DNA of 64,000 nt from Sarea resinae (taxonomy: Eukaryota), in contig JAPEUD010000016.1 of assembly GCA_026026165.1 (NCBI GenBank), forward strand, positions 1-64,000, given 5' to 3'. A program made the position numbers and the translations under genes. The stretch's first letter is position 1. Every line of letters starts with the position of its first letter. Of the stretch, positions 1 through 64,000 are shown in pieces. The notes beneath the pieces are model-generated. The model had not been told where the DNA came from and did no database searches. It saw only the letters and a list, made by a program, of their open reading frames with translations.

Positions 1-126
1 AACCCTAACCCTAACCCTAACCCTAACCCTAACCCTAACCCTAACCCTAACCCTAACCCTAACCCTAACCCTAACCCTAACCCTAACCCTAACCCTAACC
101 CTAACCCTAACCCTAACCCTAACCCT
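1..126. repeat. Telomeric repeat (CCCTAA)n / (TTAGGG)n, left chromosome end
   Basis: 21 perfect AACCCT units starting at base 1. Confidence 0.99.
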
Positions 127-3100
127 TACTAAGCAGTATGCAGAATAGTTTGTATCTCTTGCGCTAGCGCTACCTCCTTTTAGACCTTGCTAATTTCTAA
201 GAAGTCCTATATAAGGGCCTTTTTATAATTATAAAGCATTGTAGTAAGTATCTCTTTCTTTTAATCTAATATACTATCTCCTACAACTATTGTCTCTAAT
301 CTTTTAGGCGTAATATAAGATCCCTTTTGCAACTTTAAAAACTTTAGAATTAGCAACATGTTAAAGTCTTCTTCTAGATAGTCTAGGTCTTTTTCGTGTA
401 ACGTTTTATAGTTTAACGTGTCTTTCTCTTCTAACTCTCTTTTCTAGTTTTTCGCTCCTCTAGGCTTGCTACTATCTAACACTAAAGTGTTAACTAGTCT
501 AACCTTATCTCTCTTTTTCTTATACATTGTATAGATATAGGCTAAGTTAACGTTTCCTTTTAGATTTAACTCTAGATTAAGCATCCTCTTAGAAAACTAG
601 TAAGTTTCCTCTTAACCTATATATAACGCTTTAAACTCCTTAACTAAATCATTATTCTTCTAGTCTGTCCTAGAGAAATCCCTAGCCTTATTATCTAGTT
701 TCTATCTGTCTTTTTCTTCTAAGCCTTGCTATATTAGTCTTATAGTTATAGCAAACACCTGCTTAGGATAGCGTCTGCTATCTAGTTTAAACAGTTCTAG
801 CTAGAGAATATATTAGCATACCTTTTATTAGATAAACTTCCTACTTATACTGCACTAAATATCTTTGAATAATGTTAGTCCTCTAAGAACACAGTGCACA
901 TTGTTATTCTATTATCCTACACCTTAGTGTGTATATAAGCAGCAATCTAATACAGTTGACTAAGAATAAGCAGTTAATCTAGTTAAGTAGTGATAAAAAT
1001 AGGTACTCTGCTAGTAATACCTCTAATATCGACTTTAATATCTTTAGCGCATCCTATAAATAGTGCTAGCTTTCCTTTAATGCTAATCATTATAGTAGCT
1101 AGTTAAGGAGTCTAACTTAGCCTAAGATTCTTTGCTGTTAATAGACTTATTAGATATATCTTAGCACTACTATCTAATAGTCCTCTTATTCTCCTTTTTC
1201 CTTTAATGCTTACTTCTGCTATTATACACCTAGCAGCATATAACGTAGAATTTAGTATTTCCTTATTAGTATAATTGTTGCTTTCTATCTTTCTAACTAT
1301 TACTAGGCGATCTATATCATGCTGTCTAGCTGTAAGATAGCCTTCTAACCTTCTGCCTAAAGAGTACAACTTATCTCTAAGGTTCTTAAAGAAAAGCCTT
1401 TAAACTTTAGGCGCATTTAAAAGAAGATCCTTTACTATAACGTGGTTAAGCTGCTGATCTAGTATTATATCTATAATAGAAGCAGAGTTAGTGTCTTCTC
1501 TAAGGTAATTAGACAATTAGCGTTAATAAGCCTTTTGCTAATGTGTTTCTTCTACCTTATCTATTAGCTCTAGCTTAGCGAACTCTACTCTCTTCTTAGA
1601 ACTACTAGCTAGACTAGGATATTACAAAGGCTGTTCTTTATAACAGACTATATCTCTCTTCTTAAGAACACAACTGCTCTAGTACGTCCTAGGGTAAATG
1701 TTCTTAGCTGTAGGTAACTTTTCTTCCTCCTAAATTCGCCTCTTATAGACTCTAGCATCTAGGTCTTATATAGGTTTCTATATAGCAAGGTTAGATCCTT
1801 ACCTAAGGATCCTCTTAGGTTGTCTTACTAAATAGACATTTGATTAGTTATAGTTATTAGCTTCTACATCTATATTATCTAGCTTAAGATCTGCTGCATA
1901 AATAGAACTAACCCTTGCTAAGTTAACCTCTAAACTAAGGCTTAGTTGCTCTTTCCTTTTGTTATACATCCTTTTCTATTCTCTGTTAGCAAACAAGGCT
2001 TAATATTTGCTAGGAGGAATATGCAACTCTGCTCTACCTTATCCTTTAGGACTCTAACACATTTAATAACGTTTGTTAAAATAAATCTTCTTACTTATAA
2101 GGAGCTGCTGTATTAGCAGGCAATTAGCGAATCTATAGCGCTAGTCACTGCATCTAAAACATCTAGTTAATTAAGCACAGTTTGTATCGCAGGCTAGATC
2201 TGCTCTATTATTCTACTAGCTAGTCTAGTAGTTTAGTGCACTTACAACTTTTAAGGCAGAAGATAGTATCTAAGTAAAGAGCTTAGCAGTGTTTATAGCA
2301 CTTGCTATAACTGCCTTAATTAGAATTATTAAGCTAGCTAACCTATCTGCTAATTTGTCTATAACCTTATTAACCTTCTTACTTGCTGTTCTTTCTACAT
2401 AATCTTATACAACTAGAGGTTAGAGTAGCTCTGCTACAGCAGCCTTTAGAGCTAAGTGCTGTCTCTTAATTAAGGTCTTTACTATCTTTATTAGCTCTGT
2501 CTTATTTAGCTTCTACAGTGCCTGCATAGATTAACATTGCTTAATAGCAATGTTAAAGATCTTCTTAAAGTTAATATTAGTAGGGTTGTAATTGTCTAGG
2601 TTAATATAGCCTTATGTGATAACTTTAACTTAGATCTCTTAGAGAAGGCCTTAGAGGAACTATAACATGCAAGTATAGGCATTAAGCTTGTTTTTCTAGC
2701 ATAGGGTTTAAGAGATGCTCTAGAACTAACAATAATATTAACAGATCTCCTTTGTATTTGAATAGGGTTTCTCTTTAAAGGCTTTAAGGTAAGTTTAGGA
2801 GTTGATTTGCTGCTCTACATCCTAATTAGAGTAGTCTTTCAGCAGCGATTTCTTAAACTTATTCTAATCTATAAGATACTCTAGTATAGTCTTAATACTA
2901 TAAGACATAATACTCTTACAATAATATAGGAGCTGCTTAAACATCTTTGTTTAGTTAAGCTAGTAATCCTTACACAGTCCTTTATATCTCTTAAGGAACT
3001 CTATAGCGTTTACCCTATTGAAATATAGTACGCTATAGGTCTTAGAGAATAGTATAAGAGTGAGATAATGTATAGTAGGTAGAAATACAGTGCTAGCAGC

Positions 3101-6100
3101 CATTGTAGGTAGTGTTAGTAATTCTAGTGAACTATCTCTTAAAAAGTGCAGAGAGGAACACGTTTGCATAGCAGTAACAATTGCAGCTGTAATAGAGTTT
3201 GTTATTTCTTAAATAATTGCTTAAACAAATTGTGTTGACTTATAAGAGCACTTGTCTTATTTGCTGCTTTTAACTTTCTTATGTTTAGACCTTGTCTTAC
3301 TCTTACTAATCTACTTATCTCTAGTAGCGCCTTAAACATCCCTTAGCGCACTCTTTAACGCATGATAAAGCTGTTTCTTCTATCTGTTCTCCTTATATAC
3401 TGCGTAATAAACCGCCTTATTGCTAAATAAACTGTAAGCTGTTAAGGATCGCCTCTAACCTCCTTAGATAAATAGCTGTCGCCTAACTATTTTAACAATA
3501 AGATCTAGCTAGTCTAGTAGAATTTTTCGTCGTGTAATCTCTAAACTTTATGTCTTTGTTTCTAAATTCTTTTAGAGACTTTGTAATTCCTACTTCTTAT
3601 CTCTCTTATATTGTGCTAACCTTTTAGAGTCCTAATTATACAGGCTAGGTTTTGTACTAGCCTTGCAGATCTAGCAACCCTTCTATGTATCCTTTAAGCA
3701 GTGTTTATACTTATCTATAAAGCACTTTCTAGTTAAATCTATATTGTTTAAGCCTTATATAGGTCACTAATATAAGAGATTAAACTAGATCGCACTAGAT
3801 AAGTGCTAGATAGTCCTAAAGATATAGGAACTGCTAAATTATAATAGCGCTACTATGCTTAATAGTTGTTAAGTGTGTCACTGTCTTAGGTCTTGCTGCT
3901 AATATATCTTAGAGAACTTAAATAGGTAGCAGAATAAGCGTATTAATTAATAGGAGCTATTAGCCTATAGCCTAGTAACTAAGCAATAAGAAGAAGAGAA
4001 GAAAACTAACACGCTAACTGCTTACTTAACTAAATGCTAGAAAACTAATAACTAAATACATGTATAAAGAACTAATAATGCCTCTTTTCTAAACCCCTAA
4101 GGAACACAACCCTACTACTAATACCTAATAACTAAGCTGTTACTAGTTTACTCTATTACACTAGTATAACTAATCTATCTACTATATAGACGTTGTAATC
4201 CTATAGCAAGCTGTTATAATAGCGCACTAATAACTCTTTAGTGTTGTAGCTAGGCTAGCCTCTAGTTATATAGCAGCTAAAGAGTAGCAGCTTAAGAAAG
4301 GCCTATATATACTAATAGTAGTCTCTAACTAGGCCTAGTTCCTAGCTAGTGCTATTGTGCTATTAGAGCGGTTTTTTACTGCTCTCTCTTTCTTTCTTCT
4401 AGACTATCTAGAAGTATTAGGTAGTGCGTACAACTCGCGCTACTATTAAGGAGAGCCTCTAATTAAGCTTGTTTGCTAGGTTGCTAAGGAAGGACTAATT
4501 CTACTATATAAAGGCTATATTATCCTTAATACTAGCTAGGTTAATAGTAAAGCAGTCGCTTAGTTTGCAGCACTATATTAGCTTAGGCTAGAGGATAGCC
4601 TTAGCAGCCTTAATTACCTAGTGCGCTATCTACTAGAAGTAAGCGATTATAATTAGCTTGCTATAGAAGCGCAGCTACTAAACGCCTTTAGGCTAGCTTG
4701 TTATTGCTATACTTAGCTGCTATAAGCTAATATACTTGCTATATACTAGCAGGCTAATTATTATACTTATTAGGCTTAGTAAGCTATTAGTAAAGAATCT
4801 CTTACACTAGGCTAAGAAGCGCTTCTACTTAGCTAGGCTTTGCTGCTCTTATACTACTACTAGTAGTAGCACCTTAGCTCTAATTACTTATATATAGTAA
4901 ACTACTCTTACTAGCTAGAGAGAGTAGCCTATCACTATATATAGCTAATTAGTTTTAGAGTTAATACTAAGCATAGTAAGGAAGTAGATTAGCGCGCTAT
5001 TAAAGCAGTCTACTAGTAGTAGGTAAAAGATTAGCGCTTATAAGAAGGCTAGTATATAGTCAACTTATAAGGACTTATTACTATCTAGCTTAAGTAACTC
5101 TTAGATAGCTTATAAGGGCTTATTCTGCTCTGCTATTAGATATAGCAATTTATTAGCATCTTTTAGCTATATATTAAGTGTATTGTTATTGTTAGCTGTA
5201 GTAAAGGTGTAGTAGGCAAAGATATATAGGTAATAGCAGATTAGATATACCTAATAGTTAGTATAGCGTGCCTAGGCCTTATTACTATATAGCTAAGCTT
5301 ATAGCTGCTAGTGCACCTTAGTGCGCTTCTTACTATATAGCTAGTAGTAGAGCTTAAGTAGTAGAGTAGCTAGCCTAGCTATATAGCGCTTAATTATTAG
5401 TTAGGTAACCTTAGCTACTTAGCCTAAGATATAGTTAAAATCTTACCCTAGGTGTTGCTACTACTGCTGCTACCTAAGTCACTAGTTTAAAAGCTTGCTA
5501 GTGTAGAGAAAGTACACTATATTCTAACAGCCTAGGTAGGCTAGCTAGCCTGTGCAACTAAACTAGCTAGTCTAATTAGTCTTCTACACTTTACTCTTAA
5601 TTAAGGCCTAACTCTACTTATATATAGCCTGCTAAGCATTAAATTCACACTAGATCTAGCTTACTATATTAGCGTCTTTATAACTTAACTATATAGGCAA
5701 CCTAGTTAAGCAGCCTAGCTTAGAGTTAAAAGAAAAAGAAGAAGAAGAGAAAGAGAAAGAGAAAGTATACTCTTCTTAATCTGCTAGCAGCAGCTGTATA
5801 GAGAAATATTGCTGCAGTCTATAGCTGTTAAAGAAGGTCTACACTCTTACTAAGTGCTAATATATCGCTTTTTTTAGCTAGCTAGCCTGCTAGTAGTGCT
5901 GCTTATTGTAATGCTTTTGTATTACTAGTTAATTAACACTAATATAGCGATATTAGTTAAAATTATTGCATTAAAAGGCGTCTAGTAGCGTTCCTAATAC
6001 TAGAAACAACTAGCTATTAACTAGTAGTAATTAGATGTCTTATAGTTAAGCAAGGATATAATTATATAGGCTAGCTACAATTAGCTGCTACTACTTTACT

Positions 6101-6309
6101 AATATACTATAATAATACTTAAGATACTAGTTAAGGTTCTAAATCGCATAATTATATTGCTAGTATAGTAGCACCTAATAATCTAGTTTATAGACTAGCT
6201 AGTTTACTATAATAGTTATAGTAGCAGCAGCTGCTATAGCTGCTATAGTAATAGTAATAGATAGTTAGAGCGCGCGCGCTTGCTTGCTATAACTAACTAA
6301 AGAGATTTA

Positions 6310-7570
6310 GTAGAAAGTATAAGTTAAAGGTAGCCTCTAACTAAGGCCTTATAACTCTAAGAGGTTAAACATACTAGAACAGCTCTAATAGTAGTAAGAG
6401 ATAATTAATCTAGTTGTATATAGAAAGGCTACTACCTATAGGTTAGAGATTAAGCAAGTAGTGTTAGATGTAATATCTTACTAGTTTTATATTAGCTTAA
6501 TTCTATACTACCTTAATTGCACTTTCTACTAGCTAGGCTAGCTAATAAGCGACGCGCGCGCGCTAGGCAGTTAATAAACAAACACTAGACGCTTGCTTAA
6601 GATTATTTATTATTTTACTAGCCTAGCTAGCTAAATAGCTAGCAAGTAAGGCAGGCAAAGCGCTTGCAGCCTAGAGAGAGGTTTTTCTACTAGACTATCT
6701 AGAAGTTTAATTATTAAACAGCTGTATTAGATAGGATAGCGACTAGCTATATAGTTAGGATACTACTAAGGCTTGCTTCTTTTAAAGTGCTACTAGAGGT
6801 TACTTAGAGCGTGCTTAACTAGTTACTAGGTTAGTTAGTTAGTTAGTTGCTATTTTAGAAAAAAGGTAGCTTATACTACTAAGAGTTACCTAGAGATACT
6901 ACTAGAGAGAGAGAGAGTTACTTAGAGCGCGCCTACTTACTTACCTAGTTGCTTTTAGTAGCAATATAGTTAGAGTACAAGTAGAAAGTAGCTCTAACTA
7001 AGGTTAAGCAACTCTAAAGAGTTAAGTAAGCCTAAACAGTATTAATAGTAAGAGATAATTAATTAAGTGCTATAGAAAGGCAGCTCCTTAAGGGTTAGAG
7101 ATGCAGCTAGCAGTGTCTAAAGCGATTTTAACGCGCTAGTATCTGCTTAATCCTACTATACTTAATCTTACTTTCTACTAGTAAGGCAAGCTAATTACTA
7201 GCTAGGTAGTTAGAGTATATACCTAGTATATCTCTTTAATCCTACTTTAATTATAAGCTACAATATAGTTAGGTATCTCTAGAGAGTTACCTAGAGATAC
7301 TATAGAGAGTTACCTAGAGATACTATAAGAGGTTACCTAGAGATACTATAGAGAGTTACTTAGAGATACTATATACATGTCTTTTCTCTTATATCTCTTA
7401 TATAATACATATGCAAATCTTTATGCAATGCTTTACTCTACTTTACTTTACTCTACTCTACTACTTTATAACTCTTAGAGCTAGCTAAATAGCTAGCAAG
7501 CTAGGTAAGCACAGTGTATATATATAGAGAGCTTTTTCTTCTAGACTATCTAGAAGTTTAATCTTTAAAA
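6310..7570 (+). repeat. Diverged direct duplication of a subtelomeric module (~6310-6720 vs ~6975-7200 plus ~7480-7570)
   Basis: Shared blocks ctctaactaagg...actctaa, taatagt(agt)aagagataattaat...tagaaagg, and ctagctaaatagctagcaag...ctagactatctagaagtttaa occur twice in the same order. Confidence 0.75.
7281..7372 (+). repeat. Tandem 23-bp minisatellite AGAGAGTTACCTAGAGATACTAT x4
   Basis: Four adjacent near-identical units; related partial copies at ~6795-6930. Confidence 0.9.
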
Positions 7571-8109
7571 GGCTGCTAGATTAGATGCAAGCAAGCCTTC
7601 TCCTTTCCTTTAAGCGCTATGTAAGCGCTAGAGGTAAAGTGCGCTGTTAGTCTGCTTTAGCTAGCTGTAATCACCTCTTAATACCTCTAACTCTAAGTAA
7701 CTCTAAGGGATAGAGCAACTCTAAGGGTAGGAAATTAACGCTAGTAGGCTAGCAATTAAACAAACAAAGGGCAAGCGTGTAGGTAAGGATTAAGGCAGCT
7801 ATTAAGGTAGTTAGGTTAGTAGGCAGAGAGCGTTTTTTAACAGGTGTGAAAACACTGTTAAGAAAACACTGTTAATTCTTACTTAGGCTTAGTTTAATGC
7901 CTTAAAGAGGTAAAGATTAGTAGGAAGACAGCGTCTTTAGCTAGTGCAATGTAGTTAGGTAGGATTATAAGTTGTAATACAGTTAGGACTTAAAAGAAAA
8001 GGTAATAAAAAGGCTACTACTAATAGAAGTACTTATCTAACTTTAAACACATTTATATTATCTTATTACTACTATATATATTAGAGAGAAGAGATTCTAA
8101 CACTCTAAC

Positions 8110-8418
8110 TATAAGGGCTACTACTAATAGAGGTGCTGTATAGAGTTTAGCGCAGCGTAAGATAACTACCTAATGTAGTTTAGCAATGTTTAAGTAAGCT
8201 AAGCAAGGTTATTAGTTATATAGATCAATAGAGGCGCTAGCTATTAGAGCTAGCGTTTAGTGCAATTACAAAGTTAGTGCCTACTAGTAATATCTATATC
8301 TATAGTATTAGTTTTATATTGCTAGAGTAACGCTAGCACGCTGCAATGCACTAGCCTATTTAATTATGCTATTCCTACCTACTCTACTATAGCTAGAAGC
8401 CTAGGAGGTAGTCTAATA
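8110..8418 (+). repeat. 5' LTR of outer element (heavily mutated)
   Basis: Colinear with 22148-22456 at equal length; the differences inspected are C>T/G>A transitions. Confidence 0.95.
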
Positions 8419-8429
8419 ATTCTAAACGC

Positions 8430-11400
8430 TCTACTAATATAGTAGTAGACTAGGCGAGATAGCGACAATAAATACATGTAATACTTTAAGGGCTCTTAAT
8501 ACTCTACTAAGTGAAGGAGCTAATAGAGACAACAATAAGACAGTAGCAAGCTAGGTAGAAGGCAAGGTTAAAGAGCCTGTCTCTAACTAGATCACTAATT
8601 AATTGCTAGACTAAATACAGTAAGAGCATAACGCTAAAGAGTAGCAGGCTTAATATTGTTGACTCTAGAGAGAGATAGCCTAGTTCTATACAGAACAGCA
8701 ACTACAAGCACTTGTGTAAGTATTGCAGCTAGGATAAGGCCTTGCAGCCGCTACGCTAGCACTCTACATCACTAACTAGACTAAAATCTAAGCTCTAAAG
8801 CTATTTACAAGTAAGATAATTAAAGAGCATAATAAATTCGTCTGATCCTATAAGATAGCGTTCTAACTAGAAGCTATTACAGATAAAAGTAATAATGTAG
8901 CAAAGGTGCTATATGCTATGCAGTACCTAAAAGACAAACTAGCGCTAGTGTAGCACTAGGTTAAAGAATCTACTAAGAAAGACACCTATACCTAGGATAA
9001 ATTTGTCTTATTCCTGCTAGACTAAGTAGAAGATCTAGTAAATCAGAGTAGTTTAATGTTATAGCTATACTATAACGCCACGCAAGGGCTGCACTAGAGT
9101 ATTAATAGCTTTACAGCTTTCTTAGAACAGATTAAACTAGAAGTGCTAGAAGGATAAGATATCTCTAAAGAGCAGCAATGCAACTTGTTCTATACTAAGA
9201 TCTAAAGTGAAATTTACTAGGAACTGCTCTAAACTCTACTAATACTACAAAAGTAGAGCGCTGCTGTAGCGTTAGCAAATCAGGTAGAGGAACTCCTTTA
9301 TATAAGTAATAAAGAGAATAAGAATAAGAACTTTAATCTATCTAAGCTAGATAATAAGCGACAGCATAGCGATAGTGTAGAGAAGAGAAAGAGTTAGAAC
9401 AAATAAAGAACTAAACAAAAGTTTGATCCTACTAAACGCAAGGGCAAAAGCCTACCTCTATAAGAACAAAAAACTTCTGCTTAGCCTAAGAATAATAAAG
9501 GCGATAAGTCTATATAGTGGCCTTAACAGCTCTCTAATAAGGAGTATTGCTGCAGGTAAGAAGGCAACCTTTACCTAAACTATAGCTAAGAGAGCTACTT
9601 TGCTTCTACTTATAAGAATAAACACAACGATAAGCCTACGCTAGCTTTATAACTAGAGCTAGAACCCTACACTATTTACTATCTTAGTGTAGGAGAATCT
9701 TAAAGAGCTCTAACTCTAAGATTAGAGACATCGCTAACTATTCGCACCCTTAGTAGTACAGCAAATAGCACTGCCTTAATTGATTTAAGAGCAGAAGCTT
9801 CTCTAGTTTTGCAATTATAGATTAAGGAGCATAGGATCTCTAAGGATAAGCTTAGGCAGCTACCTAGCGTAGTAATAGTAAACAGCTTGCAAGTAGCAAT
9901 CTATAGCTAACACTAATTAGAAATACAAGTCGCTAATAGTAATAGCGTGAGAAAGACAGTGTAGTGCTAGTTCTTTACCTACAACTTTAATAGTCCTCTA
10001 TTCTTGCTTAGGTATCTATAGCTGTCTTTATACCGCTATAATATGTGTTAGTTAGAAGGTAAATTTAGCTACGTTAAGCTTATAGATAAGCCTAGGCTTA
10101 GTAAGGAATATTAGAAGAAACGTTAGCTAAACTGCTAAGAGATTATAGTAGTGCCTAAACCTATAGAGGTAGTAAAGCTTTACTAGGTTAGCGCTAGTAA
10201 TAAGATACCTAAACAGTATAAAGAATTTGCTTCTGTCTTTAGCAAAGAGAAAGCTAGCTAGCTTCCTAAGCATAGCCTAGCTAACTATGCTATTAAGTTA
10301 GAGAGTAAAGACTCTCTCTATAGTCCTATATATCTATTATCCTAGAAAGAATTAGGTATTCTACAGACCTACCTAGATAATAGCTTAGTAAAGAGGTAGA
10401 TCACTTTATCTATAAGCCCTATTAGTGCGCTAATCTTATTTGTGCCTAAGAAAGATAGTAGCTTACAACTTTGCATTAACTACTAGGCGTTAAATAAGGT
10501 CACTATTAAGAATTAATACCTATTACCCCTTATTTCTAAGCTTATAGACTAAATAAGCAGTGCTAAAGTTTTTTTAAAACTAGACCTAAGAGATACCTAC
10601 TACTATATAAGGATCTATAAAGGCGATAAGTATAAGATAACGTTCTGCACTTATTACAGCTAGTTTAAATATAAGGTTATGCTCTTTAGATTAGCTAATG
10701 CACCTGCTACATTTTAGAGCTATATTAATTATACATTACAAGGCCTAGTTAATATCTGCTGTGTTGTCTATCTAGACAACATTCTTATATACTCTAATTC
10801 ACCTAATAAGTATAAGAAGCATGTACACTAGGTCCTTAAACAGCTATTAACCTATAGCCTATATGTAAAGCCCTTAAAATATGTCTTTAGAGTGTAGGAA
10901 GTTAATTTCTTAGGATTTGTTATTAGGACTAATAGTATTGCAATAGAGAAGAGCTAGGTAGACACTATAAAAGAGTAGCCAGCCCTTAAAACCTATTATA
11001 ACCTCTAAGTCTTCCTAGGATTCACGAATTTCTACTAACAGTTTATAGAGAAATACTCTATTAAAGTGCTGCTATTAACTAGCCTGCTTGCTAAGAGTAA
11101 GAATAGAAAGAAAAGCAGTCTATTCTACTTCTCTAAAGAAGCTAAAGAAGTATTTAAAGCCCTAAAAGAAGCTTTTACAACAGCGCCTATACTATGCTAC
11201 TACAATCTAAAGAGGCAGATATAAGTAGAAACTAATGCTTCTAGATTTGCTGTTGCAGCAATTTTATCCTAGCTAGTTAAGGATAAACAAGGCGTGACAA
11301 CAGCGTTAAGGTAGCACCTAGTTGCATACTAGTCTAGAAAGCTTACTAATACTAAATCGAGATATAAAGTGCATGACTTAGAGTTGCTAGCTATTGTAAT

Positions 11401-13560
11401 AGCTTTTAAGTAATAGCGCTACTACTTAGAAGAGGTAAATTACTCTATTAAGGTCTTAACTAACTATATAAATCTATACTACTTTATAACAACAAAGGAG
11501 TTAACCTATTACTAGGCTAGATAGGCTAAACAAATAGTAGCGTATAATTTTAAACTTATATATAGAGTAAGGAAAGCTAATCTAGCTAACAAGCTATTGC
11601 AGCGCCCTAATTACAAGGTAAAGATATAAGGTCTAGAAGTAATGCTTTCTACTCTATAGCAGAAGCTATAGAACCTGTGTATATTAAAGAGAGACAGCAC
11701 TGCGCTAGTAATCTAAAACCTTCTTACTAGAACAGATAATAAGTATCTAGGCGAAATAGGCGCTAATACACTAAAGGATAATGTGTATCTATAAGGGATT
11801 AAAAACCCCTCTAGGTTAGAGGATAACACTCTACCTACTGTTAATAAGCGATAGCAGCGCACTAGGATAACACCTAGTTTAAGTGTAAAGAATAATATAC
11901 ATCTATAAAGGATTAAAACCCCTTCTAAGTTATAGGATAACACTTAGCCTAATGTTAAAGAGTAATAGAGAGGCACTAGAGTAACACCTAGGCCTAGCCT
12001 AAATAACAATGCTAATAAGCTAGTATTAAGAGATAAGTTTAAACACCTCTATATAAGATAAGCAGTGTATAAGGCAGCTGCTAATAAAAGAGTGTATAAG
12101 CTGCTAATAAGCTAGCTGCTTAATGTTATCCTTAGGACTTAGTAGGAAGATTATTTCGCTAAGGAAAAGATTAGAAGCATTCTGACTAAAGAGGTTACAG
12201 GCTAAGAAAAGTGGAAAATAGACTCTATAGGCCTGCTACACTTAGAAGGCAAAGTATATATACTGTGTAATACAGCTATTAGGTTAGAAATTATAAGAAT
12301 AAACTATAATAACCTGTTTAGTAGCTACTTTAGCGCTAAGAGAATGACAAAGGTGATCTAGTGTAAATACTAGTAGACTAATTTAGCTAAGGATGTTAAA
12401 GAATATATTAATAAGTGCGATATATATTAAAGAGTCTAGGTGCCTAGGCATTGCCTATACAGCGAGCTACAGTTATTACCTATACCTTACTAGCTGTTTA
12501 AAGAAATCACTATAGATTTTATTATAGGCCTACTGCTAAGCAACATAAGAGATTGCAAGGCCTATAATATAATAATAGTAGTAGTTAACTGCTATACAAA
12601 GATAGCGAAATATACTCTATACTAGACAAATCTAAATGCTGCTATACTTGCAGATATATTTATTAACGTTATAACAACAGCGTATAGCAATCTAAAGCGC
12701 ATTGTATCAGATAGAGGCAGTGTATTCGCAAGCAAATTTTAGTCAGCTATATGCTATTAAATGCGAATTAAGAACTAGCTTAGCACTACCTTCTACCTGC
12801 AGACAGATAGCTAGACTAAGAGGTAAAACTAGACGTTAGAACACTACTTACAGTGCTATATAAGCAGCTGCTAGGACAACTAGGCTCTGCTATTACCTAT
12901 AGCTAAGTATACATACAATAATAGCATATATTTGTCTATAGCAATGTCACTCTTCTATGCCCTATATAGCTACAACTTAGATCTACAACTTAATATTACA
13001 GATAATGCTATAGAGAGAGAGGTGCTAGCAGCAAACAAGCGCCTTAATATCCTCTAAGAGGTAAGATAAAGACTAGAAGAGGATCTTACTAAGGCATAGC
13101 AGTACTAAGCTAAGTAGTACAATAGGAAACATAAGCTAATGCAATATAAAAGAGGTGATAGAGTTATGCTGTTAGCGCGCAACCTTAGCACTATACACCT
13201 AAGTAAGAAGTTAGAACACTACTATATAGGCCTATTTATAGTACTTAACTCTATAGGTAAGTAAGCCTACTAGTTACAGCTCTCTAAGGCTTATAGATCT
13301 ATCTATCCTATATTTTATATGTCTTTGCTTAAGCGCTACTACAGCAATAACAATACCTTAGACTAGCACTTTAAGCTAGTTAATAGCTAGGTTAAGTAGA
13401 TTGTTAAGAAAATCCTAGGCTATAGAGTACTTAAGAGAGAGCGATAATATCTAGTTAAGTAGAAAAGAGCTCTAGTAGATAACACTAGCTAGAAGCTAGC
13501 AGAACACTTAGTAAACGCTATAGACCTAGTATAGGATTATAAACAGCACTTACTCTCTAA
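8430..13560 (+). pseudogene. Degenerate gag-pol of outer element (PR-RT-RH-IN-chromodomain)
   Basis: Domain motifs in Ty3/gypsy order, interrupted by many TAA/TAG stops. Boundaries approximate. Confidence 0.9.
11775..12000 (+). repeat. ~114-bp tandem duplication in the RH-IN linker of the outer element
   Basis: aaggataatgtgtatctataagggattaaaaacccctctaggttagaggataacact is repeated as aagaataatatacatctataaaggattaaaaccccttctaagttataggataacact about 114 nt later. Confidence 0.8.
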
Positions 13561-14708
13561 CTAGTATAGAGGCCTAGCAAACAAGGAATAGAATGCTAGT
13601 GTGCTGTTAACTAAGCCCTACAATTAACTAAAGAAGTAACTACTTAGTGATAGCGCTATAGAGGCGACAGCTAAGAGGCTAAAGAGCTACCTAAGGAAGA
13701 ATCTACTACTCTATAAAGAACCTCTAGCTAGCCTAGAGATACTAGTAACAAAACGCCTATAAGGAAGGCTATAGAAGTATAGCCTAAAGCTGTAAGTAAT
13801 TGTAAGAAAGAGACCTTATAGCTGTCCTAGAAAGGACACGCTGTTATAGCACTAGTAAAGAGCTGCTATTAGAACTCTTTCTACCTCTTTTACCTACAAA
13901 GGTTTTTAGGTGGTTTTAGCAAGCTAATGTAGAGGTAGGCCTGCAATACAATTATATGCTAATAGTGTACAGTCTCTATAGAAGGCTATTAGGCTATAGG
14001 GCTACAATGCTACAGTTATAAGAGGAGATAAAGTTATAAAAAAGAAAGTGAAATTAAACCTCTAGCGCTGTCCTAGTGCGAACCTAAAGCTATCTAGTAT
14101 ATAAAGGAAATAGAAGGAACTACTATTCTATTACTAACTGCTTTGCCTTGCCTAGCCCTAACTAGCCTAATTGCTAGACCTCTTTAGAGGTGTAGTTATG
14201 TTATTATTATCCTTATTCTTACTCTTGCTAGCGCGTGTGATTAAAGGCAGGTCAAACTATAAGCTTTAGTTAGTGTAGCCCTAAGCTAGTAATAAGCTAG
14301 GCTAGCTTATAGCATAGCAGAGAATGTTATTTAGTCTCTTAACACTGTTAGCTAGGCGTTTAGTAGTGATAGCAGTGTGTAGAGCGTTGTCTAAGAGATA
14401 GCAGTTAGTAGCATTAATATAGGCTTTAACACTCCTTGTAAAACGCTGCTGTTTAGCTTAAAGAGCACCTAACGCAGGCTCTTTAGCTAGGTTATTATCT
14501 GTAAAAGCCGCTACTATATCTACTGCTTTAGCTAGCTAATTAAACTGCTTATAGAACTTACACAGCACCTATACAGAGCCTAGTTAGAGCCTGCCTAGAG
14601 CTATATTAAGAGCATTGCTTACTTTATTACACTTCTTATAGAGCTAGGCGCAGCATGTACACTTTGCTAAAGAGCTAGGACAGCTGCATACAATGTCTAG
14701 AATAGCAC

Positions 14709-14883
14709 TGTGGAGCTTAATACGCAGATGTAGGCTGCCGGAGTCACAGGAACTATAGCATTACTGGCGTTTGCTGTTACCTCTACTAGCCGTATATTAC
14801 CACTTCGCCTGATCAGGCCATAGTTAGAGAATCCATGCTTCCTCCATACCACTGATCTATGCAAGTCGTATCGAGATTCGTCA
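14709..14883 (+). repeat. 5' LTR of inner element
   Basis: TGTGGAGC...TTCGTCA, identical to 21481-21655. Confidence 0.98.
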
Positions 14884-14885
14884 GT

Positions 14886-14900
14886 TGGCGCCCCGAGGCG
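14886..14900 (+). promoter_or_regulatory. Candidate tRNA primer-binding site (TGGCGCCCCGAGGCG)
   Basis: Starts with TGG (complement of tRNA CCA) 2 nt after the 5' LTR. Cognate tRNA not identified. Confidence 0.75.
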
Positions 14901-15170
14901 AGTCCGTCTGCATAGTGACGTCTGTATGGTGATCGACAAGAAAAGCATCGCGTTTGTTTTGTTCAATACATTGCTGCCATCGGGCTTCTATCGGGGTCAG
15001 TGGATCCATCGAATCAGTCACAACAATCATCGGATACACGTGAGCGAGGCCATCGGGCCAAACCATTCTACAAAGTTCGATCGATATCGATTGATCGAAA
15101 CCGTCAGATCGAAATCGTTCGATTGTCTATTGGGACATTGACGAGACTATCAAGTCAGATATACGAATAC

Positions 15171-15225
15171 TCAATCGGAATCGTTCAATCGGAATCGTTC
15201 AATCGGAATCGTTCAAATCGGAATT
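15171..15225 (+). repeat. 14-bp tandem repeat TCAATCGGAATCGT x3 plus a partial unit, in the retroelement leader
   Basis: Read directly from the sequence. Confidence 0.9.
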
Positions 15226-15374
15226 GGTGTGTTCCAGTAGGAAAAATACCATTATCAAAGTCGATCTATTTCCCTCAAAAGCGATCCGGTTCTATCGAGT
15301 TCGAATAATCGAGTTTGATCAATCTCGCGTTTACCAGTTTGATCAATATCATCGTGTTTACGCCCAGTAAACAT

Positions 15375-17648
15375 ATGAGTCCGGTTCCTTCCAGGTTTCC
15401 CGCGCCTTCCTCATTAGCTCGACCCAAACAATCAATATCGTCCATGCCGACTGAGCATTCCACGTCACCAAGTCGTCCACCCCTCACCACACAGAAGTCA
15501 GACGACACCGACGAGACCGGTCAACTCGAATACCTACAACAGCAGGCCAAGCCACTATTACCCAGGGTGGACGCAGTCAGGATGGAGTCACAGATCCATA
15601 TTCCAAAATTCAGTGGAGCGAACGATAACGCAGATGAGGCGAACGAGTTCCTCGAAGATATCGAACTAGCTGTCAGCATCTCTGGACTCAACGCTGACGT
15701 ACGCCAAAACTACTCTCGCATGCTGTTCAGACAACATCTCACTAGTGATGCCTTGCAATGGTATCGCCAATTGGAGAACTCTGTACGAAATTCGTGGACA
15801 GAATTACGCCAGAAATTTATCGATGACTTCACTAAGAGCAATGCTGAGTTTACCACACTGGATAAGATCGTTGCGTTACGACAAGGATCCATGGGTATCC
15901 GAGAATATGTCGATCAAGCCACATTGATCAGCCGGAATTGTCCAGCAACTTACTCTGCGTATCTCGCACGACAATTTGTCGCGGGGATGAGCGACAAAGA
16001 ACGCAAACGACTCGTCACGATGCATCTTGGAGAGACCGCCTTTACCTTCCAAGCAGCAAAAGAAGCGGTAAAGCGAGCATACATGGAGATCGGCGAGCCT
16101 AGTCCGTTCGATGGACGACCCGGATCGAAGACGATGGGTAGGACCCAAGACGAGATCAACAATTTGCTATACCAAGCACTCGAACGAGGCATGACGCTCT
16201 CGCCTCCAGCGGGATTGGTTGCACCTCAATCGCTTCCGGAGATTACGAATGAAATGGGTCGCCGGGGGCGTGGAGCAGCACCCTCCTATATGACATGCTA
16301 CAACTGCATGGAGAAGGGTCATTATTCGGACGAATGCCCACACCAGCGTGTCTCTAAGCTTCAGTGGGACGCGAACATGCAGGAAGTAGCACGACAACGC
16401 GATCAGGCAAAGGCCAATCGACCCACACCGAAAGCGGCTCCAGCGGCATCGGCAGCACTCGAAACCAATTGCGGGATACTCGAACACGATATGCCGGCTA
16501 TGCCAGTAACTAGGACACAGGCGCAGCGAGCTCATCGTACTGGGCGCGGCCAGCCGTACGAACCTCGTGAGATCGTTCCACCTAATGAGCAATACATGGA
16601 ATTGCCGCCTTCCGGAGATCGAGGCATGAGGGACGCACCAGAGGCTCCTGAACAGCATCTTGAATATGGACCGAACCAAACCGGAGTTACGCCGCAACAG
16701 CAGACGGCCACGCAGACACGAAATGCTCGTACGACCGGCACCCGAACTGAGACGCGTAAGAACTTCGAAATGCCTGCCCCGATTCACATGCTAGGAGAAG
16801 GAGAGCGATTCGATTTATCGGCTGCCTTCAATGGAATGCATGTCAACCTACCATTGAGTCAGTTGTTAGACAGCTCGCCACAACTCCGACGACAGCTAGC
16901 GTATCAGCTACAATCCTCTATCGTCAGACGCCGCGGTCCAAACCGAGCGAGACAGACTGCTACACCGAATCAGTCTATACCTGAAGCGAGTAATGCCGTG
17001 CCGCGAATTCTCAAACGTGGAGAGAAGAACGAGAAGAACGAAATCGCTCGACCACCTAAGATAGTCAGCGAAGCAAAAGACGATGGCACCCTGGCTAAAG
17101 TAATTTACATTACGGCCTGGATCGGTGAAGTGATGACCGCCAAAGCACTAGTCGACAGCGGGGCAGTAGTGGAACTGATCAGTCAAGATCTGGTCAGACG
17201 CATTCCTGGTGTCGTGGAGCATCCCACGGATGGAAACTGGCGTATCAGACTGGCTAATGACTCTACCCACACGCTTACGACCTACGTGTGGATTCCGGTA
17301 AATGTCGATGGAGTCCTGACGACCCTTCGTGCCTTTGTCATTCCAGGTGGCACTGGGTATGACCTGCTGCTAAGTCGAACTTGGCATCGACGAGTGGGGT
17401 GTATCCACAACCATCAGAGTGACAAGATCACTATACGTGGACATGATGGCGTCGAACACGAAGTGGGCGGAAGATCAGTGACAGCGGAACGGACCGACCT
17501 GATCGTCAACCCAGAGGATCCCTCGCTCCCCCTGCCTACTGCGCTCACGGAAGATGAGATTCTCGCAGACGAGGAAGTGGAACGACTCATCGACGAAATC
17601 GACAACCATGACTTCCTCTACGATCAATCGGGAAAAGCTCTGCGCTGA
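15375..17648 (+). CDS. gag: Gag-protease polyprotein (capsid-like region, CCHC zinc knuckle, aspartic protease)
   Basis: First in-frame ATG at 15375; CYNCMEKGHYSDEC knuckle; ALVDSGAVVELI protease motif. Confidence 0.92.
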   Translation: MSPVPSRFPAPSSLARPKQSISSMPTEHSTSPSRPPLTTQKSDDTDETGQLEYLQQQAKPLLPRVDAVRMESQIHIPKFSGANDNADEANEFLEDIELAVSISGLNADVRQNYSRMLFRQHLTSDALQWYRQLENSVRNSWTELRQKFIDDFTKSNAEFTTLDKIVALRQGSMGIREYVDQATLISRNCPATYSAYLARQFVAGMSDKERKRLVTMHLGETAFTFQAAKEAVKRAYMEIGEPSPFDGRPGSKTMGRTQDEINNLLYQALERGMTLSPPAGLVAPQSLPEITNEMGRRGRGAAPSYMTCYNCMEKGHYSDECPHQRVSKLQWDANMQEVARQRDQAKANRPTPKAAPAASAALETNCGILEHDMPAMPVTRTQAQRAHRTGRGQPYEPREIVPPNEQYMELPPSGDRGMRDAPEAPEQHLEYGPNQTGVTPQQQTATQTRNARTTGTRTETRKNFEMPAPIHMLGEGERFDLSAAFNGMHVNLPLSQLLDSSPQLRRQLAYQLQSSIVRRRGPNRARQTATPNQSIPEASNAVPRILKRGEKNEKNEIARPPKIVSEAKDDGTLAKVIYITAWIGEVMTAKALVDSGAVVELISQDLVRRIPGVVEHPTDGNWRIRLANDSTHTLTTYVWIPVNVDGVLTTLRAFVIPGGTGYDLLLSRTWHRRVGCIHNHQSDKITIRGHDGVEHEVGGRSVTAERTDLIVNPEDPSLPLPTALTEDEILADEEVERLIDEIDNHDFLYDQSGKALR

Positions 17649-17688
17649 GTCTGGATCAGGCACCGGATCAGCGCAGAGGACTGCCTGA
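17630..17688 (+). promoter_or_regulatory. Programmed -1 ribosomal frameshift signal (G GGA AAA plus H-type pseudoknot)
   Basis: Heptamer at 17630-17636 is in phase. Stem CTCTGCGCTGA(g)TCTGG pairs with CCGGATCAGCGCAGAG. Loop TCAGGCA pairs with TGCCTGA at 17682-17688. The -1 frame is open into ORF 17729. Confidence 0.88.
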
Positions 17689-20600
17689 AGCGTCGAGACC
17701 GTCACCGACGAGACCGGCGGCGATAGGCATGCCAAGGGAGGAGGATGAGTTAGCTATACAGCGAGGAGAGTTACCAGACGGACCGTTATTTTCATATATT
17801 ATCGACACCGATGCATCACCGCATCGAAAAGCAGCACTCATGTTTACAGCAAATACAATGGCGGCAGCAGAGATCACCAGAATCGATAGAACATCGGTAT
17901 CGGCAACACCAGTACCGATTACAATGAGGCAGGCGCGCCACTTTCCGGTAGAGAGACGACCGATCCAGCGAGAACTATCGAACGATAGCCAAGAGGACAT
18001 CGACACATGGTTTAACACCAGTGGAATCACAATCGGCGAATGCGCTTCCACTGAGGAGCAGCAAGCAAAGGCGCGGCGATTATTCCACACTTGGAAGGAC
18101 GTCTTTGCCAAGTCAATGAGGGAAGTGAAACCCACCGACTTGATCCAACACACGATTGATCTCCATTCCGATGCAAAACCTGTCTACGCCAAGCGAGCCA
18201 AGTATAATCCAAAGGAAAGCCAATTCGCAGCGGAAGTCTTCCCTGAGATGGAGGAGGCTGGTATACTCGTTAGAGGTAGCAGTGAGTGGGGTGCGCGGAC
18301 ATTGTTCCCACCCAAAAAAGGATGGACGACTCCGCGTCGTGCACAATTTCATTCCAGTCAATAAGGCTACGATTAAGTCCAGTTATCCGATGCATAATCT
18401 CGAGGAAGTCTTGCATACGGTCATTAAACCAAAGTTTTCCTGCTTCTTTTCCGCCGACGCGAGTAATGGGTATTGGGCCATACCGATAAGGCCAGGCGAC
18501 GAGCATAAGGCTGGCATTACTACCCCCCATGGCCAATACCTGTATCGGCGGATGGGCCAAGGACTGAAGGGAGCGCCCCACACTTATTCGCAGTTTACCG
18601 ATTTGGTGTTTGGACCATTGCCAAAGACCGATGCTCAAGCTCGTATACCCACTCTCATCGGAGATCATGGAAGCTGGGCCTTTAGCCCATTCATGGACGA
18701 CCACCTAGCAGGAATGACCGACTTCGATACGGCCTTCGACATGATGCACACCCAATACTTCCCCCGTGTGGCCTTCGGACCGGTTTATCTGAACCCAGCA
18801 AAGATGATTGCGTTCACCGGATCATTAGACCTCATAGGGTTCACTGGAGGAGTAGAGGGAATTAGACCATCAGTTCGACATCGCGAGCGTATGTGCAATT
18901 GGCCGGAACCGAAGACAAGAGTGGATCTCGACGCGTTCATCTGGATCACTCCGTTTTTGCGATGGTTCATACCAGGCCGGGCTGGCCACGTCCTCCGATT
19001 GAAACAGGCGTATCAACGAGAAGAGCCTGTACTGACGCCAAAAGGGAAGATATCGGTCCAAACCAAGATGGTGGAAACGGATCAGTTCACATGGGGTCCA
19101 GGGCAACGCGAGTCGTTCGAACATATCAAGCGATCAATCAGGGAGAATGCCACATCGGGATCGGATCCAGAAAAGCAGCATCATATGGCCGCCGATGCAA
19201 GCTTACATTCGGTCGGAGGGGTGCTCTTCCAGCTACGGGATTCGCCAGCCGGCACCGAGGCCACCGATAAGAACAGCAGGGAACTTAGCATAATCATGTT
19301 TATGTCATTCCGCCTCACATCAACCGAAAAACGATATCATACGACGGAGCGGGAAGCACTGGCAGTAATCAAATGCCTAGCAGAAGTCAAGTGGCTGATC
19401 ATGGGAAACAAGCATCCTACAAAAATATATACCGATCATGAGGCTCTTACCACTATACTCAATAATGGCACCGATAATCACGGTAGGATCGCGAGGTGGC
19501 AAGATCGGTTATCCGAATACGATTATGAAGTCCATCATCGACCAGGGAAGGCCAACATCATGAGGATCGCTGACGGTCTCAGTCGGATGCCACGTTGCTA
19601 TTCAACAGAGTGCAAAGCCAGGGACGCGGACAGGATGGCGATGGCAGCATCCATGCCAGCCGGTCTACCGATGCGCGAGACCGATGGAACGACCGCCCCA
19701 GCTGGGTCGACCGTCGGCGAAACCGTCGGCCCTTCTACCGGTGTGGTCCAAACCGATATTCCGTCCACCGAAACCGAAGAAACCGTTAAACCGCCTGTCA
19801 GCGAAGCCATTGATCCGTCTTCCGATATCGTCGAAAGCGATAAACCGTCAAACATCGGAACCGACAGACCGTCTATTGGTAGTCTCGCTGGTTCGACCAG
19901 TCAAGATGTGATCGCAGCACCTGAGGAGTTAGAACCATACGGGCCATGGACCGAATGGGTCGAGTCAGGACAATATGGAGATGTCACCGCATACCTTCTC
20001 GACGGACTCAATGGATTGCGAGATCGAACCAAAAGTGAGATTGCAGCGATTCGAAATAAGGCCAAGCGATATCTCCTTGGGGATCACAAACTACTCTATG
20101 TTGAGCGAGACGGCAAACACTCGAAGTGTATCATGACTGCGGAAGTGGAATACATCTTACGGCATCTCCACGAAGATCATGGACACTTTGCAGCCGCGAT
20201 CACGTTGGATCGGGCCAAAGGGCAGTTCTACTGGCCGTCTAGGGTAGCGGATATCGAGTCATGGTGTCGTACTTGCCACACATGCCAGTTGACCGGACAG
20301 AGACGGCCGAGTGCAACGCTCAATCCGATACCGCGCTTCCAGCCAATGGAAATGATCGGATTAGATTTCCTCGGACCAATCAAACCAGTCTGTGCAGCGA
20401 CAGGAGCGGCCTATATCATCATTGGTGTTGATTATTTCTCTCGGTTTACCTGGGCCGCGGCCGCAAGGGCGGCAACTATGAGGGTAACAGAGCAGTTTAT
20501 GAATGACCGTCTCGTTCCGTCTTTCGGCTGGCCTAAGGCGATCTACACAGACAACGGGACCCATTTTTGCGGCGGCGAAATCACGGCATTGTGGGAGGCT

Positions 20601-21305
20601 AAAGGAATTCACCACTATCGAGCACCAATCTCCCATCCATCTACGGTAGGCTTGGTAGAACGCAATGTGCAGATCGCATCCAGCCTACTACGGTCGTACT
20701 ATATCGACAATTACCCATATAGTACAGACTGGTCCAAATATCTTCCGGAGATTTCGGTGTCGATGAATTCGCGTTTGATTCGGATCCATGGGTTTACCCC
20801 AGGTCAAGTCATGTTCGGATTTGATCCTCGAGTCACACAAAGGCATACTGACGACACGGGTCCAATGGATCCAGACGAATTGCCACCACATCAGAATGCT
20901 CTGCACATAGAAGCTCGCCAAGAATTCAGGGAAAGGGCAATCGACCTTATGGCTGCGGGAAATGCCCGTATGGAGAAATCAAGAGATCCGTTATGGACCA
21001 AGCCGCAACAAGGGGATCTAGTACTAGTACGACTTTTTCAATTAGACAAAGACAAAGGACGTAAACTCGAACCCAAGTGGAGCGAACCGCAATTGCTCGT
21101 CGATGTTCCAAACCCAGGAGTATCGGGATACGTGGAACCGCTACACGGAGCCCACCGTCGACGCAAGATCCACTTTGACGACATGAAAGTATATTTCCCA
21201 CGTCTCCCATCAGGTCAAGAGATACCGGCCAGAACAGCGATAGTCATCGATCGAGAGGCCTACCGATATCCCTCCATCCCAGGATCCAGAGCTGTTTTAC
21301 TGTAG
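17633..21305 (+). CDS. pol: Pol (RT, RNase H, integrase), split by a +1 frame break at the A6 run 18314-18319
   Basis: WGARTLFPPKK|DGRLRVVHNF joins the two ORFs. Motifs: DASNGYW, FMDD, RNase H AADAS/EREALA/YTDH/ADGLSR, HHCC HEDHGH..CHTC, integrase GLDF/YTDNG/GLVE. Confidence 0.9.
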
Positions 21306-21465
21306 GTCGAACCACCCACTATGGAGTCGAAAAGAGGGTCGCGTTGCGACCAATTTATCCTGTTATCACAGAGTTGCTTTATTACAAGGCTGCCCTTACT
21401 ACACCATACAGAGCACTCGGAGTCAGTTGCTAAGCTTAGAGGATCCTCGCAGGTGCTTCGGAATC

Positions 21466-21480
21466 GAAAAGGGGTCGCAT
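21466..21480 (+). promoter_or_regulatory. Polypurine tract of inner element
   Basis: GAAAAGGGG followed by tcgcat directly before the 3' LTR. Confidence 0.8.
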
Positions 21481-21655
21481 TGTGGAGCTTAATACGCAGA
21501 TGTAGGCTGCCGGAGTCACAGGAACTATAGCATTACTGGCGTTTGCTGTTACCTCTACTAGCCGTATATTACCACTTCGCCTGATCAGGCCATAGTTAGA
21601 GAATCCATGCTTCCTCCATACCACTGATCTATGCAAGTCGTATCGAGATTCGTCA
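21481..21655 (+). repeat. 3' LTR of inner element
   Basis: Identical to 14709-14883. Confidence 0.98.
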
Positions 21656-22147
21656 GCACTAAGGCACTTAGCGCAGCGCAGATAGAGCTCCTAATAGAGC
21701 TTAAGAGGCTCCTTTAGATTTAGATAGGGCTTGTGTATACACAGCAGAATAATAGAGGCGCAATTAGGAACGTTTATAATAGGTAGATAAGCATATAGAA
21801 TGTACCTAAAAACATAGTGCAAAAAGTTTGATTATATACACGCGCACTAAATCACCTACGTTTTATACCTACACACCTATAGCTAAGCGACCTCTAAGCA
21901 ATAGAGAGAATGCCTAATACAGATAGTTTAAAGCATTCACTTTGTCTATTTACTGCTGCTATTCTAGCGCAGCGTTTAGCAAACTAAGCAAATAAGACAA
22001 AGAACTCTCTTTATTATCTATATAAATTCACTAGTTGCAGCGAATAGCAACGCTACTAAGGCGCTAGCAAGACAAAGACTTAACACTATAATGTTATACA
22101 TTGCAAACAAAGGACCTAGAGGACTAGGTCCTAGGAGAGGAGGTAAT

Positions 22148-22456
22148 TGTAAGGGCTACTACTAATAGGGGTGCTGTATAGGGTTTGGCGCAGCGCAGGG
22201 TAACCACCTAGTGTGGTTCGGCAACGTTTAGGTAAGCTGAGCAGGGTTATTAGTTATATAGATCAATAGGGGCGCTGGCTATTAGGGCCAGCGTTCAGTG
22301 CAATTACAAAGTCAGTGCCTACTAGCAATATCTATATCTATAGTATCAGTTTCACATCGCTAGGGTGATGCCAGCACGCCGCAGTGCACTAGCCTATTCG
22401 ATCATGCTATTCCTACCTACTCTACTATAGCTAGAAGCCCAGGAGGCGGTCTGACA
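22148..22456 (+). repeat. 3' LTR of outer element (less mutated)
   Basis: TGTAAGGG...GTCTGACA followed by the CTAAC TSD. Confidence 0.95.
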
Positions 22457-22524
22457 CTAACAATAATAGCTATTATACCTATTCCTAAATACACTGATCT
22501 ACTAAAGGGACAGAGAACGTCGAG

Positions 22525-23220
22525 CTAGCTCGAAGTATAATGCCTGTATTGTAAAAGCATCCACAGTAGGCCACTGTAGGAGATAAGGAGCGGGATGGCC
22601 TGGCGACCGTCGGGTCGAATGGCCTTGTATATGGCCGTCTCGCTCGTAAAGTGCACGGCGGCAACAATGTATCCCCATAGGGCTAATTGGTATGCCACCG
22701 GGTTTTCGATATTGTACGCGCCGTAGATGCGTAAAAGGCCGGCAACGAACGTGTACGTGCCGAAGAGTCGGCCCGCTAGTGGGGTTACCTGGTCCGTGGC
22801 TTTCTTGTCGTGCTTGTTGCGATCGGTGACAGGGACAAGCTTGGAGACGCTATCGTCTGGGTCGGACAAGGACGAGGAAGAGGAGGCGGATGAGGCTCTT
22901 GCGAGGTCGACGTTGGGAACGAAGAGCCCGTTATACATCCGACGCGTCGGGTAGAGAGTCGTGTACGACTGGACCGAGCTGGAGAATGCTGCGGCAGCCG
23001 ACTAGTACCTCGGTCCTTGTCAGCAACGACCGAACGCCACGTTTGAGCTTGCGACGATGTTATCGCGATGCGAGCCGAGATAAGGAATGGGATTGGGGGC
23101 GGGATCGAGAGTGGGAATTGGAGTGAGAGTGGGAATGGGTTAGAGGATGCTTACGGCGAAGAGGAACACGGGCAAGTATCCCTTATCGCATGGTGGGGGA
23201 AGCGACCGGACGAATTGCAT
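22525..23220 (-). CDS. ERG28: Erg28-family ER membrane protein (2 exons: 23155-23220, 22525-23001; 180 aa)
   Basis: QVTPLAGRLFGTYT...RIYGAYNIENPVAYQLALWGYIVAAVHFTSE signature. A GTAAGC..GCTGAC..TAG intron joins the exons in frame. Confidence 0.88.
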
Positions 23221-23884
23221 GACTCGTTCGTTGTTCGACGTGCACATCTGTGAGAATCGTGATCCAGTTTGAAATGTCAGAGAATGTGCTCGCGACGGAG
23301 TGGCATCGATAGATTAAATAGGCCACCAAATCACCAAATCACTATGCCAGGGGGGGGTTTGATATGCGGGGGATATGCGGGTGATCCGCTATGATGCAGC
23401 CGCCGGCTCCCTAATGATCATCAGAACTAGCAGGATCACTGTAGGATACAGGGCTGGAATTGCAACGGCTCCTGCCTTTCCTGTCAGCTCGACCACTAGG
23501 CAGGGCTGATGCAGGGATGGGGTTCGGATGTTGTGATGTTTTGTGTTGTGGCTGCAGCTTGGTCGCCGCCTCGCCATTCGGCGACTCCGCACTTGCTTCT
23601 TTGTTGTTTTTCTCCCAAACAGCCAACAGCGAACAGCCAACTCGCTCTCCCTCAGGACCTGAAACACGCGGGGACTGGATGACCGGTGGACGTGTCCGGT
23701 ATAAATCAATCTATATGGGCCACCCTGTCGGCCACCGATTACAGGAGTTGTGCGTCGTGCGTTGTGTGGCTGGCAGAGCGAGTCTCATTCATTTGATATT
23801 GCCCACTCGACGATTGTCTACTATATATCGTCTTCCTATTTTTGCATTCTCCATTTGCCGTTGCGACCCCCAAACAAACGCAGC

Positions 23885-25683
23885 ATGGACGACCTCCTCT
23901 CCCTCTTCCAGCGCTGGTCTCTGCCGGTGCTGATCTGCCTCGTCCTCGGTCTCATTCTTTTCACCCTCGTCAATTCCATGCGCGATACCAATGCAAGCAA
24001 GCTACCGACCATCAACAGCAAGGGAATCTGGGAGTTTTCCGACAAGCGCGTCAAGCAGAACCATGTGCGCAACGGGCGTCAACTGCTCCGTGAGGGTTTG
24101 AAGAGATTCAACGGCAGCCCGTTCCGGATGCTGACTGAGTCCGGGCCCATCACCATCCTCCCGCCTGAGTACGCCCACGAAATTCGCAACATTCCCAGCC
24201 TGGACCATACGGCGGCCATTGCTAAGGTGGGCTGGTGTTCTCCATGGAGCCATTATTGCCCGTGCTAATACGACGGCACACCTAGATGGTCAACGCTCGT
24301 TATCCCGGTTTGGAAGCATTCCACGAGTTTGCGTTTGGTGGAGACCTCATCCAGGATGTCGTCAAACTCAAGTTGACACAGGCGCTGGGTATGTTGCTTC
24401 CTATTACTCAACTGCATTCCATCGCTAACCGTCACGATCAGCGAACATGACCGAGGCGCTCTCTGATGAGACTTCTTTGACCCTTCGTGATTCTTTCACC
24501 GACGAGAAAGGCGGGCTCCGAATCAGACATGGTGGTGGTAGACTCCTTCAGCTAATGACTTGACAGAGTGGCACGCCATCGTTACGAACTCGACTCTCCT
24601 CGGCGCGGTGGCTCGCGTCTCCTCCCGTCTCTTCCTGGGCGACCGACTATGCCGCGACCCCGAATGGCTGAACATTACGACCACTTACACGCACCATGTG
24701 ACCAGTGCAGTCATGGAGCTCAACTCGTGGCCCTCTCTACTACGTCCATTCATCTTCTGGTACTTGCCACGTTTCCGTGAACTGATGCGTCAAGTCCGAG
24801 AAGCGCATCGGGTCATGGGTAAAGTCCTGGAGGAGCGTCGGGCCTTGGAGGCCGCGGGAAAGGCCCCAGAATACGTCGACGCCATCGAATGGTTCAAGCA
24901 GGTGGCCAATGGTCGCAAATACGATCCGGTCCATGTGCAGCTGACTCTGTCTTTTGTCGCGATCCACACAACTGCCGACATGGTCACCCAATTGATGTTC
25001 GACCTTGCCCAGAATCCCGAGTATATCCAACCCCTTCGTGACGAAGTGATTGCGGTACTCGGAAACCAGGGCTGGAAAAAGACGTCCTTGTACAACATGA
25101 AATTGCTTGATAGTGTACTCAAGGAGTGTCAGAGATTGAGGCCGATCAACGACAGTAAGGCAGCTTTCTATTACTCATTGGCTTTCTTATCAGGCATTCA
25201 CTATATTCAAAGATCTCGGTTTTCCCAGACCGCTGACAACTTTTCAAATTAGCCTCTTTGCAGCGACTTGCTCTGAGCGACGTGAAGCTTTCCGATGGGA
25301 CAACGCTCCAGCGCAACGGGATATCTTGTGTCGCTTCAGTCCGCCACTGGGACCCCGAATACTACTCTGACCCGCTGAGGTTCGATGGATATCGGTTCCT
25401 GAGGTTGCGGGAAGAGCCTGGCAAGGAGAACACCTCCCAATTTGTCTCGAATACCCCGAATCATCTGGGTTTCGGATACGGACAACATGCATGCCCCGGC
25501 CGCTTCTTCGCATCGAACGAGATCAAGATCATCATGTGCCACATCCTGCTGCAATACGACTGGAGGTTGCCAGAGGGGCAGGAGCCAAAGATCCTCGTTC
25601 ATGGATTCAATCTGATCGCCGATCACAAGACAAAGCTCGAGATTCGCCGACGCCAGGAGGAAATCGACATTGACCATCTTTGA
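23885..25683 (+). CDS. Cytochrome P450 monooxygenase (CYP68/ent-kaurene-oxidase-like group), 5 exons
   Basis: N-terminal TM anchor, I-helix FVAIHTT, ExxR (KECQR), FDGYRF, heme motif FGYGQHACPGRFFA. Exons approx 23885-24226, 24286-24388, 24441-24510, 24567-25154, 25253-25683. Confidence 0.95.
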
Positions 25684-26696
25684 TCGCACATCTGAATTAC
25701 TAAGCCCTTGTGTGGCCGCAACTTTTTCTACAAATGGTAACCTTCCTTGCCAATCGGCAAACCTTGTTGCAATCACAACCGCAGGGGTTGCGATTCTCTG
25801 ATTGGTTGGATGATGCTGCTATACAAGGCCGATATAACCCCTTTATTACGTTGTTAGTATATTCGGCACTGATATTCTTCTTTTTTTTTCTTTTCAACTT
25901 GTAGCAAGAACTCAATACAACGTTCTCTTCATCAAATTGTAGTCCGATGCCATAGTCTCTGTGCAGGTGTAAGACTTCGGTATTTCCTGGTAGGTGGGGA
26001 TGTCAGGCAAGCGCTTCACTCAAGCTCTCCAGGAAGAGATCCAGAATGCCATTGCAGCTGGTACCCCTCCTCCTAAGATGGCTGCATCGTTCCCTGTTTC
26101 GCTGTCAATGGGTATACGAGCTCCGCTTGGACCAGGAGGTGCAGGGTACCTAGGTACCGTTCGTTGTACGTCTGCAAGCTTAGGAGAGCCCCTGCATTAT
26201 CTGCGCATCCTTGCCACGCGCAGACTGAACGTATCCATACGAAACAGGACGAGGAGCTTCGTGCTCGCCCGCAGTTGCATGAGCGACAACAGCTGCAGTC
26301 CAGCGATATATCACATATGTGGTCAACGAGCAGGATTGCATAGACTGCAGAACGATAAAGCTTCAGGGCAGGGTTACCTACCTCAGAGGGTTATAGCCCC
26401 GATTGGCCAATATAAAAATCAAGTTATCTGTCTGCACGATGGTGAAATTCATCTAGACCTGCAGATCATATGTTCCCTCCTTCGCGATTCTGCGCTTCGA
26501 GTCCAGACCATGCATCCGCTCGGCCACGAGGAGCTTTCATCCACTCTGCACAAATGCGCTGTCGGATCTGGACACGCCGATGCGCAGCTGGATGTTCTAT
26601 ATCCCCGCATTCCCTAATCAGTTACATTACCTAGAAAGCGCAGTTGTCGAAACAGAACTATCACGGCTACAACACCATAATCGATAGTAACGGGCC

Positions 26697-27738
26697 ATGG
26701 CGACCGAGATGGAAGGACATTTTGCTTTCGTTGGTAAGCCTTGGAAAAGCGCAGACGGAGAGTTTCACTGGTCGCGGGTCACTGACTCGATATCCGCAGG
26801 CCTGGGAGCCATGGGCTTCGGCATGGCGAGCAACATCCGACAGAAGATGGCTTCGTCGTCGGTGCTGTTCATCTGCGACATCCACCGTCCCGCCTGCGAC
26901 AGATTCGTATCCGAGTTCAGCCAATTCGGGCCCATAGAGATTGTGCCGTCGGCGAAAGAGGCCGCGGCGAACGCCAAGGTCTTTATATCCAGCCTGCCCA
27001 GTACTGCGGTCATTCGCAAAGTCTACCTGGACGATGCCGATGGTGTCATCGCCGCGCCCGCAGACCCGCACAGGTTGATCTTGGAGTCGAGCACCACAGA
27101 TGTGTCGTCGGCGCGGGGGGTCGCAGAGCAGCTGGCAGCCGCTCACGCTGGGTGCTATGTGGATACGCCTGTATCGGTATGCTTCAAAGAGGGGTTTTTC
27201 TTTGCCAGCGTATTGACCAATACAGGGCGGAGCGCAGGCATCGACGGCGGGTAAATTGTCTTTCATGATCGGGCATCTCAAACCCGAGGAGTCCGATGCC
27301 ATGGGACGACGACTCGAAAGGATTCTGACGATGATGGGGGAGCCGCGGAAGCTGTTTTGGTGTGGCAGACTGGGCGCCGGGCTCGCGGCAAAGATCAGCA
27401 ACAATTACATCTCCTGCACCGTCTTTCTCGTCGTCGCAGAGGCCCTGGCAATCGGAGTCCGGTCGGGCATCGACCCAAAGCTGCTCCAAGAAGTCATCCA
27501 CAACTCGTCAGGACAGACCTTCATGGGCGACATTGTCAGTAATGTGCCGAGGACGGAATTGCAGGGCCGGAATGGGTTTCCAATCCACCTGATGATCAAG
27601 GACGTCGGTCTCGGCATCGATGTTGGAAATGAGACTGGCGTCACACCGAGAATGGCTCTAGCAGCACTGGAAATCTGGAAGGAGGCTGCAGAAGACCCTG
27701 ACTTCATCAACCACGATGGCTTTCGCAACGATAAGTAG
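26697..27738 (+). CDS. 3-hydroxyisobutyrate/6-phosphogluconate-dehydrogenase-like NAD(P) oxidoreductase, 3 exons
   Basis: GLGAMGFGMA Rossmann motif, DTPVSGG after splicing, GAGLAAKISNN, MIKDVGLG. Confidence 0.88.
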
Positions 27739-27749
27739 TAAGAGAGCTC

Positions 27750-28580
27750 ACGCGTCTAGCGACTACCGCTACACGACTAAATGATTGCAATTGTCCTCTC
27801 AGTAGTTTCAACTATTCACGGGAACTTGGCGATGTCTAGCTTTTGACGTGCGCTGTGTATACCTCTCTTATATGGTCTAAGACTACTCCCATGATTAAGT
27901 CCTGCAGAAGGTTGGCAAGATATCTGGCGGTGGATTGCCAGTTGAACTCTCTGTAGTTGTAGTAGCTACAAAGGACGTCGAGTTCGCAATTAGCTTCTAA
28001 AGTCGTCTTTAGATATTTGATAACTATAGATGTAAAGACTATCTTACTATACTAAGCGTACCTAGGCATTACAAAAGCTAACTAAGCTTTTTCCTAGTAA
28101 ACAAACTTCTTATCATCTATCAGCCACGAGCTAGTCCCTGCCTAGTGCTTGACGAAGATGTCATGGTGTTTGGAGCTAAAGTTCAGCGGCAATAGCTATT
28201 AGAGTATCTCCTGCCTCACTGTAGTCTTCGTATCAGCTAGGTTTTCCGCGACTTCAAATAACATACTCTTACTAGGACGTCGGACGAATTGACTATCGTT
28301 CGAAGTCTCGGCAGCCTTCCGCGTGTTCAAAATATCGTCACTGGGAACATATCAAGAAAGTCTGTCGTATACGCTGCTGCTGTCGCCGCATATCCTTGCC
28401 ATCAGTCGTTTTCTAGATTTATAGTATATAGGTGTATTCTCTAGAAAGTAAAGATAGTATATCAGTAGTCGATAAGATATTTTAAACTGCTAAGAACCTA
28501 CTTCACTACTAGTTTATGCAATATTATTGCGTATATATTTACTCTGAACTTACGAATACTTTCGAGAAATAATGCACTTC
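27750..28580. other. TpA-rich intergenic relic, probably a RIP-mutated repeat fragment
   Basis: Local TpA enrichment and no ORFs between convergent genes. Confidence 0.45.
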
Positions 28581-28589
28581 TATTTGAAA

Positions 28590-30658
28590 TTAGACTTCCT
28601 TTGCTTTTAACATCTCCGCACTATACTTCTTGCGAGCTTTTAGCCACCAGCCTAGTGTCAGAATAATTAGGCCACCGACAACAACACAAGTATAATTCAT
28701 GTTCGAGGCTGTTTACATGAATTGTTAGAAGCTTTCAATCAGTAATGAATTGGAGAGAGTAAAGAGAGCGTTAGAAAATTCCCCTCATACAGTGACGTAC
28801 CTACGACAGGTTTGTAGTAAGGGAAAGAGAAAAAGACAATGGCAAAAGCAAGCCAGCAGACGGTAATGGTATTGACAATTATTCCGGCTTTAGGACCGAG
28901 GTTGAACGTCCCTCGATGCATGTTCTTACGCCCCGTGAGCAGGTTAGTCAAGATCGGAATCATGTAAGCCAGATTGTTGATCGTAACGGCGGAGCCAAGT
29001 AGAGAATTAAAGGCCGTTGAGGATCCAAGATATATGCAGCCAAGAGCAGCTATGATAGCGGTCACCGCGAGCTGAGAATTCATGGGGATCTTGAACGACG
29101 GATGGACTTTGGACCAACTGATGCGAAACGGGTTAGTCTTAGGATAATGTCAACCTGCTGAGCGTGAAAAGAGGAGGTACTGACACCTTGGAGAATGGCA
29201 TCGCTGCATCTCGCGAAAAGGCCCAGAAGACTCTTCCTGTACTTAGCTGCGAACTGACGACGCAGGGTCCAAGAGCAACAAATAGCATGAAAGTCAAAGC
29301 GAAAGCGCCACCTGCGCTCTGCGTAGTCTGACGGAAGAGCTCCGCGAGGGGGAGATCGGTGTTTGAGGTAGACAGTTCGGAATAGTTTTGGACGGAGAAC
29401 ATGAGTGCGATGAGATAAGTCAGACCGGTAACAAATGCAATGCTGAGAGTGATCGCTAGGAGGTGTACGAGTCAGCTGGCTTGACTTTGGTTCTCAAAAT
29501 TCACGCTTACCGATGGCAAGAGGAGCGTTCCGGGAAGGCTAGGAGCCTAGATTAGCAATACCATCGCAAACAAAGGAGGAACCAGGCGAGATCAGATTCA
29601 CGGGTTCCCTATCTTACATTCGGCATTTCTTCGGTGATGTGGGTGACACCGTCCAAACCTCCAAGGCTATAAAGAGGATTGACAAGGCCAGTGATGAAAC
29701 AAATGACCTGATTATCCCAACCGGTATTGTTGATCCAAGTTCGAAAAACGAATTTAGAGCTCTGGTGAGTCGGAGCGCAGGCCGCCACAGTGACCATGAC
29801 TACGAACCAGCCAATCTGAAGATAGAATACTATTTCAAGAGTGAGAGCAAAGTTAGCTAGAGCTCCAGGGGTTTGCTTTTGCCGCAAAGGAGAGAGTATA
29901 TTCACAGGAGAATTTGTTCAGGGCGGGAATGGTTTTGTTGCCAAACATGACAATTCCGGCGGTAATGAGATTCAGCACTTCATAAGCAACAAACGTTTGC
30001 CAGGTCTTGATCTCCATGTCCGGGTGGTACAACGCAATCAAAGCCATGAAGTTTTGCGCGTATATCAAATTGGTCGAAGCAGTGGTAAAGATCCCTTTGT
30101 TTCAAGGTCAGATATCTCTCTCTCAACGAGGAAAGGCCATACCATACAGCCAAGCACGGTAAACCAGCCGGTCATAAAGCTCAGAAAGCCCATAGTCTTT
30201 TTAGGCGAAATTGCCGCAATCCAGTGGTACATGCCACCTTCGGTTGGGTAAGAGGAAACAAACTCGGCCAGAGAAGCGCCAAGGAAGCATTGCAGCACGG
30301 CGACGAGGATAAATCCATAAATGACTGCACCTGGGCCACCGGCACCAATTTCAGTAACTAGACCGAGACCGAGACCCGTCCATGAAATAGTGGTCGTTGA
30401 GGCCAGACCGATCAAGCTCAGAATACTAAAGTGACGAGCCAATTCTTGGGTATGCCCTATTGTCATGGACATGAGCGTGGTCTGCGGATTGACGCTATTT
30501 GAAGTCATCACGCGAAATCAAGCGAACGAACCCATCTGCTTCAGGCGGAATTCATCCGCATTGATGATCTCGCCCTGTCCCTCTTCACTTCCCTTGCGAT
30601 CATGATCCACGCCCGATGCCGAAACTGTTTCCACACTCTTTTTATCGTCAAAAAGCAT
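28590..30658 (-). CDS. APC-family amino acid/choline/GABA permease, multi-exon
   Basis: GHTQELARHFS, GGPGAVIYG, LAEFVSSYPTEGGMYHW, HITEEMPN, RVFWAFSRDAAMPFS. ATG at 30658, TAA at 28590. Confidence 0.92.
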
Positions 30659-31521
30659 TCTTGCGTCTCTGTCGTCTCGGTTTGGATCAGGCTAACAGTG
30701 AAGATCCAATCAGCGAACAATTGTCCTGCTCGACAATGACGATCAAGATGAAGAACACTTCGATATCCTCGGACTGCTGACGAGGAGCTGCTGGGAGTCA
30801 TATAAAACTGCCGGCATCGCTATCAATGGTATTGTCGGTATCGCGTTATCATGTTCGTTATCAGGAGAATCAGGAGAATGGAAACCGGCGTGGTACATAC
30901 AATGCGTTATTTGTACACGGTTGTATCGCAAAAGCTCGACCTTGACATTGATGACAAGTGACGACGAGTAACGAGGAACGGTGAGCTTATCACAATCTCG
31001 TATCTGCTCCAAGTCTTGGCCCGGCAAATCTCGATTGACCCGGCGAAGTTGACGAATCTCCCACGTTGCAAGGCCGATTAGGTACGCCGGTGCACGCCAC
31101 AGTACCGCAGTACAGATGCTATGGGGACGGACGAGAGGTACCGGGTTGGGGCTAGATTGCGACTGTGGAGATAGGGTCGAGATAGCCACGTAGCTGGGGG
31201 TGGACTTAGAGTCGGCGGTCTCGTGGCGCCGGTTAAATTCTCCTGGGCATCCGGCAGAGGGAGGGGTTCTTCTCCTCTCAGTTCAGCACCGCTTCTCCGT
31301 GATCCCCACGATGGACTTGATAGCTCGGGTCTCTTGAATGAAGAGCTATTGTCGCCAAGCGATAGCGACGACAGCGACGATAGCGATGATCAAAGCAATG
31401 CCAATGCGACTGTCTTTCTTCTTCAAAAGTCATAAAGCATCCCCTTTGTCGCGTTTCCCATGATGTCAAAGGAAGATGGTGATCCGCACATCGACCTGAT
31501 GCCCTCTTTCCCTCACCGACC

Positions 31522-33545
31522 ATGAGGCTCGCGACCGTAGCTGCGGCGGCTGCAATGTCCCTTGACAGACTGACCGCGGCCTCTTCTTTGTCCACCCGAT
31601 CTCCCAATGCGCAAAGTCTTCTGACTGAGTCGATGACGTGGATGGACATCTATTACGACCCATCCGCCGGCTATCTGCACGACTTCAGCGCCCAGACGGC
31701 CCTGCATCATGAAACGCGTAGTTCAGCTTGGTATTCCGTTGGGCTGCTGGCCAGGAATCAGGGCGAAGATGTCGCCCAAGCGGAGCTCATCATCAGAAAT
31801 ACTATCAAAGGACAGTACAAAAACGCCTCGGAACAATGGTGAGAAAACTCCGCCCTTGGAGTATGTGGTTGACTGTAACATCTCACAGGTACGGAGAGTA
31901 TCAGCAAGAGCCAGAAGAACCATATGTTGGGTCACCGGCCTATCCGCAAAAAATATACGGCACGTGGGACGCAAACTGGCGAGGGTTTATCGCAACGACC
32001 TTTATCGTCGCACTTGAGGAGTTTGGCGGACTGATCAGCGAGGACACGACGAGGCTGATGAAAGAATCCTTGCGGATCGCAGCCATTGGCGACTCCTACC
32101 GCATCGGTGGTGTGGAAAATGACAACCTATATCCAGCGTACAGCAATCCGGTGAGGAGTCCAAACGGAGCCATGTCCGCCGAAAAGGAGAGGACTGGCGT
32201 ACTGATCATCGAATCTAGTCCTTGATGCGTGCATTCGCGTCCGGGTGGACCGGTCGTCGCTTGAATGATACTAATATGACAGCAGCCGGCGAGCAGTACG
32301 CACAGCAGGTTGTGGATCTATTCAATAGGGCAAACACCCTGTCCGAGTTCAACAGCGGCACTTATACCGGCGTCTCGCTGTTCGCTCTGACGTTGTGGGC
32401 CAAGTATCTTCCTAGCGATTCGATCATGCAGCAATATGGTCCCAAGATCATCAGCTATACGTGGGAAGACGTGGCCCAGCTATGGCACCCGGACCTCAAA
32501 AACATGGCAGGACCGTGGGATCGTGCATATGGATTTGACATGAATCGCTACCTGAGTCTGATGGCATTGCACTTTTGGACCATCATCGGCAAAGAGAAGT
32601 CTTCTCTCCTCCCAAGGGTAAGATGAAAATTGAAAAGCCTTTGCTGGGGTACATGCGAGACATATTCTCACGACTTGTGCTGATTTAAAGGTCAGCCTGA
32701 GATCATGTCACACAGCGCCGACTATGCCTTCGGTCCCCTGATTGCTGTACTCGCCGATTTCCACCGCACTCTTGTGCCCGCGGACGTCCTATCTCGTCTC
32801 GAAAGCTTCTCAGGCGAACACACATTTACCTCTTCGGCATACTCGCCTCCATACGACTACCAGCCTCGAAATATCACCTCGTGGCTGGCGCCGAACATCA
32901 GCATCGGCGCCGAGACTTTCAACGAGACTGTCATTGGTGGACCGGCAAAGAACCAGGACACTTTCAACCCGGCAGTCATTCAATGGGCGACAGGCAAAGG
33001 TGGCATTGGATTCATCTCGGTGGGTCGCCCCTTCTTTGTCTTTACAGTGCGAAAGCAATCCTCCAGCTGCGGGCCCGGAAAGGCATGAGGGAGAAGAAAC
33101 TTACAGGGAACTAATCACATCGTCTCCATACAGCTATATGCGACGGAGCCTGCGCTCATTACTGAAGTCAGCCCGTACCGATTGAGCCTGACATACCCCT
33201 TCGGAAACAGCTCGTCGATATTCAGCTTCATCGTCTCGACAGTCAATTCCAAGCCAACTATCTCCGGTTGGACGGACTTGGAAGGGCTATCGGTGAACGT
33301 CTCTGGCAGCATAAATTTGACATATTCTCTATCGTTCGCTGGTCTCTACGGAGGCGATGACACTCCTATCAAGTAAGAACTCTCTTGCTGGAAGCTCTTC
33401 CCTGTATAGAACGATGAGGGAATCCCGAAAAGTCTTGCTAACAATGTCTTCCAGCAACTTTGAGTATTGGAATTTTACATACAGTGTCTTTGAAGAGGTT
33501 TTTGAGCCACCGAAAATAGTCTTAGATATTACTTTAAGCGCTTAA
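31522..33545 (+). CDS. Putative secreted hypothetical protein, multi-exon (possibly an enzyme)
   Basis: Signal-peptide-like start, consecutive coding exons with GT-AG introns, many N-glycosylation sequons, motifs HETRSSAWY, WDANWRGF, LSEFNSGTY, AGPWDRAYG. Confidence 0.8.
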
Positions 33546-33876
33546 AATATAGACTTGTAGAGACAGTCTACTTAAGCTTTTCCACGACTTGTATACTCGG
33601 CACCTTTTCATACATTTAACTATTACAAGGTTGCAAGGTCCCTTGTAGCAGCTTAACTACTAGTTAAATTAGAGGGTTAAAAATCAAAGGCTTAGTTATA
33701 TACAGTGTCCTAGAAGAATGGTGTAGGTTTCCTCTCTCTCTAAAATTCGACCGAGTCAATATAACGGAAGGTAATTCTTTGATCCTAGTTGAATCAATTA
33801 TAGACGCGATGCTACCACTCTTCAAACCCCTCAAACATCCGACACCAACTACAGGCCGGTGTGACGCTTCACATCC

Positions 33877-35335
33877 TCAAGGAACGGTCTGATTCGGGGT
33901 TACAATCGTCAGATCGACAAACGGAGTCTTTGACCTGCCTCCGATAAGCATTGCGCAAACGCTGGTATCTCCCAGCGCTTGGTCCGAGACGATCAAGCTT
34001 CCAGAATCCCCCTTATCTAAAAAAGCTGTTGTTCTGCCAGCTTCCTTGCAACCACGAATAGCGAACGCTCGAGTCAATATCGTCTTTTGCGTTCCGACCC
34101 TGTCAACCGCGGTTTTCCCTTGCAAGTAAACGGAAATTCGATGCCAAAGGACTGTACCTGTTGTAAGTCTCAATGGCCTGCCAGCTTTGCTGGCTCGACT
34201 CCCAGGAACCAATGCGGTAATATCGCTGACGACTATAAGGTCGATGGCATTATCGCCTTTGCGACATGCATGGATTAAAGCCCAGTCGACCGTCAGTCGG
34301 CCTTCATCGAGGAGGACAGAGTCATTTTCAACCCCCTTGTTAACTTCCTTCCTGAGTCCTGCTTCGGCAATGTTCCAGTCTCCATTCCATTCCGTACCAC
34401 AAAGGACAGGAGCTCGGAAGTGGTAGGTAACTGTTCCAATTTGCCTTTAGAAGGACAATCCCACTGCCCGAAGCGCGGCAAGTTTGGTTTCGAGGCCTTC
34501 GACGGTCTGTTTCGCATCAGTGGCCTTTTTTTGCAGCCCCTCAGCGTGGACATCACTGACGCCGTTCTAGATAACGAGCGGCTCCTCGGTAAGCCTTTCG
34601 TATATTGCCTAAGCCCCTCTTCGTATTGATACCACTCTTCCAATTGAGCCTTGGCCTTTTCATAGTCAAACCTAGATGGCTGATTGATAGTAGTATTAGG
34701 AGTTCTCGCGTCTGTGTCTGCGTTGAGAACTCCCGAACCGACATGGCCGGCCGTCATCACGAAATTTTCCGAACCACCGTCAGTAAAGAAGCCCCGTAGC
34801 TTAGGGAGCCCGCCACGCTGCCTGCAGCAGCCAATCCGATCGATGCTCCCGAAGGAGGATGTTCCCAACAGCCCCGCAGTTCGTTTATTGAAGTCTCTCC
34901 GGCCCAGCTCTCGATGGCACCAGCACGGATCACGAAAGAGGCATCTCCAAAAGTTCTCTGGTCTATAGCACCACTTCTAGGGAATAGGAAAACGATAACA
35001 AGCCTCTCCAATGTAGTCCGGCGGCCGACCAGCTGGGCAGGAAAGACCGCCCATCCCTCATCAGTTCCATGGGCTTCGGCAATCACGTAAACCTCGAGAG
35101 CAATCTGACGCATCTGTAAGTCGAGTTGATCATTTCATTCTTCATTATTCAAAGTATGAAGTAAGGTTGGGCGGCCATTTGATGAGTCAAAGAATGGTAT
35201 GAGGTCGGTTGAGTACATTAGATCGATATCTGCTGGCGAAGCAACAAGCGGCCCGTCAGATCCTGCAGGAGACATACTTGGTGACAGCAAGAACGGCGTT
35301 GACGTTGATGTTCTGGGAGGCTCTCTCGTTCTCAT
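33877..35335 (-). pseudogene. Frameshifted trypsin-like serine protease domain gene
   Basis: VMTAGHV (catalytic His) and DKGDSGSLI (catalytic Ser) lie in separate, non-contiguous ORFs. Confidence 0.6.
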
Positions 35336-36296
35336 CTATTTGCTTCAATTGGTGCCGTTGGTTCTCCAAGACGCCGGATCTTTGATGGAGAATCTGAGGA
35401 TTTCGGGCTGTGTGTGGGGCCGCTTAGATGATCGGGTCTTGCAGACCATGATGGATACGTCGATGATTGTCAATCTGGAAGTAATGCCAAAGAATCTCAT
35501 CAACGGGTGTTAACTCACAATCGGAAGGAGAGAAGAAGAGCGGAGGTGCGAATCAAAATCTTCTACGTGCACAGTAATTACGAGCTGTTTATTATGTGTC
35601 TCCAGCCAGCGCTACAATCTCTCTTCGCTGTGAACGGTCAAGTGCTTCAGGATGGGTCCTTCCCGAACAGGTCCTCATAAGAGTTTCAATATGAATTGGA
35701 CGTAGATCACTAGTTTCCCTTTCTGCGTTTCTTGCGACACCGTATAGTATTGGTAGCTCCCTCCCAGACTATTAGGACAGCAAGTATCTCATGGACCAAA
35801 TGATATCTCTCGTGAATGGGAATAAATACCTTTCGTGATATGGGATATTGAGAGCCGTACACAAGAGCGTGAAATTGCTGTTATATAGAGGGCATAGCCG
35901 GCGGACGGGTCAAAATAGATGTCCATTCACGTCATCGACTCATTCAGAAGACTTTGCGCATTAGGAGATCTTGACAAACAAGAGGCCGTGGTCAGTCCAC
36001 CAAGGGCCATTGAAATCGCTGCGGCTGTGGTCGCGAGCCTCATAGTCGGTGAGAGACCGTAATCAAATGAGTCAAGTGCTTAAAGGTACCTGCCGAATTC
36101 ATTCACCAACGACACCTCGTACACCTCGTACCCTCTATGGCCCAGATCTCTCAGATCTCATCCCTAATTCGGCTTCTCCTCTGGTTCTCTTTGGTCTTCT
36201 AATCACTAAGATCACGGCACTCGCTCTTCTTAATTTCGAAACATTCTCGCCTCATTTTTCTCACCTCATTTCATCTTGGCTGGCCTCAAGCTCAAG

Positions 36297-37107
36297 ATGG
36301 TATCGATCAACGGGGCCCGCACCGCTGTCGAGGTGAACGATTTTCTCGAAACGCTGGGGAGAGACTATCCCCAAGTAAGGGTGTTTGATAAAGAGATTTG
36401 TAAACTCAATGCCAAGGGGCGAAATGCGGACAAGTTGCTCCAAGATATCTCGAGGGCTGAGGAGAGGCCCGATACCAGAGCGTATGGGACCGTTACCGAG
36501 CTGGTGGCCTTTCTAAGGACCAAGCCGACCATAGGGATGCTGGCAGGATCACCAGAGAAGGTGTTTGAGATGAGTCAGCTAGGGAAGGGCTTGAAGGAGG
36601 AGGCAGCGGGGCTTCAAGGACCGGCGCTAGTGGCTCATCGCGAGATGATGGTAGGGCAGGAAAGAGAATTTCTGGCTGGCTTAGCCCCATGGCACACTTT
36701 TGCCATTCTCTATCTCAGGAACCAGGTAAAATCTTTCGCGGCAGTTCATTTGCACGTGCAGAGTCTGAAACTAATCGGGAGGTGGCATCTAGCTATTCAT
36801 CTTTGATCCCTCCTATTCGAACCTGGGTTCGGATCAAACCCTCCTAAATCCCCCGGCGGCAGGGCGATACCGCCAGATCGGGCATTTTCGAAACCTCCAT
36901 CTGGCCCGGAGCCTCGTGAAGACGATGAGAGGAAAGAGAAAACTTGATACAATCTGGCTTGGGGGAGAAAAGATGAGGGAGGATCGCTGTTGGGACCAGA
37001 CCGCGGCTTGGATGGAAAATATTGCGATGAAGCTGAAGGGTGCGAAAGATGAGCTAGGCATCGAGCAGATTTTTGAGGGGATGGAATTCGAACAGATTAA
37101 GGAGTAG
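36297..37107 (+). pseudogene. Hypothetical gene, possibly disrupted
   Basis: Coding-like ORF from ATG 36297 with a GTAAAA donor near 36726; the downstream frame does not rejoin cleanly. Confidence 0.35.
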
Positions 37108-37389
37108 AGGATAGATGGAGGTATCTGGGGCGTTTGGTGATGAATTGTTTCTAGCCGGGGGGATAACAATGACAATAAAATAAGCGGGATGAAATACTTT
37201 GGCACATGCTGATTGAATATGTGTTGATGATAGAGGATGCCATTACGGTTCCCTCAACTCTTCTTCGATCCTGCGGTCCAGTGATTTTGCAATTTTGATG
37301 GTATCTTGATGGCGGAAGGAATTCGTCCGGCATCTTTCGATCTGACACGTTGGGTTGAAACTCATCACCACCCTTTAATCCTCCCCATT

Positions 37390-37460
37390 CAGTGCTGCCA
37401 ATGGTCCAAATGGTCTGGTCCAGACCGTCGGACCAGACCACCGGACCATCGACAGCACTG
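37390..37460. mobile_element. 71-bp hAT-type MITE / internally deleted DNA transposon
   Basis: 18-bp TIRs CAGTGCTGCCAATGGTCC / CAGTGCTGTCGATGGTCC (2 mismatches). Exact 8-bp TSD TCCCCATT at 37382-37389 and 37461-37468. Confidence 0.85.
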
Positions 37461-37779
37461 TCCCCATTCTCCTTGGGCAAACGGATTAGATTAATGCAAA
37501 GTATACATCACTCGAGCTTTCTCAGGGTGATGGTCGACGAATGTGGATCGAAACCACCCATCTGAGTCTGTCCATCCGGGGACTTGCTATTAGAGATCCT
37601 TGATGATGATAGGTCTGACTAAAACTAGGTGGCTGTGAGAAGTGGGTAAATAGAGGTATATAGAGGCATACGACAGTCTCGGTCTTGTTTGTTGCATAGG
37701 ATGGGCACATTGGCGAAGCACAGTGCCTTCTAGGACTGATGTACAGCATGACATATTGAATGTCCTATTCCTGGCCAGC

Positions 37780-38784
37780 TTAATAAGTATCCCCGAAGCC
37801 TAGCTCTCCTCTTTTCGTCAGAACATCCTTCTTCCACCGCCAAAACATAGGCACACGTTGCTCTCGTGGCCATACGTGACCAAAAGTCTCCGAAGGACCG
37901 TTGAAAGAGAGCGCCGACAGTATTGCTCCGAGATCCATTTCTCTCTTTAGCGTTCCATCGACGGTGATACGGATTCTGCCAATCCTTTCGTATAGAACGG
38001 CCCCATAGACTGCAGTATGATAACCCATGCTAAGCAAAAACCCTAGGTAAACAATAATGTAATCTGCCAGCCATTCGGGTCGCATGATTGTCTCCTTCAA
38101 GTCAACTCCGAAATCCGTGCCACTCCTCTGTCGACGAGATTGCATCCATTCGCCAAATTCCACGTTTGAAGGAGGCAGGAGATATGTGTCGCCTTCGGCC
38201 GAGAAATTGAGGACCAGGGTCTTGATGCTGAGCTGCTTGTCTACATGTGATGTTCTCTGGCCAAGTGGTCCGCGTCGCAAAAGAAGCTCCAACAGGTAGT
38301 AGAAACACCACAAAATCTCAGGAGGGGATGCATCGCCTGCTTGGAAAGCGCTCTTCCATTCGCCGGCTGTACCGAAGACGCGAAACGTGACTTCGATGCA
38401 GTCAACCTGCTGGGCTAGAACTGGGAGATACAACCAAGTTGGCCAGAGCTCCCGCTCTTCTACGAACATAACATCGAGGCTGCAAGCTAGGTTCGAATAA
38501 AGCGCAAGGCGTTCGATTGCAGACTTGGTTTCGCACGACAGTCGGCGATTAACAAGGAGAAGAGGAAGACTATCCACGGCACAATCACGTTGCTCAAACT
38601 CGACGTGAGAAGGTCCGTAAGACCATGTATTAAATCCTCGCCGTTCAGGGATGCCCCTTCGATGTCTCTCTCGACGACTTCGGGCTGCTGTCGCGATATC
38701 TGGCGGCGGATTTCGCTTGGAGCAGAGAACCAATTCAATAATGTTGTCTCGAATCTCGCGTGGTATCGTGAGGAGCGAAGGCAT
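37780..38784 (-). CDS. Hypothetical protein with N-terminal F-box-like motif
   Basis: MPSLLTIPREIRDNIIELVL...LLLVNRRLSCE; intronless ORF of ~334 aa from the ATG. Confidence 0.75.
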   Translation of the reverse strand: MPSLLTIPREIRDNIIELVLCSKRNPPPDIATAARSRRERHRRGIPERRGFNTWSYGPSHVEFEQRDCAVDSLPLLLVNRRLSCETKSAIERLALYSNLACSLDVMFVEERELWPTWLYLPVLAQQVDCIEVTFRVFGTAGEWKSAFQAGDASPPEILWCFYYLLELLLRRGPLGQRTSHVDKQLSIKTLVLNFSAEGDTYLLPPSNVEFGEWMQSRRQRSGTDFGVDLKETIMRPEWLADYIIVYLGFLLSMGYHTAVYGAVLYERIGRIRITVDGTLKREMDLGAILSALSFNGPSETFGHVWPREQRVPMFWRWKKDVLTKRGELGFGDTY

Positions 38785-41418
38785 TTGAGTAACGCTGTAG
38801 TCTGGGATCTGACGGGAAGAAGAGAAAGCGAAGGGCAATTGCCCGACAATTGGTAAGCTGGTAGGCCGCAATGTTTGGAAGAGAGCAGAAGAACTTAGAT
38901 CGAGTGGTCTGTCATAGGCGCTAACCTCTTTTGGGGTACAGGTAAATGGACGATCTCGAGCGGTGAATTGGCCACGTCGGCCGCGTTAGCCGCGTTAGCC
39001 ACGATGAGCCACAATCAATCACCTAGTAGAAAGCCGTGAGGCATTGAAGATGGCAATGACCGCAACCACAGTACCATCCACCATCAATATCATCATCCGC
39101 ATTGGCGAGTAGCTAGAGAGATTTTGCGCGACGGTGGAAAAGCCCTAGTACCGTAAGTAGGGTTTGCGACGCGCCCGTGGATAGTTTATCTTTTAATTCA
39201 TTGGTGGTCGAAGGGATCCAACTAAGCATTCTCAAAGTCTACACTTCTTTTGTCTTCTTAAGCATACTTGAAGTTTCCCCAGTGAGCGGAAACATTCTTG
39301 ACGTCTGGGGCTGTTGCTAGAAAATTTGGTGCGGCTCGAAGATTGCTATGGTGAACCAGGGAGTTGATTCTGATCCGGAACATTATCAGAATGAGTTCCG
39401 ACAAAGACGCGGCTGGGATGATGAGAGGGCTGGACGAGTTGTCTGGTTCTCACAACGGCATGATTCGGTTATCCAGAAGAGAAGCGTGGCTCAAATAGTA
39501 GTATGTCTCGGCTGGATGATGAGCTGTCTTGTTCTTCCTTCAATAACGGTATCTGCCCCTGAGAAGGGGGTATAGGAAGGCGGCCGAGACCTCTGCAGCA
39601 TGAAAAATGGAATAGGCAACATGCACCAAGGTATGACATCTCGTCTCGCTATGATATGAGGAGCTCCTAGTTTGTCCTAGTTCTATATACACTCGCTCTA
39701 TTACCTATCTCGATAGTAGCTTCGAACAGTGGGATACGCTGCGAGCGCATTATGCTAGCGACGATCGACTCTTCTCGCCCCTGTTGCCCCTGTTGCTTTC
39801 ATCTCCATCACCGTTCAATTTTTCCTCTTCATCGCGACTTCAAAAAGAGCTCGTATAGTCGTGGAAGTCTGCCTTGGTAGATGCTCGAAAACATCGGCTA
39901 TCGTCGCTCGAAATACGAGCGACTTTCAGATCTCGTTGGAGCCCGCAGTGCCAACACAAGATATACGAGCGACGGCGATATCCCACACTCGGAGCTGCAA
40001 TTACCGGTTTCGGTCGGATTTCCGAGATCGATGATGGGTTGAGGCGGGTTGGCGGCTCAGTCGAGATAGCGTTGGGCGGGTGACGGAGACGTGATTTGAG
40101 GATTGGGAGGTCGAGGTGGGTGAGGTGGTATCGAGAGCTTCTCGAAGACGGCACAGGAAGGATGCAAAGGAAACAAAGAAAAGGAAGCTAGAACGATCAG
40201 GATTCAAGCTAAGGTAGCATTGGCGAAAAAAGAGCTCGCGTGCTAAGTACTGACGCACGAACGCATTGGTAGGTGGGAACCTGGAAATCCGCTGTTGAGA
40301 CTGCACCTGGCCGGACGCCCGGGCAGATGTTCGGAAATGCCGGGGTGAGGCGAATGAAACGCATGGACTGTGGACTGTGGTTGGAGATCACGAGGCATCC
40401 ATGGATGGATCCATGGATCCATGGATCGATTGGCAGAGGCACGCAAGGGATACTGCTTGTAGACGTCGAGAAAGTGACAGCAAAGAAGCCTTCCCGCACA
40501 GTGGTAAGCTCCAGGGCTAGGTGAACATACGTAGTACAGGTACTGGACCTGGTATGAAGGAAGGTAAGGTAAGCACGGGACAACTCTTGGCTCTGGGGGT
40601 ACTGGGCCGCAGCCAAGTCGGGCGGTAGCGATAGCGCGGGATAGTATCGGTCCGGTACCTCCCTATCTGCGCTTAGCGCCGTCACTGTCGAGCCTACTCC
40701 GGGGTAGGTCGAGCTCACGGACTCTACTCTAATTGAGAGTCAATCCAGAGTCCAGAGTAGCTGGAGATGCGAGTAGAGATGGAAGATGGACAAGACGCCG
40801 TAGATGTCGTTCGAGAGCAGGTTGATACCTTACGATTCGATCAGTGGCATTGGCTTGTATCTCTCTGGGCTGGCCGCGGCAGAGGGGACGTGACCTTATC
40901 TCTGCCGCAACCCTTGACCCGGTCAAGCCTTCAGCCACCAGATAACCTCCAGCTCCAACCTTCCATCCAGTCTTCTCGGTCTTCTCAGTCTTCTCACTTC
41001 TCAGGCAGTCCATCACTCAATCCCTGGATCAGTCGAGCCACACCACCACCACCCTCGGAATGGCCGTCGACCTCACTGACGGACCACCATTGTACCACAT
41101 ACACGATCCACGATCCATATACCACCCTCTGATGTGCCCATCCACCTTCCTATCCCAACCCCGTGTCCGAACCGAACACCCCCTTGCGACGTCTGGTGGC
41201 CTATCAATAGTCGTCTCTGTCCTTCATGGACGGTTTCCACCCTGGTGCGATTCCAGCTGAATAGCGATACCGAAGACCCGTCACCATGATGCCTGTGCCT
41301 ATGCCCGTGCCCGTCGGCTTCCTTGCTCCAAGCCTTGCCCCGACCGTGGCCAGACATAAGAAGTGGGCATGTCCACCATCAAGGCGAGAGGGCAATCACC
41401 GCATCACCAACCATCACC

Positions 41419-43565
41419 ATGGCTCAACCAGGTGCTCAACCCGCCGCCTTGGCCCTCGATGGAGGCGACCCGCGACTGAGCTTCCAGGGCATGGGCATCC
41501 AGGACTACTCTCATCGTCAGATCCGCTCGCTCCATGATCCCAATGTCACGCTCGAAGAATACATGCACTATGCTGTACTGAGTCGTGCTGAGGACGTGAG
41601 ACTTCACGGCGCCAACGCCTACCTGCCGGGAACCGCGGGCATTGCCGGTAAGATCAAGTGGCATCACAGTCTCAAAGAGGCGGCCGAGATTACGAATGCT
41701 GCTCCTGGAGAGAGTCTGGAGAAGTCTCCAGCCTTTGCCACCACCGCCACGGACGAGAAGAGGGGACTCGAGCCAGGCGCAGTGGGTGGGACCGAGAGCC
41801 CGTCGGAGGCTTACCTCGGCGTCCCCAACGAGGAATGGAATATTGCGTCACGCGCTGCTCGGACGGCCACCTGGGGCGCCGTATTCTATCTTATCACCAC
41901 GGACATCTTGGGACCCTCCTCTGTTCCGTAAGTCTATCAAGAAGTAGAGTCGCTGATTTCATACTAATCAACGATGGCAGATGGGCGATGTCGCAGCTAG
42001 TAAGAGTTTCACGATTCGTTGCATCACCTAAACCAACATACTGATTAATTTCCTCAGGGATATGGCCCGGGAATTACCCTTTATTTCGTGTTTGGGGCGA
42101 CGGCTTTCTAGTAAGACGACTCTGGCTCCTGCACGGGCTGCCTGGTATTGATCGATGACAGTGCCGGGTTCCAGATGTGGCAGATGTTCATGGTATTGGA
42201 TTCGACTCGGTATCCTCTGAAGACTTACGGCGACATCGCTTTTCGCATCTTCGGCGCATGGGCTCGCCATACGGTCAACGTCCTACAGGTGAGACACCGT
42301 TCTAAGACAGCTTTCCGTTACTCATTCCGGTAGAGCATCCAACTTTTTTTCAACGTTGGCATCCTCATTCTCAGCAACGGACAAGCCATCTATCAGCTTT
42401 CTCAAGGGTCCAGCGGAAAGAAGGGTCTGTGCTTCATCGTGTGCAGTCTGGTCTTCACGCTGGCTGGCTTTCTGCTCGGTCAGGTCCGTACGCTCAGGCG
42501 ATTTGGCTGGATCGCCAATCTCGCTATCTGGTTGAACGTGATCGTCATCATCATGACGTTCGTACAAACCCTCGTCTTTCTTGTCAATGTCAAGCTAACA
42601 TCTCACAGGATGGCTGTGGCCGCCAAAGATGGCCCTAACTATGCGGTATCTCACGTCGGAAACCTGACCCCGCTTACTCCCGAGCCCGTCCGACATACGG
42701 CTGGCATACCAAAAGGAGTCGACCTCCAGAACCAACTGGTTGGGTTGATGCAAGCTGTTTATTCATATGGAGGTGCTATGTTGTACTGCGAGTTCATGTC
42801 CGAGATGAAAAAACCATGGGACTTCTTCAAAGCCCAGCTATGCGCCGAGACGTTTATCTTTTGCTGCTATGTCCTCTACGGCATCTTCGTCTATTACTAT
42901 CAGGGACAATATACCTATATCGTCGCCAACCAGGGTATCCAAGGTTACAACTTCCAATCTGCAGGCAACGCTCTCAGTCTTGTGTCGGCGCTCATCGCGG
43001 CTGCGCTGTACGGTAACATTGGCATCAAGGTCCTCTATCAGAACGTCTTCACCGAGCTCATGGGCGCTCCGCCGCTCGAGTCTAAGAAGGGAAAGTTGCT
43101 TTGGGTGGGCCTGGTCCCGATCTACTGGTCTCTTGCCGTAAGTCGTCCGTGATCACCTAACGGCTGGCTTACCGACTGACCGACCATCGCATCCAGTTCA
43201 TGGTGTGCAGCGCCATTCCGAACATCAACGGCTTCAGCGGTGTGATCGCCGCCGCCTGCATCATGCAGTTCTCATACACATTCCCGCCATTTTTAATGCT
43301 CGGGCTCGACGTGCAGCGAGATGCCATGGTAGATGGAGAAACGTTCGACCCGCGCACCGGCCAGGTAAATCACGTCGACGCCGGCTGGAAGCGCTGGGCT
43401 CGCGGGTTCAAGAAGCGCACGCCGCTGAAGATGTGGTATATCGTCTTCACGCTCGGGTCGGCCACCACAGCCGTTCTGGGGCTCTATTGTAGCATCTCGT
43501 CACTCAAGACGACGTTTGACACGAATCCGAATACCACGTCTTTTAGCTGTACCGCTCCTGTCTAG
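41419..43565 (+). CDS. Amino acid/auxin permease (Aa_trans family) transporter, multi-exon
   Basis: RAARTATWGAVFYLITTDILGP, TYGDIAFRIFG, YSYGGAMLYCEFMSEMKKPWDF, multiple TM segments. Confidence 0.92.
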
Positions 43566-43936
43566 ATTTGACTAGGTTCTTGTTTCAGGCGGGGCGAGGT
43601 TTTCTTTCGAAATGCGCGCGTACCAGACATGTCTCTCCTCTCCGTTTATCAGCCGCACATCTTCTGCTTGTGTACGTCTTCTGATCTTGTGGAATAAAGA
43701 TAGATAGATAGTCGTGTCAATGTATATGTGTGTGTAATGGCATTCAATCGCATTGAAAAAATGCGTCACGGTTCTTTTGTACTATAATATTACAGCTTGG
43801 GGAATCTACTCTCTAGACTTCTAGAGAACAATCCTAGATCACTACTGATGACTATCAAATCGGCAAGCAATGAGAAACGCTGTCAAAGAGTTCGATAGAT
43901 ACATAGATAGAAAGACAATGTATGACCCTTATTTCT

Positions 43937-43987
43937 TTTCTCTTTCTCTTTCTCTTTCTCTTTCTCTTTCTCTTTCTCTTTCTCTTC
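43937..43987. repeat. (TTTCTC)n microsatellite within an AT-rich relic region (~43790-44860)
   Basis: About 8 hexamer units. Confidence 0.9.
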
Positions 43988-45241
43988 AGAGAATAGCTAG
44001 TCTCTTCTTCAAGATCGCGCAAACTCGGATGTAGAAAAACAGATACATTAAACATATCTTTATAACGAGAAGTAGGAGCGAAACAGATGCAGTGGGTAGG
44101 GTTCTCTAGGCTAGTGATATAAAGGTGTCTATCTATCTGTCTGTCTCTAATAACACAAACAGTAGGAAATAGGAATTTGTTAGTGTGAGTGATATCTCTA
44201 ATTCGAGATTAATCAAGGGTGGTGCAGATTAGTAAGGAAGGAGGTAAGGAAAGGAAGCGCGCACTTCATAGCCAGCGAGAACCCTCTCCCCTACTGAGAA
44301 GAGAAAAAGCAAAGCGAGAGAGAAGAAAAACACGGAATAGAGAGAGAGGGAGAGAAAGAAGAATTATCTAGGGGGTATGCCTAATGTTCTGCCGCCGTAG
44401 CGTTGGAGTGTGCGAACGGCGCCGTTGGTACCAGTGGGGCATGATGGACTTTCTGCGCGACGGGGCTGGCGCAAAATGGGGGCGCCTGATATTAGGTAGG
44501 TAGCGGCTAAAGCGTAAGTGTTAATGATTTAGGGGTACGGAGTTGATAGTATCGTACTAGGTCAAAAGTCTTTGCGATTTAGCAATTCTCCACCTAAAAT
44601 GGCCACTTTGAAATGCTTCTAATTATCTAACGGCATATTTAACATTAGATAGAATCTCGGTGGATTGAAAGAAAGTATCTGAAGCTACTCATACTGAATA
44701 TGGTATTTTCTCTTTACTGTTGTTATTAGAGTAAGGTAATATAATACCTTTAACTTAGATAACTTAAGAATATATTATATTAGTACTGCCAGTAAGTAAT
44801 GAAGATCGTCAAGACTTATGACACATAACTGTACGTTGTTCAGTACGGACTAGACAGACAGAGGCGGAGAGGGAGAGAGTGTGTGTGAAAAAAAGAGAGA
44901 GAGGGTCATGCTACAGTGATAAAAGGAGTGGATTGAATCTATCTCAGGACCGTCAAGTGAACGTATATTTCGTCCCAAGCTACAAGCACCAACCATTCGA
45001 GCTCACGCCCAACTGTCTCACCCTCTCAGCTGTCTCGCCCTCCCCTCCAAGTCGGCTCTACATATGTCTAGCCGCCGAATTGCAAATAAACGAGTGTCAT
45101 TTAGCTTCCGTCTCCGCAACCCAACTCGACAGGACACTCGATCCGGCGGCCCCTCCCTTGGCTGTTTACATGAAGTCAGTGAACCAGTAGCCTGCGCGCT
45201 ATCAATCGTGGGAAAACATACAGTACATACATGTCTGCCAT

Positions 45242-45560
45242 CTAGCAGACTACGCAGCATGCTTCGCATGCTCCCTTGGCACACGGATCGCCGCCCTTAG
45301 CGCCATTGGTGCATGTCTCGCAGCAAGCCATGCACGGACATTGAGGCCCGTCGACTATTTTGCCCGACAGACGCAGCAAGATTAAGCAAGCGGAAGATTC
45401 GGATGACAAGACTCTCGGTTTACTGACCGAATTGAATGGTTTGACGGTCCGCACTGACGCGGGGGTCATCGTAGGAGAAACTTCCTTTGTAGGTGCCCAA
45501 TGTCTTCGACTCGGCACAGAGAGCCAAAATGGTCGAGACCAAAACGATGGAGAACTTCAT
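45242..45560 (-). CDS. Small secreted cysteine-rich peptide, 81 aa, 2 exons (45428-45560, 45242-45354)
   Basis: MKFSIVLVSTILALCAES signal peptide. A 73-nt GTCAGT..TTAAT..TAG intron joins it in frame to DGPQCPCMACCETCTNGAKGGDPCAKGACEACCVVC*. TATAAAA lies ~120 nt upstream. Confidence 0.85.
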
Positions 45561-46884
45561 TGTCGGAGAGACACGGTAGAGCTCGAAGGAGACTAATAGT
45601 TGATTGAGATATCGTAGAAGATTTTGGAAATTGGTAGTAGTTGTGGAATGGATAGGATCCGAAGAGGAATCGTAGCCGTTTTATAGATTTTTGAGCCAGC
45701 TGCAACACGGCCATCCCATCGTATCATCCACACGTAATAGAAGGGAAGACCAATCCAGTCGTAATCACCATTCTGCAAGATGAGCCAAGTGGCTGTTCTT
45801 CACGACCGTCAAACGTTTGACCAGGAGCCATCCGGAGAAGCCGGGAGCTTCGAAGAGCATCTTCAAGAGTCGTACGAGGTGCTAGAAGCGATACAGACCG
45901 CGCTGTTGTCCGTCACTACGACACAAACGGCAATATGGTTGATAAAAGTCGGTCAGGGCATCCATCTGCAATATAAGCACGGCGAGTCTTTGCTCCACGT
46001 ATATTGATCGCCGCGATGCCAGCAGCGGAGAAAGCCATGCAATGATGTAAACCAACATCGGATCTGAGCTTGCCTTCACTGCAAAGTGAGACATCCTCGA
46101 TGGATGAGCCGTGGCATTGAACAGGATTGCGGGATATAGAAGATATGATCGTATGCCTCTTGGTCTGTAGACGTACGGCACGACACTCAAGCAAGACCGC
46201 CTTGGGAACTTTAGAGGTTCGGATACGTTCTGGTCCTCTGCGTTCAAAGTTGAACGCTCTCGAGATGCTTGCAGAATTCGAAGACTAGTAGTCGAGACCA
46301 GACAAGCATCAGCCCACGTTGAGCAGGTGGGTTGACCGAGAATTTGATACGGGTGTAGCCGCCAAGTGGCCCCTCCAATGCGCGTGTTCGGAAATCCCAT
46401 GTCCGTGGGGAACGGATGGGTATGCCCTCTGAACAGGAGTCTTCTTTGGTCTGGAGATAACGCTGTGGCTGAGAGATTGCCGATATTTGCCAGATAGAGA
46501 AGGAGAGTAAGAAGCGACCGATGGCAGAATCCAAACGTGGCGAGACTCGAGAGATACTCGTCGTCATGCTCTTGTCTGAAAGAGTTGAATAACCGCGGAT
46601 GCAGGATTAGTGGAAGGATTGTGGCTGCAGGAATACTCTCCCGTCTCGCCGGTCGTTTGGCACTTGTGTGGCACGGACGAAGACAAAGACAACCAAGCTC
46701 ACGTCAATAGGAGAGATTGATGGTTGAACAAGGAGGATCGTCGCCAATGAGCCTTCGGCTGTCCCTGATGGCGCCGTTCTCCAGATCGTACTGCGGTAAG
46801 CATGTCAGCTGTCGCTCGGGCCGCACCCCTGCAAGGGCCGGGAAGAGAAGCTTGGCCTTTCCACGGTCGCGAGAGGGAAAGCTT

Positions 46885-46932
46885 AGCATCACCAACTGCA
46901 GCATCACCAACTGCAGCATCACCAACTGCAGC
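46885..46932 (+). repeat. 15-bp tandem repeat AGCATCACCAACTGC x3
   Basis: Read directly from the sequence. Confidence 0.9.
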
Positions 46933-47949
46933 GTCTCAGAAGATACCTTCAGTATCGCCGATTGGCGGGACGAGTCTTTTTCACGCGAATAACGCTACCG
47001 CGGCTTGGAGGATTCAAGGAAGCCTGCTCAGTGTAGATCGCACGATGATTTCGATCCCTCTCGACAAATTGAGCCTTAGGGGTGACCGATCGATGCTCAT
47101 TGTTTGCTATGTTTCATTGCTCTGTTGGCCTCTGCTTCGGCGGACGGCATCACTGGGCGCAATTGGCGACTAATGACCTCGGCACGCTACTGTCTCTGCC
47201 CTTTGTAGCAGGTGCTAGTCCAGGATTTAATCTCGCGCGTACCATCGTTCTACAGATAATAGAGGCAGCCCTGGCGTCCTTAGGTCGATCATCGAGTTGC
47301 GTTCAGCGTTGGTGTTTGGAGTTGCTTGGAGTCGACCAACCTAAGAGACAGAGAGATATGCGAAGACTTCGAGTGTAAGATTGGCACCCCTGGTCAGTCG
47401 TATGCTCTTTCTAGGTTGTCTACATCGCAGGCTTTTCTGCATTGCATTCAATCTGAATATTCGATGATAGCTGTGTCTGCGCCGTTGACTGGGCACCTAG
47501 CCCTCTCCAGCCCCCCTTCCCCTCCCCCGTTCCACCCGCCTCTCCGGCCGTCCATTTCTGCTTTGCATCATCCTCCCGTGTTCTGAATATTCTGGATCCT
47601 GAAAAGTTCTTCGCAAGGATTCCCTAGGCCTGAACCCATCAGAGCCATGATCCGGCCCAATGTCTCGCCCGTGCACTACAGCTGTGTCCTCCGAACGAGT
47701 GTTGAGATAGTCGCGAGAACTAAGAGGCGCAGGATTAGTTCGATAAGATCAAATGGAGCGATAAAGAGAGGTTCGATAGTTAACCACCAAACGAACCAGT
47801 AGATGATCATGAGACGGACAAGTTCGCGGCTGAATCTCCCGAGTCCGAGTTAAGGTATCCAATGTCGATGTAGGGCTGTAGACTGCTTGACATATAGCAG
47901 ACTCGATAGAGCGTCGCTTCGCTCCAGAAATATTTGCCTGTAGGCGTGC

Positions 47950-50900
47950 CTATGTGACGTCTAAGTGAGTCGGTTGCACTTCTGTTATGCACTCCCTTTC
48001 TAAAAAGTCTGTCCAAGGCCCCATCACTGCATTGTGAGAGTGCTTCAGATGCTGTCGGAAGTGATCGGCGCGGTGGAACTTTTTATTTTGGTTGCATTCG
48101 CCAAACTTGTGCTCGCTGATTAAGTGGTCTACCCGAAGGTCCCATTGGGAACATATTAATAGTGACTCTAACCCTAAATCAGGGCATACAGTAGGCTCCC
48201 TGCCAGAAACTCCACAGAAACCGCATACATCATGGCCCATGCACGATAAGGGATGGAAAGCGTTTTGGACTCCTTCGAGATTTGCGCATGACCAATTAGG
48301 GCGATCATCGAAGTGTACGGCGATACTATGGCGACTTAGAGCATTCATAGCTGTAAAGCGTAGAGAACAGTATGGGCATTCATATGAAATTTTTGATGTC
48401 ATGGGAGCGCTAGGATCATCATCAGCTATTCTATTAATTTCGATATGCAAGTAAGTTGCAATTAATGACTTACTCCTCTGGGCGAGTGCTTGCCCTCCTC
48501 GGGTTATCAAGATCGGAGTAAGCTGAGTAAAAGTCCCAGTCGTTGTATTGCTTGGCTAGCACAGCAAACGCAATTTCCTCCATATGCTGTGCTATATGAG
48601 CGGCTTGGTCCTTAAGATGGACTTGGTGAACATTAATCTTCTCGCCGCAAAATTTACACGCAGCGTCCGAACCTGCCTCCGGTGATGGATGAAGTCCTCT
48701 CTGCCTTGATTCAGGTTCAGTATTGGCCTCAGCTTTGGGTTGGATATCTGATTTTTTTTGAAATGATTGCATGATACGCGGTGGCCTCATGTAGGATAGT
48801 TGATGGGTCTCAATTTCGTGTTCCATGTATGCCCGTCTTGATTCAAATGTATCCATCGGGCTTTGGCAATCACGATAGGTACAGACATAAGGTCTCAAGT
48901 CGTGCAATACATGTTTCCTGTCCCTCCAATTAATATGGCATTCTCTCATACGGAGAGAAACGTACTGCCATTCACGACGCCTTTTTACCTTCACGGCGTG
49001 GCCGCATATATCGCAATCAAAAGTTTTCACCGTTCCCAATTGGACCGGTGGTGGAGGGAGACCTGGTGGATTCTTGACATGATCGAATGGATTAGATCCG
49101 TTCTGGCTCGATGAGAATGTGGGGTTTTGCTCTAGAGTGTCCAATTGAAGATCTCCTCTCAAAGAGCTATTTCTGCTGGAGATTCTTGAATCCACTGAAG
49201 GAGAACGGTGCGTTGACTTCCTTTCGGTCCAAAAAGATGAGCTTTCCTTTTTTGATGGTAACGGTTCCTTATCCTCCGTGGATTGTCGTTTGATAGTAGT
49301 AAATCTGTTTCCTCGAGAACCTCCCATCAAAACGTCGCCCTCGCCCTGATCACTATATAGGCCACGGAATATATGATTCGCTGCATCGAGGAACGGGAAA
49401 TGCGTTGCGTCGACTGAAAGCGGGTCTTTCGGTTCATGAGAAGCTTGAACTTGGAAAGGTTTTAGGTCAAGAGACCTGTCGCATTGTTCCTCGGATGTTG
49501 AGAGTTGCATAAGACGTATTCGTTCCGCGCGATCCACATTGGCTTTAGCCAAGCGCGTTGCTAGATATTGTGGCACCAAAGGAAATCTGTCCATGATATT
49601 ACGGAAATAAATTTTCGCATCCGATCCTAATGCCTCAAGTTGATCACTATCTATGTAGCGGGACTCGACGACTTGCTGTTGGGATGAAACACCTATGTGA
49701 ACCTTTCGAAAGAATGCTATCTCTTTTTCTTCTTGTGAAGCATCATCAGGAGCTGAAATTGTCTCCTCATCCACGCTACGATATGGCGATAGGCCAGCCG
49801 CTGGTACGGCGCACTGATTGAGCCAAGCCTCCAGTGGCGTCGCCGCACTATTCCAATCGACAGCAGAAACATTTTGGGTTAGCCGCAGCGATTCTGGAGC
49901 AGACTTCCTCTGGAATTTTGCGTCTCTTAGATCTTCACTTTCACTAGCAAAAGGTCCGAAGGGTTCTTTTTTGCGTTTACGATCCATCGAGTCGAACTCG
50001 TCAGGATCAAGTGGCTCGGGTCTAGCACCAAAGACACGAAGATCGTCCTCTGCTTGACGAGACACGATTTGTTCAACTTTCTCTTCTCCGAGCATATCCA
50101 GACGGTTGAAGGCAGTTTCAAAGTCTCCATCTGCCGAATAGAAGATCATCTCACATTTTGAGCTGCTGAGTTAGTGATGAACGTGTACTGCTCTTCATAT
50201 CACGTGTACATACCAAGCGATTGGACCAGAGGCCTGTTCAGAGGTAACCTGCTGACCGGAACAGCCTGGTCGGGGACAATAACCTTCCTTTCTTCCCAGA
50301 ATGGATAAGATCATGGACATTGATAGTTGCGCCCCTGGGAAAATGGATTGTGACCACGTATCTCTGGATACCAAAGCTCCTTGTCTCCTGGAATCGAGAA
50401 TGTGATATTTTCCACCAATGACTTTCGTCTCGCCCGGCAAGTCCCTAAAGTCGACAAGAAGAAAGCTTTCGAACGGCTTCAAAAGTCAGATCAATAGAAT
50501 TGTAGGTCGTAAGACAATCAAAGCGCTCACCTGCCAGTGGCGAAAATACTCGTAAGGCAGCTCACGCTTCCGTCCCAGTGCATCTTCGAACTTTATATTA
50601 GATTGAAGAAGTGATGTGGGTGATTTGGCAATGCCTTGTTGCAATTGCAGCAGCACTCTATACATTGTTATATTGGTCCCTACGATGCTCCGGAGAAGGT
50701 CTCGTATCTCACTTGGGAAGGTGGCGATAAATGTCGCAACCCTATTTCCAATGCTCTGTAGCCCCAGAACAGAACTTTGGGTGGCGCTGACGGTAGCCGA
50801 CATACGGTCAAATCGGCTTGTCAACCCTGAACGCACATCGGCCACTTCGGATGCAATCATCTGTATCTGGCGTCGTTCTCGATGAGAATTATCCCGATAT

Positions 50901-51517
50901 TCGACGACTTTTGCCATCAAGTCTTTGTGTTCTTGTCTGCTTCGAGACTCCATCTTAGAAAGGATCTGCCTGCATAGTCGACAGGTCAGCACATGCGGTG
51001 CGTCTCGGATAGCGGATCGGCCTACATTGAGTGTGTAGAGAGAAGAAGGTTGATGCTGACGACTTTGCCCGCGACAAGAGCTCGCAGCTTCTCAACATTC
51101 TCTGCAAGGGAGACTGCCCATTTTGCCTTATGCCTTAGACTTGTAGAGGACAGCCGCGGTGCCGACAAAGTCAACGATCCGTCGTACTTTTCGAGCTTCG
51201 CAAGGAAGTCAAGCAAAGGCAAGCGGCACGCCAGCGCCATGCAACGAATTGCGTTGACATGCTCGATGTTCCCCTCTGTGGGTTCTAGGCGATCCAGCTG
51301 ACGGAGAACTTGCTCTAAGCTTCTAAGCTCGATGATGGCTTGCTGATATTCAGCGGCCGCACCGCCGGCGGTTTTGAGCGCCTTGCAAATCTTCGCAATC
51401 AGCTCTGAAGATGACTCTTCGCATTAGCCGATGATGTTATATGTAAAGGTTAATCAAAATCAACCTACCAATTGCGCTGATGAAATCTCCTACAGAGAAG
51501 CCAAAGGCGGGCGGCAT
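47950..51517 (-). CDS. Multi-exon protein: HeLo-like fungal N-terminal domain, ubiquitin-like domain, C2H2 zinc-finger region
   Basis: Start MPPAFGFSVGDFISAI; IKFEDALGRKRELPYEYFRHW..FRDLPGETKV; CPRPGC..CSKC; FDCDICG..HVLHDLRPYVCTYRDC; CPYC..H..H; RADHFRQHLKHSH. The checked junctions are GT-AG introns. Confidence 0.75.
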
Positions 51518-52548
51518 GGCCGAGTAATGATGAGGCAGACAGCACAAGCAGTCTCAGCAGAAGAGGGTCAGCTAGAAGCCCACTGAGTCAACACCTTGAA
51601 CGACATACGACACGACTAAGATGATGCTTTTTCACGAGGCTGAGGTGTGTGAGTTGACCAAGCCCCACCATGCGGCTGAGAACATATTGTCGAATCACGA
51701 ACCGGTGACAAGGTTTTTCTTGACCGCATAAGCACACAATGAACGGACTGTAGCGAACGAAGGACTTCTCTATGAGTACACAGAACCACAGTAGTAGAGC
51801 AAGCAAAAGGCGATATGACCAGACATCCGAAACAATCATAAGCAGGCTGGACATCTGATCAGGTTATCATGTCTGAGCCGACGCGCATCACACGGGACAC
51901 AGGACACGAAAAACAACGCGACCTCAATCGCCCATGTTCAATGGTTATGTAGTCTAATCGCTAACAGGCACTCCAAGAGCATCTTGATGCTGATCATTTT
52001 CGAACGCCAAAGGGCAATATCAATACCATGATCACCTCTGTCTATCGCGAAGGCGAGAGCGGCTGAGCGCACCTTAGCTACCTGACTAAACTTGCGAGAG
52101 GTACTAGTAGCCATGGCCCGGGTTCGGCACTGCACATCTAGCGTAGATCGTCTGGAGATCGTAGCAGATCCGAAAGGAGCACTTCAGTCGTATCCGATCT
52201 CATGGCAAGCAGAGGCAGTAGAGGCGATTGCTCAAGCATGGGTCTGCGTTGTGATGTCATCTATCTTACACGAGGAAATAAATTTGCTCCTTTCCCACCC
52301 CAAGACGCATCAAGCCGTTCCGCGACGAGAGCGTACTGATACGTATCTATCCTTACGTGTTCATGTATCGTCGAGGGATTCAAACATAATGAACGTTCTT
52401 CAATGCTCATTGCTCATTTGATACTATAGTGACAATCTGTGGCACGCCACGGCTCACGGAACTACTGAATGCACAACATGGGTGTCTCGACCAAATCCGT
52501 TCAACAAGAGGATGCTAGACAAAACTTCCGGAAAATCGTAACAAAACA

Positions 52549-53755
52549 TTACTGGAGGAATTCGGTTGGGAGGTCAGGGCCTACGCCAGTCAGTCAGTAT
52601 ATTGATCAGAAGAGACTGGACTTAGGCAAGACTTACCCCACACGTGAAGGTTGTCGGGTCCGGCCTTGGTCCTCGAGGTCGGGGTGCTCTCATTGACGGT
52701 GTCGCCATCGACGTAGTGTTCCAGGATGAACTCGGAGGTGTCAAACCTGGGTAGACTGTCAGCAATGCCTCCATTGTGCCATCATCTCAAACCGACATAC
52801 CAGTAGTCAAAGATCTGACTCCCCATGACGTGTCGGCCAACCCCCCAGCAATTCCGGTATTGCTTCTCGCGCAGCCAATCGTGACCGAGGACCTGACTAT
52901 CGAAGTCGTGCACCTCGTATGAAGAGTGATGGACGTGCCACTTGGGGCCCTCGAAGAAGAAGAAGCAGTGATGATCGACCATCTCGCTGCCGCGATCGAG
53001 ATGCATGAATGCGCTCACGTCCTTGCCATCCTCGTAGACAATGTCACTAGCTTTGAAGTTGAAGTGCTTCGTGTAGAATTCGTATGCCTTGGCGAAGTTG
53101 GTCACGCACATGCCAAAGTGGCCGAGCTTGTGGATTGGGCATGGTCCTGTGGATCTAATTAGCTGGATTGAGATAGATGTTGACTCCACACGCGAGACTG
53201 ACCCTTTTTGAATCGCTGGAACTGGCCGACAGGTCGGTGCTTGACCTCGGGCTGGAGGCGCGTTAGTTGTGGCACGTTGGTGCAGGAGGAAGAGCACGGA
53301 AGACAGGGCTCGGGTAGGAAACTCACAAAGTTGAAATTCAACTGGGGGAAAGGATGGCTGGCTTCCCTCGACTCTTGGCCGTAGACGAGATGATATGGGA
53401 ACCCATCCACGGGGTCCTTGAAGGTGACACACTTGCCCTTGCCTGGAGCGTCTTCCAGTTCGTAGATGCTCGATGCGCCAGGCAGGGTCTTGGTCGCGAG
53501 CTCCAGGTCTTCTAGCGAGTCGACCGCAAAGGCGGCACCGCCAAACGCGTCCTCGTCGCCATCCGTGGCGCAGTACAGCCACGGCTCCGATCCAAAGCCT
53601 CGATAGTATGTCTTCTTGCCAATGCGCTTCTCCTCGACGAATCCAAAGTCCAGCAAGAACTCGTGGGCACGCCCAAAGTTGGCGTGCGTGTAGTAGACGT
53701 GGGCGATATGGTTGAGCTGGATCTTCTTTGGCGCGTCGGCGCTTGCGGAAGGCAT
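52549..53755 (-). CDS. VOC/glyoxalase-family ring-cleavage dioxygenase (trihydroxytoluene/dihydroxybiphenyl-oxygenase-like), multi-exon
   Basis: IAHVYY, FLLDFG, IHKLGHFG, VDHHCFF, HVHHSSYEVHDFD, WGVGRHVMGSQIFDYW, EHYVDGD, C-terminal WGPDLPTEFLQ. Confidence 0.9.
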
Positions 53756-55734
53756 CTTTGCGGTTTGTCCTGGACTGGGCACGGGGCACTGGGCACGGGG
53801 CACTGAATACGGGAATGTCTTGAGGATGGTCTTTGATCCAAGACGAGCAAGCAAGTGATGGAGAGTTCTTCGATGGGTGATGTTCTTCTACTGTCTCGAC
53901 TTTAATCAGATCAGGATACAGGATCATATGCGAATGGATAGAGGACTGGATCACTATCGACACGCCATTCTTAGGTAAGCTATGAGGATGGATTTCGCCT
54001 TCCAGAGGCGGCGGCTTCAGGCACGCGCAGTCCGGGGCGAAGGGCGAAGGTGAGTTTGTCCTCGGCCCAACCAGGGACGGCAATGAGGAAGATGGTGGTG
54101 GTGGTGGTGGTGGTGGTAGGAATAGAAGTCGTAATAGTAGTAGTCAGTACCTAGTGAGGGCCCCGTCCGTGACGTCCCTGTCATGTAGGTCACCCATTCA
54201 TCAGGCGTGAGCTAGCCACTCGAAATCGATAAGGATCGGCGAGGGGCATCTATCGCATCAAATGCACAGCAATCAATCGACCGAATCTCCGAACGACGAC
54301 AGCGCGGCCAGCACGGGGCCGCACGGGTAGCAGAGCAGAGGGCCGGGCCCCTGGATGAACCGAACCATCCAGGCGCGTGTCCGTGAGACGTTACCGGATG
54401 CGTCCAGTGCAAGCGTGGCTCGAGGCTGGGCATTAGGTTGTTTCGATCTGGGTCAGTGGCATCGGAGAAATAGAAGTCGTCGCTGTCGCATCTACTCGAT
54501 TACGGAGGACGGTCGAGTCGAGTCGTCTGGATGGATGCGTAGAGTACGAGGAATGAGGATGGAGGGCAAGTGGACTACCGGACTACCCCGCATAACTCCC
54601 TGTCGTGGTGTTCCTCCCTGGCCACTTGATGCGCATTGTCTCTCACAGCCCCTCCCTACTCGAGAGGAAGATGCCCCCACTGCCCGCACGTTCACGGTAA
54701 GGATCCGTAAACCGGGGATGGGCAGCCAGCTCTTCCAAGTTGGTGGTGGGGTGGAACGGAATAACTTTGGAGAGACTTTGGATCAATTCTCGGCCCCGCC
54801 TCCCGCTAAGATGCCACTACGACGTAGGACTGAACCGAAGTCGCGTCAAGCCCGCTAGGCGGCGCCTTCCCGAAGTATTGCCAGAGCTGCGATGCTGCAC
54901 CGTCCTCGACTCGACTCGACTCGACTCGACGTAATCACGACCAGATCGATGGGATCCGGAATTACTCCCATGTAGCGAGCATTGCACGCCGAAGAGAGTA
55001 CGCTTAGGGCTAATCTCTACTATTGCATGCCATACTACTATTGACTACGCCTCACTCACTCAATGCTCACGACGAACTGCCCGCCCTGCCCTGCCCTCTA
55101 ACACCAACATCAATCATGATGACCGACCATGACTGACCAAACACCCCTCCCCATCCCTCCCCTCCCCTCCCCTCCCCGTCGCCATCGCCCCCTTCCCCAC
55201 ACTTTGCAACGACCTACTCCACACACTCCACACTCCACACCCTAGCTTGCCCTGCTCGACCGACACTACCCTTCGTCCCAGGCCTGACTTGACCTGAGTC
55301 ATGACTGACAAAAGATGACCGACCCTGGGGGTTTCCCTTCTTTTCCGCCGTGCTGCTTCCTGCCCGAGCGCTACTGGCTACTGCATCGTTCTGCGGTGGC
55401 CCTGGTCGTCAGTTGTTCGTCGTCGCCCTCGTCGGCAACACACAGGCGCGCATCGTTTTCCCGCCCTCGCGTCCTTGCGCCGGCCGCACTGCAAACCGAT
55501 CGGACCCCAGTCCTAAAGATCTTCCGCTAGTTGGCTCGGTCAAGGTTGTCTCCGAGCGTTCAAAAGACGCCGACGAGAAGGTGAATCTCGGCGGAGGAAG
55601 GAAAATCCTGGGGCATCGTAAGTTGGAATCAGGTCATCTTTTCCAATCCGCAACACTCATAAGTCCTTCGACAGACGCGGAATCCGACTCGTAATCTTTC
55701 CCAATCATCCTCACCATCCTCCTCAATCGCAATC

Positions 55735-57661
55735 ATGACCGTCCCAGTTGTTTCCGACGTCCTCTCCTCAGTCAACGGCAGTGAGACCGCCGACATCACC
55801 ACCGATGTGCTCATCGTCGGCACGGGACCATCTGGTGCCTCGCTGGCTTGCTTCCTGGGTTCTCATGGTGAGTGACACCACCCTTGCCCATCATCCGGTG
55901 GCAATGCTGACGAACGGCGACAAGGCCTCAAGGGACTCGTCATCGGCCGGGACTCTGCCAGTGCAGACAGCCCTCGCGCGCACATTACGAGTGCTGCCGC
56001 TCTAGAATGTCTTCGCGACGTTGAGTTGGACAAGGAGTGCGTCCGGCTCGCCAGCTCGGGTGACTGCATGATTCATACGAGATGGTGCCAGAGCATGGCA
56101 GGAGAGGAGCTTGCCCGAATATACTCTTGGGGACACGACCCGAGGCGAAAGGTATGTGACTTTTGAAACATCCCTATGCGAACAGATGACCAACGGCAAA
56201 CAGGGTGACTACGAGTCCGCCAGTCCTTGCACTCACGTTGACCTTCCGCAAACCCTCCTCGAACCTCTCCTCGTCCGATATGCCACCGTCAACGGCTTCA
56301 GAGTTCGTTTCGACACCTCGCTTGTCTCGTTCGTCCAGAACGAGAAGGCTGGAACGGTCACGACCACGGTCAAGGACACCATCACCGAGAAGGAATACAG
56401 AATCACGAGCAAATACCTCTTCGGAGCTGATGGCGCCCGCAGCAGAATCATGAGAGAGCTGGAGATTCCATTGATCGCCAAGCCTGGTCAGGGTCTGGCC
56501 ATCAACGTCCTCGTCAAGGCCGATCTGTCCCATCTGATCGACCACCGAAAGGGCAACCTGCACTGGATCATGCAGCCCGACAAGAAGCTCCCTGAGCACT
56601 CCTGGACTGGAATCGTCAGAATGGTCAAGCCATGGCACGAGTGGATGTTCATCCTCCTGCCTGCTCAGGGCGTGACCGAGGTCGACATCACCAAGGAGGA
56701 GTACATGGAGCGCGTGAGATCCTTCATCGGTGACGATTCGATCCCTGCCGAGATTCTGTCCATCTCGAAGTGGAATATCAACGAGATTGTGGCCGAGACA
56801 TACCAGAAGGGTAACGTTTTCTGCCTCGGCGATGCCGTCCACCGTCACCCTCCGTTCAACGGTCTCGGATCCAACACGTGCATCCAAGATGCTTTCAACT
56901 TGGCCTGGAAGATCGCCTACGTCCTCAAGGGCAAGGCCGACAAGTCTATCCTCGACACCTACAGCACCGAGCGTCAACCGGTCGGTCTGGGTATCGTGAC
57001 CCGAGCAAACGATGGCTTCCGCGACCATTTCCACGTCTGGCAAGCTCTCGGCATGACGGAGCCCGACCACGAGAAGCGCGCCGCCATCTACGCCGAGCTC
57101 AACGCCGCCACTGAGGCCGGCAAGGCCCGCCGTGCTGCCCTTTCCAAGGCCATCGAAGCCACCAGCCACGAATTCCACGGCCTCGGCGTTGAGATGAACC
57201 AGCTCTACCAATCCAAATCCATCATCACCTCGGATGAGGTCTCCCCCACCCGCGAGCACACCTCGGGCGACCCCGTCCTCTACTATGAGAAGTCGACCTA
57301 CCCTGGCTCTCGTCTGCCGCACGTGTGGCTCAACACGGCGGTTCCCGGTCCCTTGATCTCGACGCTCGACCTTTCTGGCCACGGCGACTTTGCTCTCTTC
57401 ACCGGTATCGGTGGCGAGGCATGGAAGGAGGCCGCCGAGAAGGTGGGCGCCAAGTACAACGTCGGCATCAAGACCACCGTCATCGGCTGGAGACGCGATC
57501 TCGAGGATGCCTACTTTGAGTGGGAGAAGGTCCGAGGTGTGGAGGAGAGCGGAGCGGTGCTGGCACGGCCGGACCGCTTCGTTGCGTGGAGGAGTCAGAC
57601 GCTGGGCGAGAACCCGGAGCAGAAGTTGGAGGCGGTCATCAAGCAGGTGTTGGGTCTTTGA
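55735..57661 (+). CDS. FAD-dependent phenol monooxygenase (2,4-dichlorophenol 6-monooxygenase/PheA-TfdB family), 3 exons
   Basis: DVLIVGTGPSG, FGADGARS, FCLGDAVHRHPPFNGLGSNTCIQDAFNLAWK, PGSRLPHVWL, RPDRFVAWR. Confidence 0.95.
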
Positions 57662-58932
57662 GTTTGGGGCTGATTATCGTTTGGATCGGGTCGTTGTCGT
57701 TGGGTAGTTGTCGGTTGTCGGTTTTCTGATCATGTCTTTCCTTTGTTACGATATCGATGTTGATGTGAGAGAGATTATATATATTCCCTTGGTAGTAACG
57801 CTGGGTAGTGAGAAGCACGAAGCACGAAGCACTACAGCTCGATATGGAATGAAACCCAAATGTGTCATCCTCAGCCACCACTGTGTTTTCGTTGTATATG
57901 GTGTTGATGTTGATGCTGATGTCGACGTTGGTATTGATGTCGATGTCACTATCCATGACGATATTGATATTGATAGCTACAGCGAGAAAGATCACCATGT
58001 ACACTAGGTATGTATGTAGGTATGTTCCCGCTCAGCAGCCAATTCGGCCAAGCCAGGTTGATTGATCGATACTATACTTACTTATCTACCTACCTAGTTG
58101 TTTAGGTAGGTATTGCAGGGAGGTATCAAGTGAGTACGCAAGCGAGTAAAGATAAGAAAGGCATTGTTGATGCAACAGCTAGCAGGGTCAGTGGCAGCGC
58201 CATCAGCATTGCTGTAGTAGAGAAACGCCTCGGCCACCTCGGGCTTTGGATTTTCGAGGAAAGAGAGATCATAATGACCTTGACCTTGATGTCAATATAG
58301 ATAGGTGTTGTTAGATAAAATAGATAGATATAGATGAGTAGATAATAGATCGACGAACGCACGTAGTATACTATCTCTATCTCTATCTATCTTTTCGGTT
58401 ATATCCTTATCCTCACCCTTATGCTAAGTCTGATTCCTATTTTCATTGGCGGTCTATAGCTGATAAGGTATTGTTGTAGTTGAGAGTCTATAGTAAGGTC
58501 GGTAGTAGATAGTCTGCTATCTGTAGTCTACTATCTGTGGTCTAGCTACTATCTGTCTTGTCGTATATAGTACCTTATGTCTTTCGAGTGTTTCTAGTGT
58601 CTGTGTCTATTGCTTGTCTTTGTTCCTGTCTTTATATATATCATTCTACTTCCTCTTATCTTCTGATTCGGTTTGAAATTATATGCATGTTGAATTCATT
58701 CGTTTCTCTAGTTATTTCTCTACTTGCTACTTCTCTTGTAAGTTGATACTATACTATACTCTACTATACTCTACTCAAACGCAAGGGGGTGGCCAGACAT
58801 AAATCACGAGCGGCCCCGTCTGCTACTTCTAGGGATGCTAAATAGCGCAGGCGAGGATGGTGCCAGGCTTCTCCTTTCCCGCACAACTCATCACAGCTCA
58901 GCTTTACCGTATAGGCAGATCCGGCCATCATG

Positions 58933-61012
58933 TCAATCCACAATCTTGCCCTCATCACGACCCTTCTCGATGCGCCTCACAATCTCCTCGACATCCTTCC
59001 AGATCCGGCGACGGTTTCGCAGCCCCTTCATCTCGGGCCCATGCCGCTTGAGGGAAGCGAAGAGCTTGTGCCAATCGGTGCGGTCTCTCGGGAGCTCAAG
59101 CGGCGAAGGCGAAGCAGCGGCCGCGTGGTGGAGTGGTGGTGGTGGTGGCCACGACGGCGTTCGCGGCGGCACGAGATCATGGTACGCGGGCTCCGTCGCG
59201 CGGAAGGCGTCGTAGATGTCCGGCATCTCTTCGTGGATGACGTCGCGGTAGAGCTGGAGCTGGTTGCGGAACTCGCGCTGCTGCGCCGCCTCGGCGTCAT
59301 CTAGGGCCAGCAGGTCTTGGATCTTCTGCGCGGTCCGGATCGTCGCCCACACCGAGGGTGTGTCGCGGCTCCAGATTTCCCAGAGCCAGGGCATTTCGCG
59401 TCGCAGGATCCGGTACCAGAGCGAGTTGGGCAGCTGCTGGAAGGCTCGCGATGTCTGCCTGAGGTGAGCAATGTCGGATGAGTCGAGGTAGTCGACAAGG
59501 TGGAGGCGGAGCTCTTCCGGCAGGGTCAGGAATGGGTCGTACGAGTCTGATGTGTCTGCGACTGTGACTGGTAATGCGGCTGCGGCTGGCAATCCAGCAT
59601 CGTGACGGTGGTTGAGAGCAGAATACGTGCCGGTACCGCTATGGCCGGGACGACCAGGAAGTAACACAGCCCTACCGTCATTCCTCGTTGGCTCTTCGTC
59701 GATCTTGATGGCAGCAGTCAACAAGGATGGCAATCCGGGGACGAAGAGGGGATTCGCTGCAAGGTATTCCGAGCCCGGGTGATGGTCCCAATTTTGGCTG
59801 CTCCCCCTTTTCACGTCCGGGTCGCGAGGAAAGCTTGAAAAGGCTTTGTAGTCACCTTCAAGGTTGCGCCAGCTCATGAGACCGTTGACATCAACACGAC
59901 CGAAATGCAAACGCGAAAGGCGTGCAAAGATATTAAAACACCACGGGTGGAACGGCATATCATATTGATCTGCATTATCGCGCTTTCCAGATAACATCAA
60001 CGATATTAGCCATGTTCCTTTAGTGGCTCGTAGCTGGGGTTCTGCTCACCTCCCAGATGTAAGTTTCGGCATGGGGCATTTCCATGCCATGGCGTGCGGG
60101 GGTAACTCTTGGACCCCTATCATCGCGCGATGGCATATAGTCGCTGAGACCGGAGAGGAAGTAATCGCTAGTCAGCTCAAAGTCTTGGTCAAGAGCGTCA
60201 GGGGTCCAATTGCTGCCCTTGCGCACAAGACATTGATTCGTTAGACAAGCCTCCATCTCCTCAAAGGTGATTTTGTGACCATTGTAGCCAGCCGTGTTGG
60301 TACAGCCAGGACCGGCTATATGCTCGAGGTGACCGATTTTATGGCCGTCGAAATGGCTTCTCCTCCCCTCTACTCGAGGCATCGGAAGAACATCATCTTT
60401 CGGTGGGGCCTGTGACTTTGTCCTAGACTTGAAATCCTCAAGCCACTTTTGCACCCACGGGTCATCCTCCTTCTCCTCCTCCTCCTCCTCCTCATCATCA
60501 TCATCATCATCATCAACCTCGGCGTGGTCCGTGGACATGTCTTGATCCAACTCCATATCGTCACCTGACTCATACTCACATGGCTCATTACCATCGTCGC
60601 TTTGATAGACATAGTCCAGATCATCATCATCATCGTCATCTCCAGCATCGACGCCATCATCTTTCTTCTTATCGAATACTCTTCTCGGATCTCCTCTGAC
60701 AACGAAGCAGCATCCAGTCGTATCAGTACTACAACCTCTGCCATCGCCCTCGATCCAGCTCAGTCCCGGGAAGCCGTAACAGCCCCAGGCGAACTCGCGC
60801 GGCTCGTCGGCTTTCCGAGTCCGTGCGATATCGAAGCTGACGCCACAGAGATGGCAGACCACCTGGACAACTCTGTATCAGTCTAAACGTGTCGTCAATG
60901 GCTTGGTGGTGGTGTTTGCGCATCTGCGACACACCTCTGAATAGCCTGGGGACTCTCGTTTAGTATCAGGAAACGTTCCGGTCAGGGTCTCCCGTCTCCC
61001 TCACTCACCCAT
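58933..61012 (-). CDS. F-box domain protein with acidic tract; begins with 4-nt and 11-nt micro-exons
   Basis: Spliced start MGYSEVVCHLCGVSFDIAR; PFHPWCF; F-box DPFLTLPEELRLHLVDYLDSSDIAHLRQTSR; C-terminal GLRNRRRIWKDVE. Confidence 0.85.
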
Positions 61013-61682
61013 CGTGATACAGCAACGACGCAATGTACAGCCCGGATATGTATTCCTCGATGTCAAGGTCGAGCCTTTTTCGCGGAAGTTTCCCAATCCA
61101 TATTTTTCTACGAGTGTTCCGGACTAGGACCTTGCTTTTCTCCCTGATATATCACTCATACCGCCCGATGGCTGCCTACTTTCATTTCAGGGGTCGACCA
61201 AGGTAAGCGGAATATTGGCCTCTACTGTAGAATCAAGTACTTTCTATGGTTTCTTGGCCAGAAATGCACACCTAGGTACCTCCCGGTACTATTAGTGACT
61301 TACTGTTTGTCTATCACGGCAATAGTACTAGGTAGACTGGTAGTAAACTCGATCTCTCGACGTCTATTCAGATGCAAAGATAAAACTAAGACACAAATAC
61401 AGACACACGAGCTAGATATCGATGAAACAGTAGAATCGGACAGAAATGCTACAAGGTCAAAACAACCACCTTCCATCCCACCCGTCCGTATGGGCCAGGA
61501 ATAGAGAACGCCATTCAGCGCCGCTTTTAAAAGAGTCAATCCGGACCCCTCGTCGCCCCCGCGCCCACCATCGCTTCCGAAAATCTACAATGAAATCAAA
61601 AAACAAAAAACATGAACTGAAACGGGTATACACTTCTACTCCTCGCTCCCTACGAAGGCAAAAACAAAGACAAAAGGCAAAA

Positions 61683-64000
61683 TCAGCCCGCATGCGTGCC
61701 CGTGAACAATTCTTCAAAGTAGCTCTGTAGGCCATGGTTGGTCACGAACGGGAAGTCCTGGCACAGCTCATCCAGCAAGCCGACATCATGATCTAGCAAG
61801 CCCGTGACGCTCGAGGGTTCGTTGCCCGTTGGTGGTGGCGGACCTCCAGCGACTCCTTGCACTCCAGCCGAGTGAGGACCGGTTGGGGGGTCCGGGAGAA
61901 AGAAGTCGGTGTTCTGTTGGGATTGGGGGGGTTGCTGGAGGGACTTGGGGGAGGCCGAGAGAGGAACCGTACCATCGGCCGTTGGTGTCGGGTGTTGGTG
62001 AGGGATGATGATTGAGCTAGAAGTTGTTGTCGGAGTTGGTTGTTGGAGTTGTTGCTGCTGCTGATGGATGGATTGGTCGTTCGTGTCATGCGGCGAGCGC
62101 ATCTGTTGTTGCTGATGGGGCGAGGACTTGCTCTCCACATGGCTCTCAAGAAGGCTGGCTGTGAAATCAGAGTCTCCGAACATTGGAGGCGCCTGATGGG
62201 TAGCAGTCGGGGCGTTGGTAGCAGCAGTGGCGGCCGCGTGGCAGGCATCTATATTTTGAAGATCTAATCGAGGGGACTCGACCTTCTTGATAGTGGACGC
62301 CCGGCGGGCATGAGGCTTGGTGGTAGTGGTAGTCGTCTGTTGCTGTTGCTGTTGCTGTTGTTGTTGCTGTTGCATAGCAATAGCGGCCATAGCCCTAGAG
62401 TGTGGCTGCAGTAACTGGCACATCTGCGACTCGAGATTGTCTAGCCGATCCTTCAGAACCTCCGCCGTGCTCCAGTGCATGACATATTGGTGGAAATTCA
62501 GTCTGAGCAAGTCAAATTTGGTCTCGATAAGTCGCTTGGACGAATCCTCCGGTCCAAAAAGCTTGAATACCAGTTCTGCTGCACCGGCGAGCCAGATGGT
62601 GCTAGCGAGGAAAGGGTTGACGTAGCGGACGTGCTCGTCCGAGGTATTGCTAACAATGGTAAAAATCCGATCCGCTGCCTCGGTATACCTCCGCAATGCC
62701 TTGTCGCCATGCTCGCTGCGAGGTCCAAAGCCCGGGACTTGGCTTTGCTTATCGGTAGGCATCATGCGCGCTCGCGATTGTGCCTCTTCATCCCAGTGGC
62801 GGAAGCAGCCTTGGGCACATCTCCCAACGAGCGAGGGCTCTTGAAGCACGTCACCAAAGACTTCACGATGATAGATCATGATGTAGGTAAGCTGGATCAT
62901 AAGATAGATGCTGTGTTTTGCGCTATCTCGGCGGCGGACTATGGCGGTGCTCGCTGGATCGGGACCGGAGAAGCTTAGGTGTTCGTTTTGATAGGCAAGA
63001 GAGCGGGGAAGAGCGGCGGCGAAGCAGCGAAGAGAGTTGGTAAGCAGTTCGAGATTCGAGGATGAATCTCCACATCGCCAACTGTAAGCAGCTGCACCTA
63101 TAATAGTTTAGTGATAGCTGATAATTCGGATCGGAACGCAGCGTACCACTTGCGGTTGACAGGAGCTGGGCATCCCTCATGAAGGAATTGACCACGATAA
63201 ACCACGCTTTGGAACTCTGGTTCCCACTTCGCTGCAGCGACTTCCATCGCTTGATAGGATCGAGCTCCAGAAAGCAACTCGGCTGAGGCTTCTGAGCAAA
63301 CCAGCAATCATCATCAACAGGAAGCAGAGTCTCATTCTGCGACCAATCGATTGCTGTTGGGGCTCGTCGAATTGTGCTCGCAAAGACGTCAAACTCCCAG
63401 ATAGCCCACCAAGCGCGTCGGCGCTCCTCGTCCATGCACCACTGGGATACATCCCCCTGCACTGATACTTGCGGCAAAGTCCCTGGCGGCGGTGGTGACT
63501 GGGGCGCTGGCGTCCGCTTGCAAGGGTTCGTGTTTCTATCTGAGTCGATTGCGTGAAGCTGAAGTTCATATGCTATCCGCACGCAGAGCCCGAGCGATCG
63601 CCAAGCCTTTCCTCGGACGCCTTTGATGAGTTGCTGGAAAGTGGTCAAGATCAACGCCTGCAACAAGGTCAAAGGAGGGGTCTCGTCCTCGCACTCATTG
63701 AGCGCCTCATCGACGAAATGTAGAGCCAGATTCAGGTACCAGTCAGAAGAGGACGTCGAGGTGTTGGCATTGCCGGTCTGGTCTTCAATATCTGGCAAGA
63801 AGCGTGCGGAGAAGGAAAACATGGCAGCCAAAAGAGCATGGAGTTGGGTTGGAGATGCAATGGTGCGAAGTTTCTTCTCGAATTCTGGCCGTGAGAAGAG
63901 GGAGAAAGAGGTCATGTTATCGAAGTAGGCGTCAATTCTATACTTGTCAGCAAGGATCATTCTCCAGAGTCACTTTCACTTACAGTCGCTGGACCATATC
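61683..64000 (-). CDS. Fungal-specific transcription factor (Zn2Cys6-associated middle homology region), 5' end outside the window
   Basis: AYFDNMTSFSLF, LQALIL, AWRSLGLCVRIAYELQLH, EERRRAWWAIWEFD, polyQ C-terminus. Confidence 0.88.

Follow-up and report, generated by a model that had tools for sequence, protein, structure and literature searches.

A single recent insertion in Sarea resinae probably belongs to a distinct chromodomain-less Ty3/gypsy lineage of filamentous ascomycetes

A retroelement at positions 14709..21655 of the analyzed stretch of the Sarea resinae genome (64,000 nucleotides, hereafter the window) very probably belongs to a distinct Ty3/gypsy lineage that lacks a chromodomain, extends across filamentous ascomycetes and is represented here by a single recent insertion. 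The features of the element and of the older element that hosts it are collected in Table 1.

Table 1. Features of the element and its host element in the window
Feature	Position	Strand	Basis or remarks
Host element, chromovirus-type, RIP-degraded	8106..22443	+	LTRs ~8106-8405 and ~22144-22443
Left TSD copy, GCAC (RYRY), 4 bp	14705..14708	+	Flank reading and empty-site joint
5' LTR, 175 bp, TG..CA	14709..14883	+	Sequence
tRNA-type PBS	14886..14904	+	Best host tRNA-Arg(TCT): 10 pairs including two G-U
ORF1, Gag-protease	15309..17648	+	Capsid ~15600-16016, CCHC ~16293-16343, protease ~17112-17375
Pol piece 1 (spacer and RT start), frame -1 relative to Gag	17612..18364	+
-1 slippery heptamer G GGA AAA (GGGAAAA), Gag frame	17630..17636	+
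16-bp hairpin directly 3' of heptamer	17638..17678	+	z -2.98; 2/200 shuffles equally good
Pol piece 2: RT, RNase H, integrase	18144..21305	+	RNase H ~19092-19520; H2C2 ~20142-20294, integrase core ~20388-20630
A-run where the RT frame breaks	18314..18319	+	Relatives continuous in one frame
Low-complexity RNase H-integrase stretch, 98 aa, S/T/P/A/G/E-rich	19635..19928	+	Length variable in relatives
Short polypurine tract GAAAAGGGG	21466..21474	+	Sequence; ends 6 nt 5' of 3' LTR
3' LTR, same letters as 5' LTR	21481..21655	+	Sequence
Right TSD copy, GCAC	21656..21659	+	Flank reading and empty-site joint

The element carries TG..CA LTRs, a PBS, a polypurine tract and a target-site duplication (TSD), the structural hallmarks of Ty3/gypsy elements (Metaviridae). 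An earlier note on this DNA had claimed identical LTRs and a 4-bp TSD, and both claims were borne out. The LTRs showed 0 differences over 175 bp, which limits their divergence only to below 1.7%, and GCAC was read on both flanks. Three contigs of run X1 contain a joint 14703->21655; the assembly may derive from this run, which therefore does not provide independent support. These joints are host-element paralogs with an empty site, and because they skip 6951 bases (6947 + 4) they confirm the 4-bp TSD. The element sits in the 3' non-coding part of the host element, whose LTR pair is 87% alike. The TpA/ApT ratio was 0.60 in the element versus 2.06 in the host element, so that no RIP signature was apparent in the former. 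The insertion is real and recent. Polypurine tracts akin to GAAAAGGGG were also seen in relatives L163 and L194.

The tRNA-type PBS described previously, TGGCGCCCCGAGGCGAGTC, starts 2 nt past the 5' LTR. Comparison with the host tRNA set by pattern scans and ARAGORN (63 of 701 candidates scored) yielded no full match, tRNA-Arg(TCT) being the best. ARAGORN returned no tRNA gene at 29 pattern-scan loci and, at 30 further loci plus 10 regions, nothing but Arg(TCT); 10 loci from the last pattern scan were assessed by eye only. An apparent near match on C71 falls within coding-like sequence; it is not a tRNA and was discarded. The PBS of the C42 relative matched host tRNA-Thr(CGT) at 19/19 positions. 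Reverse transcription would be primed by a tRNA 3' end differing between families, as shown for this one relative.

A DNA search of the assembly detected neither a second copy nor a solo LTR, only fragments of 68-76% identity elsewhere, and run X1 depth was 380 within the element, against ca. 370 for unique flanking DNA and 741 for the LTR. The element is a single copy without a source in this assembly. The proposal that it was active recently thus stands for the insertion event only, the copy itself having a broken RT and no source copy here. A recent horizontal transfer that brought the element in from another fungus, dead on arrival, could account for the lack of any source, sibling, solo LTR or RIP-degraded relative above ~76% DNA identity (short fragments only), as well as for a PBS without exact host counterpart, its exact 12-mer occurring solely at the PBS itself and its best tRNA offering 10 pairs, by contrast to the C42 relative. 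Such a transfer is nevertheless unlikely: there is no donor, the best relative being 65% identical in RT-RH; the C42 relative is single-copy too; GC content is the same as the host's (0.514 versus 0.515); the list of tRNAs, and maybe the assembly too, is incomplete; and, as the host shows RIP, crossing can rid a strain of its source copy by segregation. Most simply, the source copy would have been lost via segregation or deletion, the present copy having inserted into an old, RIP-degraded element close to a telomere and escaped RIP.

Domains are arranged in the order PR-RT-RH-IN, as in other Ty3/gypsy elements (Metaviridae). The Gag ORF matched capsid, of a Ty3-like type, and CCHC (E 4e-4) domains. 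The protease had been placed in this ORF, and a match was indeed found there, though a weak one (E 0.015, below the Pfam cut-off). ORF1 would give Gag with attached protease, and a programmed -1 frameshift at the heptamer and hairpin at its end would add RT-RNase H-integrase; the layout is observed, and the frameshifting is predicted from it. The hairpin begins 1 nt past the heptamer, a gap shorter than the usual spacing. The second Pol ORF contains integrase and both reported RT motifs, GQGLKGAP and FMDD. The low-complexity linker between RNase H and integrase was also present, at 98 aa and not the ~110 aa given before.

Pol is split over two frames, with the break inside RT; neither this split nor the slippery site nor the single-copy state had been noticed before. 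In 131 of 146 relatives, one and the same frame reaches 60 aa or more upstream of the matching point. A continuous RT, on which autonomy depends, is impossible for the element because of this frame break, and the element is a young, probably dead copy. The break falls in an A-run, as would be expected of a homopolymer slip in the assembly or of a second programmed frameshift in an autonomous element, and run X1 and the assembly may rest on the same data. Either event is highly improbable, given that a separately built 5383-nt run X1 contig spans the break with 0 differences and 0 gaps at a depth of 380, that relatives are uninterrupted at this position, and that an active element should have a second copy, which is missing.

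Phylogenetic analyses placed the element in a well-supported clade. The 147 RT-RNaseH rows formed a single clade (support 98-100%) to which no outsider exceeded 30% identity; 84/84 rows were monophyletic with support 100, and in smaller trees 9/9 clade rows grouped together with support 100 (RT-RH) and 98 (integrase). Profile scores showed a gap of 410 versus 240 bits, which is partly circular, BLAST identity differing only by 32% versus 30%. All 10 Gag-PR/Pol junctions inspected place Pol in the -1 frame and contain a slippery site, which conforms to strict XXXYYYZ in 8. A hairpin was predicted right behind the slippery site in 6/6 folded cases, with z <=-2.4 in three and weaker values in L208 (-0.37), L170 (-1.42) and L162 (-1.85). 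The combination of features previously regarded as unusual in one element thus consists in part of lineage traits, namely Gag-PR / -1 / Pol, the 4-bp TSD and the absence of a chromodomain. FMDD (49/147 rows) and linker length (101-421 aa in relatives, 22/111 being at least as long as in the element) vary and were rejected as lineage-defining traits. No env-type third ORF with membrane segments was found in the element. In the ORF3 of five relatives no 19-aa window exceeded a hydropathy of 1.41, three scanned relatives gave no match to an env family, and the five ORF3s showed no similarity to one another at E<=0.05, so that the idea of a single conserved ORF3 gene was rejected.

The element showed no Chromo match at E<=0.1, in agreement with the earlier note, whereas the positive control, an element from this genome that has a chromodomain, matched with E 1.8e-11. 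Chromo was likewise not found in Pol of four relatives, and PF00385 was unlisted for all of P0001-P0110. Fungal chromoviruses, such as the host element and the C108 element, resemble the clade in superfamily and in the domain order PR-RT-RH-IN but differ in having a chromodomain, a single ORF and Y-x-DD, with ~25% identity. The best RT-RH tree set the clade apart from chromoviruses; a chromovirus sister was not rejected by the AU test (p 0.48), in which RIP-degraded in-genome copies were the only chromovirus references. A protein search for long fused relatives at 2821-5000 aa, a range that excludes Ylt1-sized proteins, returned three distant proteins; viral contigs yielded one distant locus, and an atlas search with RT-RH generic RT clusters only. 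The claim of a divergent non-chromoviral lineage was upheld in that the clade is well supported and matched no named clade in comparisons made outside the curated GyDB, REXdb and Repbase sets.

It is possible, if rather doubtful, that this lineage has already been described, as the Ylt1 lineage's ascomycete group, as SN_1006 (Novikova et al. 2010), or under Repbase family names. The genome contains a second non-chromoviral family, with the motifs PQGATNS / FLDD, which we take to be Ylt1-like. In this family, too, ORF1 encodes Gag-PR, and it ends in AAAAAAC-TAG; five unnamed proteins join the family in the RT-RH tree (98) and join the clade in the integrase tree (99), and the AU test does not reject a grouping of clade and PQGATNS family (p 0.52). 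As a lead only, the clusters closest to the protease region are from Basidiomycota, and some of them carry DUF4100. Against this, the PQGATNS family differs from the clade in motifs and tree position and never joined it directly in the RT-RH or integrase tree, the two are no more than marginally alike in Gag-PR (24% over 88 aa, E 0.024), the AU test equally leaves the chromovirus sister unrejected, and DUF4100 was unmatched in five clade Gag ORFs (E<=1), in the element (E<=0.1) and in C42 (E<=0.05). No LTR pairs of the PQGATNS family were found in the three regions searched. Like the clade, Ylt1-like elements, which include a separate ascomycete group, and SN_1006 are fungal Ty3/gypsy outside the chromoviruses (PMC2864245; PMC3248453). 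Tca3, placed in the Ylt1 lineage, shares with the element 4-bp TSDs (PMC4139406 Table 1; PMC2864245), short LTRs (277-313 bp) and two long ORFs, but has a distinct minus-strand priming (PMC4139406), whereas a clade relative has an ordinary 19-nt tRNA PBS. Compared with Ylt1 and SN_1006 by description, the clade is probably an unnamed Ty3/gypsy lineage.

Because the genome held no further copies, target choice was assessed in relatives. Among 16 two-ended relatives, 14 showed a 4-bp TSD and none the 5-bp TSD that would have spoken against the lineage; TSD pairs were mismatched in L167 and L207. Target sites were RYRY in 25/25 elements (background 5.2%), GTAC in 15, with 22 of the 25 sites coming from one LTR/PBS type and L197 and L224 being maybe the same insertion. 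The sole assembled flank of the C42 relative, CCGC, is not RYRY. The lineage probably integrates sequence-selectively. Its integrase would cut with a 4-bp stagger, choosing RYRY sites such as GTAC, GTGC and GCAC, a pattern shown in relatives, and the DNA may bend at the central YR step, as extrapolated from retroviral work. Retroviral targets have central YR steps, with a bias stronger for short TSDs (PMC4422553).

Known systems offer partial parallels. Budding yeast Ty3 gave the best solved-structure match to the element (7q5b, E 5e-112; also 4ol8). It uses a +1 frameshift and has its protease in Pol. Ty3 integrates at Pol III start sites and leaves 5-bp TSDs (PMC5014426; PMC5911963), in contrast to the 4-bp RYRY sites of the clade. 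Errantiviruses have the protease in Pol and an env-type ORF3. The nearest named insect match, P0118, is 29% identical and lies outside the clade. Elements of the Drosophila Gypsy superfamily (gypsy, 297, 412, Burdock) are alike at the integration step, with 4-bp TSDs at the palindromic alternating targets ATAT, TATA and TRYA (PMC3276498), although their motifs are AT-rich and those of the clade mostly G-Y-R-C.

The clade may represent an unnamed deep Ty3/gypsy branch across Pezizomycotina, with another unnamed branch (P0333, P0354) as its sister, a reading to which we give slightly less than even weight. It is improbable that all of the following hold together: that in such a branch chromodomain targeting was replaced by sequence-selective 4-bp RYRY integration, often at GTAC, that tRNA primers were switched between families and large unrelated third ORFs repeatedly gained, and that the present copy has only just come in by horizontal transfer, with a PBS still suited to a foreign tRNA. 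The element itself is a single, probably dead insertion of little consequence to its host. Surveys count fungal Ty3/gypsy elements as chromoviruses plus Ylt1-like elements, and the clade would be a further well-supported branch. It would be under-annotated because its RT scores poorly on Pfam: RVT_1 was unlisted for many members and reached 14.7-44.6 bits in four relatives, two of them below the 29.6 cut-off. The third ORFs of the clade are unexplained cargo, and its strong 4-bp RYRY/GTAC choice makes it a natural point of reference for studying how target DNA is recognized by integrases.

The element belongs to a lineage that is real and wide. A protein search returned 169 matches, about 110 of them close, with named sources in Chlorociboria, Dactylella, Lasallia, Xylariales, Venturia and Penicillium, and searching 1.84 billion representatives with a profile brought in deeper members. 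Among 345 near-complete RT-RNase H rows, 147 scored at least 410 bits and the next 240, a gap that is partly circular because the profile itself derives from members. Plain identities of the window element were 32–65% with members and no higher than 30% with the rest. In an RT-RNase H tree thinned for redundancy (84 of the 147 members, 46 of 91 others and 10 of 107 rows of the chromodomain type found on host contig C108), the members formed one branch with support 100, with two unnamed proteins, P0333 and P0354, as sister (99). Smaller IQ-TREE runs recovered clade and sister for RT-RNase H (100 and 99) and for integrase (98 and 95), and the divergence asserted in the earlier note is upheld by the identities and these supports. 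P0333 and P0354 are long-branched Pol proteins and possibly represent a second undescribed lineage. Two features listed earlier for the window element vary across the lineage: FMDD is the catalytic motif of only 49 of the 147 members (MIDD in 34, FVDD in 29, others in 35), and the RNase H-integrase distance, 194 residues in the window element, varies from 101 to 421.

Pfam scans of the window element gave capsid, CCHC and weak protease matches in ORF1, in keeping with the protease placed there earlier, and RT, RNase H, H2C2 and integrase core matches in Pol; no chromodomain was found, as had been noted. The lineage works as a Ty3/gypsy element and, by the chromodomain test, is not a chromovirus. 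In its accessible part, PMC2864245 splits fungal Gypsy elements into chromoviruses, Ylt1-like elements (including Tca3 and an ascomycete group) and SN_1006, and the part of PMC3248453 available agrees; per-family structures in the supplements of the former bear directly on the novelty of the lineage. The Tuber clades in the available text of PMC12581995 are chromoviral or Skipper-like, plus further Tmt clades, and the portions seen of PMC5014426, PMC5911963, PMC13728883 and bioRxiv 2022.12.06.519325 gave general background only. No published description of the clade or of a fungal GTAC/RYRY target was found, most subscription journals and Repbase lying outside coverage. The lineage is probably unnamed, at roughly an even chance, the Ylt1-like and SN_1006 groups having been compared by description only.

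The host genome holds a second non-chromoviral family, with PQGATNS and FLDD motifs, which we take to be Ylt1-like. It has the Gag-PR layout in common with the clade but did not group directly with it in RT-RNase H or integrase trees. Five unnamed proteins joined this family in the former tree and the clade in the latter, and AU tests rejected neither a grouping of clade and family nor a chromovirus sister.

The window copy is a broken singleton, and both its RT frame break and its single-copy state had been missed earlier. Pol changes frame inside RT, at an A-run (18314–18319); a 5383-nt contig from sequencing run X1 crosses this break with zero differences and zero gaps, and 131 of 146 relatives run on upstream of the break point in one frame. 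The element is single-copy in the assembly: the remaining genomic DNA matches are fragments of 100–270 nt at 68–76%, a DNA search of the host genome found no solo LTR, and X1 read depth was that of one copy inside the element and two on the LTR. The polypurine tract and its flanking bases are nearly duplicated at 21323–21347, ~135 bp upstream of the true tract.

Features of the window element, its relatives and other host elements
Feature	Location	Remarks
Telomere repeats	window 1-125	
Element	window 14709-21655	two identical 175-bp TG..CA LTRs, GCAC at either side
PBS-like TGGCGCCCCGAGGCGAGTC	2 bases 3' of 5' LTR	
Pol, first piece	window 17612-18364	
Pol, second piece	window 18144-21305	other frame than first piece
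C42 member	L063:1-8507 (host genome G000, contig C42)	minus strand; FVDD, intact ORFs
Large third ORFs of relatives	L162:6635-8749, L164:6556-9132, L208:7054-10494, L194:12412-13482	hydrophilic
PQGATNS/FLDD family	L268:2171-7422 (G000 contig C56), L260, L261, L263, L266	RIP-degraded; Gag-protease ORF ends in slippery site

Behind the telomere, ~14 kb of AT-rich RIP-type repeats follow. The insertion point lies in the 3' non-coding part of an older host element, which, by eye, has one ORF, with many stops and a tail resembling a chromodomain; the LTRs of this host element are 87% alike, all 38 differences being transitions. The insert has a host-like GC content (0.514) and no RIP signature, with TpA/ApT at 0.60 versus 2.06 in the host element. 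The LTR identity and 4-bp duplication reported earlier were confirmed by the LTR pair, the flanks and an empty site in three X1 contigs, possibly derived from the assembly's own data, which skip 6951 bases, the element plus 4. Zero LTR differences bound LTR divergence only to below 1.7%; the insertion event appears late because the insert is without RIP while the surrounding host element is RIP-hit. The recent activity claimed earlier is thereby favoured as regards the insertion, and weakened by a copy that is broken in RT and single. The right LTR of the host element (22144–22443 vs 8106–8405) retains G/C at 36 of the 38 differing sites; the gene-side end of this element is far less RIP-mutated than the telomeric end. 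Cytochrome P450-like and hydroxyisobutyrate-dehydrogenase-like coding pieces (23705–27738, by eye) adjoin the repeat block, a possible subtelomeric metabolic cluster. Inverted repeat arms of 77 and 84 nt (92% and 82%; 31509–31674 and 35894–36056, ~4.2 kb apart) could be DNA transposon ends or an inverted gene duplication.

A second member of the lineage, on contig C42, is intact, single-copy and 43% identical to the window element; its LTRs are identical over the 127 nt assembled, the contig beginning inside the 3' LTR, and it carries an extra 445-aa ORF with no Pfam match. Older fragments also occur in the host genome. Contig C41 has telomere repeats (L065:1-435), and after them 23-bp GC-rich subtelomeric repeats and fragments, carrying deletions, from a family of the lineage that is closer (52–68% at the amino acid level). 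Contig C108 carries an intact, RIP-free chromodomain element (L064:1570-10000; single ORF of 2102 aa) with a tRNA-iMet-type PBS overlapping the LTR end; its family is very large (999 matches).

The PBS varies among families of the lineage. That of the C42 relative matches host tRNA-Thr(CGT) at 19 of 19 positions. The comparison with host tRNAs proposed for the window PBS yielded no exact complement in the host genome, the best partner among 52 loci, an incomplete list, being tRNA-Arg(TCT), with 10 nt paired including two G-U. Several host tRNA genes lie paired, in inverted orientation and close together, with a gene of the same type (e.g. C1:167539-167867, C35:229557-230030, C52:315755-316324). 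In five relatives, Pol is followed by a third ORF on the same strand, 356–1146 aa long; no similarity among the five and no membrane segments were found, those of L162 and L164 had no Pfam match over cut-off, and the window element has no such ORF.

At all ten loci with both ORFs callable, Pol is in the −1 frame relative to Gag-PR and overlaps the latter's end, and a slippery heptamer is present (eight strict XXXYYYZ, two GGAAAAC), loci L208 and L209 being the same sequence. A hairpin lies immediately 3' of the slippery site in 6/6 folded sequences, significant in the window element (z −2.98), the C42 relative (−4.01) and L164 (−2.47) and weak in the other three. This layout, together with established knowledge of −1 sites, suggests −1 frameshifting at the Gag-PR/Pol junction. 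The protease, being part of ORF1, would accordingly be made in Gag amounts.

The earlier note, right on observation, had only guessed at a target preference; it had looked to genomic copies for a consensus, and, the window element being single-copy, relatives were used instead. Of 80 metagenome loci taken, 25 had at least one junction, with boundaries set by LTR alignment (8 automatic, others by hand or LTR homology). The 4-bp duplication holds beyond the window copy: 14 of 16 relatives with both ends had 4 bp, none had 5, and two (L167, L207) were mismatched. All 25 elements showed RYRY, one 4-mer each (GTAC 15, GTGC 4, GCAC 2, and one each of ACGC, ACGT, GTGT and ATAC), although 22 of the 25 sites come from one LTR/PBS type and L197 and L224 may be a single insertion. 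RYRY was present at 40 of 41 junctions versus 5.2% RYRY and 0.2% GTAC in flanks. The GCAC of the window element conforms; the only assembled flank of the C42 member is CCGC. Tca3 likewise has a 4-bp duplication in the part of PMC4139406 available, and the target choice of the lineage resembles that of Drosophila Gypsy, for which the accessible text of PMC3276498 gives 4-bp duplications and ATAT/TRYA motifs. In retroviruses, according to the available text of PMC4422553, the established pattern is a 4-bp stagger whose central YR step is flexible; by analogy, it may apply to this lineage.
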